Source of the DNA: a virus
Taxonomy: Duplodnaviria > Caudoviricetes
DNA: 64,000 bases
Strand: one strand, 5' to 3'
Virus record (IMG/VR): IMGVR_UViG_3300031760_000033
Location: 1 to 64,000 of that record
Shown here: in pieces, positions 1 through 64,000 of the stretch
How the letters are laid out: every line of letters starts with the position of its first letter
Numbering within the stretch: the first letter of the stretch is position 1
Program-made: the position numbers and the translations under genes
Notes under the pieces: generated by a model
The model's input: the letters and a program-made list of their open reading frames with translations, nothing else
What the model was told of the DNA's origin: nothing
Databases searched by the model: none

Positions 1-43
1 CATTTGTGTGAAGTTTTTGTTAATAAAAAGGTGAATTAAACGG

Positions 44-352
44 TTATTCCTTTAATATCCAAAGGTTTAACAACTCTTTGATTTTGTGGATATGGCTGCT
101 ACCAATCAATCTGCCCTGTTCTATGCCGTTCTCGTAGAACACCAGCACAGGGTAGGCGTCGATATTCCTAGCATTGGAGAGTTCCCGGCTTTCTGTAAAA
201 TGGAAACCAAGAAGCGGGTAGTATTTCTCCACACTTTCGACGCATGTTCGGACGATTGAGCAATGCAGACAGTCCTCCTTGCCGAACATTACAACGGAGC
301 GGGCCTGATTTGCGGCCTCTCGCAGCTCCTCTCGCGTTTTTATCTCTTTCAT
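44..352 (-). CDS. Thioredoxin-like protein
   Basis: 102 aa; CxxC (KEDCLHC) followed by a thioredoxin-like AYPVLVFYENGIEQGRLIG segment. Confidence 0.7.
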   Translation of the reverse strand: MKEIKTREELREAANQARSVVMFGKEDCLHCSIVRTCVESVEKYYPLLGFHFTESRELSNARNIDAYPVLVFYENGIEQGRLIGSSHIHKIKELLNLWILKE

Positions 353-358
353 GGTAGA

Positions 359-1939
359 TTATTCGTCTTTGTTGTTTTTGTTCGATTTGGAGGCGTATTT
401 TGCATTTATGGCGCCGGTCTTTTCCAGCTTGTCAAGCTCCTTCTGAGCCAACTCCTCCTGCTCACGCTGGATGCGCTCGACTTCATCCGGGCGGCTGATA
501 GTGTTCGCTTCGACAGCGGTTCTCTGCGACAAGATGCCGCTAGTTTTCATGGTGGAGAGCATCTGGTTGTACTCAGCTTCGGAGAACGGCTGCCAGATGT
601 CAAAGCTGGCGTTGATTCTCATCTTGTCAAACTCGGTGATGGCATCGGGTTTGTAGAACGGGTCGTTGGGGTCTTTGTTTACCAACTCAACGGCGAGGCC
701 GCGCTTGAACAGGCGAACCATCTTATCGGCCACATTCTGCCACTCAACAATACCGTTTTTGGCAGTCTGAATATCCAGACTCTGAGTCATTTGGACCGCT
801 ACACCTGATGTATCACTTGAAGTATGGATGTCCTTCGGCAGGATAAAGGTCGTGCCACAGGCAATCTGGATTTGCGCGAAAATCTGGTCCAGAGTGTCGA
901 TGGAGTTCTGCGGCGAGGGAGGGTCGAGGAACTTGGCGTCGCCCTTACCCTCGTAGCTGGTGTCGTTTAGGACGATGTTGCCGGCGAGTTTCTTTGCTTT
1001 TTGGTCGATACGGCCCTTGACGTATAGGAGGCCCCAGCCAAACTTGTTTTGGAGTACCTTGAAGATATTGTCGAGTCTTTCGTAGCTCTCGATGAGGGTC
1101 TGGCCGTTGTCCCAAGCAACCTTGGTGCGCTTGGTGATGAGGGGAATCTCGCCAAACGGGTGTGGGATGACCTGCAACTCGTAGTCGCCGTTGTCGGACA
1201 CATACCGGATGCGGTACATATTGTAATCGTCCCAGCAGTCGATTAGTTCCTCGCCGTCGGACGATGTGTAGTACACCACCTCCAGCATACGGTCGCCATT
1301 CATGTCGTTGTGGGAGCAGATGACATAGCCATCCTCGTAGCTGATGAGCCTCGACTTGATTTCGCCGTGGCGGTCGATGTAGTACAACAGGCCGGCGTCG
1401 CCGAATGACTTGGCAGTAGCCACCATCTTGACCTTCATGCCGTCCTGATTGCGGAGGTCCCAGAAGTGCTTGAATGTAACAAAGTCCTCTTGAACACTCT
1501 CTGCCGGTTTCTTGTCGGACAAGGTAAATTTCATTGGAAGACAGGCCATGTGGAGAGTCTGCTTCTCCATAATGCACTGTTGGAACGGCTGTGCGGCCTT
1601 GACGAACTTGATTTCCACCACACCACCGTTCTCTGTGCGGACGCAGATGCTCGGAATGTTCTCGTCGAACAGGACATCGTGCATGTTGGGGTCAAGCTCG
1701 GCCATGTACTTGTCTTGGCTTATGACCTCTTTCTTGATGCACGACTGTCTGGCGGCAACTTTCGAGCCAAGGTGGACCGGCTTCTGGTTCTTGTAGGTTT
1801 GCTGGATTTTGCCTCCACGGGTAAACGGCTTTCGCCTGAGGAGTTTCTCACGGTCGGTGAGTAACGCCTTTACATCGTCGGCTGTCTTTGCAAGCAGCTC
1901 GTCGATTTGCTCCTGAGTTGTTTTATTGCTGGTTTCCAT
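359..1939 (-). CDS. Portal protein
   Basis: 526 aa, in operon with TerL; portal-like segments (HPFGEIPLI, IESYERLDN, central helical region, C-terminal coiled coil). Confidence 0.75.
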   Translation of the reverse strand: METSNKTTQEQIDELLAKTADDVKALLTDREKLLRRKPFTRGGKIQQTYKNQKPVHLGSKVAARQSCIKKEVISQDKYMAELDPNMHDVLFDENIPSICVRTENGGVVEIKFVKAAQPFQQCIMEKQTLHMACLPMKFTLSDKKPAESVQEDFVTFKHFWDLRNQDGMKVKMVATAKSFGDAGLLYYIDRHGEIKSRLISYEDGYVICSHNDMNGDRMLEVVYYTSSDGEELIDCWDDYNMYRIRYVSDNGDYELQVIPHPFGEIPLITKRTKVAWDNGQTLIESYERLDNIFKVLQNKFGWGLLYVKGRIDQKAKKLAGNIVLNDTSYEGKGDAKFLDPPSPQNSIDTLDQIFAQIQIACGTTFILPKDIHTSSDTSGVAVQMTQSLDIQTAKNGIVEWQNVADKMVRLFKRGLAVELVNKDPNDPFYKPDAITEFDKMRINASFDIWQPFSEAEYNQMLSTMKTSGILSQRTAVEANTISRPDEVERIQREQEELAQKELDKLEKTGAINAKYASKSNKNNKDE

Positions 1940-2468
1940 CGTTATTGGGTTTTTCGATTAAGTTAAACTTTTCCATTGCGGCTTCTTTGTCGAGCTGGTA
2001 GCACTCGTGTCTGGTGTGGGGGCAGATGAAATCGAATTTCTTTTCGACGATAATCATCCTGTTTCGCTTCGACGCCTCAACCTTGAACTTGTCGTTCAAC
2101 TTGGTGCGGATGTCAACGATTCTGGCATAACCGTCTTTCTTTTCGATAACGCCCTTCTCCATATCGCGCTCGATGTCGGCAATCATCTTCGTAAGAGCCG
2201 ATTTGTTTTCCTCGAAGGTGATGCTTCCGTCATCCTCATCGGTGCTTATGGCCCGGATGTAACCCTCTTCTGTCATATATTCTTCCAGCTTACTCCTCAA
2301 CTCGTCGTTGATATAGTCGCTGTACCCTTCTTGTGTGCCGAATAAGCACTGGTAGGCAGTCTTCGTGTCGGAGAACATCTTTGAAAGCAGGATGTATGCT
2401 ATGTCTCTGACACGGATGCCGTCAGTCTTAAAACGCTCAACTGTGTTTTTTATCTGTTCATTGTCCAT
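1923..2468 (-). CDS. Hypothetical protein, possible terminase small subunit
   Basis: 181-aa helical protein overlapping both TerL and portal; assignment is positional only. Confidence 0.35.
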   Translation of the reverse strand: MDNEQIKNTVERFKTDGIRVRDIAYILLSKMFSDTKTAYQCLFGTQEGYSDYINDELRSKLEEYMTEEGYIRAISTDEDDGSITFEENKSALTKMIADIERDMEKGVIEKKDGYARIVDIRTKLNDKFKVEASKRNRMIIVEKKFDFICPHTRHECYQLDKEAAMEKFNLIEKPNNDGNQQ

Positions 2469-4095
2469 AACTTATACCAAATTGAGTATCATCATATATA
2501 TCTATTCTGTTTCCTCTATCTATATCGTCCTGATAGTCTTCCATATCTTTGCGGCTGTTCTCCAGCTCGTAGCCGTCAGGGATGTCGAGCAGGGGGTACA
2601 TACGCATCGAGCACGGGTCCATCAGGTCCATCGAGCGGCCTCGACCGAGGAGTTTGTTCATTTCCTTTTTGGTCATAAGGCGCTTCTTTCCTGATTGAGC
2701 ATCGACGTAGCGGATGACGCGGGCTTCCTCGATAAATTCCTCCCGGACTGTGATGTCGGACTTGCGCTTCTCTGCCACGTTGGTGTATAGCTTTCTCGCC
2801 ACCTCTTCCGAGCATGAGATATATCCGTTCTTTATCAGGTATATCAGTTTCCCGTAACAACAGTCTTTCAGCTTCACATATTGCAGGGCATTGACTCCCA
2901 TCGGGGCTTTGTAGCTCTCGTATGGTATGGCCTCCGGGATGTAGTCGTTGATGTATCTGCCACGGATGCCGTCGAATATGATGTGAGAATAGCCGATGTT
3001 GTGTTTGTTGGCAAAAGCCTTCATTCTGTTGGCGTTGTCAACAGGCTTAGTGAACGGAGCTATGTCGATGTCGAAGATATGAAGGCCGTCCCAAGCCAGC
3101 TGGAGGAAGTTGTTGGTGCCAAAGTCTGCGAGGTCAGCCGTAATCCACTTGTCGCCGTTTCTCTGCGGGTCGTTCAGGAATACGCTCGAAGCCTCCTCGT
3201 AAGTAACCAGATTGTCTTCCTCGTCTTTGGAAGATACATTCCAGTTGCCCTCCAGCATTTTGGCAGCCTCTGCGCCGCCGGACATGGCGATGGCTCCGAT
3301 GTAGTCCGGGTTGTTTTCGAGCATATCAAGATTCTCGCTCATCCTGCCGAGGTAGAATACAAACGAGCGTATCATATGCGGCCACTTGTCGCGGCCCTTC
3401 ATAAATCCAAATATGCCGTCCAGCTGTTTGTCGATTGCGTACTTGCATTGCTCATAGACCTCTTCCTTGCTGTCGCCCCAGACAACCTCATCGACCGTTT
3501 TTCCGACGACATAGAAGTATCTGACAACGCCGTCGCGTTCAGGAATGATAAGGCCGTCCTCGCCGATGTACCAGTCGATAAACTTGCGAATCCAGCTTTC
3601 CCTCTCAGGGTTGGTGGTCGCGAGGCATTTGCCCGGAAATTTTGACTTACCACGGTTACGGGTAAGCAGAGTCTTGAAGGCATCCCAAGTGAAACCCGTC
3701 AATTCGTCAAAATATATCCAGTCGTACTGACTACTCTTGAAACGACGCAGGATGGCATCGACGCTCTGGTCTGCAAGATGAGCAAAGTCTATCCATGAGC
3801 CATACGGGGAAGTGAGTCGTGGCATTTCCGACATACGGAGGCTGGTCCACTCGCCGTACAATTCCTTGTTGAATGTGTCGATGACACCACCACCACGCTT
3901 CAAGTCGTCGATGTTGTTCTTGACGACAAGACCTCGCCAGTTCGGGTCGAGGATAGGTTCGGCTGTGGCGAGAGCGGCGCCGAATGTCTTACCGCCTCCA
4001 AGCATACCGCCGGAGAAGCAGACATTGACGTTTGTCCGGGCGAAAGCTCTCTGGAAACCCTCGTGTGGACGAATGATTATTTGCTCTTCTGCCAC
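2458..4095 (-). CDS. terL: Terminase large subunit
   Basis: Walker A GGMLGGGKT, Walker B YDWIYFDE, TTNP coupling motif, nuclease ADLADFG; start moved to GTG 4095 because the ORF-track start lies upstream of the promoter. Confidence 0.9.
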   Translation of the reverse strand: MAEEQIIIRPHEGFQRAFARTNVNVCFSGGMLGGGKTFGAALATAEPILDPNWRGLVVKNNIDDLKRGGGVIDTFNKELYGEWTSLRMSEMPRLTSPYGSWIDFAHLADQSVDAILRRFKSSQYDWIYFDELTGFTWDAFKTLLTRNRGKSKFPGKCLATTNPERESWIRKFIDWYIGEDGLIIPERDGVVRYFYVVGKTVDEVVWGDSKEEVYEQCKYAIDKQLDGIFGFMKGRDKWPHMIRSFVFYLGRMSENLDMLENNPDYIGAIAMSGGAEAAKMLEGNWNVSSKDEEDNLVTYEEASSVFLNDPQRNGDKWITADLADFGTNNFLQLAWDGLHIFDIDIAPFTKPVDNANRMKAFANKHNIGYSHIIFDGIRGRYINDYIPEAIPYESYKAPMGVNALQYVKLKDCCYGKLIYLIKNGYISCSEEVARKLYTNVAEKRKSDITVREEFIEEARVIRYVDAQSGKKRLMTKKEMNKLLGRGRSMDLMDPCSMRMYPLLDIPDGYELENSRKDMEDYQDDIDRGNRIDIYDDTQFGISYGQ

Positions 4096-4121
4096 CTTAA
4101 TTTCTATAATTAAATCCGGTG

Positions 4122-4129
4122 CAAAAGTA
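4122..4129 (-). promoter_or_regulatory. Bacteroidota -7 promoter element, packaging operon
   Basis: TACTTTTG on - strand in context TTCGTACTTTTGCACC; matches TAnnTTTG. Confidence 0.7.
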
Positions 4130-4313
4130 CGAACATTTTTCAAAATGACAAAAATTTTCTTCAAGTTGAGGTCGAAGTGATGTCGTTTATGATGTACAAA
4201 ATCAGAATTTTACAACTTTTTCATTAAAGTTAAACTTCAATTAAATCAATACTTTAACTGATGTCGCGTAACTTGTTGAAAAATATTTTTTGGATTGTTC
4301 AAAAAAAAGTTTG

Positions 4314-4321
4314 TATCTTTG
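4314..4321 (+). promoter_or_regulatory. Bacteroidota -7 promoter element, head/tail operon
   Basis: TATCTTTG 35 nt upstream of the 4356 ATG. Confidence 0.7.
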
Positions 4322-4355
4322 CCGCTCGAAAAGTATTCACTAAAATTAAATTCAC

Positions 4356-5069
4356 ATGAAATTCACCAAAGAACAAGCTATTGAAAGTATCACTAGCAAA
4401 TTCGCAGACAAGGCCAAAGGTATTGACCTTAAACGTACCATCGAGGAAGCAGTAAGCAACTGCATGGAAATGGTCGGCGAAAACAGTGAAATGGAGTTGG
4501 ATGCTTTCGTCGGATTTGTGGAGAAGAACGTGTCTTCTGCCCTCGGTTTCGCGAAGCATCTGAAAAAAACCGCAACAGAGTCCATGCAGGAGCAGCTTGC
4601 AGAACTGCAACGTAAACTCGACGGCAAGGAGCCTCCTAAGACTGACGACGACGACAAAACCATCAAGACAGACGACCCCGCATTGAAAGCAATGCAGGAT
4701 GAGATTGCCGAGATGAAAAAGAAGTTGGCCGCCAAGGATGCCGAGGAAGCCGTCACCGAGAAGCGTAAGCAGCTTGTCGCAAAGATGGGCGAAAGCATTA
4801 AGGACAAGGATTGGATTGAGGCTTACCTCTCCGAGATTAGCATTACCGCCGAAACCGATGTCGAGGCCAAGGCCAAAGACTATGTGGCTTTCTACAACAA
4901 GACCCACGCGAAAGGCGGCAAGGTTACTCCACAATCCACTGGAAGCGATGATGACGACAACTCCAATGTGAAGTCAACTGTGGCCGCTGCCGCCGCTATC
5001 AAAAGGAACATGTCAGGTCGCAGAGGCCCGGTGGAATCAACCACAGAAAAACAAGTAAAAACGACTTAA
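4356..5069 (+). CDS. Putative capsid scaffolding protein
   Basis: 237 aa, highly charged coiled coil, first gene of the head operon. Confidence 0.55.
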   Translation: MKFTKEQAIESITSKFADKAKGIDLKRTIEEAVSNCMEMVGENSEMELDAFVGFVEKNVSSALGFAKHLKKTATESMQEQLAELQRKLDGKEPPKTDDDDKTIKTDDPALKAMQDEIAEMKKKLAAKDAEEAVTEKRKQLVAKMGESIKDKDWIEAYLSEISITAETDVEAKAKDYVAFYNKTHAKGGKVTPQSTGSDDDDNSNVKSTVAAAAAIKRNMSGRRGPVESTTEKQVKTT

Positions 5070-5081
5070 ATTCAATTAACA

Positions 5082-5948
5082 ATGGCAGAAATCACTCCTA
5101 ACGGACATTTTCGTGGCCTCGGTCTCATCCAGAAAAAGGGTGACATCGGCGGTGCCCGTAATGTTTTCGTCAATCTGGTGGGAAACCATGACGATTTGGT
5201 TTACCCGCAGTTCGGTGGTAAGGTGATGAATCCTCCCAAGGGCCGCGCCAAGATGTTTGCCGGCGACCTTCTGGAGTATCGTCCCAAAGTTGGCAGCGAC
5301 AAGCTCGACCCGGAGATTTATATTCTCCGCACCTTTGAGGTTGCCGATGCTGTCAGTGCAGCCACCACGGTTTACATCAAGCGTGACGAGTTTCGTCACA
5401 AACCCTTCGTAGGCGATGTCCTGATGGTTGCCCCCGCCGTCATTGGTGGAACCGGCACAGCCGTCACTGTGACCGCCGTCAGCGCGACCTCCGCTACCAT
5501 TGGTGGTGTCTCCACCCCTGTTTGGCAGCTTACTATCAGCGCGTCTCTGACCATCGCCAAGGGCGCCATCATGGTCGAGGCTGAGGAGGCTGGTTCTGAC
5601 AAGAAAATGCTTGTCAAGGCTATCAACGGTGTGTTCGACTGCGACGCCGATTTCTTCGAGAACGAGAACATCGACGACATCGAAGTCACCCGCGACGGTG
5701 AGACCGGTGCTATCACCGCTGTCACCGATGCCGACTTCTACAAGGCCCGCTACCAGTACACCCCGGCTCTCGGTGGTCTGATGTGGATTCACAGGATGTC
5801 GCCGATACCTCAGTGCGTCCTCGACCTCAACATGTGCAACATTCCCGGAATGTATCACGTCAACTGGCAGCTCAACGGCAAGAAGGCTGCTTCTCTGGAT
5901 GCAGCTGTCAAAGCCCTTGACACCCGTGTAACCACTCTCGAAGGCTAA
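5082..5948 (+). CDS. Putative head decoration / head-fibre protein
   Basis: 288 aa, beta-rich, between scaffold and capsid; C-terminal heptad LDAAVKALDTRVTTLEG; strongly C-ending codons. Confidence 0.45.
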   Translation: MAEITPNGHFRGLGLIQKKGDIGGARNVFVNLVGNHDDLVYPQFGGKVMNPPKGRAKMFAGDLLEYRPKVGSDKLDPEIYILRTFEVADAVSAATTVYIKRDEFRHKPFVGDVLMVAPAVIGGTGTAVTVTAVSATSATIGGVSTPVWQLTISASLTIAKGAIMVEAEEAGSDKKMLVKAINGVFDCDADFFENENIDDIEVTRDGETGAITAVTDADFYKARYQYTPALGGLMWIHRMSPIPQCVLDLNMCNIPGMYHVNWQLNGKKAASLDAAVKALDTRVTTLEG

Positions 5949-5970
5949 TTAAAAAAGAAAGGAGATTACC

Positions 5971-7221
5971 ATGCACAAAAATCCTGATTTTTCCGAGTCT
6001 TCGTTCTTCCAAATCTGGAGTCCAGAAGGCCGTGTGGTTGTGACCGAAATCCTCAACAACCCTGACCTCATTGAAATCAACAATTTTGCCGCTTGGCGCG
6101 ACGACTTTGACATCGACCCCGAAATCACCGCCCATGACTCTAACGGCTTTGCCGTCGTTACCGCCATGATGCGTGAGGTCGAACATGGTGTCATGTCCGA
6201 CATGCGTGCTCCTCTGGGCGACTCCATGCCCGTCGAGCAGGGTAACGCCAAGAGCTACACGGTGCCTATCGCCCACTTCACGACCCGTCACTTCCACGAG
6301 ACCAAGGCCACGATGATGGATAAGAAGGCCCGCTACGAGGCTCTCCGCGACACCTACGGCGAGTACGACGCCCAGCTCATCGCCAGCTACGCTGACAAGG
6401 TGCAGGGCTTCATCGACGGCGCCAACATGACCCTGACCAACATGGGTGAGCAGCTGATGACCAACGGCTACGTCTTCTACGACAAGGGCGCTGGCATCCA
6501 CGCTGGCATCCACAAGGCCGACATCCCCGCCAAGAACTTCCTCGGCGCTTGCGTGTACAAGATGTCCGGCAGCTCGGAAGTCCAGACCACTTGGGCTGAC
6601 CTCGACTGCCTGTTCATCGAGTCCATGAACCGCCTCATCGAGCAGATTAACACTGTCCTCGGTAAGAACTGGAAGTGGCAGCTCGACCTACCGAAGGCCA
6701 TCTGGGACAACTACGTCAAGAAGAACAAGGAAGTTCTGCAAGTGATGGCTCAGAAAGCCAATCCTCTCATCCTCAGCACCGACCAGTTCAACTTTGCAAC
6801 TGCCGGCATGACTTTCGAGGATGCTGACATTCTGGCTATGCTGAACAGCCGCATCAAGAACTGCACCCTCTTCATCCACGACTCCGCTCAGTACGACGCC
6901 TTCGAGGGCATCGTCCACGGTTGGAAGACTGGTGTTGCCACCCTCCGTCCTCTGGGCCGCGCCGGTATGATTCGTCACACCGACATCATCGACGCTCAGT
7001 GGTTCGACGACAAGTATTCCAACCCCGCCATCAAGGACTTCTACGTCCCTGCTCTGATGGGTCTTGGCTACCTGAACAACACCATCTGGCCCAACGGTCG
7101 CGACCTCGAATACCGTACTCGTTACATCTATTCGAGCACTCCGTCGCTCGATGAGTTCCTGTTCCACTTCATCCTGAACACCGGCTCGGCCAGTGCTAAC
7201 GGAAACTGGTACACCAAGTAA
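5971..7221 (+). CDS. Major capsid protein
   Basis: 416 aa; size and position fit; most biased codon usage in the head module. Confidence 0.7.
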   Translation: MHKNPDFSESSFFQIWSPEGRVVVTEILNNPDLIEINNFAAWRDDFDIDPEITAHDSNGFAVVTAMMREVEHGVMSDMRAPLGDSMPVEQGNAKSYTVPIAHFTTRHFHETKATMMDKKARYEALRDTYGEYDAQLIASYADKVQGFIDGANMTLTNMGEQLMTNGYVFYDKGAGIHAGIHKADIPAKNFLGACVYKMSGSSEVQTTWADLDCLFIESMNRLIEQINTVLGKNWKWQLDLPKAIWDNYVKKNKEVLQVMAQKANPLILSTDQFNFATAGMTFEDADILAMLNSRIKNCTLFIHDSAQYDAFEGIVHGWKTGVATLRPLGRAGMIRHTDIIDAQWFDDKYSNPAIKDFYVPALMGLGYLNNTIWPNGRDLEYRTRYIYSSTPSLDEFLFHFILNTGSASANGNWYTK

Positions 7222-7244
7222 ACTCAAAAAAGGAATAGACGATT

Positions 7245-7616
7245 ATGGCTGCTATAGAGTTTGACATCTTACAGTACATGAGCGGTCTTACCGGCTTCAC
7301 CTTCGACAAGGCGGTGCTTACACGCATCGCCTTGGAGAGGGGAGTTGACCAAGTAACCGCCTATGCGCAACTGACGAAGCGTCAGCGCGACCTCATTACC
7401 GCAGACCTTCTGCTCACCGCCTATCTCTCGCCGACTGTCTGGGCCAGCTTTGACCAAGCACACGGCAGCTTCAAGAAAGGCGTTGGCTCCCAGACGATGT
7501 ACAACAAGGAGGAGATTTACAACTACTTGTATAACATCTACAGTCAGTATGAGGATGAAAAGCTCGAAGAGCTGCCTGACAACTCTGCACACGTTTTCTT
7601 CCGTAACGACATCTAA
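7245..7616 (+). CDS. Putative head-tail adaptor
   Basis: 123-aa helical protein directly after the capsid gene; synteny. Confidence 0.5.
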   Translation: MAAIEFDILQYMSGLTGFTFDKAVLTRIALERGVDQVTAYAQLTKRQRDLITADLLLTAYLSPTVWASFDQAHGSFKKGVGSQTMYNKEEIYNYLYNIYSQYEDEKLEELPDNSAHVFFRNDI

Positions 7617-7627
7617 CAAACAGAATC

Positions 7628-8032
7628 ATGGCATACATCGACAGGGACGAACTTCAAGACTTTCCTTTTACCGGCAAGTTCTACAAATCGGAGATAGACA
7701 AGACGAAGCCTTTGACCGAACAGGTCGAGACAGAGGTTACTATCGCCGAGGTAGTCTGCGATATTCAGGAGGAGTCAAATTTCCGCGCCACGGCGACCGC
7801 GAAAGCTGTCTATGGCGTGTACGTTCCTTTCGATAGCGACACCACGGAAATCCCGGTCCAGCGAGGACACATGTTCAAGGGCTACCAGTACGGGTTGCTT
7901 GTTTCCGGCAAGGTAATAGGCGTGTTCCCGTCTCAGCTGGGGCCTTTCGACAACTATACCGAGCGAGGGAGCGACGTGGTGCCGCACCGTTGCCGTGGTT
8001 ATCTTGCAAGAGTGGAGGCTACCGACGTATGA
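7628..8032 (+). CDS. Putative head closure protein
   Basis: 134 aa, beta-rich; synteny. Confidence 0.45.
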   Translation: MAYIDRDELQDFPFTGKFYKSEIDKTKPLTEQVETEVTIAEVVCDIQEESNFRATATAKAVYGVYVPFDSDTTEIPVQRGHMFKGYQYGLLVSGKVIGVFPSQLGPFDNYTERGSDVVPHRCRGYLARVEATDV

Positions 8033-8781
8033 GCAAGTATCAATATGGTGGTATCTATTGCTGCATACCTCTTGGGTATCTGTATGACGAGAGTTTGGTC
8101 TCGTCCGTCAGATGGCGTCTTCGCAAAACCCTAGGAGTTACAATCAAGGGCCTCACAAACGAGCAATTAAACAAACTTATTCGTGAAACGCTGGTTAAAT
8201 GGATAAGAGGGCTTATGTCTGGTAGTAAAATACCGAATTACGCCTCTTTGACAAAAGCGGCAGACCGGAGAGAGGAGAGGTTGATTGCAAAGCAGAACGC
8301 CTTGGTAAATCAAGGCAAAAATGATGCAGACATCAATACTCAAATCAACAAATCCATTGAAAGGTACGGGGAGTTGAGGTCGATAATCGAAGAGGTGAAT
8401 AACTCAATCGGATTCGGCATCTACCATAACAATCTCCTCCTTTCAAATTCTGTTGGTACGCCGGCGGCCCACAATGAATACGCCAGATTGGGGAATATCC
8501 GCGATTTCCTTTTGCACAACAAGAGTAAGTTGCCGATAGACCCGAAAGGATGGACTGTCGTTTTGGTCGTTGCTCACTATGCGGCGGCCCGTTTTGAAGC
8601 AAAAGGAGCTTATCCTGACAGGAGATACAAAGGTTTCAATAAGAGAGTTTTGTATGCGATGGTTTGGAATATAGCAAACGCATTGCGCGAAATGACAGGA
8701 AGAAAACACAGTGGCAATTTGAGATATGGATATATTCTTTCCAGAACTGGATATGAAGGTCAGATATTCAATGTAATATGA
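8029..8781 (+). CDS. Putative neck / tail completion protein
   Basis: ATGA overlaps with both neighbours; basic protein; synteny. Confidence 0.4.
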   Translation: MSKYQYGGIYCCIPLGYLYDESLVSSVRWRLRKTLGVTIKGLTNEQLNKLIRETLVKWIRGLMSGSKIPNYASLTKAADRREERLIAKQNALVNQGKNDADINTQINKSIERYGELRSIIEEVNNSIGFGIYHNNLLLSNSVGTPAAHNEYARLGNIRDFLLHNKSKLPIDPKGWTVVLVVAHYAAARFEAKGAYPDRRYKGFNKRVLYAMVWNIANALREMTGRKHSGNLRYGYILSRTGYEGQIFNVI

Positions 8782-9179
8782 GAGAGGTAAATAGATACGC
8801 AAACACATCAAAGGTCGAAGAGTACCTGTACAGCATCCTTTATAGTGCTGTGTCAGACCACGTTTTTGCAGGTACACTCCCTTCTTCAATAGGAGAGTCT
8901 TGGAACGATATGGTGCTCATTGACTGTGATATGCCGTTGAATGACAATGGGACGTATAGCTGGGGAACCGTGTACGTTATATTGTATGCGAGACCCAATG
9001 CAGACGGCTCAAAAAATGTTCCGGTAATGGCACAGTTAGAAACAAAACTATGTGATGTGCTTGATACCGCTCACAATGACCACTACTCCATAGAACGGAT
9101 TGCAAATGCCGCAGATTACGACAATAACATCGGATGGCATACCAATTTCGTCCATTTCAATTTGACAATCACAAAGTAA
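8778..9179 (+). CDS. Putative tail terminator protein
   Basis: 133 aa immediately before the tail tube gene; terminator-like size and C-terminal strand pattern. Confidence 0.5.
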   Translation: MREVNRYANTSKVEEYLYSILYSAVSDHVFAGTLPSSIGESWNDMVLIDCDMPLNDNGTYSWGTVYVILYARPNADGSKNVPVMAQLETKLCDVLDTAHNDHYSIERIANAADYDNNIGWHTNFVHFNLTITK

Positions 9180-9210
9180 ATTAACAACTTAAATACAGAA
9201 AGGATTAACA

Positions 9211-9888
9211 ATGAGTGCAACTCTTAAACACCTCAACACTGGTCAGCGTCGTTTTCAGGACGCCAAGGGTATGTTTGTTACCCCGTACACCGCCGAAGGT
9301 CTGCTCGGTGAGACCACCTACGACATCCATGACATCGTGGGTGATACCCTGAGTATCACTGCTGATGACCCCGACCGCACCGAAATCCCTTGGGAGTTTG
9401 GTGACACCGCCCTCGACGAGAACGTCAAGATGGGCAAGATGAACTTCACCTGCCAGTGCCTCGACTTCCAGAACGACATCATGCTGGCCCTCTTCGGCTG
9501 CAAGACTGTCAACGACGCCGTGGTGTTCCCGTCCGAGTACGAGGACCTCTACGTTATGATTCGCATCAAGTTCGACGACGTGGACCTCGTGCTGCCTTAC
9601 GTCAAGATGAACTCCAAGGCAACTCTGGAGAACATGCGTACCGACATCGCCCGTGGCGAACTCGCCGGCACCATCCTCTCGAAGGAAGTTGTCGTTGGTG
9701 CCCTTCCTAACGCTGGCGCCCAAGCCCCATCGACAGCCATTACCTATAGTGCCTCCAATGCCGCCGACACCCCGATGCTGTACCTCCCCAACGACAGCAC
9801 CAACGGCAAGGCCGCTTATGTTCCCGGCACCGGCTCGACGTCCAGCTCGACGGTCTATCTGACCGACGTCCACGCCGACGCAGCCTAG
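9211..9888 (+). CDS. Major tail (tube) protein
   Basis: 225 aa; synteny; highly biased codons; followed by a terminator. Confidence 0.65.
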   Translation: MSATLKHLNTGQRRFQDAKGMFVTPYTAEGLLGETTYDIHDIVGDTLSITADDPDRTEIPWEFGDTALDENVKMGKMNFTCQCLDFQNDIMLALFGCKTVNDAVVFPSEYEDLYVMIRIKFDDVDLVLPYVKMNSKATLENMRTDIARGELAGTILSKEVVVGALPNAGAQAPSTAITYSASNAADTPMLYLPNDSTNGKAAYVPGTGSTSSSTVYLTDVHADAA

Positions 9889-9919
9889 TCGTAGGTTGAC
9901 TTAACGTCTCATTATCAGG

Positions 9920-9957
9920 GAAAGGGAGAGGTCGAGTACCTTCTCCCTTTCTTTCTT
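9920..9957 (+). terminator. Rho-independent terminator
   Basis: GAAAGGGAGAGGT-CGAGT-ACCTTCTCCCTTTC stem-loop followed by a T-rich tract. Confidence 0.7.
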
Positions 9958-9974
9958 AAAAACAAACGAATATC

Positions 9975-10751
9975 ATGCCAATAATAAGGACAAAAACAGG
10001 ACGGAAGTTGCTGAAAAACGCAAGAAATCTCTTTGTGCTTCCGTATCGCTATGACACCACGTTGTCGCAGTATGTGTTGGGCCAGAACCTTTACGACCTG
10101 TCGGCCATCATCGGCGACAGTATCACTCTGGAGCAGAGCGACGGAGACACCCAGACGAAAGAGAACGAGTTTACCAACGAAGCCCTAGTCAAGAACGTAA
10201 CGACAGGGGAATGGAAGTTCACGGCTCAGTGCTTGGACTTGCAGAACTCCGTATTGAAGGCTTTGTTCATGGCTTACACAAACGATACCTATGGTGCTGC
10301 CGCATTGCGTCCGGAATACGAGACGCTGTACGCACTGATTATGGTCAGGTTTTCTGATACGAGCACACCTGATGTCTGGCTACCGAAGGTACTTCTGAAC
10401 AGCAAACTCCTATTGCAGCAGATGAAGACAAGAGGCTCTCAGGGTAATGTCAGTGGCACGTTGTTCTCCAGCCGGTGCGGTATCATCCAGTCTTCCTCTC
10501 AGGCGCAAGGTCATGCTATCCATCAACTCATGCCTCTTGCAGACAATATTGCAGGAACGAATGTCTATACGCCGAATGTGCCTGTTTTGTTTGCTCCTCA
10601 GGCCCATCGAGTCATCGTTTTCAACCACAGGGCCGAGGAGGACGGAGAAACTGTCTTTGACACCCCGAATCCCGCGACGACTGGTAATCAGGATTGTTGC
10701 GGACACAACATCGTCGTGTCGGACGATAATCCGGCTGTGGCTGTAATTTAG
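9975..10751 (+). CDS. Tail tube protein paralog
   Basis: Aligns by eye to 9211-9888 (YDLSAIIGDS..QCLDLQN vs YDIHDIVGDT..QCLDFQN). Confidence 0.65.
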   Translation: MPIIRTKTGRKLLKNARNLFVLPYRYDTTLSQYVLGQNLYDLSAIIGDSITLEQSDGDTQTKENEFTNEALVKNVTTGEWKFTAQCLDLQNSVLKALFMAYTNDTYGAAALRPEYETLYALIMVRFSDTSTPDVWLPKVLLNSKLLLQQMKTRGSQGNVSGTLFSSRCGIIQSSSQAQGHAIHQLMPLADNIAGTNVYTPNVPVLFAPQAHRVIVFNHRAEEDGETVFDTPNPATTGNQDCCGHNIVVSDDNPAVAVI

Positions 10752-10776
10752 TTTCTGACAAGTGCAAAATTCTTCG

Positions 10777-10784
10777 TATCTTTG
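10777..10784 (+). promoter_or_regulatory. Bacteroidota -7 promoter element
   Basis: TATCTTTG inside an inverted repeat GTGCAAA..TTTGCAC (10762-10787). Confidence 0.65.
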
Positions 10785-10808
10785 CACCTGAATTAAAACT
10801 TTAACTAG

Positions 10809-11360
10809 ATGCCTTTAGTAAAAGCAAAATCAGACGTTAAGCAACGTCTTAAAGAACAAAAGAACAAGGATTTGTTCGTCAGCGAGGAGGCCCAGAATAG
10901 GCTTGCGGCCATTATCGCGGACGCTCCTTCGATAGAGAAATTTGCAGGGACCGAGTGGGAAATGCGCCCTCTCCGTTTCGGCACTCAGTACCTCATTGTT
11001 GATGAGGTGAGAAAAATCAAGGAAATGGAGTCTGCGACCTATGAGAACTCAATCATAGGTCTGGCGGCAACCATGCCGGCCACCGTGACGGTCGTTACGC
11101 TGGCCCTGTTGAACGACAAGAATCGCATCTACCAGAACGGCGACCCCAATCAAGGGTACAGCAAGCTCTTCAAGCGCACCTATGACACTATCATGTGGAA
11201 CGCCAATAAGGAGGAGCTTATCAAGATACTTTGGGACTGCATCCAGATGGTTGATGTGTCTTTTTTTATGGAAGCTCTGGGTATGCTCCAGATATTCAGA
11301 GCACAGGTGACGGAGAAGAAGCGGACGAGGACGAAGATGAAGAGAGTAGAAGCGAAATAA
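10809..11360 (+). CDS. Tail assembly chaperone (lambda gpG-like position)
   Basis: Lies between tail tube and tape measure genes; contains a slippery heptamer. Confidence 0.7.
   Translation: MPLVKAKSDVKQRLKEQKNKDLFVSEEAQNRLAAIIADAPSIEKFAGTEWEMRPLRFGTQYLIVDEVRKIKEMESATYENSIIGLAATMPATVTVVTLALLNDKNRIYQNGDPNQGYSKLFKRTYDTIMWNANKEELIKILWDCIQMVDVSFFMEALGMLQIFRAQVTEKKRTRTKMKRVEAK
11261..11267 (+). other. Programmed -1 ribosomal frameshift site T TTT TTT
   Basis: The -1 frame from 11267 is open for 40 codons and runs directly into ORF 11387-11611. Confidence 0.85.
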
Positions 11361-11611
11361 TCCGTTCCGTCAGTGAAATTGGAGAAATGGTGGACTTTCT
11401 GAAATATAATCCTTACATGACAATAGAGGATTATCAATGGAAGTACAGCATACCGATGATAAAGATAATGGGAATGGATAATACTCATTCAGTATGTTTA
11501 TCCAAGAAGGAGATAGAAAGAAGAAAAGGACAAATAGTAACAACAAAGGGGAAAAGTGTGCAGGAGTTGAACAACGACCTTGGGGTCAAAATACAGTTTC
11601 CAAACGAATAA
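11267..11611 (+). CDS. Frameshifted C-terminal part of the chaperone (gpGT-like, about 267 aa in total)
   Basis: YGSSGYAPDIQSTGDGEEADEDEDEESRSEIIRSVSEIGE is continuous with MVDFLKYNPY. Confidence 0.8.
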   Translation, partial: YGSSGYAPDIQSTGDGEEADEDEDEESRSEIIRSVSEIGEMVDFLKYNPYMTIEDYQWKYSIPMIKIMGMDNTHSVCLSKKEIERRKGQIVTTKGKSVQELNNDLGVKIQFPNE

Positions 11612-11623
11612 AAACATACCGCT

Positions 11624-14600
11624 ATGGCAGACAATGTTGCAACCGCGTTAAAGAACTTGAATAAGGAGTTGACCGAAGCTGATGTCAAGATAAGGGCAGC
11701 GCAGGGAGATTCTCAGGCGTTATTTGATGCAATCGTGCGAGGGGTTGGAATAAGCAAAGATGCGTTCAGGAGTTTGGTGTCGGAGCTGTCTGGCACAGAC
11801 ATTAAGGGCGCCAGAACCATTGACATCGTAACGAGGTTGGTTGACGAAAATGGGAGAAAGCTCACCCCGGCATCCATCAAGGCTACAATAGAAAATATCA
11901 CAAAGGACAATAAGCCACAAACACTTGGCCTTTTCCAATACAAGACGTCCGACCTGAACACTCTGCAACAGATGTTGGCCATGTCGAAGAAAGATGCTGC
12001 GGATTTGTTATCCACAGTCTTAAAGATTTCAAACACTTCGGTTGGACTTAATAAAACACAAGGAACTGCCTATAGCAATGCTTTGGCAAGTAGAATAAAA
12101 GAAGAGGCTAGGGCCAGAAATAAAATAATAAAGCTCCAAGAAAGGCAGCTTCAACTAGAGCAAGCAATCGACAGGGCCTCTTCAAACAAAAGTGGGAAAA
12201 CCAAGTTTGAGGGTCAGATGAGGTCTGTTGCCGACCTCAATAAGGAGTTAGCAAAAACAGCCAGACTGATAAGCCAACAGAATGCCATCCTTCAAGGCTC
12301 AGGTAGAGGTCAGAATGTTGCAAAAGCATTGGGCCTTGGGACTGCCAAAAAGGAAGCTGATATGCTCAACAATTCGTTAAGCAAAACAATCGGTTTGGCA
12401 CAGCGTCTTGGGTATGCGTTTGGCATTGCTTTCTCTGCTCAGGGCCTTGTTCAGTTCGGGCGTAAGCTGGTTGAAACGAGAGGCGAATTTGAGTTGCAGC
12501 AGGTCGCGTTGCGGTCGATTTTGCAGAATAAACAGGTTGCTGACGAAATATGGGACAAGACGATGCAAGCGGCCCTCCAGTCGCCATTCACTGCAATGCA
12601 GTTGACGAAATATACAAAGCAGCTGGCGGCTTATCGCATCGAGACAGAAAAGCTATTTGATACAACAAAACGTCTCGCTGACGTGTCTGCCGGTCTCGGT
12701 GTCGATATGCAGCGCTTAATTCTTGCTTATGGTCAGGTAAAAGCTGCAAATTACCTCCGTGCGTCAGAAATCCGTCAGTTTACAGAGGCTGGCGTGAATA
12801 TTCTCGGTGAATTATCAACATACCTGTCAAAGACGAGAGGCGAAATGATTTCGACCGCACAGGTTATGGATATGGTCCAGAAGAGGATGGTTAAATTTGA
12901 AGATGTTGAGGCAATCTTCAAAAGAATGACCGACGCTGGTGGAATCTTCTACGAAATGCAATATATTCAATCTCAAACCGTGAAAGGTCAGTTGAATAAA
13001 CTGCATGATGCGTATGACCAGATGCTTAACAATATCGGTAAGGCCAATCAGGGAGCCATTCGCGATTTGGTTGGCTTGCTGAACAATATAGTCAAAAACT
13101 GGAGAGAATGGAAGACTGTTATTGACCTTATAGCATGGCCTCTGATTATATCCACAATATACAAATTCGGAAGAGGTCTTATGTATGCTAATGCCTCTGC
13201 CATTCTCACAAAGAAAAGTATCAACGGTGTAACTAGGGCTGGAGCAAGGATGCAGGTGATGATGAAAAGCCTTTACACAACAATGGCTAGCAACCCGTGG
13301 TTGGCCATAGCGATAGCAATAGCAGCAGCGACAGTTGCTCTTATCAATCATGCAAAACAGGTGAAGTTTGTGCAGGACCAGATAATGGAGCAGAATACTA
13401 GATTGTATGAGACTCAGGAGCAACTTAAAGGGTATCAGACTACTATTGAGAACAACAACAAAGCCATCAAAGATAACAAGACGGCAACTGACTCTAACAA
13501 ACTATCAACTGACGAGTTAAACAAGAAAAAAGAAGAGAATAGGGAAATACTCGCAAAACTCACAAACGACTATCCTGAGCTTGTGAAAAACATGAAGCTC
13601 GAAGAGGATGGAACGATTACTCTCACTGACGCAATCACCAAATATAACGATGAGTTGGAGCGTCAGATGACACTAAAGAATATTTTGGCCCAAAATTCTG
13701 GCGGTAGCTGGCTCGGAGATTTATTCTCCGATACTTATACGACCAATCTCACAGAATACATGGAAGGATTGAGTAAATTGAAAGGAGAGTTGATTTCCGC
13801 TCAATCTATGGCCACTACACTTCAAATGAGAATGCACCTTGCGGGAGAGGACAATCTTCCGTTCTATGGTGCCCTCAAACAGATTAAGGATTTGGATTTG
13901 TCAGACATTGAGAAAGCTGCCGGGCAATATCGTAATATTATCCAAAGCCTTTATTCTGACGTTCTTACAGGATATACCGGTGAGCATAATACGCCTGTGT
14001 ACGAGCGTAGTTATGTCGGCGGTGCAAAGAAATATATGTCTGAACTTCCTCAACTATCCTCGTTTCCGCATGATGCTCCTACGGCAAAAAAAGCAATGGA
14101 GGAAAATGCAGATGTGTTTATGGGGATGTTTGAGGAAAGTATATCTCAAATATCTGATTATGAGAAGATAATAACCGAAAAATATAACGGTGATGTAGCG
14201 GCCTTTATTGCAGACAATACTGAACTTATCAACAAAGGTATTGTGGAGGGGAATGCAGATGTTGTTTCCACTATCCGTACAGTCTTGCAAACTCAGGGGG
14301 GCGCCACCACAAAAGAGGCTAAAGTCTGGTATAACAAAGTATTGAACGAATATCTTACATTTCATAACGCTCATGCTAAAATAGCCGCTTTGGAGGCACA
14401 GGTTTCAGCCGAAAGAGAGAAAAAATACAAGAATCAGGACCACCAGTTGATAGCTGATGCACAGAGAGAGATTGAAGAGATTAAAAATTCTCTCATTGGT
14501 GTCGAGGAAATTGATTTCTTTGCATCATCGGCTAAGACAAATACCAATGGTACTGGCGGTGAAGACGGGAAGGGAGATAAGACCAAAGAGAACGCAAGTC

Positions 14601-17422
14601 GTATGCTGTCCCTGATTAAAGAAATGAGGTCAGAGTATGACAAGCTGGCCAAGTCTGCATACGGATATGCAAAGAGTGAGGCAACTGTAAGAGAGTCGTA
14701 TAAGCAGTCGGTTAAAGAGATTTTGGGTAAGGCAGGTATAACCGACTACGACTTTACTACCAATGCAGGAATGATTGCTGCGCTTGAAAAGGTAATGGAA
14801 TATGCCACAAAGTTAGGCCCCGAGGCTGCCGCAGAAGTACAAAAGTACATTGACCAACTTGAAACAGAAATAACCATCAATGCACAAGTGCGCATCCGCG
14901 AGGACTTCGGACGCCAGATGGAGGAGGCTTTCAATGACTACGACCTCACACTCGAATTGCAAAACCTCGGAATCTCTGAGGATATGGCGAAAAACCTTTT
15001 CCCAGACTTGGACTACACATCCATAGGCAAGTTGCAGGAGATAATGAAGGATTTTTATGACTCCCGCCAAACAAAAGACGAGAAGGGAAATGTATTATTT
15101 TCCGTGAAAGACTTGGAGGAGTACAGGAAGTGGGCTGACAAAATTGACGCCGAAATACTTAAAGCCAGAAAAGAGAAGGTAAAGCAGTACAGTAAATACC
15201 TCGAAAAAGAGTATAGCGAGAGGGCTAAACTGGAAATGAAACACGCGCAGGATATTGCCTTCGTAACTGCAAATATTACTGATAAGGCCCAGCGTAAGAA
15301 TATTATAGAAAATATAAACAGAAAGTATCAAAACGACCTGAATGACTTAAACTGGAGGTCGTTCAAAGAGAGTGATTTTTATGTGGAAATGATGGACGAT
15401 ATATCATCACTCCCAAGAGAATATATGCAGATGATGCTTGATAAAATTGAGGAGATTTTACAGCATCCAGAGACTCTCTCGCCCCGTGCTTTGAAAGAAG
15501 CCATCAATGCTCGTCAAAAGGTTTTAGAAGCCCAAATGAACTTGGAACCTTTGGATGTTATGCGCTCTTCCCTTACAACTATAAGGGAGGCTCAGCAGGA
15601 TAAAGAGGTTGGTGGTAAGAATTGGAAACAAACCAAAGAAAACATCAATAAGGCTGTAGCGGAACAAGCTGAACTGATACAAGGTTATGACAACGAGATA
15701 CAGCGTTTGCAGACTTTGCAGGGTGAACTTGCTGGGTACGAAAAAGCCTTGGAGAACTTACAGAAGGCTGATTCAAATGTTGATATTCCTCTACTGAATA
15801 GAGTTCTCGGACTTGACGAGAATGGCAAGATAACATCAATGGAAGACCTGTCGGATGATGCAATACAGGAAGCCATTGACCGATTGACAACAGAAAACAC
15901 TCAGGAAAAAGCAAAATACGATGCGACCGTTCAGACTGATGAAATGAACGCTCGTGCGGTAGAAATCAGTGATAGAGAAAGGATAATAAAGTTACTTACC
16001 GATGAGTTGACAGCGAGAAGAGAGCTTTCAAATTATCAGATGTCAGATGCAGCAACCACGGCTGTCGCAACTGGCCAAACATCAACAAGTGTTGGCTCTG
16101 AGATTCAGGTTGTTCAAGGTAAAAAAGACACTTCTGTAAAAAAGATACAGAATTTCAAGCAATATCTTGAAGCGTTCACCCAATTTGATGCCGCGTTTGC
16201 AAAGTTTAATGCTGCAATCAATTCTACATTGAACGCTGTTGCTGGTATGGGTAACGCTTTCTATGATATGTTCGATGCTCTTGGATGTAAGACCGATGCT
16301 CTGACAGAAGGATGGAAAGAGTTTGGCAATACGATGATTAGTAGTATTACCAATGCCCTCACAATGATACCGATGATGGTCGCGGCATTTACCGCAGCCG
16401 GCATAGCTATCAATTCTGCTATGAGTATCATCGGTCTTATCGCCGAAGCTCTGAACTTGCTGATGACCGCTATTACTGCAATATCCAAACTGCACGATGC
16501 TGGGTATGAGAAGGAGATTGAGAACCAGCAAAAGAAGATTGATGAGTTGAAATCTGCCTATGAGCGTCTGGAGAAGGCCATAGAGAAGACTTGGACCACG
16601 ATGTCCTATATCGACACCTACAATCAGCAGGTCGAGAATATCAAGCAGCAGATAGAGGCTCTGGAGGCCCAGCGTAGCGCAGAAAACTCCAAAAAGAACA
16701 CTGATGAGGACAAGATACGCGAGTACGGCGACTCCATACAAGAGGCATACGACGAACTGGAGGAACTGGAGCAGAAGCGTATCGAGGTGTTCGGCGGTGT
16801 CGGAGAGGTCAACTACAGGAGTGCTGCCGAGGAATTTGTCTCTGCATGGAAGGATGCCTTCCTTGAAACCGGCGACGGTCTGGAGGCATTGCAGGAACAT
16901 TTCGATGAGTTCTTGCAGGAGTGGTTTGTGAAACAGGCCACGATGCGTATTGCCGGTGCTATGCTGGAACGTACTTTCCGAATGATTGACGAATCGGTCA
17001 ATGAGAGTAGCGAGGGTGGTGTGGCCGTTACTATGGCAGAACTACAGGCCATCCGGGATGAGTTTGCTACTCAGGCCCCGCTTATCTCCGAGGCTTTGGA
17101 GGAGTTGGCTGGTATGTGGGACCTCGGTAACGGAGAAGGCTCTCTCAGCGGCCTTGCAGCCGGCATACAGGGCATGACCGAAGAACAAGCAAATATCCTC
17201 GAAGCATATTGGAACAGTGTCAGGATGTACACTGCAAACCTCGATGTGAATGTCGAGCGTATTGCCAATATTCTTGGCGCCGGCGGCTCCGCAACCAACC
17301 CTCAGTTACAGCAGTTGCAGATAATAGCGCAGCACACTCAGGCCATTCATACACTGCTTGACAGTGTTACAAGAAGCGGACATCCGCAGGGAGGTCTTGG
17401 TATAAAGGTGTTTAACAACTAA
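11624..17422 (+). CDS. Tape measure protein
   Basis: 1932 aa, helical; tape-measure-domain-like segment (ALQSPFT..LADVSAGLG..LILAYGQVKA..SEIRQF); hydrophobic segments; follows the chaperone. Confidence 0.9.
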   Translation: MADNVATALKNLNKELTEADVKIRAAQGDSQALFDAIVRGVGISKDAFRSLVSELSGTDIKGARTIDIVTRLVDENGRKLTPASIKATIENITKDNKPQTLGLFQYKTSDLNTLQQMLAMSKKDAADLLSTVLKISNTSVGLNKTQGTAYSNALASRIKEEARARNKIIKLQERQLQLEQAIDRASSNKSGKTKFEGQMRSVADLNKELAKTARLISQQNAILQGSGRGQNVAKALGLGTAKKEADMLNNSLSKTIGLAQRLGYAFGIAFSAQGLVQFGRKLVETRGEFELQQVALRSILQNKQVADEIWDKTMQAALQSPFTAMQLTKYTKQLAAYRIETEKLFDTTKRLADVSAGLGVDMQRLILAYGQVKAANYLRASEIRQFTEAGVNILGELSTYLSKTRGEMISTAQVMDMVQKRMVKFEDVEAIFKRMTDAGGIFYEMQYIQSQTVKGQLNKLHDAYDQMLNNIGKANQGAIRDLVGLLNNIVKNWREWKTVIDLIAWPLIISTIYKFGRGLMYANASAILTKKSINGVTRAGARMQVMMKSLYTTMASNPWLAIAIAIAAATVALINHAKQVKFVQDQIMEQNTRLYETQEQLKGYQTTIENNNKAIKDNKTATDSNKLSTDELNKKKEENREILAKLTNDYPELVKNMKLEEDGTITLTDAITKYNDELERQMTLKNILAQNSGGSWLGDLFSDTYTTNLTEYMEGLSKLKGELISAQSMATTLQMRMHLAGEDNLPFYGALKQIKDLDLSDIEKAAGQYRNIIQSLYSDVLTGYTGEHNTPVYERSYVGGAKKYMSELPQLSSFPHDAPTAKKAMEENADVFMGMFEESISQISDYEKIITEKYNGDVAAFIADNTELINKGIVEGNADVVSTIRTVLQTQGGATTKEAKVWYNKVLNEYLTFHNAHAKIAALEAQVSAEREKKYKNQDHQLIADAQREIEEIKNSLIGVEEIDFFASSAKTNTNGTGGEDGKGDKTKENASRMLSLIKEMRSEYDKLAKSAYGYAKSEATVRESYKQSVKEILGKAGITDYDFTTNAGMIAALEKVMEYATKLGPEAAAEVQKYIDQLETEITINAQVRIREDFGRQMEEAFNDYDLTLELQNLGISEDMAKNLFPDLDYTSIGKLQEIMKDFYDSRQTKDEKGNVLFSVKDLEEYRKWADKIDAEILKARKEKVKQYSKYLEKEYSERAKLEMKHAQDIAFVTANITDKAQRKNIIENINRKYQNDLNDLNWRSFKESDFYVEMMDDISSLPREYMQMMLDKIEEILQHPETLSPRALKEAINARQKVLEAQMNLEPLDVMRSSLTTIREAQQDKEVGGKNWKQTKENINKAVAEQAELIQGYDNEIQRLQTLQGELAGYEKALENLQKADSNVDIPLLNRVLGLDENGKITSMEDLSDDAIQEAIDRLTTENTQEKAKYDATVQTDEMNARAVEISDRERIIKLLTDELTARRELSNYQMSDAATTAVATGQTSTSVGSEIQVVQGKKDTSVKKIQNFKQYLEAFTQFDAAFAKFNAAINSTLNAVAGMGNAFYDMFDALGCKTDALTEGWKEFGNTMISSITNALTMIPMMVAAFTAAGIAINSAMSIIGLIAEALNLLMTAITAISKLHDAGYEKEIENQQKKIDELKSAYERLEKAIEKTWTTMSYIDTYNQQVENIKQQIEALEAQRSAENSKKNTDEDKIREYGDSIQEAYDELEELEQKRIEVFGGVGEVNYRSAAEEFVSAWKDAFLETGDGLEALQEHFDEFLQEWFVKQATMRIAGAMLERTFRMIDESVNESSEGGVAVTMAELQAIRDEFATQAPLISEALEELAGMWDLGNGEGSLSGLAAGIQGMTEEQANILEAYWNSVRMYTANLDVNVERIANILGAGGSATNPQLQQLQIIAQHTQAIHTLLDSVTRSGHPQGGLGIKVFNN

Positions 17423-17434
17423 AAACAAAATACA

Positions 17435-17998
17435 ATGGCAGACATTAACATCCTATCACCATTCATCCTCTCCTTCGAGGGAGGTTTTGCTAACCACCCG
17501 GCAGACAAGGGCGGTGCGACTAACAAAGGGGTCACGATTGCCACATGGCGTAAAGTTGGTTACGACAAGGATGGCGACGGCGACATCGACGTGGACGACC
17601 TGAAACTGATAACCGACCAAGAGGCTGTTGATGCAGTTCTCAGGCCCCACTACTGGAACCGCTGGAAGGCCGACCAAATCAAGAGTCAGTCTCTCGCGAA
17701 CATCCTTGTCGATTGGGTTTGGGGTAGCGGCGCACACGGAATCAAGATACCACAGCAGCTCCTCGACGTTCCGGCTGACGGCATTGTCGGCCCGCAAACT
17801 CTCGCGGCCCTCAACGCCAAGAAGCCGGAGGCTTTCTTCAATCTCATCAAGAACAGAAGGGAGCAATTCTTCAATACCATCGTCAAAAAAGACCCGTCTC
17901 AGAAGGTATTTTTGAAAGGATGGCTGAGAAGACTCAATTCGATAAACTTTGGTTATCTGAAAGATAACCGTGGTCGAGTCATTCGGTTCAAAGAATAA
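17435..17998 (+). CDS. Endolysin, glycoside hydrolase family 108 with PG-binding domain
   Basis: EGGFANHPADKGGATNKGVT catalytic motif; C-terminal FLKGWLRR. Confidence 0.9.
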   Translation: MADINILSPFILSFEGGFANHPADKGGATNKGVTIATWRKVGYDKDGDGDIDVDDLKLITDQEAVDAVLRPHYWNRWKADQIKSQSLANILVDWVWGSGAHGIKIPQQLLDVPADGIVGPQTLAALNAKKPEAFFNLIKNRREQFFNTIVKKDPSQKVFLKGWLRRLNSINFGYLKDNRGRVIRFKE

Positions 17999-18022
17999 TT
18001 TTCGCAAGTTGAAATATTTTTG

Positions 18023-18030
18023 TATTTTTG
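18023..18030 (+). promoter_or_regulatory. Bacteroidota -7 promoter element
   Basis: TATTTTTG upstream of 18073. Confidence 0.55.
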
Positions 18031-18072
18031 CAGCGAAATAGGTTCAACTAACACTTAAAATAAACAAACGCA

Positions 18073-18483
18073 ATGTGGTGGCAAACAATCATTATCGACG
18101 TCCTTTCAGTGACATCAATTCTTAGCATTATTGCTATGATTCGGTTCTGGAAACAGAACAAGAAACTCAAAGACAATGAGGTAAAACTCAAAGACAGCGA
18201 AGTGGCCCAATCGAATGTCGAGGCCCAGAAATCAGAAATCAGCTTGGCGAACCTCTATAAAGAGGAAATGCTGAAAGTCATTAACTTACTGAAAGAATCC
18301 GAGACCAAAAACCTCGGTAATCAGAAGGAAATGATGGTGACATTGAAGAACCTCGACAGCCGGATGGAGCGTATGGAGTTGAAGGTCGGCGATATAGAAA
18401 GTTACCTCAACGGACCGTACCATAGGTATCTTGCTGACAAAGAGCAGGAACAGGCACAGCACGAACAAAAAGAGGCACAGTAG
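18073..18483 (+). CDS. Putative holin/antiholin
   Basis: One N-terminal TM helix plus coiled coil, between endolysin and spanin. Confidence 0.5.
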   Translation: MWWQTIIIDVLSVTSILSIIAMIRFWKQNKKLKDNEVKLKDSEVAQSNVEAQKSEISLANLYKEEMLKVINLLKESETKNLGNQKEMMVTLKNLDSRMERMELKVGDIESYLNGPYHRYLADKEQEQAQHEQKEAQ

Positions 18484-18484
18484 T

Positions 18485-19009
18485 ATGCGAGACGGTTTTC
18501 TTTCATGTCATAATAGTTTTTTATTGGTTAGCGGTTTGAGAAAAGCCGCACTGGTGGCAGCATTGATTTGTCTGGCTATCAGTGCGGTCTCTTGCCGTTC
18601 TGTCAAGGAGGTACAGATAGTAACTGACACTTTGGCAGTACACGACACAACCGAGGTCTTCGTCCATGACACAACGAAGATAAAGGAGGTCCGATACGAC
18701 AGTATCGACCGCTTTGTTGAGAAGACCGTGTACGTTGACACCAATGGCGTTGTGCATGAAAAGGAGGTCGAGAAGCTCACCCGCTATATCTATTTGCAGG
18801 ATGAGCAGTACAAGGTGATGGAGTCCTATTACAAGAAAAAGGTCTCTGAGCTGGAGAAGAAGCTCGAAGAGAAGGCAAAAGTGGAGTATGTGGAGAAGGA
18901 GCTAAACTGGTTCCAGAAGACGATGATTGGGCTTGGGTGGTGCTTCATAGCCGCGATTGTAATTTCAGGTATATGCCTGTACTTCAAATTGAAAAGAAAG
19001 GTAACATAA
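18485..19009 (+). CDS. Unimolecular spanin (u-spanin)
   Basis: Lipoprotein signal ending AISAVSC plus C-terminal TM helix (MIGLGWCFIAAIVISGICLYF) with a basic tail. Confidence 0.65.
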   Translation: MRDGFLSCHNSFLLVSGLRKAALVAALICLAISAVSCRSVKEVQIVTDTLAVHDTTEVFVHDTTKIKEVRYDSIDRFVEKTVYVDTNGVVHEKEVEKLTRYIYLQDEQYKVMESYYKKKVSELEKKLEEKAKVEYVEKELNWFQKTMIGLGWCFIAAIVISGICLYFKLKRKVT

Positions 19010-19010
19010 C

Positions 19011-22000
19011 ATGAAGGAGAGGTTTTTGACCGTACTTGTCCCTGTCAAGGATAGCGACGTAACGCAGACATATCAAACGATGGCTGCGCTGCTTGCAAAT
19101 GTTACACCGAGCATCGCCAACATCAACAATATTTATGCCGTCGGCGCTCCTGTTTACAGCTATATGCGTACATGGCTCAATCCTGCCACAAACCAATACG
19201 AATTTCATCAGGTGGTTGACCGTGAGTTCCCGCACATTGGAAAGCCTCTCGAAATATTTGACTTCACCTATGATGCCACCCGTATGGGTTCGGCACCCAC
19301 TATTACGGCTCAGGGTGTTATGTGGTATGCTGACAAGGATTCCAGCGGCAACGACGTAACGCTGGAGGGCCTGTGGAGTCAGGAGTGCCATGTCAGTTTC
19401 AATGGCGAAAATTTCTATTTGAAACAGATACCCACGTCGAGTAAATCAAATGAGGACGCCAGATATAAATACGACATAGATTTCGTGTCTGAGCGCGTTG
19501 TTTTGGAGCGTGTGTACCTCTATGACGTTGTGCAGCCGTTCGTGTCCTCCAAGCCTATTTCTGAGAGTGCTCAGTTCAGCTTCTATGGCGACATTACTGA
19601 GCTTGCAAAGCGCATCAATGCTAGCTTGCTTAGAAGCGGTTTGGCTTCTATTGCCCTGAGACCCGGAGTAACACCAGGAAGCTACCTGACATACGAAGAG
19701 TTCAACTCTGTGGGCCTCGGCACCTATACTGGCACGAAGGACACCAGCGACCCATACCCGATTGTTTCGGGAGAAATGCAGTCGTACATCCATTATCCTC
19801 ATGCCAATATCTACGAGCATTTTGGAGGCAATTACACCAAGTATTTGCTTAACCTTGTTTATTTTGTAGACAATCCTCAATCGTATCATATCGGCCCCGC
19901 AACCGGCGGCTATGATGAAATTTACGACGGAGAACCGCGCTTGTCTGGATATAAATGCCTTATAGGTAAAGACAAGAAGGGTGTTATAACAACTTCCGAA
20001 GAGAAGCTTATTACTTTCGAGAATAACACTATTCACGAGGCATTGCAGCAGTTCCATGACACATTTGGTCTGCAATACTATATCTTTCGCGATACAGATT
20101 CCAATGGTGATTTCACTGGCGATACCATAATCATGGTAGCTGACTGCCAACACGATTTTGCCGATTGGGACGCTAATGCCGCTTCTGGAGAAGGTGATTA
20201 CACCCGCGACAGTGATGGTATTCCTACCACTACACATCCGTTCGACTATGGCGTTGAAGATGCTCTTCTGTCAAAGGAGAAAACAAACACCACTGACAAG
20301 ATTATTACCCGGATTACCGGCGTGGGCAGCGAGGAGAATATACCTTGGTACTATCCCAACCCAAATGCGGACGGGTGGATTAGGCCGATGTATATGACGA
20401 ATGGCGTAGAACAGTCTACGGCTATCAATTATCCTACGTCAGAAGGTACAACTGTAGCTGATTCTGTCAGGTACGAAAAATACCTAAAAAACAGAGTAAC
20501 AGACGTATTCCAATTTGGCAAAAAGATATGTACTGTAAATAAAAAAGCAAGTCTCGTAAGCAAATTCTCAACTTACACATCTTATGTAGACGAGACGTCA
20601 GCTAGACTTTGCTACGATTTCACATTGTCGTATGATGCTAGAATAAAATCCGATGGATTCTCATTAACAGGCTTATCAGCTTCAATAACATACTACCTAT
20701 TTAAGGGAACGACGAACGTTACGGCGTCCGGAAACGCATTCTTAATCAATGGCGGTAGCGGGACATTGGAAGCTGGTGATTATCATCTTATCATAAACAT
20801 AACATTCTCTGGTACAGGTCCAACACCTGTAACTTCGGTTACGAAATACTATTATCCGGCAAAGAATCGAATTTGCGGATGGATAGATACATTTGGATTC
20901 GGAAACCTGAATGGGGCATTGGCAATGGGCTTGGGAGTATTAGCGTTATCTGCTGTCATATCCGACTTATGTACAGGAGGTTTTGCTTGCCATTTACCGA
21001 GCTTCTTCTCTACTAATCCAAACTTAACTTGGAATAACAGTTCCGATGGCTCAAAGATGGGTTGGTATGATGGCAACAGACGAATTGCTATTAGCGAAAT
21101 GGAGTTTTGTGAGGCTAATTCTGAAACATACGCCTTTATGGGTGGTAGTGGAGAGAAAGCTCTGGGTGTCGATGATGTGTACAAGGTGACTTGTGATAAT
21201 GATACTTGGGTGTCATCTTATAACCTACAGCTTAAGGGAATACAGTGGGACGATTGGGGTGACATCTATAGCCTATATATGGATTGGGTGAACGGTTTGC
21301 GGGCATCAAAACGCTCGGCTACTTCTATTGAAGAGGTTGATGTCAGCGTAGACTCTTTTGTAAACAACAATGTGGCATTCGGTCTTACAGGGTACTTAAC
21401 TGATGGATGGTATAAGAATAATAAAAAGTATGCTCTCGCTGATTTCGGAATCACTAACGAATCCACGCTAAATCAAAACGCTGACGTATTTGATACTATT
21501 GAATTTCAGCGTGTAAAATACGTTACGCCGCAGACGCGGCTTATGCCAGAGTTGTATATCAAGACCGATGGAGAACGTCGTTTTTACAATGCTCATAACT
21601 ACTATGTCAATGGAAGTCTTCTGACTGGAACAGCCGACCCGATGATAGGAGAGGTGCAGTCTGGCACAAAGGTCAAGAATCCTCTGTATAAGGAGAAAGA
21701 AACGGATGCAGATAACAAGCATTATCAGTTTGAAAATGAATACGTCCAGATAATGCCGCATGAGCATATTGAGGAGTTCGATGATGTAAAACCGACCATC
21801 AAGGGTCAGCAAAGCTATATTCGTGCTTATCCAACAGAAGACGATTTTTATCTCGACCCAACATCTTTCTATGAGAAGATTCAGGGGCAATATATTCAAT
21901 GCACTACCGAAACGGTTTATAGCGACACGTCTGTATATTATCAACTTGTTCGTATAGATATTGTTGAAGAGTTCGCTTTTGATGAACTTGACAACAATGA

Positions 22001-23741
22001 AATTTGGGAGAGCATCGAGGATGGCAATACAAGTGGCGAGTACAAACACCCCTATTTCTTTGCTAAACTTCGTCCGATGGGATTCAATATCTTCGACCTT
22101 GCGTTGCAGGATGAAATGATACTTTCAATGACTACTGGTCATTGTGGAGCCTGTAACTTCAAGATTGCTGTCGATGAGAATACCAAGAAGAATCCTGTTC
22201 AGATTTGGGAGTATGATGTGTATGGTGGTTCCACTTATGAGACCAAGGGTGTTAAGTTATATTCTGCTGGAGAATTGCGCAGGATTATAGATAGCCCCAA
22301 CCTTCATTATGATACAGATGGAACTTCCGATGGTTATATACTTGTCGATTATAATCCGAATGCTCTGACTACCGGGTTCCTGATTGACGGAGAAAACACT
22401 GGAGCCGCTAGAAGTAGGCGCTTTGAAAGAACAACATACACCGCAGAGGAGGTTACTAATGGCCGTGTCGGTTCATTAAAACTTGCCCCCAAAAGGCCTT
22501 TCGAGGGTGATGTTATGACGAGTGGTAAGTTTATTGATAGTCAGCAAGATACTTCGGAAGGGTTTGTATGGATTGCTCTCTACAAAGATACAGAAACCTA
22601 TGGTGCCCTGATGCCATCCGCGCAGCCTGACTATGGTGACGACAACTACAGCCACTACATTGACCCCAAGGGACACATCTATACAGACAGAAAAACTGGT
22701 TTGACTGAGGTGTTGGAAGACGATGAGGCCGATAAATTTGTTCTGACAAATATCAGGCTCCCTCAGGCATATCTTCGCCGGGCCGAACGCGACCTGTCTC
22801 GTAGGATTATTGCCTACATGTATGACAATAACTATCAGAAGTTTAACTTCTCTGTTAAGTTCAGCCGTATCTACCTTGCTGAGAATGATGCCATCGAAGG
22901 TAACTTAAATGAAAATTCCGTGCTGTATGTAACGTTTAATAATAAGATTTACAGGCAGTATGTGAAACATTACACCTACCGCATGGTACATGATGCTTCT
23001 CTCCCTGAAATAAGTGTTGAAATGAACGAGGAACTTTCTGTTTCTCGCACATCCATAGAACAACAGGCAGCATTACAGGCTCAGGCCACATTGAACAGTA
23101 ATAGGCGCTGGAGAAGAGAGTTGAATGAGGAGATTGCTGGAGTCAGAAGAATAACTATTGGTCGTGGAGAGGATGTCGTTATTAGCGGAAATATCTTTAG
23201 CAGAGACAGTCGTACCTCTATAAGAGATTTGGCAAAAGAAAGAGAGATTGATGTCGGGGACCTCAATTTGAGACACTTCTCAATGGACGATTTTACTCTG
23301 TTCAATGGTACAGACCTCCGAATCGGCGACCAAATATTCTTACCTACGGCCTTTAAGAACGGACACCATATTGTCCGTAGGAAATGGGATAATACAACAC
23401 AACAATTTATTGACGATTCGACGCAAAATTTCTCACCAGCATTCATCGATTCTAATGGTAAAATTGCAGACTATGCAAGCAATGGCAACGAGAATCATTC
23501 TATTACTCCTGTTAAGACAAGTGAATTTAATGTTGCGGCCTTCAATACTTGGGCTGCTTCGATGCACGATGCTGTATTGCAGATTAAGTACACTGTATCT
23601 GCTCATGGGAATGGCCAGCAATGCTCGACAGACCCGAAGACAGGTAAGAGTGTTTCTTGGTGGTACAATACAAGTAACCAGCAGATTATGGGTGATATGT
23701 GTTACGACCTGCAGATTCCTGTGTATAATGTTAATAATTAA
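19011..23741 (+). CDS. Large tail tip / baseplate hub protein
   Basis: 1576 aa, beta-rich; tail-protein-like segments (KIITRITGVGSEENIPWYYP; NFSVKFSRIYL); synteny. Confidence 0.6.
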   Translation: MKERFLTVLVPVKDSDVTQTYQTMAALLANVTPSIANINNIYAVGAPVYSYMRTWLNPATNQYEFHQVVDREFPHIGKPLEIFDFTYDATRMGSAPTITAQGVMWYADKDSSGNDVTLEGLWSQECHVSFNGENFYLKQIPTSSKSNEDARYKYDIDFVSERVVLERVYLYDVVQPFVSSKPISESAQFSFYGDITELAKRINASLLRSGLASIALRPGVTPGSYLTYEEFNSVGLGTYTGTKDTSDPYPIVSGEMQSYIHYPHANIYEHFGGNYTKYLLNLVYFVDNPQSYHIGPATGGYDEIYDGEPRLSGYKCLIGKDKKGVITTSEEKLITFENNTIHEALQQFHDTFGLQYYIFRDTDSNGDFTGDTIIMVADCQHDFADWDANAASGEGDYTRDSDGIPTTTHPFDYGVEDALLSKEKTNTTDKIITRITGVGSEENIPWYYPNPNADGWIRPMYMTNGVEQSTAINYPTSEGTTVADSVRYEKYLKNRVTDVFQFGKKICTVNKKASLVSKFSTYTSYVDETSARLCYDFTLSYDARIKSDGFSLTGLSASITYYLFKGTTNVTASGNAFLINGGSGTLEAGDYHLIINITFSGTGPTPVTSVTKYYYPAKNRICGWIDTFGFGNLNGALAMGLGVLALSAVISDLCTGGFACHLPSFFSTNPNLTWNNSSDGSKMGWYDGNRRIAISEMEFCEANSETYAFMGGSGEKALGVDDVYKVTCDNDTWVSSYNLQLKGIQWDDWGDIYSLYMDWVNGLRASKRSATSIEEVDVSVDSFVNNNVAFGLTGYLTDGWYKNNKKYALADFGITNESTLNQNADVFDTIEFQRVKYVTPQTRLMPELYIKTDGERRFYNAHNYYVNGSLLTGTADPMIGEVQSGTKVKNPLYKEKETDADNKHYQFENEYVQIMPHEHIEEFDDVKPTIKGQQSYIRAYPTEDDFYLDPTSFYEKIQGQYIQCTTETVYSDTSVYYQLVRIDIVEEFAFDELDNNEIWESIEDGNTSGEYKHPYFFAKLRPMGFNIFDLALQDEMILSMTTGHCGACNFKIAVDENTKKNPVQIWEYDVYGGSTYETKGVKLYSAGELRRIIDSPNLHYDTDGTSDGYILVDYNPNALTTGFLIDGENTGAARSRRFERTTYTAEEVTNGRVGSLKLAPKRPFEGDVMTSGKFIDSQQDTSEGFVWIALYKDTETYGALMPSAQPDYGDDNYSHYIDPKGHIYTDRKTGLTEVLEDDEADKFVLTNIRLPQAYLRRAERDLSRRIIAYMYDNNYQKFNFSVKFSRIYLAENDAIEGNLNENSVLYVTFNNKIYRQYVKHYTYRMVHDASLPEISVEMNEELSVSRTSIEQQAALQAQATLNSNRRWRRELNEEIAGVRRITIGRGEDVVISGNIFSRDSRTSIRDLAKEREIDVGDLNLRHFSMDDFTLFNGTDLRIGDQIFLPTAFKNGHHIVRRKWDNTTQQFIDDSTQNFSPAFIDSNGKIADYASNGNENHSITPVKTSEFNVAAFNTWAASMHDAVLQIKYTVSAHGNGQQCSTDPKTGKSVSWWYNTSNQQIMGDMCYDLQIPVYNVNN

Positions 23742-23752
23742 AAATCAGATAT

Positions 23753-24148
23753 ATGGCAAATCTAAACCAATTCTACAAAGGTGAGGCTATCAAGATTACG
23801 GTAGCCGATGATGATGGCAACGCCCTTGTCGGCGAGTACAGCTCTACCGGAGTAAAAGGGAATCATTCGGAAAATCCGGACACTTACAAGTATGCGGGCC
23901 TCCGTGCCTATCCGGATGACCTGAACTTGGAGAATGGCGAGTCCACGAAAATCAAGCCGTTCAAACCGGCGACCTCTGGCGATGGGGCCGGAAAGGTGTT
24001 TTCCATTGCCGGCGACGTGTCGAAGACTATGGAGGAAGGTCAGTACACCGTGGAGCTTATATACGGCACCGGGGACGACAACCGTACCATTGTGAAGACA
24101 AATCATGCTTTTACACTTGTCGGCAGCGCCTTCAAGAGAGAAAACTAA
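23753..24148 (+). CDS. Small baseplate protein (BppU-N-like)
   Basis: 131-aa beta-sandwich pattern (FYKGEAIKITV..GQYTVELIY). Confidence 0.4.
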   Translation: MANLNQFYKGEAIKITVADDDGNALVGEYSSTGVKGNHSENPDTYKYAGLRAYPDDLNLENGESTKIKPFKPATSGDGAGKVFSIAGDVSKTMEEGQYTVELIYGTGDDNRTIVKTNHAFTLVGSAFKREN

Positions 24149-24159
24149 CCTAAAAAACA

Positions 24160-24534
24160 ATGGAAATCATCGTACATACCGGGCAGCCGGTAAACATAGA
24201 CATTACACAGCAGTCGCCCACGATTGTTGTCGGGAGGTCGCGTAATGTGCAGATGGTGGTCCAGCCTCAGAACGTGGAGATAAAACCCACGAAGAATAGG
24301 GGTATGGCTTTCCAGTTCGTACAGAACGTACTTGGCGGTTCAGATGTTGTCAGGTGTACACTGGACCAGTTTCAGGCGCTCCCGCATCTTGATGGCAAGA
24401 CATGGTATGCTGTTACCACGACATCCGACGAGCTGCGTTACCTGTACCTCGGCGCCACTCTGATAGCTCAGGCCAGCGACGACGGCGGCACATGGGGCTT
24501 TGCCTATACTTTCCCTATAATTTTTGGCAGATAA
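24160..24534 (+). CDS. Small tail-associated protein
   Basis: Contains TLDQFQALPHLDGKTWYAV, resembling a short tail-fibre motif. Confidence 0.4.
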   Translation: MEIIVHTGQPVNIDITQQSPTIVVGRSRNVQMVVQPQNVEIKPTKNRGMAFQFVQNVLGGSDVVRCTLDQFQALPHLDGKTWYAVTTTSDELRYLYLGATLIAQASDDGGTWGFAYTFPIIFGR

Positions 24535-24560
24535 TTTTTTATTAACCAACACATAGTAAC

Positions 24561-27500
24561 ATGGCTTACACAAACATTGATGACTTACTTAACAAAGTCG
24601 AGAATGAAGGAATGAACGAGCAGGGCCGACTTGGTGCCAGTGAGTTCAACCGCCTCGCTCAGGCTGTCAAGGAGTGTCAGGGTGGTGCCAAGAGTGTCAA
24701 GTTCGGTGGTCTAGACCCGATTGCACCAAATGATGACGGTGTTGTTGTCATTCCGATGGTTTCAGACAGTTGGACTGGCTCACTGCGGTTGCAGCGTAAG
24801 GTTATCCAAGACTATGAGGAGGTATATGTCGCCGTCGCAGACGATGGCTCCTATCTCTACAAAGACACGGACGTGCCTGTACGCTTTCAGTTCCGCGAGT
24901 ACCGAATACGCACCAATGACGACACGGGCGATACGGAGTATCAGCCTTCCAACAAGGAGGTCACGGTGAAGATTCTGAAACCGACACTCACGGGCCGTCA
25001 GGAGCTTTACTCGTTTACCTACACCGCCAAGGCTTTCGCCAGCACGGAATGGCTGGAACTGAACTTGCAGCCTTACCTCTCTGCCGGCGACAACAACCTC
25101 ATCTTCGAGGTCAGCAACACGTCATCCGGCGAGACGCCATCGGTGTCGTTCACCATTCAGGCGGCCAACCTGAACCTTCGTGTCGCCGATGACAACAACT
25201 GGAACAACACCGCTCTGGTGGTTGGCACGGACAACAGCCTCACGGTCGAGTATTATGCCAACGGTGCTGTTGACCGCACCCTCTGCGTCAAGTTCACAGG
25301 CGCCAGCGGAACGACATCCACACACCGCATCTTCGTCCCCAAGGCGACGGCTTCCACGACTGTTACGTCCGAGACGTTCACGGCCACGGAAGATACCGTC
25401 AGCTTCTTCTCAGAGGGCCTGAAAAAGGTCGAGGCTTGGATTGAGGCCGGTGAGGGTGATGACATTGTTACCAGCAACGTGGTGGTGAATAACATCATTG
25501 CCGTCCAATCCGGCTCCACGAACAAGTATGTGGCCATCCAAGGCTGCATCGAGAGTATGCTGAACTTCGAGGCTGCTACGATGTTTGGCTACAACATCTA
25601 CACTCCTGAGCCTCCTGCGACTGTTACCTTCGTTATCGCAGACTCCACGAAGACCAATGTCTATCTGGAAGTTCCGATAGCAAACAGGACTGTCAATACG
25701 CTCTACGAGTTTGCCAGCGTCCTGAGCATCCAGTCCTCTCTCCCCAGCATCCATGTCTATGTGTTTGCTAAGATTGATGGGACCTACGTCAACAGCGGAA
25801 ATCCTCTCGCAGACTTCCTTGTTGATAACAGCGAGGACTTCGGCGCCGTGGAAGGTGCAGACTTCTACCTGAACCCTATGCTTCGTAGCAATCAGGAGGA
25901 GAACCCCATGCGTATCATCAACGCTATGGATAACACCGTTGTCACCTCAGACCCGTCGAATTTCCATAACATCAGCTTCCAGCCCGGTGTTGACGGTTGG
26001 GTGGAACAGAACAACATCCGTTTCCTGCGTCTTCTCGCCGGCAGTACACTGACTATCCCCTACGACATCTATTCGCAGTTTACCGATAACTCCAGACACG
26101 GCCTCACCATTGAGATTGACTTTGCCGTCCGCAATATCACCAACGAGGAGGACCCGATTCTGACTATCGGCAACCGCAATGCTTCCAACCCGAAGGGTGT
26201 CTATATGAAGGCCCTGAATGGCGCCTTCATGAACCGAAGCAATACGTCGTGGGATTCTGCTGACGTGAGTTGGCAGGAAGGTGTCAGAACACGTCTGGTG
26301 TTCAACTTCCAGCACAACTACAACCTTGTAAGCGCAGAGAGTGGCCGTGGACGTGCAGAATCCGCTACCATCGCAATTATCCGTGCCTATATCAACGGTG
26401 TCATCAACCGCGAGGTCAGGGTTGCGGATGTGAGCAATGCCAACGAAATCAATGCCGGTGGCGACATCGTTATTGGCCAGTCAGGTTGTGACATAGACAT
26501 CTATGGCATCCGTGTATATAAGAGGAGCATCACCCCAGAGCAGGTGGTGAAAAACTATATCTCTACCCTCCCTACTGTGGCAGAGAAGAAGGAAATCCAC
26601 GATGACAACGACATCCTCGATAACGGTGTTGTGAGCTTTGAGAAGGCTCTTGCAGCTGGTTACAACTGTATTGTGTGGCACGGAACCCACATAAGCCGCC
26701 GCTATAAGGATAATCCTAAGCGTTATGGCTATTACGAAATCTACCGGCACAATGCCGACGGCACTCTTGACCGTGCTCACTCCGGCATCCAGTACGGTGT
26801 CGAGGGCAGCGGTCAGGGTACTACTGCCATGACCTATGCCGAGTGGAACTACAGCTTCAAGGAGGACAAGAAGAAAGGCTCCGGCCACGACGAGTATAAG
26901 TACGACGTCAACGGCACGTTGAAGAATGTTTTTGTTGACTTGGACGGAGTTGTGGCTTTCGGTGCTGCGGAGAATAAGCAGAAGTTTGGCTACCAGCTGA
27001 AATCCGGCATCCCTGTGGCAAAGAAACTTGTCGGCAAAATCAACTACGCCTCCCCGATGCAGTCGCACAAGATGGGTGCCTGTAACCTCTATAACGACCT
27101 CTACGCCAGTTGCGTGGCAGGTTTCGGTGAGAGCGGCTACTCCTTCGACCAGACGGACTGCATTACAGACTTTTCGTCCGGCCAGCGTATAACAGTCATC
27201 GAGGAACCTTTCCTGTACTTTGTTCAGGAGGTTGAGGGCGCCGACAATGCTTTGAAAGTCTTTAAGGGCCTCAGCACTTTCGGTCCCGGTAAGGCCGACA
27301 AGCCTACTTGGGGTGTTACCGACGCTTCACTTCTCGTCGGCGACAGTCTTGTCGAAGGTGCTTTGAACAATAACCCCTTGACTGATATGCGTGTGCCGTT
27401 TGTTGACACAATCGACAGCGCAACAGGTCGTTATGTTTGTGAGTATCAGATAAGCAATGACAAAGGCGACAAGGTGGAGGCTTTCGTATATGCTGGTGCC

Positions 27501-30500
27501 AAGAACATAAATTGGGGATTCGGCGACACTCTTGAACTGCATGACAGCGCGAATGTTGTATGGCCCGGTGTCCGAGAAGGCGACCAGACCAATGCGGACG
27601 CTCCCACCACGAGACAGGTGAAACTCTGGCAGCCTATCTTCAACTTCCTGTATCTGATGAACACCAAGATAGCGCCGTGGAAAGGGCCGAATGGTGATGG
27701 TCAGAACGCCAAATTGAGCCAGTTGAACATTGCTGTGCTTTCCAATAGTTTCGACAGCAGTGTGGCCTACTGGATGATTGACAGCGACGCCGGCGAAGGC
27801 TATGCCAAGTTCGACCTCTTCCGCTGCCACTACAAGGCTGACGGCACGAGACAGTACGTCCCCGCAGGTATTCACCTTGTGCAGGGCCAGTACACATTCG
27901 AGAATTTTGCCTGTCTGTACGACCTCACGGCTTCGCCAACAGGTGTTACCGGGTACAGCGAGTCCGACCTCTGGTACGACGTCAGCAACCCTGCCAACGA
28001 TACACGCAATATCACCCTGAATTTGCAGACAGAGCTTAACGCCGTCAAGACCAAGAACGGTCTCACTGACGTTATTAACTACAGCGCCGATGTGGATGCC
28101 GTCAACACGGCCATGAAGAAGTTTATCTGCAAGATTTTCAGGCTGTACGTTGACAACAACGTGTACCTGAACAAGAAGAGCGTCCAGTTCCACCACGAGA
28201 CTATGGTTCTCTGGGCCGGCACCGACAACCGCTCGAAAAACACCTACTACCGCCTCAATCCCTATGCCGTTCAGACGTTGAATGATACCGGTCACAACTG
28301 GCCCAATATGGAAATGAATGACGATGACCTCGACACCATTTTCAAGACAAACAACTCCGGCATACAGTCGAAGCCTTATTGGGTGCTGGAATCTGATGCA
28401 GACCCGGTTACGGGCTACCATTGGGAGGGTCAGGACAATGTGCTGAACAACACACTCAACGATGCCTACGGCTACGGGTTCCTAGAAACCGGCGACAAGC
28501 AGATGGAGTTGTCGAACATGATGGGACGTATCTTCAATGCTATGGTGGCACTCGCCAACGGCCAGACTATGCCTGACGGCACGGCTGTCAGCGCCGACCC
28601 CATCGGATGCTTTGACTTCTATTTCTTCTACATCCAAAAGTATTTCCCGGCTGTGGCCTACAATGAGACGGCCCGCATCCGCTACGAGATTCCAGCCGTG
28701 CTGTACCGCTCTCAGGCAGCGGACGATGGCGGCGAGGATTACCCGCAAGACCCGATAAGCCAATCTCTTGGCGACCAGTACGATAGCGAGAAAGAGTACA
28801 TCCGCAAGCGCGTTACCATGCTGGCCGGATATGCCGGCTACCGTATGAGTCAGTTCGGCTTCCGTGGCTATGCAGGTTCCTATGCCGTGGCTCTGAAACC
28901 TCACCAGTACATCTACCCGATGCACGAGGTTGGCGACCAGAGAAGCTCGTCGCCCGTGCGCTCGATGACTCGTGTGGCCCCCGGAACGACATTCAACCTT
29001 TCCTTCGACAACAACAGCGCCACCAACGGTGTGTACTTCTACTTCATAGGCTCGATGCGAGAAATCGGCAACATCGCCTCTTGGGGTAACGGTACATACT
29101 CTGGCGAGGCTGAGACCACGGCTATGGCACCCAATGCCGCCCGTTTGGTACGCTTCGATATGTACAGCGCTGATGCCGAGGGAGTGGTTTTCAACCCCAG
29201 AGCCGGTGCTTTCAATCTGGCCGCGTGTCAGAATTTGGAGCACATCGACGTGCATAACGCATACAGGTTGAGTGGTTTGGACGGTTTAACCAATCTTGTC
29301 CGCTTACAGGACATTGATTGCCGTGGAACAGCCCTCACTACGTTAGGTTTACCTAGCACACCTGCGCTCGTTTCACTGAAACTCCCCGCCACTTTCGAGG
29401 AGCTGAACGTGCAGGATTGCCCCAATCTTGCCACGCTCCAGTTCGACGATTACGAGAATTTGGAGAGCTTCGTCATCGGCGGCAGCACTCAGGTCAGCAC
29501 TAAGGAGATACTGATGGGTGTGTACGGCTACAACATCACGCAGGAGGCCAATGTTATCCAGACAATCTCGCTTGACGGCATTGCTTGGACTGGCGTCAAC
29601 TGGACCTTCTTGGAGTGGTTGCTAACCGTTACCAATCTGCACATCACTGGCACCATCGCCATGTCCGAAGGTACAGCCGGTCAGATTAGCTTCTCGTTGA
29701 AGAAGAGACTCATCGAGCGTTTTGGCAACGTGGATAGCGAGAGCAATCCTCTCTACATCGACTATACCCGCTCGACCCTCAGCGGTATCTCTGTCAGCGG
29801 CGACGGTTACTTTGATGCCGTCGGCGAGGTAAAACACTACGACCTCATCCCAAATGCCGCCACAGGCAACACCATTCAGTCTTACCAGTGGGCCTTGTCC
29901 GGCGCCAACGCTAACATGGGTAGTGTTGATGCCCTCGGAAACGTAACCTGTCTTGCTATGGGTTCCGAGGCGGCGGCTCCCACGGCCACCCTGACTTGCA
30001 CGGTAACTCTGACCAACGGCAACATACTTACAGCCTCGATGGATATTCGTTTCTATTTCCGTCAGGCTATGGTGGGCGACTTCGTGTACCACGGTGGCAC
30101 ATGGGATAACAGATACAATGCCAGCAAGGAAGTTATTGGTATCTGCTTTATGTGTGACCCAATCACGGAGAACGGTGAGGTTGTCGGTTACGACCGCCGC
30201 ATGTGTGCCCTGAAAGACATCGGAGCCTATCAATGGGGATTGTACAACAACTCCACATTCGGTTCCAATGGCTTCGCCTCCGACTTGAAGTATGATACCA
30301 ACAATGATGGCACTCCTGATACATCACCATTCAACGTGCCGTATATCAGCGAGCTTACGTCAAATGGAGGTAAGGTCCAGTCAAATACCGTGGATTGCAC
30401 ATCCTATAGTGTTGGTGATAATTATCAGTATGTCAGGTTCGGCACTATGATTGACCCTCAGACTGGCGATTTCTTTAAGTATGGCAATAATGTAGCCTTT

Positions 30501-31217
30501 GGTTGTATGGCTCTCGTTGAGCTTTCGTCACTAATGAAGGAAAACGTGTTTCCTGATGACGACCTGTTCGCCGCGACTACGAAGGTGCCGCAGGGTCTCA
30601 AAGATACCGCCGGCATCATCTACCACCGCAACAGAGTTCTCGCTGGTACGACATACACGGGCGACGCCAGCACTCAGGATGACGATGTAAACTACGGCAT
30701 TGAGTTCAAGACTGACCCCGACATTGACGCTTCTCCCGGAAATGTCGCTTTGCAGATTTCCAAGATTAGAACATTTGCCACCAATACGTTATCTTCCTCT
30801 TATCCAAATGTTTACTCGCAGTACCTCTATCCTGCTGCAAGTATGGCATACGCATACGAGCCGAAGAAACCTGATGGTACGGATATTCCGGGTCTGCTTC
30901 CAAAGTTCAAGAAGCACCACTGGTATCTGCCGAGTTCCGGTGAACTGTGCCGCCTTGCATACTTCACCCTGATATGCTACAGCGGCTCGTCGTACTACGT
31001 CAGTCAGGCCAATGGCAACCCCTACGGCGACATATTTGCCAATGCTGTTGCCAATCTTGGAACGAGATTCAGTAGATTCAACACGTCGTCGAACTACTGG
31101 ACGTCCACGGAGTACTACACCAACAACGCTTGGTACGTCGACTTCACCAGTGGTGGCGTCGACGGCGGCGGCGGCAAGTACCGCTCGTTAGCAGTGAGGG
31201 CGTGTGCCGCGTTCTAA
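24561..31217 (+). CDS. DGR target: 2218-aa multidomain tail/adhesin protein with C-terminal C-type-lectin-fold (DUF1566-like) domain
   Basis: C-terminus WYLPSSGEL..YWTSTEY..NAWYVDF..VRACAAF contains the VR; internal LamG-like, CotH-like, LRR and Ig-like segments. Confidence 0.9.
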   Translation: MAYTNIDDLLNKVENEGMNEQGRLGASEFNRLAQAVKECQGGAKSVKFGGLDPIAPNDDGVVVIPMVSDSWTGSLRLQRKVIQDYEEVYVAVADDGSYLYKDTDVPVRFQFREYRIRTNDDTGDTEYQPSNKEVTVKILKPTLTGRQELYSFTYTAKAFASTEWLELNLQPYLSAGDNNLIFEVSNTSSGETPSVSFTIQAANLNLRVADDNNWNNTALVVGTDNSLTVEYYANGAVDRTLCVKFTGASGTTSTHRIFVPKATASTTVTSETFTATEDTVSFFSEGLKKVEAWIEAGEGDDIVTSNVVVNNIIAVQSGSTNKYVAIQGCIESMLNFEAATMFGYNIYTPEPPATVTFVIADSTKTNVYLEVPIANRTVNTLYEFASVLSIQSSLPSIHVYVFAKIDGTYVNSGNPLADFLVDNSEDFGAVEGADFYLNPMLRSNQEENPMRIINAMDNTVVTSDPSNFHNISFQPGVDGWVEQNNIRFLRLLAGSTLTIPYDIYSQFTDNSRHGLTIEIDFAVRNITNEEDPILTIGNRNASNPKGVYMKALNGAFMNRSNTSWDSADVSWQEGVRTRLVFNFQHNYNLVSAESGRGRAESATIAIIRAYINGVINREVRVADVSNANEINAGGDIVIGQSGCDIDIYGIRVYKRSITPEQVVKNYISTLPTVAEKKEIHDDNDILDNGVVSFEKALAAGYNCIVWHGTHISRRYKDNPKRYGYYEIYRHNADGTLDRAHSGIQYGVEGSGQGTTAMTYAEWNYSFKEDKKKGSGHDEYKYDVNGTLKNVFVDLDGVVAFGAAENKQKFGYQLKSGIPVAKKLVGKINYASPMQSHKMGACNLYNDLYASCVAGFGESGYSFDQTDCITDFSSGQRITVIEEPFLYFVQEVEGADNALKVFKGLSTFGPGKADKPTWGVTDASLLVGDSLVEGALNNNPLTDMRVPFVDTIDSATGRYVCEYQISNDKGDKVEAFVYAGAKNINWGFGDTLELHDSANVVWPGVREGDQTNADAPTTRQVKLWQPIFNFLYLMNTKIAPWKGPNGDGQNAKLSQLNIAVLSNSFDSSVAYWMIDSDAGEGYAKFDLFRCHYKADGTRQYVPAGIHLVQGQYTFENFACLYDLTASPTGVTGYSESDLWYDVSNPANDTRNITLNLQTELNAVKTKNGLTDVINYSADVDAVNTAMKKFICKIFRLYVDNNVYLNKKSVQFHHETMVLWAGTDNRSKNTYYRLNPYAVQTLNDTGHNWPNMEMNDDDLDTIFKTNNSGIQSKPYWVLESDADPVTGYHWEGQDNVLNNTLNDAYGYGFLETGDKQMELSNMMGRIFNAMVALANGQTMPDGTAVSADPIGCFDFYFFYIQKYFPAVAYNETARIRYEIPAVLYRSQAADDGGEDYPQDPISQSLGDQYDSEKEYIRKRVTMLAGYAGYRMSQFGFRGYAGSYAVALKPHQYIYPMHEVGDQRSSSPVRSMTRVAPGTTFNLSFDNNSATNGVYFYFIGSMREIGNIASWGNGTYSGEAETTAMAPNAARLVRFDMYSADAEGVVFNPRAGAFNLAACQNLEHIDVHNAYRLSGLDGLTNLVRLQDIDCRGTALTTLGLPSTPALVSLKLPATFEELNVQDCPNLATLQFDDYENLESFVIGGSTQVSTKEILMGVYGYNITQEANVIQTISLDGIAWTGVNWTFLEWLLTVTNLHITGTIAMSEGTAGQISFSLKKRLIERFGNVDSESNPLYIDYTRSTLSGISVSGDGYFDAVGEVKHYDLIPNAATGNTIQSYQWALSGANANMGSVDALGNVTCLAMGSEAAAPTATLTCTVTLTNGNILTASMDIRFYFRQAMVGDFVYHGGTWDNRYNASKEVIGICFMCDPITENGEVVGYDRRMCALKDIGAYQWGLYNNSTFGSNGFASDLKYDTNNDGTPDTSPFNVPYISELTSNGGKVQSNTVDCTSYSVGDNYQYVRFGTMIDPQTGDFFKYGNNVAFGCMALVELSSLMKENVFPDDDLFAATTKVPQGLKDTAGIIYHRNRVLAGTTYTGDASTQDDDVNYGIEFKTDPDIDASPGNVALQISKIRTFATNTLSSSYPNVYSQYLYPAASMAYAYEPKKPDGTDIPGLLPKFKKHHWYLPSSGELCRLAYFTLICYSGSSYYVSQANGNPYGDIFANAVANLGTRFSRFNTSSNYWTSTEYYTNNAWYVDFTSGGVDGGGGKYRSLAVRACAAF
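31081..31211 (+). repeat. DGR variable repeat (VR), 131 nt, including the 3' IMH
   Basis: Matches TR 31903-32030 with 17 substitutions, all opposite TR adenines, and one extra codon. Confidence 0.97.
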
Positions 31218-31229
31218 AGAATTAAAGAT

Positions 31230-31274
31230 GTCATCGTCCGGCTGGTCTTTGACGACCAGCCGGCGGACGATGAC
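31230..31274 (+). other. DGR post-VR hairpin/cruciform
   Basis: GTCATCGTCCG-GCTGGTC/TTTGAC/GACCAGC-CGG-CGGACGATGAC, 12 nt after the target stop codon. Confidence 0.85.
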
Positions 31275-31347
31275 TAAAAGACCATACAATAAAACAGAAA
31301 ATTTATCGTTACACTAAAAACCAATTAAAGAAAGGAGAAAATTTCTT

Positions 31348-31788
31348 GTGAAAGCGGAGCAGTCATCATTATACCGGTCTATTGAGAGACTACACCTGTG
31401 GGCGCTTGAAACTTTCGATAACGCTCCTAACAAGCCAGCGGTTCAGGCCGACATCAAGCTTGTTATGGAGAATATCATGCAAGCTCAATCCGCCACTAAT
31501 GTCGCTCTCAATCTCCCGGACGGCAAACAGAAATTAGACCTCCTCGACGTGGTGGTGATGAGCATGACTAATGTAAAATCTATCACAAGGGTACTGTCCG
31601 AGTTTTCGGACAAGCCAAACAAGAAGGACGCTGCGTCAACTGGCGAGACCGTCCTGAGTCCGTCGAGGACCCGTGTAATTTCCCGCAAACAGAGAGTTCC
31701 GTTAATTGAACTGATGACTGATATTAGTAATCAGCTGGGACGCTGGAAATCCAAGGTGGCGAAGATTTGCGCCACGAGTGAGCCGTAA
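31348..31788 (+). CDS. avd: DGR accessory variability determinant (four-helix bundle)
   Basis: 146 aa, basic and helical, between VR and TR; LYRSIERL and DISNQLGRW motifs; GTG start. Confidence 0.85.
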   Translation: MKAEQSSLYRSIERLHLWALETFDNAPNKPAVQADIKLVMENIMQAQSATNVALNLPDGKQKLDLLDVVVMSMTNVKSITRVLSEFSDKPNKKDAASTGETVLSPSRTRVISRKQRVPLIELMTDISNQLGRWKSKVAKICATSEP

Positions 31789-31808
31789 ACGCCTAAATAA
31801 CTGAGGTT

Positions 31809-33227
31809 ATGAGGGATGTTTCTTTTTTTGAATTGAACGGGCGTATGACTAACGAAGCCTTCGAGAAGGGCCGGTTAGTTAAGAATAAGGTACAATACGC
31901 ATACACGTCATCGAACTACTGGACGTCCACGGAGTACAACACCAACAACGCTTGGAACGTCAACTTCACCAATGGTAACGTCAACAACAACAACAAGTAC
32001 AACTCGTTAACAGTGAGGGCGTGTGCCGCGCTTGATGAAAAAAGAAAAGAGGCTTGGATAGTCGCATTTGATGACTGCTGCCGCCACAAGAAATCTTCCG
32101 ATAACTGCATCAGATACAGAGTAATATACGAAGAAGACCTGTTCATTCTCGCCGCCGAGGTTGAGACGGGCATCTACCAGCCTTCAATATCTGTATGTTT
32201 CTGTGTTACAAGACCTAAACTCAGAGAGGTATTTGCCGCAAACTTCCGAGACCGCATAGTCCACCATTGGCTCATGCTCAAACTCAACCCACTGTTCGAG
32301 CAGAGGTTCGAGGAGCAGGGTAATGTGAGCTTCAACTGCCGCAAGGGTTACGGCACGTTGCGGGCTGTATGGGCGCTCCGCGAGGATATGCGGATAGTCA
32401 GCGAGAACTACACCAGCGACGATTGCTACGTCGGCAGTTTTGACTTCATAGGCTTCTTTATGAGCGCCGACAAAGAGATTCTGCTGGCCCAGCTCAAATG
32501 GTTCGTGTATGAGAAATACAAGGAGCCCGATGTCGATATAGTGTGGAGGACTCTTGAGGTAGTGGTCAGGCACAACCCTGCAAAAAACTGCGTAAAGCAC
32601 GGGAATATACATCTTTTCGACGAGCTGCCTCCGCATAAAACTCTGTTCAAGACTCCAGACGGTAAAGGTATGCCGATTGGCAACCTCACCTCTCAAATAC
32701 TGCTGAACTTCTACCTGTCGTTCTTCGACGAGAAGATGATTGCGTTCTGCAAAAAGCGTGGTGGCCGGTACGAGCGTTTCGTTGACGACTTCACCGTCGT
32801 CATGAAGCGTGTCGAGGATGTCGTGGCCGCGTTCAGGTATGCCGACGAGATTGCAACATCTATGCTGAAAATCAACTTGCACAAAGACAAGGTATATATC
32901 CAGCACTACTCGAAGGGCGTAAAGTTCGTCGGTTACGTCATCAAGTTCAACCGGGTGTACCTCTCCAACAGGACATACGGCGGTTTTCAGAACTGTGTAG
33001 TTCATGCGGCTCGCGTATGCCAGTCCGAGAAGATAGACATCGCGGAGCTGGCCCATATCGCGTCCTCGCTTAACTCATACGTCGGCTTTACCTGCCACAC
33101 CAATGGGTACGCCATGACGACAAAGATACTCTACTCCGAGTCTGCCTTAGGCAGATGCTTCTACTTCAAGACGAAGCGACAAGTGGTAAAAATCAAGAAA
33201 GAATATAAAATACAACCTGTTATATGA
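31809..33227 (+). CDS. DGR reverse transcriptase
   Basis: PKLREVFAANFRDRIVHH, CRKGYGT, GMPIGNLTSQ, RFVDD, GVKFVGY; start codon uncertain. Confidence 0.95.
   Translation: MRDVSFFELNGRMTNEAFEKGRLVKNKVQYAYTSSNYWTSTEYNTNNAWNVNFTNGNVNNNNKYNSLTVRACAALDEKRKEAWIVAFDDCCRHKKSSDNCIRYRVIYEEDLFILAAEVETGIYQPSISVCFCVTRPKLREVFAANFRDRIVHHWLMLKLNPLFEQRFEEQGNVSFNCRKGYGTLRAVWALREDMRIVSENYTSDDCYVGSFDFIGFFMSADKEILLAQLKWFVYEKYKEPDVDIVWRTLEVVVRHNPAKNCVKHGNIHLFDELPPHKTLFKTPDGKGMPIGNLTSQILLNFYLSFFDEKMIAFCKKRGGRYERFVDDFTVVMKRVEDVVAAFRYADEIATSMLKINLHKDKVYIQHYSKGVKFVGYVIKFNRVYLSNRTYGGFQNCVVHAARVCQSEKIDIAELAHIASSLNSYVGFTCHTNGYAMTTKILYSESALGRCFYFKTKRQVVKIKKEYKIQPVI
31903..32030 (+). repeat. DGR template repeat (TR), 128 nt
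   Basis: AAC-rich copy of the VR; lies inside the 5' end of the RT ORF. Confidence 0.97.
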
Positions 33228-33592
33228 AAGTTATAGAGAAAAGAGGCTCCGAGCAACCCTCGCTGTACGAAATCAAACAAAATGCTGGCACGACTCAGTT
33301 GCTCATCAATGTCGATGTCAGGCAGGAACAGGTCGCCGGGCCGGAATCCGGTGAAGACCAATGGGTGTGGAACGCCCTTACGTTTGCTCCGGGCGAACAT
33401 TCCTATGGCGCCATCGTTGATGCGCTAATTCAACATGAGTACCCGTACTCTCGAATGGAAGCTGTAAGAAACAATCACGACATCGGCACACATATCGAGG
33501 AATGGGAAGCCATGCAGGAGTATCGCAAGTATGCCAAGCAGCTTGCCAGAACCATTGTCAATGAATTTGAACCTAATCCAGAGGAGGAATAA
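33224..33592 (+). CDS. Hypothetical protein, possible tail-fibre assembly protein
   Basis: ATGA overlap with the RT stop; YGAIVDALI and EAMQEYRKYAK pattern. Confidence 0.45.
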   Translation: MKVIEKRGSEQPSLYEIKQNAGTTQLLINVDVRQEQVAGPESGEDQWVWNALTFAPGEHSYGAIVDALIQHEYPYSRMEAVRNNHDIGTHIEEWEAMQEYRKYAKQLARTIVNEFEPNPEEE

Positions 33593-33595
33593 GTC

Positions 33596-34060
33596 ATGGG
33601 AAGAAGCTCACAGTATAACCACTATTTCCAGCGTATTGACATTCCGGGCCAGAACGTCATCGACATCGAAGAGTATTTCCCCGGCCTGTTGTACGAAAAA
33701 GCAGATGGAATCAACAATATCGGGAAGACCAAGAATGTCTATACCGAGGAGTATGCCGACAGCGACCGCAAGCGGTATTTCCTGCCGGACGACAACAACT
33801 ATGCCAACGAGGGCACGGAGGTTACGATGACATTCCTTGTCGTCGGCACCCCGGTTGAGAGAGAGACCATCATCCACAATTTCTTCGAGTATATCCGCAA
33901 GGGTGTACACCGCTATTGGGACAACGCCCGCAACCGGGAGTTCGACTTCATAGTAACGAAGGAGTTGAAGGTGGGAGAGGAGCGCTGGCACGGAAGCAAT
34001 CCCTATGCCGAGTTGACGGTCCACATGCAGAACCTCAACGGCTGCACCAGACCTCACTAG
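33596..34060 (+). CDS. Putative distal tail (Dit-like) protein
   Basis: 154 aa, beta-rich; KNVYTEEYADSD..EVTMTFL..RYWDNARNREF; last gene of the late operon. Confidence 0.4.
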   Translation: MGRSSQYNHYFQRIDIPGQNVIDIEEYFPGLLYEKADGINNIGKTKNVYTEEYADSDRKRYFLPDDNNYANEGTEVTMTFLVVGTPVERETIIHNFFEYIRKGVHRYWDNARNREFDFIVTKELKVGEERWHGSNPYAELTVHMQNLNGCTRPH

Positions 34061-34099
34061 ACCCTTTTCTTCATACTTTTATATATACCTTCTTTCATG

Positions 34100-34135
34100 G
34101 AAAACGGGACCTCAGTCAGTCCCGTTTTCTTTTCT
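34100..34135. terminator. Terminator between convergent late and early transcription units
   Basis: Perfect 11-bp stem GAAAACGGGAC/GTCCCGTTTTC followed by TTTT. Confidence 0.8.
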
Positions 34136-34462
34136 CAGCCGGTAGGCTAAGTCTTCGATTTCCGTTCTCTTGAAGCCTACGCTCATGTTGTTCAGCTTGA
34201 CTTGTTCGATGCAGTGGAGCCGGCAGATGTCTTTGAACTTGTTTCTGTTCCTGATGCCGAGCATTTCCATTGCCTCGTCGTAGTTCAGAAGGGAGGTCTT
34301 GTCGTAGAACCCTCGGCTCTCCGCGTTGAACCTTCCTATCATTGCCATTGCGTCGGCCTCGCTGCATTGGTCGTTGTCAATCATTTCGACCGCGTGTAGG
34401 AGGAGTGAGCGCAGGTACTTCAATATCACGGGCTTTTCTTTTCCTTTAGTTTCGGTTCCCAT
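34112..34462 (-). CDS. HTH / excisionase-like DNA-binding protein
   Basis: LLNYDEAMEMLGI..GFKRTEIEDL. Confidence 0.55.
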   Translation of the reverse strand: MGTETKGKEKPVILKYLRSLLLHAVEMIDNDQCSEADAMAMIGRFNAESRGFYDKTSLLNYDEAMEMLGIRNRNKFKDICRLHCIEQVKLNNMSVGFKRTEIEDLAYRLRKENGTD

Positions 34463-34818
34463 ATTTTCTTCAATCTTTTTACCCTGATGTAGTGGTTGAT
34501 GGCCATGCAGGTCGTGGTGAGCAGTCCTATAGCTATTATGATAGCCGGGACGAACACCATGAAATTGACAGGGAATATATCAAAGAGATTGTCGAAGCAG
34601 ACGATGGTGTCCGATACAAAGATGCCATAGGCCGTCCACTTGATGTATTTGCAATGATATACTCCCTGCTTCGATATGCAAAGACACAGGCATAATTCAA
34701 ACAGCAGGTAGTAGGTCTGCGACCAGATGTTTGTGCCTATAGCAATTTCTACGACATAGCACAATATCAAGTAGATTGCTACTGCGATTACTGTGAATCT
34801 TACTGCGAATTTGCTCAT
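34426..34818 (-). CDS. Membrane protein
   Basis: Four hydrophobic segments in 130 aa. Confidence 0.6.
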   Translation of the reverse strand: MSKFAVRFTVIAVAIYLILCYVVEIAIGTNIWSQTYYLLFELCLCLCISKQGVYHCKYIKWTAYGIFVSDTIVCFDNLFDIFPVNFMVFVPAIIIAIGLLTTTCMAINHYIRVKRLKKIWEPKLKEKKSP

Positions 34819-34878
34819 TTCTTTTTCATTTCTGCTTTAACTACTACACCTTTTTCAATGATGGTGTTGTGAGCCGTC

Positions 34879-35529
34879 CTATTCGGCTTTGCCTTCACCT
34901 TGGCCTTGGTTTTCACCTTGGCCCTCGATTTGCTCTTTGCCATAGCCCATGCGTTTTTCGTATTCTTTACCTTGTTTTTCAAGCCCGGTGGCGAAATTCT
35001 CCATCAGCTCGTTTATGCCGACGATAAACTTGTCGTACTCCGGGTTCTCGGAGTCGAGAGTCGGCACCTCGCCCATCTTCTGCAACAGCAGCATGTATCT
35101 CGAAGCGACCTCGGCGATGGTGATGGTGGCGTCAAAATTGTTGAATATGAACATAGGCAGACGAAACACCATTTCCACGGCGCCGTTCCAAGTATCGACG
35201 TCCTCTTTGGTCAGGCCCTCCGGCAGCGGGTCAATCTTGCCGTCCATGAGTAGCTGTATTACCCCACAGGTGTTCATCAGCTTCTCATCAACGAGGACGC
35301 TGTAGCCTCCGTGGTAGTGGAGAAGGTATCCGTTCTTGGTCTTGTGGACTTTGGCGAACTGCAAGTCCTTCGTTGCTTCAATGTCCTTCTCGCCGACATG
35401 AAATGGGCTGAGGATATTGGCGTGGTCGATTTCTTCCTCGGTGAGCTGGTCGAGGAGCTTCCGGGTCTCGATGGGGTCTTTGCTCAACCCCACGAGTTTC
35501 TCTCTTAACTGGATGATACTGTCTGTCAT
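34879..35529 (-). CDS. Hypothetical protein
   Basis: 216-aa ORF in operon. Confidence 0.6.
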   Translation of the reverse strand: MTDSIIQLREKLVGLSKDPIETRKLLDQLTEEEIDHANILSPFHVGEKDIEATKDLQFAKVHKTKNGYLLHYHGGYSVLVDEKLMNTCGVIQLLMDGKIDPLPEGLTKEDVDTWNGAVEMVFRLPMFIFNNFDATITIAEVASRYMLLLQKMGEVPTLDSENPEYDKFIVGINELMENFATGLEKQGKEYEKRMGYGKEQIEGQGENQGQGEGKAE

Positions 35530-35532
35530 GGT

Positions 35533-35961
35533 TTATTCCTCCATTGCGTTGAGTTGCTGAAATACTGCGGCCTTGACTATTTCTCTGTTAAGGTCGGCGA
35601 TACTGGCATTCTCGAAGTCGATTTCGTAGGGAAGGTGAAGCGACTGGAGATAGTTGATACGACCGTTGCGGTCTTCCTTGTCGGAAAACTTCTTGATGTT
35701 CGCACGGTCGATTTTGTTGTAGGGGTACACCTCCTCTACATGCAGGATGGGCGACGTAGCGCCGTTGATGTAGGTAACGGTGTAGGTCAGGTCCGGGTTA
35801 CGTTTCACAATGCCGAAGCCGTAACTGCCGTCAATAAGTTTGATTTTGCCGATGCCTTCAATCCAGATGAAGTTTTCCGGGTCCATTTTGGCGGGCAGCT
35901 TCGTTAGCTGGGCCTTATCCAAAGCGTCAGCGAGAAGTCTCTGTTCGTACTCTGATAACAT
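35533..35961 (-). CDS. Hypothetical protein
   Basis: 142-aa ORF in operon. Confidence 0.6.
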   Translation of the reverse strand: MLSEYEQRLLADALDKAQLTKLPAKMDPENFIWIEGIGKIKLIDGSYGFGIVKRNPDLTYTVTYINGATSPILHVEEVYPYNKIDRANIKKFSDKEDRNGRINYLQSLHLPYEIDFENASIADLNREIVKAAVFQQLNAMEE

Positions 35962-35973
35962 ATTGATTTGTAT

Positions 35974-36261
35974 TTAACCATTAAGAATTTCCATCAAGTC
36001 TTTGTAGTCTTTTGCCAGCTTGCCTTTCCCTTTTATTTTGGGCGTGGAGTGCTGGAGCCTATAGCTGATGTTCCGGGCAGTCATACTAAACTCTTTTGCT
36101 ATAGTTACAATCTTCATGTGCAGCACATTGCGGTACATATAGATTACCATGTCTTTTGCTATATTGTCTGGGTAGTTCTGGTTGAATTTGGCCAGTATAT
36201 CTTTGTATCTTACATTGTAGTAAGCCTCTATGGTCCTAACTATGTCTTCTTGTATAATCAC
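35974..36261 (-). CDS. DnaA domain IV-like HTH protein
   Basis: IVRTIEAYYNV..DIL..AKDMVIYM..IAKEF..RNI; GTG start downstream of the promoter. Confidence 0.55.
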   Translation of the reverse strand: MIIQEDIVRTIEAYYNVRYKDILAKFNQNYPDNIAKDMVIYMYRNVLHMKIVTIAKEFSMTARNISYRLQHSTPKIKGKGKLAKDYKDLMEILNG

Positions 36262-36279
36262 AGGTGTCGAAATTTGGTG

Positions 36280-36287
36280 CAAAGATA
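36280..36287 (-). promoter_or_regulatory. Bacteroidota -7 promoter element
   Basis: TATCTTTG on - strand (TGCGTATCTTTGCACC). Confidence 0.65.
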
Positions 36288-36399
36288 CGCAAATATCTTG
36301 AAACATGAAAAGATTTTTTCATCAATATTTGCTAATATTTTCTATAGTAGTGATTTAGTGCGAGTAATGTATTGCGTAGTATTTGGTGATATTCGTTAG

Positions 36400-36407
36400 T
36401 ATCTTTG
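36400..36407 (+). promoter_or_regulatory. Bacteroidota -7 promoter element
   Basis: TATCTTTG 16 nt before the lone + strand gene at 36424. Confidence 0.65.
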
Positions 36408-36423
36408 CAAAAACGATTGAGAT

Positions 36424-36807
36424 ATGATAGCACGGGATGTTATTTTGCATGATTACGCTTGGGTAATAACCCTTTTCTTGGACTGCGACACCGACGATGC
36501 GGAGAAGCTGGACGAGTTGCTGTCGGACTACGACCTGACAGAGGAGTTTGTGGAGAAGGTCGGCTGCGGGTATAAAAATATTCACCTTGTCCGGTACAAC
36601 TACGAACAAGGTGAGAGTGTGATTGTTGTTTCCAAGACCACGGATGAGGATGAGTTGCTTGCCATATTGCAGCGCTGTCTTGTTAATACTGCCATTGATA
36701 TGGCGACGTTATTGGGGATGCCGGTTTCCGACATGGTGCCTGATGTGGTGGCTAGGGTGTCGGTCCATACATCCCCAATCGTCATGCCATTGCTTAACCC
36801 TGAATAG
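36424..36807 (+). CDS. Paralog of the HExxH peptidase at 63250-63666, lacking the zinc motif
   Basis: By-eye alignment over its full length; HEVFH is replaced by RCLVN. Confidence 0.65.
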   Translation: MIARDVILHDYAWVITLFLDCDTDDAEKLDELLSDYDLTEEFVEKVGCGYKNIHLVRYNYEQGESVIVVSKTTDEDELLAILQRCLVNTAIDMATLLGMPVSDMVPDVVARVSVHTSPIVMPLLNPE

Positions 36808-37084
36808 GCAGCTTCTTCATCTTGCGGATGACGTCCTTTGAGAACTTGGCGTGGGGCGCATAGTGAGCCGGCAGGATGATGGCCTGTTTCTTGCTGATGT
36901 TCTGGCCAATCTTCTCGGCGCGTTTCTTCGGGGCCAGAGTGAACAGGCCACGGATGTAGATTGCGTTACCTTTGCAGAGGTTCTCGCGGATGACGTTGAT
37001 AGCTTCGTCGAGGACGACGCGGGTTGCGGTTTTTTCGACGCCGGTGCGCTGGCTGACGGCATCAATGATTTCTTGCTTTGTCAT
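36794..37084 (-). CDS. HU/IHF-family DNA-binding protein
   Basis: MTKQEIIDAVSQRTG..IRGLFTLAPKKRAEKIGQNI..PHAKFSK. Confidence 0.9.
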   Translation of the reverse strand: MTKQEIIDAVSQRTGVEKTATRVVLDEAINVIRENLCKGNAIYIRGLFTLAPKKRAEKIGQNISKKQAIILPAHYAPHAKFSKDVIRKMKKLPIQG

Positions 37085-37111
37085 AATGCTTGAAATTTGT
37101 TGGTGAATAAA

Positions 37112-37471
37112 TTAAATGTTGTTTTGAATAAAATCGTCTGTGTTCATTTCCTGCGGCTGGGAGTCTGTTTTTGCGTCCACCTTTATCATGCCTCCTATCT
37201 GGTGGTTGGCAAAGGCTTCGAGCTGTGCGGCAGACAGCTTCCTCACCGCTTCACGGGGGATAAATTTCATCAGGAAGTGTGTGAACCGGGCCTTCGGGTT
37301 GCGGTAAGCGAAGGCCCGGAACCACAGCTGCAATTCGTCTTTCCACTGGACTATTCCGTTGGCCGCAATGGGTACGAATATTCCTTTCTCGACATTGCCG
37401 TCATGCTCGATTTCGATGACTTTCGTGCCGATTAGGGAATTGAAGTCCAATTTTCCGACGTAGTGTCCCAT
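37112..37471 (-). CDS. Hypothetical protein (possible OB-fold)
   Basis: 119 aa; KGIFVPI motif, acidic tail. Confidence 0.55.
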   Translation of the reverse strand: MGHYVGKLDFNSLIGTKVIEIEHDGNVEKGIFVPIAANGIVQWKDELQLWFRAFAYRNPKARFTHFLMKFIPREAVRKLSAAQLEAFANHQIGGMIKVDAKTDSQPQEMNTDDFIQNNI

Positions 37472-46072: not shown

Positions 46073-46401
46073 AGGTCAAGTTTTTGTTGGTTAATTGGGT
46101 CTTTCTTTTTGTATTTCTTCCGCTCAGTCTTCATATAGGGACACAGGGTGCCGTGGAAGATGAAGTTGTTGCACACGTCTATCGTTTCCTGTTTGATGGG
46201 GTCGTTGCAGAACATCCGGGTCATAATATCCCGCAAGATGGAGCACTTGTTAGGCATATTCTGCTCATCAGCGTTGGTGTACTTGTCTCGCTTCTCGTCA
46301 TAGTTGCTGTTCTTAATACACCTGTCGCAGTTGTAATGCTCCCATATCCGGTGTTCTTCTCCGTTACTGAACGGGTCTCGGTTTACTTTCTTTAGTTTCA
46401 T
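46069..46401 (-). CDS. Small Cys-rich protein
   Basis: FSNGEE..NCDRC..C..C. Confidence 0.55.
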   Translation of the reverse strand: MKLKKVNRDPFSNGEEHRIWEHYNCDRCIKNSNYDEKRDKYTNADEQNMPNKCSILRDIMTRMFCNDPIKQETIDVCNNFIFHGTLCPYMKTERKKYKKKDPINQQKLDL

Positions 46402-46412
46402 ATCGTGTCGAA

Positions 46413-48557
46413 TTAGAATGGGGCGTCAGGGTTAGGGTCATGCTTAAATTGCTCTTCGTATGGGTCGGTCAGACCTTGGTTGTCGAAATTGGTATTCGGC
46501 ATGATGGGTGCCGGCGGTGCATCCGGGAGTTTGTGATACTCCTCAATGCCTTCTTCCCAATCGTAGTGCATATTCTCGGCACGGCTGTTTTTGAAGCGTT
46601 TTGTCTCAGGTTCGTAGTATAGGCCGACAATGAAGTTTTCGACTCCATAGTCTCGGTTCTTGGCTACCTCTATGATGTTGTTGTAGCCCTCGAAGATAAT
46701 CCTTGATGTCTTGTCTTTGCCCCAGAACTCCGTGGCCCTCTTCTCAAAGTCATCATTGATTCTGTGCAGCAGCAGGAGGTTCCAGCAGATGTTTGTCAGG
46801 TCCGACGTGCCGCTGATACTCTCTTTACGGAGTAACTGGAAGTTTGCCTCCTTACGAGGGTGTGCGATAATCAGAATATGCACATGGTACTTCTTGGCAA
46901 TCTCATCGAGCTTCAACATCAAAGCCTTCTGCTTTTCGTTCATGGTGCCGACGAGGTAGTCAAGCGACAGAGCCATCAGGTTATCAAGTACAATGAATTT
47001 GAGTTTGTACTTGACGATAGCCTCTTCGACGTCTGCAAGTATCTGTTCACAGTTGTTTCCGTAGTTGTTGTTGTAGATGATGAGGCGCTCGTCTAGCCAA
47101 TTCTCAATTTTTGGAATTACGCTGTCTATAGCTTCGTAGGCGTTGTCCCGGCCCTCGACCTTGACGACGTTGTTCTTGCCGGCAGCGGTCTGGCAGAGCC
47201 ATGCCTTGATACGCTTGGCAGGAAGCTCACCGCTCCAGAGTGCCGACGGGATGTCTCGCTGGACGGCATTTAGGAGGAGCTGGTTCAGGATTGCCGTCTT
47301 ACCGCTGGCGTTGATGCCAGAGAGAACGGTTGTCTGTTCCTCGAACAGGCCGCCTATAGCTTTATCTAGAGCGTAGATGCCGGTCTTGATGGAAAAGCGG
47401 TCGCTATCCCTGACAATCTTGATGTCGCGGGCCGTGAGCCATTTCTTACCAAGCTCATCGGTCTCGGCCTTAATCTCCACTGGCTCTGGAGCCGGGCGGT
47501 ACTTTTCATAGTATCGCTGCTTGTACTTGAACTCGTTGTAGTCTTTCTTGTCGTAGGCGTCAGGTTCAAAGTGTAGTCTAAATTCTTTCCAGTGATATTG
47601 TTCGCAATGAGCATGGAAGCACTTAAATTCGATGGCCCCATTGTCATACTGAAAAACCATACTATCGGGGTCTGCATGGTCGGCACCGCCAAAGGGACAT
47701 TCTTTGAGGATGTATCTGGTGCCGGATGATGTTCTGACGGTCCTGTATTCAATGCCATGCTTTGCAAAGAATCCAAGCAAGTCGAATTGTTCACCTCCAT
47801 ACTTGTTTTCCCGTGTAGGTTTGGGAGGTTCCTCCTGAAACAGGGCTGCGACTTTCTCTATATAAATTTTGTCAGTTATCTGAATGGAATCAGGTACTTT
47901 GATGATTTTTGCCATTCTCCACGGACGTTCCGCTGTATTGGCACCCTTTTTGGCATACGTTCCGTAGAGCTTGCAGATTCTCGATGCGTTATCGACTGAT
48001 GTGTCAACATGAACAGAGTCGGTGCTGAACATCATGTCAAGAGCTTTTATAAACCTGTCAACAAGTTTCTCTGACTCCTCATCGTTTTTCAACGCAATCG
48101 GGATTGTAACGTGATAGCCGTTTCCAGAGCGACTAACTATTGGCTCGTAGAACCCCTGCTGAATGAGATAGTCATAGACTCTTCTTGCGACAATGTGTGC
48201 ATCTTTCAGCTGGGCCTCCGTACTACCGGTCCCCGGAACCCTCTCAGGGTCGAAATCGAGAAGGATGAAATCTCTTCCGATGATGTTGTTGTCTTTTGTG
48301 GTTTCTTTCGGGAACTTAATCAAGCGCTCATGCTGCGTTCTATCATAACATTCAGGCGTGATAGAGTTTAGCATGAAGTAGAATTGCAGGGAATCGTTGT
48401 TCGACAGTGGCTCAATATCGCGAATGATGTTGTTTACGTCGCGGTAATATCCACTGTATGTTTCTTTGTTTTTCCCAAGAACACGAATCTCGCATAGCTT
48501 TTGACCGCCATTTTGGAATATCTCCCACCACTTGTATATTTGTTCTCTGTCTATCAT
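46413..48557 (-). CDS. Primase-polymerase (AEP-like) / DnaB-like helicase fusion
   Basis: LLDFD and SRSGNGYH primase motifs; CPF..H..CFHAHC zinc site; SGINASGKT, VLDNLM, IAHPRK helicase motifs. Confidence 0.85.
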   Translation of the reverse strand: MIDREQIYKWWEIFQNGGQKLCEIRVLGKNKETYSGYYRDVNNIIRDIEPLSNNDSLQFYFMLNSITPECYDRTQHERLIKFPKETTKDNNIIGRDFILLDFDPERVPGTGSTEAQLKDAHIVARRVYDYLIQQGFYEPIVSRSGNGYHVTIPIALKNDEESEKLVDRFIKALDMMFSTDSVHVDTSVDNASRICKLYGTYAKKGANTAERPWRMAKIIKVPDSIQITDKIYIEKVAALFQEEPPKPTRENKYGGEQFDLLGFFAKHGIEYRTVRTSSGTRYILKECPFGGADHADPDSMVFQYDNGAIEFKCFHAHCEQYHWKEFRLHFEPDAYDKKDYNEFKYKQRYYEKYRPAPEPVEIKAETDELGKKWLTARDIKIVRDSDRFSIKTGIYALDKAIGGLFEEQTTVLSGINASGKTAILNQLLLNAVQRDIPSALWSGELPAKRIKAWLCQTAAGKNNVVKVEGRDNAYEAIDSVIPKIENWLDERLIIYNNNYGNNCEQILADVEEAIVKYKLKFIVLDNLMALSLDYLVGTMNEKQKALMLKLDEIAKKYHVHILIIAHPRKEANFQLLRKESISGTSDLTNICWNLLLLHRINDDFEKRATEFWGKDKTSRIIFEGYNNIIEVAKNRDYGVENFIVGLYYEPETKRFKNSRAENMHYDWEEGIEEYHKLPDAPPAPIMPNTNFDNQGLTDPYEEQFKHDPNPDAPF

Positions 48558-48560
48558 GGC

Positions 48561-49352
48561 TTATTGATATTTAATGCCGGCAGGAGAGTAAGACTCATTC
48601 TGTGTGGGTGAGAATAAATCCTGTTGTCCTTTGGCAGGTATGTTTTTGAAGAAATCAGGTTCGACTCCACCCCAGCTTCTTTCAACGGCAGTACGGATAA
48701 TTTCGTTGGCAGATAAGTTGTGGGTGGATGATATAGTCTCAATATTTTTCTTTGTGTGATTGAATGCAGTTTGGGTTTGAGAAAGTTTTTTGTTCTTCCG
48801 GACCATAATCCAATCATTAGCTACTTGCTCATCCACCCCCAAGGCAATAAGCTCGTTTTTGAACGAAAACTTTTTTTGAGATACGTCAGTATCTCTTTTT
48901 TCTACTTCTTTACTTCTTTGCTTATTATATTCTTTGTTTGGGTCAGCCGAGGGGTCAGCAGAGTGGTCAGAGTTGGGGTCATTATAGTGGTCAGTATTGG
49001 GGTCAGCGTTAAGGTCATCTATTGGTTGATATTTGTCATAATTACAGATTGTTATTATATTGTATTTGGGGTATGCGGTTTGAGTAATCATATCGTCCAT
49101 TTCAAGTAGCCTGAGAAAATTACGGACGGTATGGGTGCATACACCCCATTTATCCATAAGGTATTTGTTTGAAGCGAGAAGTTGGCCTCTTTTTATCACA
49201 ACAATCGTGCTACCAACAAGCACTTTTTTTTCTTCCCAATTAGCCATGAGCAGCAACCCAAGCCACCATTTCAGCTTTACTGGGTCTTCCCATATCCAGT
49301 GGCTCTCTATACCTCGATGGAGTCTCATCCATCCTCGTGGTGAATCATACAT
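48561..49352 (-). CDS. Replication initiator (lambda O / DnaD-like)
   Basis: GWMRLHRGI..W..LLLMAN..KRGQLLAS..L..KWG N-terminal domain; internal iterons. Confidence 0.8.
   Translation of the reverse strand: MYDSPRGWMRLHRGIESHWIWEDPVKLKWWLGLLLMANWEEKKVLVGSTIVVIKRGQLLASNKYLMDKWGVCTHTVRNFLRLLEMDDMITQTAYPKYNIITICNYDKYQPIDDLNADPNTDHYNDPNSDHSADPSADPNKEYNKQRSKEVEKRDTDVSQKKFSFKNELIALGVDEQVANDWIMVRKNKKLSQTQTAFNHTKKNIETISSTHNLSANEIIRTAVERSWGGVEPDFFKNIPAKGQQDLFSPTQNESYSPAGIKYQ
48941..49017. repeat. Iteron-like array, probable replication origin
   Basis: GGTCA at 48941, 48953, 48965, 48977, 48989, 49001, 49013 (exact 12-bp period), next to an AT-rich strand-biased tract. Confidence 0.75.
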
Positions 49353-49359
49353 GGCTTAA

Positions 49360-49959
49360 TTATTTTGAATGAAATTTACGATGGCAGTCATGGCACAAGA
49401 CAATCAAATCTTCCAGATGGGCCTTCTCGTTCCCTATATGCTCGTAGGAGTTATGATGTACTTCTAAGTTTGTTTTTGAGCCACATAATTGGCATTTACC
49501 TACATTAGATAGCATAATAGCTCGAATCTGCTTCCATCTTGGTGATTGAAGATATGCTTGATAATTATCCTTCACTCCTCCTGCATCATCAATAATATGG
49601 TTTGCAACACGAAATATCGTCACAGCATTATCTATGGCAAGGTAATCAGATTTTGATAACTCATAAAAATCAATCGCGGCATTGTAGTACCTATGATTCT
49701 CTTTGAGATTTTTGAGACCTTCCCAAAAACAATCGAACAAGAAATCAGAATTATTATATCTAATTTCTTCAAATTCAGCTTTTACAAACTCTTCTATAGG
49801 TATGACGTTCAACCATAACGAAGATGGGTCGCCCCCATCGTCGCTTTCAACAAAAAACCAAAGGTCTCTTTCTTTCTTGAAACATAATGATATGTTTCGA
49901 TAGTCACTATGATAGTATTTGTAAAAGTGACCAATCTGAGGTTGTTCTAGTGTTTGCAT
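49360..49959 (-). CDS. HNH endonuclease
   Basis: CQLCG..LEVHH..Y..GNE..EDLIVLCHDCHRKFH. Confidence 0.85.
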   Translation of the reverse strand: MQTLEQPQIGHFYKYYHSDYRNISLCFKKERDLWFFVESDDGGDPSSLWLNVIPIEEFVKAEFEEIRYNNSDFLFDCFWEGLKNLKENHRYYNAAIDFYELSKSDYLAIDNAVTIFRVANHIIDDAGGVKDNYQAYLQSPRWKQIRAIMLSNVGKCQLCGSKTNLEVHHNSYEHIGNEKAHLEDLIVLCHDCHRKFHSK

Positions 49960-50133
49960 AGCAGACTCCTTTCAAAAGAATATCGCCCATCATACTCTCG
50001 GCTTCCACTCCGATTTCTGATAGGCGATAATTCCTATACTTCTCGTTGATAACTAACGGCTAAAGTGGAAGACACCGCAGTTAAATTTATTTTCATTGTA
50101 CCTACATAACGCATGGTTTCATGGTTTATTGTG

Positions 50134-50340
50134 TCAGGATGAAAAATTTTCTACTTTTTCTCCAATCACCACCCGGACATAACCAAGCTCCATGTTCTCG
50201 CAGTGTTCGTAGGTCTTGATGTCTTTCAGACCCAATGCGAGTGCTTCGAGGTATGCCATGTAGTGAGCACAATCGTCCTTTGTTTCGCAATTTTTGCCGG
50301 TGCAGTGGCCGTATTTGTGGTTGAATCGTTCTGATGCCAT
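50134..50340 (-). CDS. Small Cys/His-rich protein
   Basis: HCTGKNCETKDDCAHY. Confidence 0.5.
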   Translation of the reverse strand: MASERFNHKYGHCTGKNCETKDDCAHYMAYLEALALGLKDIKTYEHCENMELGYVRVVIGEKVENFSS

Positions 50341-50385
50341 AGCTGTATAATTTTGAGTGAAACGAGTTGCAAAAATACGAATAAA

Positions 50386-50565
50386 TCAGGACTTATCAGA
50401 ATTTTTTTGATGCAGCCTATCGTACCTCTTCATACGTCGGCAGTTACCGTTGCACCCGGCGTTGATGTGGCAGTTACCGGACCACCCGGAGCGGGCGTAG
50501 CAGGTGCCTTCCATACCGTAATGCTTGCACTTTGTCTTGTATAATTCTCTATCGTTGTCTGGCAT
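50386..50565 (-). CDS. Small Cys-rich protein
   Basis: KCKHY..C..C..GCNGNCRRM. Confidence 0.5.
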   Translation of the reverse strand: MPDNDRELYKTKCKHYGMEGTCYARSGWSGNCHINAGCNGNCRRMKRYDRLHQKNSDKS

Positions 50566-50566
50566 A

Positions 50567-51142
50567 TCAGTATTTCTTGTTACCGTGCTTGTACTCACGG
50601 AGTTCGTTGTACTTCATTTTGAGTTCGATGTGCTTGTAGATGTCAATTTTCAGATAGTCGGACCAGTCGAGCATGAACTGAATTGACTTCTTTATGTCGT
50701 ATGGGGACTGGCCCAACTGATGCCGGATGAGAATCCAAGCGTTCTCAATGAACGACTGGTCCCGTTTGAAATAAACACCTCCAAAGCAGTTCAGTGAGCC
50801 AAAGTTCATAGATTCTCCGTACAGCTCATACGCCATGTCGAGCAGACGGATGATGACATCTGCAAACTCATCCTCGATGGAGTTCTTAACGAACAGCTCG
50901 AAGCAGAATTTCCAGTGGTCTTTCTTGCGGTTGATAGGTTGCGGTGTCTGGCTCTCTTTCTCGAACATAGGCATATTGGCCCGTTTGCCCTTGCGGTCGG
51001 CTTCCACAGCTTCCGCAACCTCTGTCATAACGAGGCCCAGCCAATGCTCAGGTGAATGTTTTTCTTCGTGCCATCCGTGTATGGTGGCAACTTTGTGGAT
51101 GTGGTGCATCCATTCTTCAATTTGTTTCTGGTCTATGTACAT
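50567..51142 (-). CDS. MazG-like nucleotide pyrophosphohydrolase
   Basis: LVMTEVAEAVEADRK, EDEFADVIIRLLD, KMKYNELREYKHG. Confidence 0.85.
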   Translation of the reverse strand: MYIDQKQIEEWMHHIHKVATIHGWHEEKHSPEHWLGLVMTEVAEAVEADRKGKRANMPMFEKESQTPQPINRKKDHWKFCFELFVKNSIEDEFADVIIRLLDMAYELYGESMNFGSLNCFGGVYFKRDQSFIENAWILIRHQLGQSPYDIKKSIQFMLDWSDYLKIDIYKHIELKMKYNELREYKHGNKKY

Positions 51143-51735
51143 TACTTTAGGAATTTGAATGAATAACAGAATACCCACTGATTTGCTTCCCAAGTGCCTT
51201 TCCCGGACACTTTATCAATAAGGTGTGAGAAAGCCTCTCTAGCGGTATCGTAGTGCCTCAGGGCGGGGTAGAATGTATATGCGTAGCACAGGTCAAGTTT
51301 TGCATCAAGCACCTCCTCGCCATATATACCCTCTTTCAAGGCATCCTCTTCTGAAATTTCGTGCAGACGTTCAATTTTGACGTCAGTAATCCTGACAAAG
51401 TGCTGCATATACTCCGGGCAGATGAACATGGAGTTATCCCACCCGCCAAGTTCTATTGCAGGATACCAGCCTTTCTTTCTTTTGCCGTTGATAACTTTGC
51501 TGCCTTGTAGTAGTACGTCAGGTTCAAAGATGTTTTTGTACGGCTCCGCAACAGCCACAACATCGTCAATCTTGTATGGGGCGCAGAGGTTGGCCACCTC
51601 GGTATAGCCTTTCATATATGCGGCAATATCGTCGGGAGTCATGCGGTCTCCGACGAGCCGTCGGGTCATCGTCTTTTTCCCTTCGACGACCGCAGTCCTG
51701 AGCTTGTAGTGCTCATTGAAAAGAAAACTATTCAT
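51142..51735 (-). CDS. ASCH/PUA-like domain protein
   Basis: AVVEGKKTMTRR..PYKIDDVVAVAE..ITDVKIERL..W..N.WV. Confidence 0.7.
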   Translation of the reverse strand: MNSFLFNEHYKLRTAVVEGKKTMTRRLVGDRMTPDDIAAYMKGYTEVANLCAPYKIDDVVAVAEPYKNIFEPDVLLQGSKVINGKRKKGWYPAIELGGWDNSMFICPEYMQHFVRITDVKIERLHEISEEDALKEGIYGEEVLDAKLDLCYAYTFYPALRHYDTAREAFSHLIDKVSGKGTWEANQWVFCYSFKFLK

Positions 51736-51763
51736 GGTTCAATGTTATGTGATTATAACTAAT

Positions 51764-51961
51764 TTATATCAAGTTGACGATGCTGTGGACTGGCAATCCA
51801 TCCCCTTTTGAATTTATGAGTGTTTTGTTTTCACCCAATATACGCCAACTATCTTGCTGATATTTACGCATTGCTCTACGATGTAGTATTTTCTCCAAGC
51901 GTTCGGCTTTTCTGATTCCAACATAACGACGTCTGATTGGAAGTAGGATATTTTCGCTCAT
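51764..51961 (-). CDS. Hypothetical protein
   Basis: 65-aa ORF. Confidence 0.4.
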   Translation of the reverse strand: MSENILLPIRRRYVGIRKAERLEKILHRRAMRKYQQDSWRILGENKTLINSKGDGLPVHSIVNLI

Positions 51962-51965
51962 GTTT

Positions 51966-52211
51966 TTAGCATTTTGTCATTCCAACAAATTCGTATTTTG
52001 GGTACGGGTTGTCGCCGGCGAATTGGAAGCCATAGCATCGGTCTTCCCAATCGGAAGCTACCTGTATGCCGAACAGCCCGGAACCACCGGTCTCTTTATA
52101 GTCCTGATTGAGAATTTTGATGATTTCGTCCATCTTCGTGAACGTATCAGGGAACAGCGTTTTGTATTGTTCAAAACACTGGTCAAACTCTTTATAGTTA
52201 AGTATTTTCAT
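51966..52211 (-). CDS. Hypothetical protein
   Basis: 81 aa, ATGA overlap with upstream gene. Confidence 0.5.
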   Translation of the reverse strand: MKILNYKEFDQCFEQYKTLFPDTFTKMDEIIKILNQDYKETGGSGLFGIQVASDWEDRCYGFQFAGDNPYPKYEFVGMTKC

Positions 52212-54106
52212 TGTATGTATTTCCTTTCAAAATCTTCTTTTGGTAGAATTTCAAATACTTGATTTTGTTTCGATGATATAACAATGACTGCCTCTTCCGC
52301 AACCTTGTACTTCTTAAACAGTCTTCTTGTACAATATCCGCAAAAGGGAAACGAGACCGCAAAGTTATTTGGGTTTCTTTGAGAAGCATAGTCTCGTTCC
52401 AGCGCTGTAAATTCAGGTTTTACATTATCGAGTATGCTGTTGCCTGAATATGGTATGTATTGGTGGCTTAAATAATCCCTAAACAGGGGAGGTAGTTCAT
52501 TGCGTTTAATATTCAAGATGGTTGCTATTTCCGTATAACGCAAAAAAGAGAAAGATTTGAATTGCTCCTTTTTTACCTTGAACCCGTCTTTATTTGCGCA
52601 ATACACATAATGGTCGATACATCCCGGAATCAGATTATATCTGTCTTTTCCAGTTACAACAAAGTTGTTTTTGTATCTATAAGAGGGTGTTGCAGACCAG
52701 CCACAACCATATAAGAAAGGATGGTCTCTATCATGTAGATATACTTTATCTCCAGCAAACAAGAATGGCTCCAGAGATTTGATTTTATCCTTAAACATAT
52801 CGAGAAGCAAGTCCCTCTGTTTTGCGTATTCGTAGTAATATTCAGAGTCGAATTTTACTTCGTACTTATTCCCCCACCTATTGCGAATATGCTGTTCAGC
52901 GACTTGTTTGTGAGCTAGATATTGAGTGTTTTTCTCAAACTCTTCGACAGTCATAAGTGTTGATGACACACCCATCTGTTCAAGAAGTTGCTTATTTTGT
53001 ACCACAACCGCGCTTGTGTCCTCTTCAAAAATCTCTTTAACAAGTTCGTTTAACTTGTCTATGTTGGTTTTAGAGAAATGAGAGTCATCCGACATGTTGA
53101 CGTTTCCATCAGTCAGTTGCAATAGACTTGCATTGGCACCCAAGACCTGTTTGACATTATACCCGTTGACAATTTTCTCAATAGTATAGCCAATTATGTA
53201 GTATAGTGTGTTGCAGAGGTACTCATCAATGGGGAAAGTCCAAATTTCGTCGCAATTTGGGTTGGCTAATGTTTTTGCTTTTTCTCTATTCTCAATTACC
53301 TTGTCGATAAGTATATACGGTAGGAAATCGAGTTTATTTTCTCTGTCTTCCGAGAATCTTCTTCCTCCGTTTCTAAGCCTGTTTATCTGGTCTGGATTCT
53401 GATAGATGAACTTATCGGTAAGTACATATACGTTACCGTTTAACGAGAATGTGATGACGAAGTATGATAGGTCGATTTTTTTCTCAATAAACAGACCAAC
53501 AGTAATTGACCAAGCATCATTTGACACTCTTCCGGATATTAGTTTCTCTAAGTTGTTGGATGCGATAATATTTTTGGCCAGCTCAAACTTTGTTGTTTCC
53601 GGGAGTCCATTGCCGGTTTTATACCTGTACAGATGGAAATATTTACTGTCGATACTGTTTTTAATTGCAAGAATGTCCTGAGCATTTAGCGTTATATTGT
53701 CGTCTATCGGTATATTGGAGAGTGATAGATTCTCTTTCTCTTTATTGTTGAAAATCTTTATGTACTCATCGCAAATATCAATATAGTTACATGCTTCATC
53801 CAAGAAGTTGGCATACTTCCGGATTTCTGACGTATTTTTACCAATATCGTATGTGTCAATGAGAGCATAGACGCATTTACGCAATGTTACGAAGGCTGCA
53901 TCAAGCTCTCCTGATAGATATAGTTTTATGGTTGATTCAAGCTCTTTAACGACCTCGTATCTTGCTAATTTACCAGAAAAATGGAAAGAGTCTGCCTCTA
54001 CCATTTCGGCGATACTTTTTATATCGTTATCAGATGTTTTCCCCAACCAGATAAGCATTTGCTCTATGCAGTCTTTTTTCTGTTCAAAGCTAGTTCCTAC
54101 ATTCAT
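52208..54106 (-). CDS. Large hypothetical protein (AT-rich)
   Basis: 632-aa ORF coupled to both neighbours; no motif recognised. Confidence 0.75.
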   Translation of the reverse strand: MNVGTSFEQKKDCIEQMLIWLGKTSDNDIKSIAEMVEADSFHFSGKLARYEVVKELESTIKLYLSGELDAAFVTLRKCVYALIDTYDIGKNTSEIRKYANFLDEACNYIDICDEYIKIFNNKEKENLSLSNIPIDDNITLNAQDILAIKNSIDSKYFHLYRYKTGNGLPETTKFELAKNIIASNNLEKLISGRVSNDAWSITVGLFIEKKIDLSYFVITFSLNGNVYVLTDKFIYQNPDQINRLRNGGRRFSEDRENKLDFLPYILIDKVIENREKAKTLANPNCDEIWTFPIDEYLCNTLYYIIGYTIEKIVNGYNVKQVLGANASLLQLTDGNVNMSDDSHFSKTNIDKLNELVKEIFEEDTSAVVVQNKQLLEQMGVSSTLMTVEEFEKNTQYLAHKQVAEQHIRNRWGNKYEVKFDSEYYYEYAKQRDLLLDMFKDKIKSLEPFLFAGDKVYLHDRDHPFLYGCGWSATPSYRYKNNFVVTGKDRYNLIPGCIDHYVYCANKDGFKVKKEQFKSFSFLRYTEIATILNIKRNELPPLFRDYLSHQYIPYSGNSILDNVKPEFTALERDYASQRNPNNFAVSFPFCGYCTRRLFKKYKVAEEAVIVISSKQNQVFEILPKEDFERKYIQ

Positions 54107-54696
54107 GCTATTTCGAGTTTTGAGGTTAGCGTTTCGATTTCTTCATCCAGCTCGGCATTACGCTTCTGGAGAAAGTTGTTTTGGTCCACTGTGGGCCAGT
54201 ACCGCATGGATAGCAGCCGGCCCACAGTAACCACTTCTTCGAGGAAAAGTTTACGACCACCGGTGTACGACCAGCCACCACCCTGATGTTGATAGTCGAG
54301 GTTGCACTCCTCATCGTACCAGATGATAGCAGGGCGCTGGCTGTGTGTATGATATAGTTCCCGGAGCTTCTCTATATTCTCCTCCTCGGACATCACCTCC
54401 AGAGCCTTGTCTTTGATGGTCAGCGGCAGACAGAAGAAGAAGCGGTACACACGGTCATCCCGGTGGAACACATCTTTCTTGAAGTCGGCCCTGAGGTCCT
54501 GCAAAGACCTCTTGATTTCGACCTCTGTGAGATAATGGCTCTTATTGATGCACACAAAGTCTGCCTCGTGGTTCAGGAGGCCCCAAGACAGGTTCGGTAT
54601 CATAATGTCCTGCCTGATGTTGAACAGCGGACAGCGGAGGGCGAGAGCGGATTGTATCTCTGCCACGGTTACTTTTGTGTCTAAACTTTTTCCCAT
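54103..54696 (-). CDS. PD-(D/E)XK nuclease-like protein (MmcB-like)
   Basis: EADFVCI..LTEVEIKRSLQDLRADFKK. Confidence 0.7.
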   Translation of the reverse strand: MGKSLDTKVTVAEIQSALALRCPLFNIRQDIMIPNLSWGLLNHEADFVCINKSHYLTEVEIKRSLQDLRADFKKDVFHRDDRVYRFFFCLPLTIKDKALEVMSEEENIEKLRELYHTHSQRPAIIWYDEECNLDYQHQGGGWSYTGGRKLFLEEVVTVGRLLSMRYWPTVDQNNFLQKRNAELDEEIETLTSKLEIA

Positions 54697-54700
54697 AACT

Positions 54701-55090
54701 TTATTCGTCGTAGATGTTGCCGATAACAACACAGTGAACATCCCACACCTTGAAGAGAGCAACCTCTATCTGGCCATTGTAGGCGGCGAAACAAGCCTTC
54801 TCCTTGTTGTATCGGACGATGTAGTTGATTCCGTTTTTGTCGTTGATGACGTCGCCGGTGAACACCATAGTGTCGTTCTCATCTTTGAGTCCGGTGTAGG
54901 CTCCTACGGTGTCATCTATGACGGCTGATTTACCTATAAGGGCAAACCAACCGCCATTTGTGATTGGGGAGTCAACAATCCAGCTCTTGTGCGGTTTGTG
55001 TCCTCTCCACGACCGATGACTCTCGACAAGGTAGCCATAGACCCATTCTTGGTCTTTGCACCTTTTGCCGCGAAAGAGATTGTTAATCAT
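54701..55090 (-). CDS. YopX-family protein (second copy)
   Basis: LFRGKR..WVYG..GAYTGLKDEN..FTGDVI..VIGNIYD. Confidence 0.85.
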   Translation of the reverse strand: MINNLFRGKRCKDQEWVYGYLVESHRSWRGHKPHKSWIVDSPITNGGWFALIGKSAVIDDTVGAYTGLKDENDTMVFTGDVINDKNGINYIVRYNKEKACFAAYNGQIEVALFKVWDVHCVVIGNIYDE

Positions 55091-55484
55091 GGCTGCCTAC
55101 ACCTTCTGCGATATGCCCCATTTCGTTCTCTTCATTGGCGGCGGCAGAACTGGCTGGCTGGCCGGTGTCTGGTCCCTTCTTCTCCGGCTCAGGACTATCC
55201 TTATCATCTTTACCCAAGTGTAAGCCGGCGAAGAGTGCGGCGCCGACAGCGATAGGCAAGACCCGTTCCGACAGACCATCGAGACGTTTCTCACGCTCGT
55301 CCAGCTCTTTCTCTTTTCGGAGGATGCTCTGCCAGCACAGCATCATGGCTGCGAGGATGAGAATGAAGAGGCCGTTGCTGATGACATCGACCCACTGGTT
55401 CATGGCGATAAAGGCGCCGATGGTAACGAGGCTGATTGCGAGAACAATCAGACAGAAGATGTTGTTGAACTTGTAATTTTTCAT
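55083..55484 (-). CDS. Membrane protein
   Basis: Two N-terminal TM helices plus coiled coil. Confidence 0.6.
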   Translation of the reverse strand: MKNYKFNNIFCLIVLAISLVTIGAFIAMNQWVDVISNGLFILILAAMMLCWQSILRKEKELDEREKRLDGLSERVLPIAVGAALFAGLHLGKDDKDSPEPEKKGPDTGQPASSAAANEENEMGHIAEGVGSHD

Positions 55485-55533
55485 TTTTTTGAATGTTTGA
55501 TTGTTAATGAATTGATTTTATATTCTACATAGG

Positions 55534-56025
55534 TTAGTCTTCTTCTTTAATAACAAATCCGAATGGAACAATACCATCAACGATACTCTGCCAATGTTTT
55601 ACCACGTCAGGATGAGCATGGCTCCCTCTGCTTTCTATATAGCTTGCGGCAGTTTCTTGAACCAATTTCCATGTTTCTTTTGAGATAGTTTTCTCAAACT
55701 TGTCAGAATATTGAGGAAACAACAGGTTGTCATAGTTGAGGATGCGTAGTCCGGTTTTGTTTTCGCTATACATCCACTCGCGAATAAACCCCCACATAAC
55801 AAATCCTGCCTGAAAGCCAGTGATACCTTCTCGCTTGGCACCATACCATGCCCCTGCAAGGGCTAATGCTGCACAGGCATTACATGCGGTTCCGTAGTCA
55901 TGGCGAGTACGATGGAAGAGAAGCCACGCCAACTTGATAAGTTGAAATATCGTCTTTGTTTCGTGGGCCATCTTAAACCACTTTTTTTGTGGTCTCATTT
56001 CCTCTGTTACAGTTACTTTTTTCAT
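55534..56025 (-). CDS. Hypothetical protein
   Basis: 163 aa; GITGFQAGFVMW..LLFPQY. Confidence 0.6.
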   Translation of the reverse strand: MKKVTVTEEMRPQKKWFKMAHETKTIFQLIKLAWLLFHRTRHDYGTACNACAALALAGAWYGAKREGITGFQAGFVMWGFIREWMYSENKTGLRILNYDNLLFPQYSDKFEKTISKETWKLVQETAASYIESRGSHAHPDVVKHWQSIVDGIVPFGFVIKEED

Positions 56026-56032
56026 GGTGTTG

Positions 56033-58006
56033 TTATTTTGTTTCTACTTTTAAAGATGTGTCTGCACGGAACATATAGAACATCTGTGTGTTCTCAATGC
56101 GAGGCAAATTCTCGTCATCAACCACGGAACTTTCATCCACCCAGCACGGCATATTCACGCCAAGTTTCTCGCAGAAGAAACGCTGGACGTCGATGGCCGT
56201 AACGATGCGACTGGCGTTGTTTGTCGTTGAGTATGACACTCCCTGAGCGTCTTTCAACACGAGGTCTGGGACCACAGTACCATCCTTCTGCTTTGACCAA
56301 ACCTCGATGCGAGAGAACTTCAAGCCGTCGTTGACCTTGTGGCTGAGGATTTCCATCTGTTCCTGCTTGTAGTTTTTGACAAGCTGGCGCTGACGCTCAT
56401 AGGTTGCAAGCTCGACGCCTTTATCGCGTTGTTCCTTTCGGAGTTCCTCGATGTTTTTGCGGAGCTTCTCGGCACGGGCTTTCAGACCGCGTTTTTCGTA
56501 GAGGGGAACCAACTCGGCGTTGATTCTGTCTTTCTCGGCCTTGATGTCGGAATCGTCCGGCATCTTGACCTCCGGGATAACAACGGCGTCGATGGCGGCT
56601 TGGAGTTCCTTGCCGTGGTCGGTGGCGGCGAACACCTCTTTGCTCGTGGAACGACCAGTAAGCTCGGCAATGCGTTTCTCCTGATTCTCGGTGGACTGGT
56701 TCAAGACCTCAGGAAGGGGAGCGTCGATGAACGGCTGTGCGTCTTCGGCAATCTTGGTCAGGCGCTCAATCTCGGCGTTCTCGCTCTTGCCTCTGGCGAC
56801 AATCTTCTGGATGTTATCGCGTTTGACAAACTCAAACTTGTTGATGACCTCCTGCAACTTCTCGCCGGTGAGTTCTGCACCGCAATATTGGCAGACTTTC
56901 GCGGACGGGTCCATCGTGCGGGCCATTTCCTCGTCGCGGTCGATGATGCACTGTTCGCGTCTCTGCTCGGCCAGTTTGAGTTCGCGGATAGCGTTGTCGT
57001 GTTCAGTGGTCTTCTGCTGACGGACTCTGACGGCCTCGTCATACTTGGCCTTACTGTCGGCGTTCTGGCGACGGACGGCGTTAATCTCACCAGTCAGGCG
57101 GTTGATTTCCTCCTGAGGCTCGTTGCACCACTTGCGGTATGCCTCATCGAAGAGGGTCTGCTTCATCTGACGCGAGGAAATAGCCTCAGCACGGGCCTCC
57201 ATCTGCGGTCTCATACGCTCGGTAAGGTCGAGCTGGCGTTTCTCGCAAGCCTCACGCTCACCTTCGAGGCGGGTAATCTCCTTCTCGTTGGCAGCAAAGT
57301 CAGTCTGCTCAATCTCGGAGATTTCATTAGTCATACTCTGGATGAGAGACGGGATTTCGTCGAGGCGCTGCTTGATGCCCTTAGAGAGGTTGGCAGCACG
57401 GTTCTCAATCTCGTCGAGACTGTACTTGGCCAGCAGGTCGGCAATGAGGCTGTAGTCGCCCTTCATTTCCTCCGGCGTAACCTCGCCGACGATGCGCTCG
57501 ATGATTTGGCGGGCCTTCTTCTTGTCGTCGAAGATTTGGCTGATGAAAAACTCACCACCGAGGACGAAACGCATCATGTCATCCGGGGCGATGTTGGCGG
57601 TCAGCCAATCCTTGAAGTCAGTGGCGTTACGCTCGATGTTGTCGATGGAGTAGCCGTACTCATCGCTGGGCGCCTTCTCGTAGATGTCGGTGCCTTTCTT
57701 GCGGGTGAACTTGGCCTTTGCGGTACGCTCCAGACGATAGGTCTCGTTGCCTACCTGAACGACAGCCCACACGGATGCCACCGGCGTGTCTTTGGTGAGT
57801 TCGATGCGGTCGTCGAACAACTTTGAGTTGGCCGGGCTGTTGGGGTCTGTGTACGCACACATCAGCCAGCACCATGCGGCGAGGCGGGTTGACTTACCGC
57901 TCCTGTTGCGACCTGAGATACGGTTCTCCTGCAAGCCATACTTGTCGCAAAAGTTCTGGCCACGGAAATTTGAGCCTCCAAGCTCTAAGATTTTAACGTC
58001 TGTCAT
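56033..58006 (-). CDS. SMC/SbcC-like coiled-coil ATPase
   Basis: Walker A GRNRSGKST, central CQYC zinc hook, C-terminal WVDE. Confidence 0.85.
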   Translation of the reverse strand: MTDVKILELGGSNFRGQNFCDKYGLQENRISGRNRSGKSTRLAAWCWLMCAYTDPNSPANSKLFDDRIELTKDTPVASVWAVVQVGNETYRLERTAKAKFTRKKGTDIYEKAPSDEYGYSIDNIERNATDFKDWLTANIAPDDMMRFVLGGEFFISQIFDDKKKARQIIERIVGEVTPEEMKGDYSLIADLLAKYSLDEIENRAANLSKGIKQRLDEIPSLIQSMTNEISEIEQTDFAANEKEITRLEGEREACEKRQLDLTERMRPQMEARAEAISSRQMKQTLFDEAYRKWCNEPQEEINRLTGEINAVRRQNADSKAKYDEAVRVRQQKTTEHDNAIRELKLAEQRREQCIIDRDEEMARTMDPSAKVCQYCGAELTGEKLQEVINKFEFVKRDNIQKIVARGKSENAEIERLTKIAEDAQPFIDAPLPEVLNQSTENQEKRIAELTGRSTSKEVFAATDHGKELQAAIDAVVIPEVKMPDDSDIKAEKDRINAELVPLYEKRGLKARAEKLRKNIEELRKEQRDKGVELATYERQRQLVKNYKQEQMEILSHKVNDGLKFSRIEVWSKQKDGTVVPDLVLKDAQGVSYSTTNNASRIVTAIDVQRFFCEKLGVNMPCWVDESSVVDDENLPRIENTQMFYMFRADTSLKVETK

Positions 58007-58034
58007 ATCAGTTGTTTATTGTTTAATTTTGATG

Positions 58035-58042
58035 CAAAAGTA
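58035..58042 (-). promoter_or_regulatory. Bacteroidota -7 promoter element
   Basis: TTCGTACTTTTGCATC on - strand. Confidence 0.7.
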
Positions 58043-58076
58043 CGAAGAAAATTTGAATTACGAAAAAAAAAGTTCG

Positions 58077-58562
58077 CTAAATTTCGTAATAATTTTTTAA
58101 TGTATTGTAGTTCATTAGGTTGTACTTGAAATATTTTTTCACGGAGCCTCGATAATCACTCCCACAACCGGGATTCCACACGTCGATGGCCCTGTCTATT
58201 TCAAGATTTGGGTTGTGTCGTTCCTGTACGATTTTGAATATGGCATAGCTTCCCTGCCGGTCGTAACGGTCATCGTAATTGAAGCAATCGAACCCTACGA
58301 TGCGGTTGGCTTCGCGAACCATAATTTCTGACAGCTGGAGGCATCCGACCCATCGTCCGCATGGAGATACTGCCGTGTGGTTGAAGTTCGATTCTTGTTT
58401 GGCGAAAGCGAGAGCCATTGCGTTAATTGTGTCCTCGCGTGTCAAGACATACTCCGTTTCTTTCGGAAAGGTGTCCGCAATCGTTTCTTTTTCGTCTTTG
58501 GTGTAGTTGGCACATCCGACCGTTAGAAGTGCCGCAAACACGGCGAAAATTGTTTTCTTCAT
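58077..58562 (-). CDS. Lipoprotein with lysozyme-like / lytic transglycosylase domain
   Basis: Lipobox LTVGC; AFAKQESNFN..VGCLQL. Confidence 0.65.
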   Translation of the reverse strand: MKKTIFAVFAALLTVGCANYTKDEKETIADTFPKETEYVLTREDTINAMALAFAKQESNFNHTAVSPCGRWVGCLQLSEIMVREANRIVGFDCFNYDDRYDRQGSYAIFKIVQERHNPNLEIDRAIDVWNPGCGSDYRGSVKKYFKYNLMNYNTLKNYYEI

Positions 58563-58564
58563 TG

Positions 58565-58831
58565 TTATTCTCCTTTCATATAGTTTTTGAAATCCTCGAT
58601 AAATTCTTCTTTTGATGTAATTGACTCTATCGCTGTACCAAAAGTAACAACTTCAACCCTATCGTATAGTTTATAATTTAGGTATCTTGCCGCCTTCTTA
58701 ATAAAGGAATCAGTGCGGGTGTATTCAATGTCATTCTTAGTAAGTCTTTTAGGCATCCACTCGAGTACGAGTGTACCATTTACAAGACTTTCAAACAGAT
58801 AAATCTTCTCAGGTGCTTCGTTTTCTTTCAT
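58565..58831 (-). CDS. Hypothetical protein
   Basis: APEKIYL..DIEYTRTD. Confidence 0.6.
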   Translation of the reverse strand: MKENEAPEKIYLFESLVNGTLVLEWMPKRLTKNDIEYTRTDSFIKKAARYLNYKLYDRVEVVTFGTAIESITSKEEFIEDFKNYMKGE

Positions 58832-59574
58832 AACATCTTATCTCCTTTCATTCTTTGTTTGAGGGATTTGAGCCAAAAAATACAGTCTCCAGCTTTACCA
58901 TACCCGTCACCAAACCTTTTTTTTAGTTCTATAAGATTATCAATTGAGAGTTTTAAAAGATTTTCATCCTCTTCACTCCAAGCGTCGTGTTTGTTGGGAT
59001 GCAGTGATTTAAGCCAAAGTAAGGTTTCGTGTACATCTTTTTGATAACTTGATGATTTTTCGGTTGGAGAATGATGGTCTTGTACTTGCAAAAAGTATTC
59101 TAATTTATTATAATAGTATAAATCTTTATCTGTCCACTGAGTAGGTTTCTGCTTTGTAAGTACATAATCGTTTTCATCGCAAATTGGTAAAGAAAGAAAC
59201 GCTGTACGGTCGTCAGATTCACAGGAATAAGCACCTTCACCTATATATTTAACCCTTACGGGAACATAATGACCGTTTGGTTTGGTTGGTTCTATAACAT
59301 CGCCAACTCGAAATTTAGGATAGATGTACTTAATTTCGGGCTTCTGCTTACCTTGCTTTTCAAGCCAATCAATTAATTCTTCTTTTCTCCAACCTGAAAT
59401 AACAGATACGTTATATTTTATATACTGTATTAGTGCTTTTCTTATCCTCTCATCCTCGCTCTCCTTGAGTTCGGGGAAATAATGTTCAGCATCTTCCTTT
59501 GTTGCGCCGTGCAAACCATCATAAAGACTTTGCATCCAAGCTAATGCTTTTTCGTATTTTTCTTTGTAATCCAT
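58828..59574 (-). CDS. Hypothetical protein
   Basis: ESEDERIRKAL and WSEEDE..WLKSLK modules. Confidence 0.6.
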   Translation of the reverse strand: MDYKEKYEKALAWMQSLYDGLHGATKEDAEHYFPELKESEDERIRKALIQYIKYNVSVISGWRKEELIDWLEKQGKQKPEIKYIYPKFRVGDVIEPTKPNGHYVPVRVKYIGEGAYSCESDDRTAFLSLPICDENDYVLTKQKPTQWTDKDLYYYNKLEYFLQVQDHHSPTEKSSSYQKDVHETLLWLKSLHPNKHDAWSEEDENLLKLSIDNLIELKKRFGDGYGKAGDCIFWLKSLKQRMKGDKML

Positions 59575-59595
59575 AATTGTCCTTTTTAATTGTTA

Positions 59596-60399
59596 TTACT
59601 CGAACAGGCTCAACTGAGTGCCTGTCTTTATTTCTGTCGGGAGTGTGTAGGAGTCCTCAAAATTGTCGACGTGCTCATGCGGTAGAGAGTCCTTCTTGAT
59701 GCGGTAGTGCTTTATCCAGCCTTTCTCGGCTATATCAAGCCACCACTTGCGGCGTTGTTCCTCAACATCCTTTGCGGTCGCCAGTGTGTACTCCCAATAG
59801 GTAGAGAACACGGCGCCGGACACCATGTGCCTCAGGCTGTCAATCTTGAAGAAGGTGAAATGCTCGTAGTCCAGAGTCAGGGCATTGCCGCACGTTACCT
59901 CGCCGGTGACGGAGTTTGTAACAAAGTTGAGCAGAGTCATCTTTGCACACGTCATCGACAGGTCGTTGGCATAAAGCTCTATGTCTTTGCCTTCGTTGCG
60001 GGCAATCTTCAAGGCGTTAAGTAACGTCCTGCCGCTTCCACAGGCCGGGTCGTTCACCGTGGCGCCATCCTCAATGCCAACAATCTCGGACATCAGGAGA
60101 GATACGCTGTCCGGGGTGAAGAATTGGCCCTTCTCTCCGTGGCTGATGCGGCGCATAAACATATCGCCGAGTGGGTCTTTGAAATCCTCAGCTTCCTCGC
60201 CGTAGGCTTGCATGGCGGCAATCATATTCATTTTGAAGTCAGGATTGCTGTTCATGTGTTTGAACAACTCGCGCTGCCTGTCATTTGGATTGTTGCAGAA
60301 GAACTGCAACTGGAGGTCGAGGAAATTGTCGAAGCAGTCAGCAAACTGTGTTCTGCCTCCGATAGATAGCTTCTCGATGCACTTTTCTAAAGAGTCCAT
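59596..60399 (-). CDS. HsdM-like N6-adenine methyltransferase homolog without NPP(Y/F)
   Basis: GQFFTPDSVS and NDPACGSGRTL are present; no NPPY/F anywhere in 267 aa. Confidence 0.75.
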   Translation of the reverse strand: MDSLEKCIEKLSIGGRTQFADCFDNFLDLQLQFFCNNPNDRQRELFKHMNSNPDFKMNMIAAMQAYGEEAEDFKDPLGDMFMRRISHGEKGQFFTPDSVSLLMSEIVGIEDGATVNDPACGSGRTLLNALKIARNEGKDIELYANDLSMTCAKMTLLNFVTNSVTGEVTCGNALTLDYEHFTFFKIDSLRHMVSGAVFSTYWEYTLATAKDVEEQRRKWWLDIAEKGWIKHYRIKKDSLPHEHVDNFEDSYTLPTEIKTGTQLSLFE

Positions 60400-60538
60400 A
60401 GGTCTGAAATTTTGGTTACAAAATTAGTGATTATTTCCGGATGATGAAAAAACCTTTTCACCATTATCAATTACAATGTTGTATATGTTATTGAATTATA
60501 GCGTAAAATATTCAATAGTATTGAGTATTGATTGTTAG

Positions 60539-60546
60539 TACCTTTG
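60539..60546 (+). promoter_or_regulatory. Bacteroidota -7 promoter element
   Basis: TACCTTTG upstream of the 60597 operon. Confidence 0.6.
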
Positions 60547-60596
60547 CTTCCGGTTGCAACCACAAACGCAGTATTAACAATTAAAACATCAAACAA

Positions 60597-61550
60597 ATGA
60601 GCGAAACTATCGTAGTTCCCGATAACGGGAGCAACATGAACAACGCATGGCCCTTGCTGGCTATGAACAACGGTGGGTTCGGTGGTCTTGGCAACGGCCT
60701 TGGTGCCGGTGTCGTCGGCTTTATCCTTGGCGCCCTCATCAACGGTAACGGAAATGGACTGTTTGGTAACGGCGGGAATAACGCCGGTGCCGCCGCCGCC
60801 TCTCTTGGCGCACAGGCTACCGCCCTGAACAACACCGACCTCTTGATGAACGCCATCACGAGCAGCGGTGAACGCCAGCATGAGGCGGTCCAGACACTCA
60901 GCACGATGCTCGGTCAGGACTTCAACCTCGTGAACAGCGGCGTCCAGACCGTACAGACATCACTTGCCACCATTGCCGCCAATCAGGGCATGAATGTCAT
61001 GCAGGTCATCAATGCCATCCAGAGTGGCAATACGGCTCTCCAGAGCCAGCTTTGCGAGTGCTGCTGCAATATGAAGCAGCTTGTCACTGAGCAGGGCTAC
61101 CAAGGTCAGCTCCGCACTCTCGAACAGACTGCCGCTATGAACAACGGCTTCGCCGGCGTAAACACCAACATCGCCGCGACCAAGGCCGCACAGGAGCTTG
61201 CCGACTGCAAGCAGACTTACGCACTCACGGACACCATGAACAACCATTACATCGCGCTTGACAATAAGCTCGACGCTATGGAATCTGGACGTAAGGACCG
61301 CGAGATTACGGCCTTGACTGCCAAAATCGCGCAGCTGGAGTCGCAGAACTTCACCACCGCCGCTCTCGGTCAGGCTGTCGCGCCTATCAACGCACAGCTT
61401 GCAGCCCTTGCCCGTGAAGTTGACACCATCAAGTGCAACCAGCTTCCGACGGTCAACGTACAGTGGCCTCAGCTTACCGCCGTCAACACCACTCCTTATG
61501 TGAATGGTGGCTTCTACGGCAACGGTTGGGGCAATGGCCTTTACTTCTAA
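60597..61550 (+). CDS. Gly/Asn-rich protein with CCC motif and coiled coil
   Basis: 317 aa; hydrophobic GxxxG segment, LCECCCN, heptad repeats; biased codons. Confidence 0.8.
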   Translation: MSETIVVPDNGSNMNNAWPLLAMNNGGFGGLGNGLGAGVVGFILGALINGNGNGLFGNGGNNAGAAAASLGAQATALNNTDLLMNAITSSGERQHEAVQTLSTMLGQDFNLVNSGVQTVQTSLATIAANQGMNVMQVINAIQSGNTALQSQLCECCCNMKQLVTEQGYQGQLRTLEQTAAMNNGFAGVNTNIAATKAAQELADCKQTYALTDTMNNHYIALDNKLDAMESGRKDREITALTAKIAQLESQNFTTAALGQAVAPINAQLAALAREVDTIKCNQLPTVNVQWPQLTAVNTTPYVNGGFYGNGWGNGLYF

Positions 61551-61568
61551 TTAGGAAAGGAGTAAGAA

Positions 61569-61907
61569 ATGAACAATCCATTCAGTAATATCACTACGAA
61601 TGTCAACGGGATTCCGTACCTGTCGAGCACCAACATCACTGTTACTGACACTGCTGTTGACATCGCTCTTGGATTCCGTCGCATCCAGCCTGTCGGACAT
61701 CTGACGGTACGGATTGCCTCGTCCATCCCTGACGGAACCACAGGCACATTGCCAGTGACGCTGACCCTCAATGGCACCAGCCGTGCCTTGACGTTCTTCA
61801 ACGGAACGCCTGTGACGGCTGCCGACCTTACGGGAACCGGCGTGATTACCGTGTTTAACGACCGCTTCAACGGCATCTTGCAGCTGACGTCGCCGCTCAC
61901 GGCTTAA
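61569..61907 (+). CDS. Hypothetical beta-rich protein
   Basis: 112 aa in operon. Confidence 0.7.
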   Translation: MNNPFSNITTNVNGIPYLSSTNITVTDTAVDIALGFRRIQPVGHLTVRIASSIPDGTTGTLPVTLTLNGTSRALTFFNGTPVTAADLTGTGVITVFNDRFNGILQLTSPLTA

Positions 61908-61939
61908 CAAAAGTTATTAACAATTAAACGAGTAAAAAG

Positions 61940-62470
61940 ATGTTTGGAACACTCAGAGCAGGCTCGCTCCTGTATATCCTTAACAAAGGAGAAAACCCCA
62001 GCCTTACGGTTGGGCAGGTCCTCTCGACGACACCGCCGAGAGCAAAAGTAGGGAACCAGTTTATGCCGAACCCTCTCCAGATGGAGCAGGTTATCGACAT
62101 AACAGTCAAGGTCGGCGACGACACGAAGACATTTTCCAATGTCAATACGGCATTGTCGATTGTCGATACCGGTGCCAACAACTACGTCATATCTGACGAC
62201 AAGACAGCAATCACCAACGAGGTGGAAGCTTATGGAACACTGTCGCAGAACGCATTGAACAGTGTGCCGTACCACAAGAAAGTGGTCGCCGCTTGCAAAC
62301 AGATGATGTTGGAGTTGAACCCCAACTTGCAGAAAGAAGCCGACCGAGACACAAAAATCAGCAACCTTGAAAAAGAACTTGCTGAAATCAAGGGTGGTTT
62401 CTCAGAACTTACGAACTTTCTCAAAGGTGCCCTCGGAACACCTCAAACCTCGTTGATTAAACCTCAGTAA
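61940..62470 (+). CDS. Hypothetical protein with C-terminal coiled coil
   Basis: 176 aa in operon. Confidence 0.7.
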   Translation: MFGTLRAGSLLYILNKGENPSLTVGQVLSTTPPRAKVGNQFMPNPLQMEQVIDITVKVGDDTKTFSNVNTALSIVDTGANNYVISDDKTAITNEVEAYGTLSQNALNSVPYHKKVVAACKQMMLELNPNLQKEADRDTKISNLEKELAEIKGGFSELTNFLKGALGTPQTSLIKPQ

Positions 62471-62472
62471 TT

Positions 62473-62709
62473 ATGGGCTACACAATCATTCACAGAAAAG
62501 ACAAGGAGAAGATGGCCGACATGGTGGAGGACATTCTCTACACCGCCGGTCGCCTGATGTCCTGTGTCGATGAACTCGAAGACTCCAGCATGATGGGTGA
62601 GCGTCGTTACCCGGACGGTATGGGGATGCGTGACGGTGGTCGTATGGGCTACCGTTGGGACGACCCCTACATGATGGGTGAACGCCGTGGCATCGTCAGA
62701 CGTTACTAG
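62473..62709 (+). CDS. Small protein with repeated MMGERR motif
   Basis: 78 aa; followed by a hairpin. Confidence 0.7.
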   Translation: MGYTIIHRKDKEKMADMVEDILYTAGRLMSCVDELEDSSMMGERRYPDGMGMRDGGRMGYRWDDPYMMGERRGIVRRY

Positions 62710-62723
62710 ACGTTCCAAACGCG

Positions 62724-62757
62724 GGGTAGGAGGCTCCGGCCTCCTGCCCTCTTTATT
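62724..62757 (+). terminator. Terminator-like hairpin
   Basis: GGGTAGGAGGC-TCCG-GCCTCCTGCCC then TCTTTATTT. Confidence 0.7.
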
Positions 62758-62824
62758 TGCAGAGTAAATCACGCTGCAAGGCAATTAACAGAGTACCAAT
62801 AACTTTTTATCTTCACAGAAAATC

Positions 62825-63238
62825 ATGGGTAAATCAAAACAACCTCTCGATATGTACGACATCATCCCGGAAGAGCAACGGGCGTACCTGATGAACTACG
62901 GCAAGCACTTCAACGAGAAGATGTGCAAGTTTGCCGTCAGCCTGATGCTGGACCGTAACGGAAAGAAGATTTCGTTGATGAAGAAGGATGACGTTCTCGC
63001 GAAACTCAAAGAGAACGGAGTTACGCTGGAGAACGATGTCATGTGCGACAGCACTTTCGTCTATCACATGGCCCTGAGCGACTTCATGGGAAGCAGCATC
63101 GAGGACGAGAAGCACATCTGTCTCTATGTCAAAGACCTCATCGACGACGAGGACCAGCGGGACGGCTTCATTTTTGCCCGCTTTGTAAGTGACTGCATCA
63201 ACAACGGAGAGCCTATCGATTGGGCCGAAATGCTGTAA
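62825..63238 (+). CDS. Hypothetical acidic protein
   Basis: 137 aa; YLMNYGKHFN..YVKDLIDDED..PIDW. Confidence 0.7.
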   Translation: MGKSKQPLDMYDIIPEEQRAYLMNYGKHFNEKMCKFAVSLMLDRNGKKISLMKKDDVLAKLKENGVTLENDVMCDSTFVYHMALSDFMGSSIEDEKHICLYVKDLIDDEDQRDGFIFARFVSDCINNGEPIDWAEML

Positions 63239-63249
63239 GTGCATAAGTT

Positions 63250-63666
63250 ATGAAAGTCCAGCGCTTATATCTCGGCCCGTACAGATGGCAGATGACCGTG
63301 TTCTACGACACGGCCCCTGAAGACTGCGACACCATCCTGAAATGCCTCGCAGACATCGGATGCGAAAGACGCAAACTCGGACAAGCGGAAGAAAACCTCC
63401 GTGGAGGGGCCAGAAATACCGGCCTGACGTTCTCAAATCGCCAGAATAGGGAAAGTATCGTCGTGCTGTCCGAAAGCTCGTCAGAAGCCGAATTTGCGAA
63501 TACTTGGTTCCATGAGGTCTTCCATGCCGCTGTACACATAGCCGAGGCAGACGGTCTCGGATGTAATGGTGAGCCTGTGGCGTACATCGGAGGCTACATT
63601 GCCATGAGGATGCAGCCACAGGCATCACTCTTCATGTGTTCAAAATGCCACAAATATGAAATGTAG
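63250..63666 (+). CDS. HExxH zinc metallopeptidase-like protein
   Basis: WFHEVFHAAVH..EPVAYIGG, with a candidate third ligand Glu; C-terminal CSKCH. Confidence 0.75.
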   Translation: MKVQRLYLGPYRWQMTVFYDTAPEDCDTILKCLADIGCERRKLGQAEENLRGGARNTGLTFSNRQNRESIVVLSESSSEAEFANTWFHEVFHAAVHIAEADGLGCNGEPVAYIGGYIAMRMQPQASLFMCSKCHKYEM

Positions 63667-63760
63667 GAGAATTAGGACTCGGTTGACTCCTCTTCTGGAG
63701 ATTCTACAGGACGATTGTCTGGTTGACCTTCACCGACTGGCTCATCTATGGTATCTTTGA
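63656..63760 (+). CDS. Small ORF (34 aa)
   Basis: MKCRRIRTRLTPLLEILQDDCLVDLHRLAHLWYL overlapping the peptidase stop. Confidence 0.35.
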   Translation: MKCRRIRTRLTPLLEILQDDCLVDLHRLAHLWYL

Positions 63761-63768
63761 GGTGTTTA

Positions 63769-63900
63769 TGTCGTTATATGACAACATATTGACGCTTCAT
63801 TGTTCCGACCAATGTCGATAACTCCACGTCCGCTATCCCGTCCACCACGGGTGATATTTCTCCTATGAGATTCTGCTTCTGCAAGCCGAATCTCTTTATA
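63769..63900 (-). ncRNA. Putative TnpB omega-RNA (scaffold plus guide)
   Basis: Overlaps the tnpB 3' end; ends GAAGCGTCAA (boundary 63789) followed by TATGTTGTCATATAACGACA; 5' limit is approximate. Confidence 0.55.
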
Positions 63901-63998
63901 TTCACTGCTGCTAGCAAGTCGCGGTCGTTGTGCCGTCCACACTGCGGGCAATCCCACTCTCGGTCTTTTAGTGTCAAGTTTTTATTGATATACCCGCA
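63774..63998 (-). mobile_element. tnpB: IS200/IS605-family TnpB, 3' part (continues beyond the window)
   Basis: [34 protein letters not shown]: zinc finger plus RuvC-III. Confidence 0.9.

Positions 63999-64000: not shown

Follow-up and report, generated by a model that had tools for sequence, protein, structure and literature searches.

The DGR variable protein encoded in the window, i.e., the 64,000-nucleotide stretch of viral DNA analysed here (positions 1 to 64,000 of IMG/VR record IMGVR_UViG_3300031760_000033), carries in its central part a domain that is, as judged from its predicted structure, a true and much enlarged homologue of the atypical kinase CotH. The protein, named P0001, is the 2,218-aa product of a single ORF (24561-31217, + strand) and is probably the distal tail protein, namely a receptor-binding fibre diversified by a diversity-generating retroelement (DGR), of a gut Bacteroidales phage of siphovirus type. 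Its predicted domains, listed from the N terminus onwards, are an array of beta-sandwich domains that would serve for anchoring and spacing, a ConA-like lectin domain, the CotH-homologous kinase, leucine-rich repeats (LRRs), a probable Ig-like domain and a C-type-lectin (CLec) tip, the ligand-binding surface of which would be rewritten from the template repeat (TR) by the adjoining reverse transcriptase (RT). The features are located as follows.

24561..31217, + strand: ORF of P0001, the DGR variable protein, in a tail module with the tape measure gene upstream
24561..25835, + strand: N-terminal part, residues 1-425 (AF2 model, pLDDT 84; Foldseek)
25836..26597, + strand: ConA-like/LamG-type lectin jelly roll, residues ~426-679 (VIA-align, Foldseek)
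26658..28841, + strand: CotH-type atypical kinase domain, residues ~700-1427 (AF2 model, Foldseek, VIA-align)
28224..28241, + strand: putative catalytic loop D1222-N-R-S-K1226-N1227 (hhalign, comparison with the B. cereus sequence, conservation)
28323..28334, + strand: putative metal-binding D1255-D1256-L-D1258 (same evidence as the catalytic loop)
29211..29660, + strand: LRRs, residues ~1551-1700 (family profile against the PDB; Pfam LRR_4)
29754..30065, + strand: probable Big_2-type Ig-like domain, residues ~1732-1835 (weak matches)
30075..31214, + strand: putative C-type-lectin fold of DUF1566/Lcl_C type, bearing the variable repeat (VR) (Pfam Lcl_C; profile match to 8q4e)
31081..31211, + strand: VR, encoding residues 2174-2217 (VR/TR comparison)
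31348..31788, + strand: 146-aa ORF where a DGR accessory gene (avd) would be expected (position only)
31809..33227, + strand: DGR RT ORF (RVT_1, E 5.6e-9; phrog_1423, E 1.1e-51)
31903..32030, + strand: TR, nested in the RT ORF towards its 5' end (VR/TR comparison)

The family to which P0001 belongs is a known one. CotH was listed among DGR targets by Ye in 2014 (PMC4159848), and the family of CotH DGR proteins of ~2,000 aa was delineated as class f1 (Wu et al., 2017; PMC5758913) and again as PC_00012 (Roux et al., 2020; 10.1101/2020.04.01.020958), noted as "currently unstudied" (Benler et al., 2021; PMC8008677) and found in Bacteroides as the CotH-containing "domain group 3" (Macadangdang et al., 2024; 10.1101/2024.11.15.621889). 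The fusion of CotH with a hypervariable lectin, which a previous sequence-only reading had put forward as unexplained, is indeed so but is not undiscovered, being already in the literature, and P0001 is one more member of the family. Like P0001 in its predicted domains, these giant proteins combine, over ~2,000 aa, CotH with Laminin_G or carbohydrate-binding modules, LRRs and a C-terminal CLec VR in a phage or prophage setting in Bacteroidales, with no difference of kind. P0001 shares 96% identity with one known cluster and 59% with the next, a search with it recruits 388 cluster representatives at 50% identity, and its relatives can be found in at least 429 viral contigs and at loci in the genomes of 75 bacterial species. 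A literature search for CotH together with crAss returned unrelated papers only. What is new with regard to the published family is the high-confidence fold match, the count of active-site invariance and the N-terminal domain map; the observations having been previously published, the value lies in confirmation and in a sharper map of residues and domains, not in discovery.

The proposed CotH-like domain was borne out by structural comparison. With an AF2 model of residues 650-1450 (pLDDT 79, pTM 0.87), VIA-align gave Z 18.2 to Bacillus cereus CotH (5JD9; rmsd 3.3 Å, 336/358 residues) and Z 17.8 to 5JDA (342 of 359 residues aligned), CotH being the sole chain with Z >= 8 among 48,161 PDB representatives (runner-up, Z 7.9). 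Foldseek, suggested beforehand as a check on the CotH assignment, also matched this model to 5jd9 (E 3e-4, prob 1.0). At the sequence level, the Pfam CotH model (PF08757; gathering score, 23.8 bits) did not match P0001 up to E 10, whether in the whole protein, in four segments or in the six-frame translation of the 75.7-kb record, yet it matches 8 of 22 family members at E <= 0.01 (best E 5.5e-6), and a 2,181-aa prophage relative in a Prevotella genome gave E 2e-4 and 21.3 bits; the family is therefore a divergent branch, within reach of the model only in part. A custom HMM of Bacteroidota CotH matched 61/151 relatives, chiefly at the catalytic-loop region, and hhalign aligned 78 columns over the catalytic loop (P 0.0027). 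Against PDB sequences, CotH was found neither by phmmer with P0001 nor by family profiles, the matches of the latter being LRR proteins, one CLec protein and a chance cofilin. Regarding the kinship with Fam20C that had been proposed alongside CotH, Fam20C (Golgi casein kinase) shares with P0001 the general protein-kinase-like fold only (Z 4.2-5.5). CotH scores far higher and many unrelated kinases score just as high, and a specific relationship was set aside.

Compared with P0001, Bacillus CotH (PF08757; 5JD9/5JDA) displays the same atypical kinase fold, catalytic Asp, Asn at +5 and WDxD-type metal-binding Asp. However, identity is only ~9-10%, the P0001 domain extends over ~730 aa vs 358 aa owing to insertions, its N-lobe motifs depart from those of CotH (QGTT...WN and K-x-N-x-A-S-S-x-Q-x-H), and whereas Bacillus CotH is a stand-alone coat protein, the kinase of P0001 would be embedded in a phage fibre. 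Canonical CotH is frequent in the host phylum, where it can be found in 57 of 151 genomes, in ORFs of 400-1,400 aa.

The motifs quoted in the sequence-only reading were all located where it had placed them in the ORF:

LTIEIDF, residue 515, nt 26103, + strand
DIDIYGIRVYKRSIT, residues 644-658, + strand
GQGTTAMTYAEWNYSFK, residues 751-767, nt 26811, + strand
KINYASPMQSH, residues 826-836, + strand
FKGLSTFGPGKADK, residues 901-914, + strand
GTDNRSKNTYY, residues 1220-1230, nt 28218, + strand
DDDLDT, residues 1254-1259, nt 28320, + strand

Both candidate catalytic Asp residues are retained, as had been claimed. D1222 is aligned with the CotH catalytic Asp (D228 in B. subtilis) by hhalign, as it is when set beside the B. 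cereus sequence, N1227 stands at +5 from it as in CotH and PKA, and D1256 and D1258 are aligned with the first (B. subtilis D251) and second Asp of the CotH WDxD motif, respectively. The distance between the two Asp residues is 34 residues in P0001 vs 23 in CotH, which is explained by an 11-residue insertion. In B. subtilis CotH, D228 and D251 are both required for activity, the D251 Ala mutant being inactive (PMC7821199). Among 149 cluster representatives with mutual identity below 50% (~30-40% overall), D1222, K1226, N1227, D1255, D1256 and D1258 are found without exception (149/149), while Q752, G753, N763, K826, N828, S831, K911 and D913 are invariant or nearly so; such conservation argues that the quoted motifs are not due to chance. 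As regards the N-lobe, global hhalign gave no significant, trustworthy alignment; Q752-G753, N763, K826, N828, K911 and D913, picked out by their invariance, are candidate nucleotide-binding residues there.

Since the catalytic Asp, the Asn and the metal-binding Asp are retained and invariant across the family, the domain most probably works as a Mg/Mn-dependent phosphotransferase and is not a relic, and we infer catalytic activity with reasonable, if not high, confidence. The CotH surface proteins of Mucorales have been reported as host-cell invasins, and it can be envisaged by comparison that the domain of P0001 is a pseudokinase, i.e., a non-catalytic binding or scaffold module. While the large insertions and the N-lobe motifs unlike those of canonical CotH would fit such a module, the presence of every catalytic-loop and metal-binding residue in all representatives despite such low overall identity is in keeping with purifying selection on chemistry, and a purely scaffolding role is considered rather unlikely.

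The kinase fold is compatible with chemistries of other kinds as well, a point against the preferred reading. The next-best structural neighbours of the kinase-domain model are lipid kinases (PI4K II, Z 7.5) and CtkA and, considering the fusion of the domain with two carbohydrate-binding folds, it can be hypothesized that the reaction is that of a glycan, lipid or small-molecule kinase, or an AMPylation, by which the host capsule or LPS would be modified instead of proteins. However, the protein kinase CotH is by far the nearest structure and sequence does not discriminate between substrates; a reaction of this type is regarded as improbable.

The other domains are mostly those that had been recognized from sequence. 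Residues 1-425 are modelled by AF2 as two helices (7-40) followed by about four beta-sandwich domains of macroglobulin/Ig-like resemblance, for which Foldseek retrieved complement C3 and alpha-2-macroglobulin (E about 1e-9). The LamG-like segment corresponds to a predicted jelly roll (residues 426-679) that VIA-align superposes on lectin-like jelly-roll subdomains with Z 17.0-17.7 (~200 residues, rmsd 2.8-3.2 Å), and Foldseek finds the lectin domain of a trans-sialidase and the lectin module of PilC. As Pfam Laminin_G had no match in P0001 (whole or in segments) or in 22 relatives, the model places this segment in the LamG/ConA-like superfamily at fold level only. Structurally, it comes closest to lectin-like subdomains of clostridial neurotoxin/NTNH proteins; what is shared is the jelly-roll fold, at 9-15% identity, and a toxin function is not implied. 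The LRRs agree with LRR proteins of the PDB matched by the family profile (E 2e-5 to 1e-2) and with Pfam LRR_4 at residues 1557-1597 (E 0.015). The Ig-like segment stands less firmly than the others: matches to Pfam Gp77 (E 0.09) and to Big_2 in one of 22 relatives (E 3.5e-4) suggest that residues ~1732-1835 probably form a Big_2-type Ig-like domain, and an Atlas feature search of this stretch, which returned Ig/Big_2 clusters alone (0.80-0.82), is a lead only. The lectin fold expected at the C terminus is suggested by a match to Pfam Lcl_C (E 4.5e-6; 27.4 bits, under the 34.9 cut-off), which also matches 11/22 relatives, and by the match of the family profile to 8q4e (E 1e-4).

The DGR of which P0001 had been thought the target is real. 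VR differs from TR by substitutions at TR adenines exclusively and has one additional codon, and in the 96%-identical relative P0002, VR differs from that of P0001 at AAC-templated codons. The RT ORF is adjacent, and an RT likewise adjoins the homologue in ~60 of 80 viral loci. The 146-aa ORF has no family match; it can be found by tblastn in 49 of 155 related loci, and BLASTP against the four-helix-bundle protein of Bacteroides phage BS-TP1 gave E 0.052. As in classical CLec-fold DGR variable proteins, such as the Mtd type of Bordetella phage BPP-1, a C-terminal fold, predicted in P0001 to be CLec, with VR at the extreme C terminus is combined with adenine-specific mutagenesis and an adjacent RT, but in P0001 the tip would be of DUF1566/Lcl_C type and comes after ~1,840 residues including an enzyme-like domain.

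With regard to the genomic setting, the tape measure gene (TMP_3, phrog_9959) lies 7 kb upstream of the P0001 gene. In BS-TP1 (PQ571274.1; 112 kb; host B. salyersiae BG8), the full-length homologue gp27 (2,187 aa, BLASTP E 2e-87, ~27-28% identity), annotated as a hypothetical protein, has the same catalytic motifs, is encoded downstream of genes annotated as baseplate hub and tail fiber and is followed by the four-helix-bundle protein and an RT. P0001 matches phrog_24896 and phrog_14959, both without assigned function, which would leave room for a large effector that is encoded within the tail gene block and is released by lysis or associated with the cell, with no place in the virion. Against this, in the window as in BS-TP1, the gene is flanked by tape measure or baseplate-type genes on one side and the DGR cassette on the other, and receptor-binding proteins are the usual DGR targets of phages; such an effector is very doubtful, and we infer with good confidence that P0001 is incorporated into the virion.

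As for where the kinase would act, the preferred site is the host cell surface, beside the ligand held by the lectin modules; this preference, founded on a parallel with Bacteroidota, in which many CotH proteins of multi-domain make-up appear to be secreted, is a tentative one. That a virion-borne kinase would modify host surface or mucosal proteins, as the sequence-only reading put forward, is speculative. ATP is scarce outside cells and abundant only inside them, which tells against a kinase acting from the free virion and in favour of one that, through late expression, would be active inside the infected cell, phosphorylate virion or host proteins there and then be passively carried on the fibre. 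In Bacillus, CotH patterns the spore coat, its targets during assembly being structural coat proteins (PMC7821199), and a manipulation of host signalling has been proposed by Roux et al. (10.1101/2020.04.01.020958), both of which would suit intracellular action. However, the kinase sits between lectin, LRR and Ig modules, typical of surface-directed proteins, and no Ser-rich substrate-like protein was noticed beside the gene in an unsystematic look; intracellular action is judged unlikely, albeit worth serious consideration. Action at the cell surface remains the preferred reading. Its full form, in which the fibre would bring a working kinase outside the host and a surface glycan or protein beside the tip-bound ligand would be phosphorylated, is held to be on the improbable side.

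Few phage DGR targets are as common in the mammalian gut as the giant CotH-lectin proteins, which are also carried by prophages of cultured Bacteroides, Prevotella and Butyricimonas. Since the putative active site is completely invariant, its chemistry presumably matters, and BS-TP1 on B. salyersiae, being a cultured phage-host pair, makes the kinase question testable. Should surface phosphorylation hold true, it would constitute an enzymatic activity so far undemonstrated in phage receptor-binding proteins, with a role akin to that of tail-spike depolymerases, except that a group would be added rather than cut.

A CotH-like atypical kinase domain had been proposed in P0001, the DGR target protein, and the motifs quoted for it are all found at the positions assigned to them. 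An AlphaFold2 model of the kinase region, built from a 42-sequence domain alignment, has a pLDDT of 79 and a pTM of 0.87. When this predicted model is compared with the PDB by Foldseek, B. cereus CotH is the sole significant match (E 3e-4, prob 1.0), the next one having an E of 0.28. VIA-align superposes the model on B. cereus CotH with Z 18.2 and an rmsd of 3.3 Å (336 of 358 residues), and in a Foldseek-independent search of 48,161 representatives CotH is the only chain with a Z of at least 8 (Z 17.8), followed by CtkA at 7.9. As far as a predicted model can carry it, the structural evidence for a CotH fold in P0001 is decisive. The Fam20C-like relationship that had also been suggested is not upheld, Fam20 proteins reaching Z 4.2-5.5 against the same model versus Z ~18 for CotH. 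In BFVD, the predicted model matches phage proteins that already bear a CotH or spore-coat-protein-like label, among them gp353 of Bacillus phage G and proteins from the crAss-like phages cr124_1, cr52_1, and cr272_1, so that phage use of the fold is wider than the DGR-linked family.

CotH is not detected from the P0001 sequence alone by sequence searches including Pfam, and it is also missed when family profiles are compared with PDB sequences. With residues 650-1450 as query, 388 relatives, nearly all of ~2,000 aa, can be found among 1.8 billion cluster representatives. The Pfam CotH model recognizes 8 out of 22 relatives, the best E being 5.5e-6, as well as a 2,181-aa family member in a Prevotella genome (E 2e-4). 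A custom HMM of 36 canonical Bacteroidota CotH domains matches 61 of 151 relatives, mostly around the catalytic loop, and hhalign of the family against the canonical Bacteroidota CotH alignment gives a P of 0.0027 over 78 columns, which include both WDxD and the catalytic loop. At the sequence level, homology between P0001 and CotH is detectable through relatives and profiles.

Regarding the active site, Q752, G753, N763, K826, N828, S831, K911, and D913, together with D1222, K1226, N1227, D1255, D1256, and D1258, are invariant or nearly so in 149 of the 388 relatives; D1222, N1227, D1256, and D1258 are identical in all 149. In B. subtilis CotH, substitution of either D228 or D251 abolishes activity (PMC7821199). 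The 23-residue spacing of these two Asp recurs in B. cereus CotH, between the catalytic-loop Asp and the first Asp of WDxD. In the hhalign alignment, D1222 falls on the catalytic Asp and N1227 on the Asn at +5; of the two WDxD Asp, the first, equivalent to D251, is paired with D1256 and the other with D1258. Ahead of WDxD, P0001 differs from CotH by an 11-residue insertion that follows the catalytic loop. Both candidate catalytic Asp residues are retained, as had been claimed. For the N-lobe, global hhalign gave no dependable alignment.

Of the other parts of P0001, residues 1-700 were modeled separately (pLDDT 84). In this prediction, a pair of N-terminal helices precedes some four beta-sandwich domains resembling macroglobulin/Ig-like domains (Foldseek E ~1e-9). 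The LamG segment is borne out by a ConA-like/LamG jelly roll predicted at residues 426-679, with Z 17.0-17.7 over ~200 residues, a match at fold level only. The LRRs are recovered by a family profile (E 2e-5) and by a weak Pfam match, and the C-terminal lectin is probably of the DUF1566/Lcl_C C-type lectin type. For the Ig module, matches are weak, and the Ig-like stretch is tentative.

The window is part of a 75.7-kb viral record, and the genes around P0001 are arranged as follows.

Features of the window, the plus-strand ones in gene order
Left end of the window, - strand: portal (phrog_64) and large terminase
+ strand: tape measure protein, 1,932 aa (Pfam TMP_3, phrog_9959)
17435-17998, + strand: lysin-like ORF, 187 aa, directly 3' of the tape measure gene (endolysin phrog_315, E 8e-34)
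19011-23741, + strand: ORF of 1,576 aa, no known protein family, located between the tape measure and P0001 genes
+ strand: two small ORFs
24561-31217, + strand: P0001, one ORF of 2,218 residues
31081-31211, + strand: variable repeat (VR), 3' end of the P0001 gene
+ strand: 146-aa ORF between the P0001 gene and the RT ORF
+ strand: reverse transcriptase (RT) ORF
31903-32030, + strand: template repeat (TR)

Instead of being the lysis endolysin, the 187-aa ORF may encode a cell-wall hydrolase associated with the tail. The 1,576-aa ORF has no Pfam match and, among PHROGs, one short match to a family whose function is unknown; presumably it encodes a large protein of the baseplate or tail tip.

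That P0001 is a DGR target is corroborated by the repeats, since substitutions between VR and TR are confined to TR adenines, and by the downstream RT ORF, which matches RVT_1 and phrog_1423. Near its 5' end (31809-32060, + strand), this long ORF contains the TR in the same frame, which is why Pfam Lcl_C also matches residues 31-71 of the RT ORF translation. The VR is longer than the TR by one codon: at 31161-31175 it has five codons (GAC GGC GGC GGC GGC) versus four AAC at TR 31983-31994. P0002, a relative 96% identical to P0001, has four codons at that site, the TR number, which makes the fifth one peculiar to the VR of the P0001 genome and suggests slippage or a later duplication. The two VRs differ at AAC-templated codons, which in so close a relative indicates that the P0001-type tip is diversified by the DGR within the population.

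Family relatives are found on at least 429 viral contigs and in 75 bacterial species genomes, overwhelmingly Bacteroidales, including the cultured strains Butyricimonas muris, Bacteroides sp. OM05-12, B. vicugnae, and Prevotella sp. HCN-7019. The MAGs that contain some of the loci (L085, L092, L095, L114, and others) bear the labels Staphylococcus, Akkermansia, Saccharibacteria, or Eggerthellaceae; as the family otherwise occurs in Bacteroidales, such loci appear to be mis-binned phage contigs. An RT homologue lies just downstream of the family gene in ~60 of 80 viral loci. Unlike most relatives, locus L001 (IMGVR_UViG_3300021255_000123), among the closest viral ones (ORF of 2,206 aa, domain ~55-59% identical), has no RT homologue within 3.7 kb downstream of the gene. 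On the 109-kb contig IMGVR_UViG_3300028591_000127, tandem paralogous giant CotH-type genes (L047 and L059) flank a single RT homologue, which may represent one DGR with two targets. In the cultured Bacteroides phage BS-TP1, whose host is B. salyersiae, gp27 is a full-length homologue of P0001 (2,187 aa, E 2e-87) with the same catalytic motifs. Its gene comes after genes for baseplate hub and tail fiber, and a four-helix-bundle protein and an RT are encoded downstream of it.

Such architectures have been described before. In 2014, a list of Pfam domains found in DGR targets already contained CotH (PMC4159848), and class f1 of Wu et al. (2017; PMC5758913) comprises 13 targets of ~2,000 aa that carry motifs of both CotH and Laminin_G_3. 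Roux et al. (10.1101/2020.04.01.020958) reported a CotH-like kinase in the viral cluster PC_00012 and suggested that kinase and VR are in contact. Benler et al. (2021; PMC8008677) termed fusions of CotH kinases to hypervariable C-type lectins "currently unstudied", and in Bacteroides group 3 of Macadangdang et al. (2024; 10.1101/2024.11.15.621889), CotH (5JDA) is combined with LRRs and carbohydrate-binding motifs. The observation made by the sequence-only reading is confirmed and its interpretation supported; the inference was correct, yet it rediscovered a known class.

It is moderately probable that P0001 is a receptor-binding tail fiber in which the DGR would retarget the C-type lectin tip while the CotH domain would act as a live phosphotransferase. 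The site of action and the substrate of this putative kinase can only be inferred: from most to least preferred, the candidates are action at the host surface, action inside the infected cell, a non-catalytic binding role of the CotH domain, and action on a non-protein substrate. The role of a CotH kinase in a DGR-diversified fiber is now experimentally approachable.

Follow-up and report, generated by a model that had tools for sequence, protein, structure and literature searches.

The window analysed here covers the first 64 kb of an IMG/VR virus record that is 75.7 kb long (G000 when taken at its full length; completeness estimate 89%). Its genes fall into two main blocks: a structural block runs on the + strand to ~34 kb, and is followed by a 26-kb early/replication block on the - strand that encodes, among others, an HU-type protein, a DUF3127 SSB-like protein, a DUF1064 resolvase-like protein and an N6 methylase. 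Promoter-like sites of the phage carry the -7 box TAnnTTTG, which we take to be the housekeeping-sigma consensus of the Bacteroidota. Close relatives of ORF-B, the peptidase encoded near the end of the window, were found on three contigs of Bacteroidales metagenome-assembled genomes, in a scan that used a closer alignment of ORF-B relatives. Taken together, the type of -7 box and these relatives indicate that the host of the phage is most likely a Bacteroidales bacterium.

The gene of interest, ORF-A, lies on the + strand within the - strand block. The arrangement around it is as follows:

35974-36306, - strand: gene for a DnaA-domain-IV-like helix-turn-helix (HTH) protein (Pfam Bac_DnaA_C, E 3e-4, under the curated cutoff)
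36377-36407, + strand: predicted cassette-type promoter of ORF-A, consisting of TAGTATT, 16 nt and the -7 box; TATCTTTG (motif match)
36424-36807, + strand: ORF-A, 127 aa, pI 4.2, predicted dead mini-zincin paralog, or pseudoenzyme (homology, lost catalytic residues, selection)
36794-37084, - strand: gene for an HU-type DNA-binding protein (Pfam Bac_DNA_binding, E 4e-18)

An earlier note on this DNA had placed ORF-A at 36424-36807 and a related peptidase gene at 63250-63666, and both reading frames are present as given there. It had also described ORF-A as the only + strand gene in the - strand block. As tested, this holds: the other long + strand reading frames of the block overlap - strand frames, and wherever one member of such an overlapping set has a PHROG match, that member is the - strand frame. 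In the equivalent region of L003, a contig with an ORF-A homolog, one small + strand gene was placed by the gene caller. The HTH gene is divergent from ORF-A, while the HU gene is convergent, and its 3' end overlaps that of ORF-A by 14 nt (36794-36807). The same 14-nt overlap is found in L003 and L004, the proteins of which are only ~75% identical. Downstream of ORF-A on the + strand, no terminator-like site was found.

Comparison with other copies reveals ORF-A to be a real gene under purifying selection. Two observations carry this conclusion: (i) dN/dS against the copy in G001, a complete 85.4-kb relative, is 0.116, and (ii) synonymous sites are saturated between ORF-A and the L003 copy, with the proteins still 75% identical. 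For the same genome pair as in (i), dN/dS is 0.140 for ORF-B and ~0.05 for the neighbouring HU and HTH genes. The ORF-A reading frame is unbroken in all copies, which are 73-97% identical, and 67 columns of the family alignment are invariant. The best-conserved stretch, residues 47-85, covers the two strands that precede the former active-site helix and continues into the start of that helix. In zincins, the region made up of the strands before the active-site helix and the beginning of the helix forms the substrate cleft.

ORF-A is related to ORF-B, the product of the 63250 gene. A BLASTP comparison of the two proteins gives E 2e-8, with 22% identity over 126 residues, and an hhalign comparison of the ORF-A family (6 sequences) with the ORF-B family (94 sequences) gives a probability of 98.4% and E 8.4e-15 over columns 1-102. 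The paralogy proposed in the earlier note is thus borne out by profile alignment, as is the proposal that HExxH has been replaced by RCLVN: BLASTP, hhalign and MAFFT each set HEVFH of ORF-B opposite RCLVN of ORF-A. In the 94-sequence ORF-B family, H88, E89, H92, E108 and Y112 are invariant and C130 is nearly so, a pattern that marks the family as predicted small gluzincin-like metallopeptidases. At these five positions ORF-A has R84, C85, N88, D103 and D107, so that no invariant residue is retained. Both zinc-binding histidines and the catalytic glutamate are therefore gone, and the third-ligand glutamate and the invariant tyrosine have each become aspartate. ORF-A also ends before the C-terminal C-x-x-C of ORF-B (C130 and C133), so that this cysteine pair is lost as well. 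Since HExxH is kept in 150 of the 150 best ORF-B-family representatives, its loss is specific to ORF-A.

From the residues lost, ORF-A is predicted to be unable to bind zinc in the canonical manner, and hence to be a paralog of the 63250 peptidase without catalytic activity. As an enzyme homolog that lacks the catalytic residues and is nevertheless kept by purifying selection, it is a pseudoenzyme. The replaced positions are themselves partly fixed within the ORF-A family: R84, C85 and D107 are invariant, position 103 is D or E, and position 88 varies between N, G and T. An acidic residue is thus retained at position 103, facing E108 of ORF-B, although the zinc histidines have gone. We speculate that the place of the metal may have been taken by R84, which faces D103 and D107.

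ORF-A is slightly closer to the peptidases of two other phages, L013 (27% identity, E 4e-11) and L012 (26.5%, E 4e-9), than to ORF-B of its own genome. In two trees (one quick, one careful) ORF-A forms a single clade whose stem is very long, at 1.7-3.3 substitutions per site, and the attachment point of this clade is weakly supported. ORF-A cannot be placed inside the ORF-B family by these trees, which speak neither for nor against its descent from an L013-type copy.

AlphaFold2 models of ORF-A and ORF-B (pLDDT 96-97) have a common topology of beta-beta-alpha-alpha-beta-beta-alpha-alpha. In BFVD the best neighbour of both models is A0A8S5SM26, with TM scores of 0.91 for ORF-B and 0.86 for ORF-A. 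The structural similarity anticipated in the earlier note is accordingly seen in the topology and in the shared neighbour, but the input alignment for the ORF-A model consisted mostly of ORF-B-family sequences, so the likeness is partly built in by construction. Searches of experimental structures with Foldseek (PDB, no match below E 0.2), VIA-align (48,161 chains, best Z 5.2, on an unrelated protein) and sequence profiles (PDB sequences, nothing below E 0.03) returned no relative, and the ESM Atlas yielded chance-level neighbours only.

Pfam-A hmmscan assigned no family to ORF-A at E <= 1, and neither ORF-A nor ORF-B reached a gathering score. ORF-B matches SprT-like at 13.4 bits, against a cutoff of 25.6, and among the 94 ORF-B-family sequences sub-threshold matches are to M78 (6/94), SprT-like (2/94) and DUF6782 (2/94). 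The ORF-B family resembles the minimal zincins of these three groups—SprT-like (PF10263), Peptidase_M78 ImmA/IrrE (PF06114) and DUF6782 (PF20573)—in having a beta sheet ahead of the HExxH helix; unlike the minimal zincin-like metallopeptidases, ORF-A has no metal site at all. A metallopeptidase domain of polyvalent proteins and ArdC was reportedly described by Iyer and colleagues in 2017. BFVD labels A0A8S5SM26 'PolyVal Metallopeptidase superfamily domain', and this name is the sole pointer to a likeness with MPTase-PolyVal; Pfam-A hmmscan of ORF-A, ORF-B and the ORF-B family gave no such match.

ORF-B is encoded by the last gene of a six-gene cassette, which is laid out as follows:

60516-60546, + strand: predicted promoter of the intact cassette, of the same bipartite type as that of ORF-A (motif match)
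60597-62709, + strand: cassette genes 1-4, encoding a Gly-rich coiled-coil protein (phrog_16490), phrog_31654, phrog_28898 and a 78-aa MGERR-repeat peptide
62825-63238, + strand: cassette gene 5, encoding a DUF7841 protein, immediately 5' of the peptidase gene (Pfam PF25223, E 1.3e-19)
63250-63666, + strand: ORF-B, 138 aa, predicted active-type mini-zincin with HExxH, E108, Y112 and a C-terminal C-x-x-C (sequence)

The order of the cassette genes is conserved in L010, L012, L013, L014 and L016, and the DUF7841 gene directly precedes the peptidase gene in every locus read. In the four loci with readable flanks (L012, L013, L014 and L016) the cassette is oriented opposite to the adjoining genes. 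ORF-B itself matches phrog_1365 weakly, and its family numbers at least 566 clusters (E <= 1e-3, 50%-identity library), among which the longer proteins contain no informative extra domains. A literature search returned nothing on DUF7841 or MPTase-PolyVal. The cassette that ends in ORF-B is a widespread accessory element of gut phages, and the ORF-B family is uncharacterised. Genes of other kinds were observed in and beside cassettes. Directly after the cassette of the present phage, a 398-aa reading frame with a TnpB-like zinc-finger tail (CPQCG) occupies 63774-64000 and continues to position 64970 of the genome (774-1970 on the - strand of L008); it is possibly part of an IS200/IS605-type element beside the present position of the cassette. 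The related 87-kb phage L014 has a gene with a NUMOD4 domain, of the homing-endonuclease type (7982-8626, - strand), between cassette genes 1 and 2, on the opposite strand.

The promoter that the earlier note had assigned to ORF-A near 36400 was recovered: a TAnnTTTG box occupies 36400-36407, 16 nt before the ORF-A ATG, and is conserved in three lineages. It is one half of a bipartite motif, TAGTAYY-N16-YAnnTTTG, that stands before ORF-A and before the cassette; beyond this motif, the region upstream of ORF-A and the cassette leader show no similarity. The motif is rare. Counted as TAGTA-N18-YAnnTTTG, it has exactly two matches in G000 (75.7 kb) and exactly two in G001 (85.4 kb), in each genome one before ORF-A and one before the cassette. 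There is a single match in each of L012, L013, L014, L016 and G003, in every case ahead of the cassette, and one before the ORF-A homolog in each of L003, L004 and L005. Genomes G002 and G004 lack the motif, and the peptidase was not found there either. The other promoter-like sites of the phage differ in having an A/T-rich stretch and 'ttcg' before the box.

The occurrence of one rare promoter motif before both ORF-A and the cassette argues that the two would belong to one regulatory class. The cassette-specific element, TAGTAYY placed 16 nt before the -7 box, in turn predicts a dedicated transcription factor or timing class. A role of the HTH gene next to ORF-A as the regulator of the cassette is not supported: the cassettes of L014 and L016 have no homolog of it at a distance of up to 10 kb, and none is found in 35 kb of G003.

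ORF-A occupies an interval that differs from phage to phage. This slot is defined as the region between homologs of the window genes w35533 and w37112 (36307-37111 in the window), and its contents, with the HTH gene at its left flank, are as follows:

Window, G001 and L003/L004: HTH gene (- strand), ORF-A (+ strand), HU gene (- strand)
L013: HTH gene (- strand), then the entire six-gene cassette (+ strand), with the active-type peptidase last
L012: HTH gene only; the cassette is ~2 kb off
L019/L020 and L028: empty

In L012, L013, L019/L020 and L028 the slot has no HU gene. The position and orientation of ORF-A are those of the last cassette gene in L013. Together with the common rare promoter type, the finding that the same slot holds a whole cassette in L013 strengthens the link that had been proposed between ORF-A and the 60597-63666 operon. 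The slot is, however, a variable hot spot, and so the common position of ORF-A and the L013 cassette could also reflect independent insertion.

ORF-A is uncommon. Among 5.8 billion proteins its homologs make up 5 clusters (73-97% identity); it was found on another IMG/VR contig and on two contigs from metagenomes, with identities of 73% or more throughout, and an annotated phage collection contained no DNA or protein match to it. Both ORF-A and ORF-B are present in each of the two near-complete genomes that carry ORF-A; all ORF-A-bearing genomes are close kin, so this co-occurrence amounts to one observation. Within the DNA examined, ORF-A was not seen in related cassette-bearing phages. The few ORF-A clusters and the cassette phages that lack the gene show that the ORF-A family is confined to one narrow phage clade, and that ORF-A is not a general partner of the enzyme. 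The proposal of a general regulatory pair is weakened correspondingly, with 5 clusters of ORF-A to at least 566 of ORF-B.

The simplest reading of the slot synteny, together with the somewhat closer likeness of ORF-A to the L013 and L012 peptidases, is that ORF-A is the remnant of a second cassette copy. We infer a relic origin, co-expression with the cassette and a binding role, by way of the following steps: (i) the variable slot would once have held a second copy of the cassette next to the HTH gene, as it holds the whole cassette in L013, (ii) genes 1-5 of that copy would have been lost, and its last gene, now ORF-A, kept along with a cassette-type promoter, (iii) ORF-A, having retained this promoter, is expected to be produced along with the intact cassette (60.6-63.7 kb), and (iv) ORF-A would probably bind what the active enzyme recognises but leave it uncut, thereby tuning or blocking that step. 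It would most likely act on the substrate or partner of the active enzyme, and the tightly linked DUF7841 protein is the first candidate. The part of inhibitor, decoy or immunity factor that the earlier note had suggested for ORF-A would likewise be putative. That ORF-A is a maintained, non-catalytic relic of a second cassette copy, co-regulated with the first and a putative non-cleaving binder, is the account that we tentatively adopt, at a little short of even confidence. The more specific claim that ORF-A is a co-regulated pseudo-protease that binds the substrate or partner of the peptidase, putatively setting the timing or extent of its action, we regard as rather unlikely as it stands.

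Other explanations draw on the same observations. ORF-A might have been recruited to a job unrelated to the cassette, for example in an early DNA-handling module, with the promoter alone recalling its origin. Its location inside the early/replication block, among genes for HTH, HU, SSB-like and resolvase proteins, would suit such a role, as would its arrival or persistence with the HU gene (the 14-nt 3' overlap is seen in every ORF-A lineage). The length of its stem branch suggests a burst of change, and ORF-A is much more acidic than ORF-B (pI 4.2 versus 5.8). What a new job does not account for is that ORF-A has kept the cassette-specific promoter, rather than the ordinary type of the neighbouring genes, and that its conserved 47-85 stretch corresponds to the substrate-cleft region of zincins; we consider recruitment of this kind doubtful. 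A direct partnership with ORF-B, in which ORF-A is a pseudoenzyme subunit that activates, positions or stabilises the enzyme rather than competing with it, is a poorer prospect still. Dead and active metalloproteases do form heterodimers (MPN-/MPN+), ORF-A and ORF-B share a fold, their common promoter class means that they are probably co-produced, and both occur in each near-complete genome of the clade. Most cassette-bearing phages, however, have ORF-B and no ORF-A, which implies that ORF-B needs no such partner; moreover, ORF-A lacks the C-terminal cysteine motif of ORF-B.

At the far end of the range, ORF-A could be a functionless, decaying remnant, or its protein might be immaterial and what counts might be convergent transcription into the HU/early operon. 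The loss of the catalytic residues and the C-terminus would be expected of decay, and the 3' overlap with the HU gene, along with the lack of a terminator-like site on the + strand, would be expected of antisense transcription. Either status fits the selection data poorly: dN/dS of ORF-A (0.12) equals that of the active-type enzyme, the frame is intact, and copies at saturated synonymous divergence remain 73-97% identical with 67 invariant columns. We judge both versions very improbable. Among known systems the ORF-B mini-zincin family is the closest to ORF-A, which has in common with it the length class, the topology, profile homology (E 8e-15), the promoter type, and the slot and orientation of the L013 member. 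ORF-A is unlike that family in keeping none of the five invariant residues, in lacking C-x-x-C and an upstream DUF7841 gene, and in standing alone.

Dead paralogs are found beside active proteases in other systems, such as Rpn8/Rpn11 and CSN6/CSN5 (MPN-/MPN+) and the iRhoms. The Clostridioides difficile proteins CspA and CspC, named as pseudoproteases in one report (PMC6464247), are a further case. ORF-A resembles the MPN- proteins, the iRhoms and CspA/CspC in being a predicted catalytically dead paralog under purifying selection, with an active form in the same genome. It differs from them in its unrelated fold, in being phage-encoded and in its restriction to one narrow clade; partners and functions are established only for those other systems.

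New here are the cassette-specific promoter common to ORF-A and the cassette, and the slot synteny with L013. By itself, the dead paralog is a rare, lineage-specific feature, of interest mainly as a probe of cassette function. An inactivated copy that is under selection and carries the cassette promoter would mark the binding surface of the peptidase as important apart from catalysis, and would make ORF-A a ready-made probe for finding the target of the peptidase. If the proposed binding role is correct, ORF-A would act as a natural dominant-negative and offer a first experimental way into the role of the cassette, which is present in very many gut phages.

Two further genes of the early block bear mention beside those described above. 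A third small HExxH protein (FFHELIH, with NEK downstream) is encoded at 40586-40966 on the - strand; the reading frame as listed extends to 41104 from a TTG, and the true start is probably the Met at ~40966. This protein matches phrog_1233 (E 1.5e-7) and is distant from the ORF-B family, to which hhalign relates it at 83% over 44 columns around the metal helix. At 44067-44339, also on the - strand, the 35974 gene has a distant paralog of the same DnaA-domain-IV-like HTH type (21% identity, E 4e-3), which is present in G001 too.

Follow-up and report, generated by a model that had tools for sequence, protein, structure and literature searches.

The seven-gene operon

The window analysed here is a 64,000-nucleotide stretch of a Caudoviricetes virus (IMG/VR record IMGVR_UViG_3300031760_000033). 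Close to its end, between positions 60597 and 63760, seven co-oriented open reading frames (g1 to g7) are tightly packed on the + strand; they had been singled out in a preliminary description, and all are confirmed at these coordinates:

60539-60546, + strand: candidate Bacteroidetes-type -7 box TACCTTTG (TAnnTTTG), 58 nt 5' of the g1 ATG
60597-61550, + strand: g1, 317 aa
61569-61907, + strand: g2, 112 aa
61940-62470, + strand: g3, 176 aa
62473-62709, + strand: g4, 78 aa
62723-62760, + strand: intrinsic-terminator-like hairpin with T-rich tail, between g4 and g5
62825-63238, + strand: g5, 137 aa
63250-63666, + strand: g6, 138 aa, with HEVFH
63656-63760, + strand: g7, 34 aa

The gaps from g1 to g4 are 18, 32 and 2 nt and that between g5 and g6 is 11 nt, in keeping with the tight spacing noticed earlier, apart from the 115 nt between g4 and g5, which contain the terminator; g6 and g7 overlap by 11 nt. 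The -7 box is a candidate by consensus match only, and a TAnnTTTG box lies 53-80 nt upstream of g1 in 17 of 22 related loci. The hairpin after g4 has a 12-bp stem with 8 G-C pairs (62723-62750), followed by a T-rich run, and an RNAfold energy of -23.7 kcal/mol; a GC hairpin with a T-run recurs at the same junction in at least ten relatives, with differing sequences. With the box 5' of g1 and the hairpin, the operon is self-contained, having its own promoter box and an internal terminator, as first proposed. The strong codon bias attributed to the operon, on the other hand, holds for g1 (ENC 39.5, near the 35.7 of the probable major capsid gene at 5971-7221, most other genes lying at 50-58) and not for g2, g3 and g6, to which strong bias does not extend because their ENC of 47-50 is ordinary; g4, a short gene, and g5 have values of 36.3 and 42.3, respectively.

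The cassette proteins

The g1 protein matches phrog_16490 at 1e-24, and its family counts 678 cluster representatives (50% identity) at E<=1e-3. The chain begins with an acidic N-tail, followed by a Gly-rich hydrophobic segment at about residues 30-56. The alignments further show heptad repeats in four segments, an invariant CCC at residues 155-157, conservation of a TVxVxxPxL motif, and a C-terminal tail of Gly/aromatic character. The protein is rich in A, N and G, and its region 76-215 comprises 11% DEKR and 39% Q/N/S/T. A hydrophobic 19-mer was found in 50 of 50 aligned homologs, with a median Wimley-White value of -5.9 kcal/mol and extremes as far as -17; the segment of this phage's own g1 is weak (-0.4 kcal/mol), and membrane insertion of this copy is therefore uncertain. 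The N-tail of the homologs carries a net charge of about -2, and in many of them an Arg follows the hydrophobic segment. By inspection, no signal peptide or lipobox is present in g1-g7.

The g2 protein (phrog_31654 at 2e-11) belongs to the most widespread cassette family found, with 2283 clusters (90% identity) at E<=1e-3, the best 120 being at least 78% identical, and within the cassette it usually shows the highest conservation. Its predicted structure is all beta, a small beta-sandwich (pLDDT 81.6). The only PDB match with Z>=5, also ranked first by Foldseek, is to residues 181-338 (beads II-III) of the tail fibre gp47 of Pa193, with a Z of 5.5 (rmsd 3.7, 96 residues; next match 2.8) that falls under the guard value of 8 for structural matches; the matched chain is itself a fitted AlphaFold model (PMC11456595). 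Of the 26 loci compared, only two, L008 and L013, lack g2; they fall in different sub-lineages, and in these two alone does g1 end in a short tail devoid of both Gly and aromatic residues. Cys-rich g1 tails are, moreover, mostly paired with a Cys-bearing g2. Hence g2 is probably the partner, or cap, of the g1 tail.

The g3 protein matches phrog_28898 at 9e-27 and, in BFVD, the third gene of the cr109_1 trio (E 1.4e-6); its model (pLDDT 77.6) predicts an N-terminal SH3/Tudor/KOW-like barrel (1-87) and, after it, three helices (88-164), with generic PDB matches only (Z at most 6.4). The g4 product is a peptide of low complexity, with many Met, Arg, Gly, Asp and Tyr residues, and its C-terminus is basic; BLAST detects it in 15 of 26 loci only, and in each locus checked visually an ORF of 66-102 aa of like composition stands in the corresponding position. 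The acidic g5 (pI 4.7), whose true start may be Met10, at 62852 (the residue at which its ESM Atlas record begins), matches phrog_38431 at 4e-33 and is a DUF7841 protein (PF25223, cut-off 25.2 bits; it scores 71.0 bits, or 70.7 in the genome-wide scan). The g1-adjacent proteins of cr109_1, C3_41T2LP, L019 and L025 are also members; the membership explains nothing, for the family has no known function. In cr109_1 and cr4_1 a g4-like tail is fused to DUF7841, and g4 and g5 are fused in the cassette versions of the Suoliviridae.

The g6 protein, which bears an HExxH...E motif and a C-terminal CxxC, is a small zincin-like protein and a putative protease. H88, E89, H92 and E108 are nearly invariant among its relatives, the motif is intact in all 21 loci carrying the gene, and g5 and g6 are tightly coupled across loci, often by a 4-nt overlap. 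Matches to the SprT-like, M78 and M76 families are sub-threshold; PF18818 (MPTase-PolyVal) has no match anywhere in the 75.7-kb genome at E<=10 and is not among the Pfam matches of 23 g6 homologs. The depositors of phage C3_41T2LP labelled its g6 homolog a PolyVal metallopeptidase. It is doubtful that g7 is a real gene: it is the weakest of the seven because it is kept, as an ORF of 33-34 aa, only in the closest subgroup (L003, L004, L005 and L008), unrelated ORFs lying at its position in the other loci.

A paralog of g6 is found elsewhere in the window:

35974-36306, - strand: small HTH-like gene, divergent from the paralog; Bac_DnaA_C sub-threshold (E 3e-4)
36400: TATCTTTG box, the paralog's own
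36424-36807, + strand: g6 paralog, 22% identity to g6 (E 2e-8), metal-binding motif lost

It sits at a module junction (34-37 kb) that in two relatives houses the complete cassette; inspection of its neighbourhood revealed no further cassette remnant. Overall, the composition, folds and HExxH motif first described for the operon products agree with the present re-analysis. As also anticipated, none of these products belongs to a known family of virion, replication or lysis proteins; none matches a known defence family either.

Distribution and genomic context

The same gene order is kept in at least 25 other loci, which bears out the earlier suggestion that such clusters recur in gut phages with no function assigned to them. 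The order g1-g2-g3-(g4)-g5-g6 is present in the IMG/VR loci L003-L013 (25-95% identity); the cassette is also found in the cultured Bacteroides phage C3_41T2LP, in the crAss-like Steigviridae cr116_1, in L019, L020 and L025, and on six Bacteroidales MAG contigs, while the versions of the Suoliviridae, likewise crAss-like, retain g5-g1-g2-g3 and lack g6. Current annotation misses the cassette or mislabels it as "spike glycoprotein" or "outer capsid protein".

No copy is present in crAss001, of the same family as cr116_1, within the homologous 14-50 kb, from the portal to the RNA polymerase subunit; the genome position differs in the relatives L004 and L005; and in the mosaic locus L008 the flanks are 95% identical, yet g1 is only 46% identical and g2 is missing. 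Owing to this absence, variable position and mosaicism, the cassette is a mobile accessory module that moves between phage lineages as a unit and does not belong to the core genes for virion, replication or lysis.

Its surroundings vary likewise. In this phage and in C3_41T2LP it is surrounded by early genes or genes of DNA metabolism and not by structural ones, and in L025 it adjoins DNA-metabolism genes. In five crAss-like or ~100-kb contexts it is within one to three genes of holin/endolysin genes, the crAss-like copies standing within the late structural/lysis block, with in-frame TAG codons like other late genes. The endolysin of this phage (17435-17998, phrog_315 at 8e-34) lies 42 kb from the cassette, and a spanin-like pair, one protein with a transmembrane segment plus coiled coil and one lipoprotein-like, is encoded at 18073-19009. 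The present phage encodes a tape-measure protein, whereas crAss-like phages are podoviruses; the cassette is thus not tied to one virion type. Head-assembly genes (a scaffold or prohead protease) were considered and rejected, for linkage to portal and capsid is inconsistent: in Steigviridae-type loci alone are gp31-like and MCP genes its neighbours, and the cassette is distant from the head genes in this phage (4356-7221) and does not occur in the examined region of crAss001, a phage whose virion structure has been solved.

With 2283 clusters in the g2 family and 678 in that of g1, the cassette is very common, and its carriers include the crAss-like phages, which dominate the viruses of the human gut, as well as unrelated Bacteroidales phages. 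Whatever its product, this tightly organised operon of ~3 kb, with its signature of high expression and six of its seven proteins in no function-bearing family, is a shared accessory device of gut phages, and the cultured carrier C3_41T2LP, which grows on B. uniformis, makes direct testing possible.

A possible stalk-and-cap assembly and its rivals

As a horizontally mobile, non-essential operon of Bacteroidales phages, the cassette would encode a multi-protein structure and not an enzymatic pathway. The product is most likely a coiled-coil stalk with a hydrophobic anchor and a small cap, together with helpers and an optional small zinc protease, though none of the parts has a characterised relative; that it is a membrane-inserting assembly acting at the host envelope is the preferred, still tentative, reading (probability of about 0.4). 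The scheme would run as follows. The genes g1-g4 would be produced in bulk, and read-through of the terminator would yield less g5, g6 and g7; the capsid-like ENC of g1 and the positionally conserved terminator would both fit a structural stoichiometry. The g1 chains would oligomerise through the four heptad segments, the invariant CCC being a possible inter-chain knot or metal site, and the Gly/Trp-rich hydrophobic segment would enter the membrane. Given the acidic N-tail and the frequent Arg after the segment, most of g1 would remain cytoplasmic, in the compartment in which g2-g6, showing no signal peptide, would also be produced. The g2 protein would cap g1 by binding its Gly/aromatic C-terminal tail, g3 would dock through its helices, g4 and g5 would act as a pair, possibly as an assembly helper, and g6 would be an optional protease for trimming or clearing. 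As to its role, one may guess at a host-envelope accessory late in infection, serving membrane remodelling or fusion, phage exclusion, or the tuning of release. The hydrophobic 19-mer of all 50 homologs, the joint loss of g2 and the g1 tail, the fusion of g4 and g5, the nearness of holin/endolysin genes in five contexts and the spread over more than one virion type speak for this reading. Against a membrane stalk stand the weak hydrophobic segment of this copy and the distance of its cassette from the endolysin and the spanin-like pair, while the lysis adjacency seen elsewhere may just mark a permissive insertion spot; furthermore, the sole structural match of g2 is to a bead region of a tail fibre, and the g1 heptads are charge-poor and N/Q/T-rich, as is typical of extracellular fibres.

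These last two points belong to the main rival, an accessory virion fibre, which is somewhat less probable. In it, g1 would be a trimeric coiled-coil shaft knotted by the CCC, g2 a distal bead or cap, g3 an adaptor to the particle, g4 and g5 chaperones, and g6 a maturation protease, the whole being dispensable, as are the head fibres of phi29 and T4 fibritin. The high codon bias of g1 and the location of crAss-like copies among late genes, whose in-frame TAG codons they share, argue for such a fibre, as do the charge-poor stretch of g1 and the resemblance of g2 to gp47 beads, although this match is below the guard value and to a modelled chain. A hydrophobic segment of transmembrane grade in every g1 homolog would, however, be unusual for a soluble fibre; podoviruses and a tape-measure phage share no docking site, yet carry the same cassette, which in this phage and in C3_41T2LP is outside the structural genes; and conservation is usually highest in g2, unlike in receptor-binding tips, which tend to be the most variable parts.

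Two further explanations are far less probable. It is quite unlikely that the cassette product organises replication or assembly, either in the cytoplasm or tethered to the membrane, in the manner of phi29 p16.7, which combines a transmembrane segment, a coiled coil and DNA binding, or that it is a condensate scaffold whose drivers are the Gly/Asn/aromatic termini of g1 and g4 with its many Arg and Tyr residues. The predicted topology, which keeps the bulk of g1 cytoplasmic, would suit it, and so would the sticker-like Arg/Tyr/Gly/acidic composition of g4, the weak likeness of the g3 barrel to Tudor/KOW/CarD-type interaction domains (Z 4.5-6.4) and the DNA-metabolism genes next to the cassette in this phage, C3_41T2LP and L025; yet this support is one of composition, no nucleic-acid-binding family was detected, and the crAss-like cassettes sit with late genes. 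The idea originally advanced, a protease-activated effector in defence, toxicity or lysis-lysogeny signalling, in which cleavage by g6 switches a cassette protein on under regulation by the paralog at 36424, is very improbable. Its mechanism is not supported because the terminator precedes g6 and the Suoliviridae versions, in which g5, g1, g2 and g3 persist, lack this gene, and this despite the complete HExxH...E in every g6-bearing locus, the tight coupling to g5 and the existence of a paralog without the catalytic motif. A protease placed past an attenuating terminator, gone from a whole group of carriers and with no nameable cleavage target hardly looks like the key to the module. Nor did the suggested functions fare better: PADLOC-DB 2.0 gave no match to g1-g7 at E<=0.1 (and two chance-level matches only for the paralog), the cassette is common in virulent crAss-like phages, which have no place for a lysis-lysogeny switch, and the high-expression signature of g1 suits structure better than signalling. 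Nothing points to control by the dead paralog either, distant homology being its sole tie to the cassette.

Among known systems, the phi29 head fibre gp8.5, T4 fibritin and the P22/Sf6 tail needle are fibres in which a coiled coil carries a terminal beta domain and which have helpers of their own. The cassette is like these coiled-coil phage fibres in combining a heptad shaft with a small beta protein, in being dispensable and in its (predicted) high expression; it differs in having shaft and cap as separate genes, in the hydrophobic segment common to all g1 proteins, in serving unrelated virion types and, in this phage, in lying outside the structural module, and no sequence homology links its proteins to those of known coiled-coil phage fibres. 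With minimal zincins (SprT-like/Wss1, PF18818, ImmA/IrrE M78), g6 shares its small size, phage origin and HExxH with a downstream Glu, but it stands alone, at 130-150 aa, with a conserved C-terminal CxxC.

Spanins (Rz/Rz1, the T1 u-spanin gp11) and class I fusion proteins (influenza HA2, coronavirus S2) offer a further comparison. The order of elements in g1, namely a hydrophobic Gly-rich peptide, Q/N-rich heptads, a Cys cluster, then a second heptad region, which is charged, and finally an aromatic tail, matches theirs, and crAss-like cassettes adjoin holin/endolysin genes as spanins do. The cassette has, however, no lipoprotein partner; the charges flanking the g1 segment would favour a cytoplasmic rather than a periplasmic bulk, the opposite of an N-in/C-out anchor; and crAss001 has lysis genes, yet the cassette was not found in its 14-50 kb. 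In this phage, two spanin traits are missing: the cassette lies outside the lysis genes, which comprise an endolysin and a spanin-like pair, and by inspection g1-g7 show no lipobox. As for class I proteins, the g1 profile has 81 matches with E<1 in the PDB, all sub-threshold (best E 0.015), and among the 60 matches listed almost all are to HA2 35-91 or S2 HR1 (E 0.015-0.3), a likeness that may be compositional because no match is significant. It is unlikely that g1 is an undescribed phage membrane fusogen, class I-like, spreading as a cassette with its g2 cap, g3 adaptor, helpers and protease; were this true, it would act independently of spanins, for instance by fusing envelopes or forming vesicles when phages are released, or by attacking neighbouring cells, and would be carried by the most abundant phages of the human gut.

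Operon architecture and genomic setting

All seven ORFs of the preliminary description are present as described there:

60597-61550, plus strand, g1, matching phrog_16490
61569-61907, plus strand, g2
61940-62470, plus strand, g3
62473-62709, plus strand, g4, a peptide rich in Met/Arg/Gly/Asp/Tyr
62825-63238, plus strand, g5, a DUF7841 protein
63250-63666, plus strand, g6, an HExxH protein
63656-63760, plus strand, g7, conserved in the nearest relatives only

A promoter box, the tight spacing and a terminator-like hairpin inside the operon, as claimed for it, are borne out. A -7 box, TACCTTTG, is predicted 58 nt 5' of g1, and such a box lies 53-80 nt before g1 in 17 of 22 related loci; intergenic gaps measure 2-32 nt, with the exception of 115 nt after g4, where a 12-bp GC-rich hairpin followed by a T-run is predicted (-23.7 kcal/mol). 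At the g4/g5 junction of at least ten relatives there is a GC hairpin with a T-run of differing sequence, and the terminator is thus conserved in position, not in sequence. As for the strong codon bias ascribed to the operon, it stands for g1, whose ENC of 39.5 is near that of the probable capsid gene (35.7; probable tail gene, 38.6; most genes, 50-58). The layout predicts abundant products of g1-g4 and less of g5-g7.

The IMG/VR record of the virus is 75,726 bp in full, the window being its first 64 kb. The virus is a Bacteroidota-type tailed phage with these features:

359-1939, minus strand, portal
2458-4164, minus strand, large terminase
11624-17422, tape-measure protein
31809-33227, reverse transcriptase of a diversity-generating retroelement
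42806-42885, minus strand, tRNA-Val(CAC), 80 nt (ARAGORN; anticodon given at position 33)
46413-48557, minus strand, DnaB-like helicase
58077-58562, minus strand, lipoprotein-like protein of 161 aa, sub-threshold match to the SLT_4 transglycosylase (E 0.003)
59596-60399, minus strand, gene divergent from the cassette, N6_Mtase domain (PF02384, 3e-15)
63774-64970, minus strand, TnpB-like gene of 398 aa, to 64000 within the window, converging on the cassette end

The terminase of this phage shares no more than 28-30% identity with its counterparts in LoVEphage and in the cultured Bacteroides phage C3_41T2LP. Two minus-strand blocks enclose the cassette, which forms a plus-strand island and abuts the TnpB gene at its end. 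The N6_Mtase match extends no further than position 140 of a profile of 311, and the product of 58077-58562 would be a candidate second cell-wall enzyme besides the endolysin.

Distribution and mobility of the cassette

Recurrence in other phages, which the preliminary description had put forward, is confirmed by gene neighbourhoods: the same gene order is found in many loci, and the genes clearly do co-occur elsewhere. The order g1-g2-g3-(g4)-g5-g6 is kept in the IMG/VR loci L003-L013, at 25-95% identity, and cassette order is likewise conserved in phage C3_41T2LP, in contigs L019, L020 and L025, and in six Bacteroidales MAG contigs. In Steigviridae, the set in cr116_1 consists of g1, g2, g3, an ORF of 74 aa and a homolog of g6, with the lysis genes on one side and the gp31-like/MCP genes on the other; in Suoliviridae, cr109_1, cr4_1 and cr1_1 have DUF7841-g1-g2-g3 downstream of the holin. 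The g1 family counts 678 cluster representatives (E<=1e-3) and the g2 family 2283 clusters, the best 120 of which share 78% identity or more with the g2 of the window; many are carried by contigs of about 100 kb. Complete cassettes occur on contigs of 239, 256 and 126 kb (L027, L031 and L033) binned as Bacteroidales/Prevotellaceae MAGs. At the DNA level the region has no similarity match among 50,697 phage records, and no paper on the cassette was found in the literature on DUF7841, C3_41T2LP and crAss-like phages.

The cassette is accessory and mobile. No cassette genes were found in the homologous region examined (14-50 kb) of crAss001, of the same family as cr116_1, where gp30 (endolysin) is directly followed by gp31 and the capsid gene. 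In L004 and L005, relatives of 83-84 kb, the cassette sits at a junction matching window 34-37 kb, not 60 kb. In the related locus L008 the flanks are about 95% identical to the window; g1 is just 46% identical and g2 is absent. L005 also bears two copies of a homolog of the window gene 33596-34060 (154 aa), at 4170-4655 and 9740-10210, on either side of the cassette, which two minus-strand genes flank along with them; this looks like a duplication tied to insertion or rearrangement. In L005, the C-terminus of the window TnpB-like protein has a homolog of 84% identity, some 5 kb away from the cassette.

The g1 homologs of cr109_1 (L001 5740-6723), cr4_1 (L002 5755-6732) and contig L023 (9119-9985) contain one or two in-frame stops, which align with Gln or Lys positions and are taken to be recoded TAG, of the kind that other late genes carry in recoded crAss-like phages. 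L023 measures about 33 kb (other contigs sharing its g2 reach about 100 kb), and its g1 is split by gene callers into products of 154 and 133 aa.

The junction region in which L004 and L005 hold the whole cassette is also where the window has the supposed dead paralog of the peptidase:

35974-36306, minus strand, small gene divergent from the paralog, sub-threshold match to a DnaA C-terminal HTH (E 3e-4)
36424-36807, plus strand, paralog of g6

The paralog is indeed related to g6, though distantly, and its metal ligands are gone; a TATCTTTG box of its own stands 17 nt ahead of the start (36400-36807, plus strand), and its flanks yielded no other cassette remnant. Nothing found speaks to the regulatory role proposed for it. 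L004 and L005 are without this two-gene insert of HTH-like gene and paralog. In C3_41T2LP, small genes with the annotation 'chromosomal replication initiator' lie near both cassette ends, one directly downstream and one two genes upstream.

Gene products and links between them

The g1 protein has a conserved acidic N-tail and a hydrophobic Gly/Trp-rich segment, found in all 50 aligned homologs and directly followed by Arg in many of them; on the Wimley-White scale its 19-mer has a median of -5.9 kcal/mol, down to -17, with only -0.4 for the window copy. Four conserved heptad segments come next; an invariant CCC follows, and after a TVxVxxPxL motif the protein ends in a Gly/aromatic tail, which is Cys-rich in crAss-like copies.

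The g2 model (pLDDT 81.6) is a predicted beta sandwich of a rare fold. Only one PDB chain reaches Z>=5 against it, namely the beads of gp47, the tail fibre of Pa193 (Z 5.5, rmsd 3.7, 96 residues), the next match scoring 2.8; what was deposited for this chain is in turn an AlphaFold model fitted in place (PMC11456595). For g3 (pLDDT 77.6) an SH3/Tudor/KOW-like barrel with three helices is predicted, and Foldseek and VIA-align returned generic SH3/Tudor/KOW barrels and helices only (Z <=6.4); a BFVD match links it to gene three of the cr109_1 trio. In the ESM Atlas g2 retrieved unnamed viral clusters only and g5 had no match. Neither single-protein queries nor profiles built for g6, g5, g1 and g2 had a significant sequence match in the PDB, and NCBIfam and PADLOC gave no matches.

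A positional counterpart of g4 is present in every locus inspected by eye, BLAST recovering it in 15 of 26. In all 21 loci with g6, the protein retains HExxH, a Glu that follows at a distance of 15-16 residues, and CxxC at its C-terminus; none of the peptidase families reaches threshold against g6, and it has no match to PF18818, which the annotation of C3_41T2LP names. The gene after g6 in L019 (4617-4949) has a weak precomputed match to PF21825 (Sequestin).

Among 26 loci, g2 is missing in L008 and L013 only, and these two only have a short g1 tail without Gly or aromatic residues; as they belong to different sub-lineages, the pattern looks like two independent joint losses of g2 and the g1 tail. 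Likewise, a Cys-bearing g2 mostly accompanies a Cys-rich g1 tail. The DUF7841 protein of cr109_1 and cr4_1 has a C-terminal extension of g4-like composition with a basic end; g4 and g5 are therefore a single protein in Suoliviridae. The least constant part of the cassette is g6, absent from all three of the Suoliviridae loci.

Readings of function

The bulk-expression signature, the attenuating terminator, the hydrophobic anchor, and the heptads with their Cys cluster, along with a dedicated small tail partner, a helper pair and an optional protease, point to an assembly of several proteins with g1 at its core. A membrane-inserting stalk-and-cap complex at the host envelope is ranked first (probability about 0.4), because of the universal hydrophobic segment, its flanking charges and the use of the cassette in unrelated virion types; judging by these charges, the bulk of g1 would stay cytoplasmic alongside the signal-less partners. 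An accessory virion fibre comes next and is somewhat less probable; in its favour are the match of g2 to a fibre bead, a g1 composed like a fibre protein, and the position of crAss-like copies among late genes. A membrane-tethered organiser or condensate scaffold is considerably less probable still, and the protease-activated effector originally proposed is last in the ranking, at long odds.

Several identities were rejected. The cassette is no core virion part, being missing from the crAss001 region examined and used by phages of different morphology. A head-assembly module, such as a prohead protease with scaffold, would accord with the MCP adjacency in Steigviridae-type loci, yet the cassette was not found in that crAss001 region and, in the window phage, is far from the head genes. 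A RiPP-like precursor with its protease is at odds with Suoliviridae, where g4 is fused to DUF7841 and the protease is absent; PADLOC matched no known defence system. Nor is the cassette the spanin/lysis system of the window phage, which has an endolysin and a spanin-like pair at 17.4-19.0 kb:

17435-17998, plus strand, endolysin (phrog_315, 8e-34)
18073-18483, plus strand, protein of 136 aa with N-terminal TM and coiled coil
18431-19009, plus strand, ORF with lipoprotein-like signal, overlapping the TM/coiled-coil gene

This stretch (17435-19009), inside the tail-gene block, looks like the lysis cassette of the phage, and its last two genes resemble, in architecture only, an i-spanin/o-spanin pair. 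Holin or endolysin genes stand beside the cassette in five crAss-like contexts, with no such adjacency in the window; this may be functional, or merely a permissive insertion site.

Returning to the proposed stalk-and-cap complex and its central protein, the g1 profile draws sub-threshold PDB matches only (E 0.015-0.3), nearly all of those listed being to influenza HA2 35-91 and coronavirus S2 HR1. This accounts for the names 'spike protein/glycoprotein' and 'outer capsid protein/viral fiber' given in GenBank; the resemblance is treated as a likeness of composition and layout, not homology.
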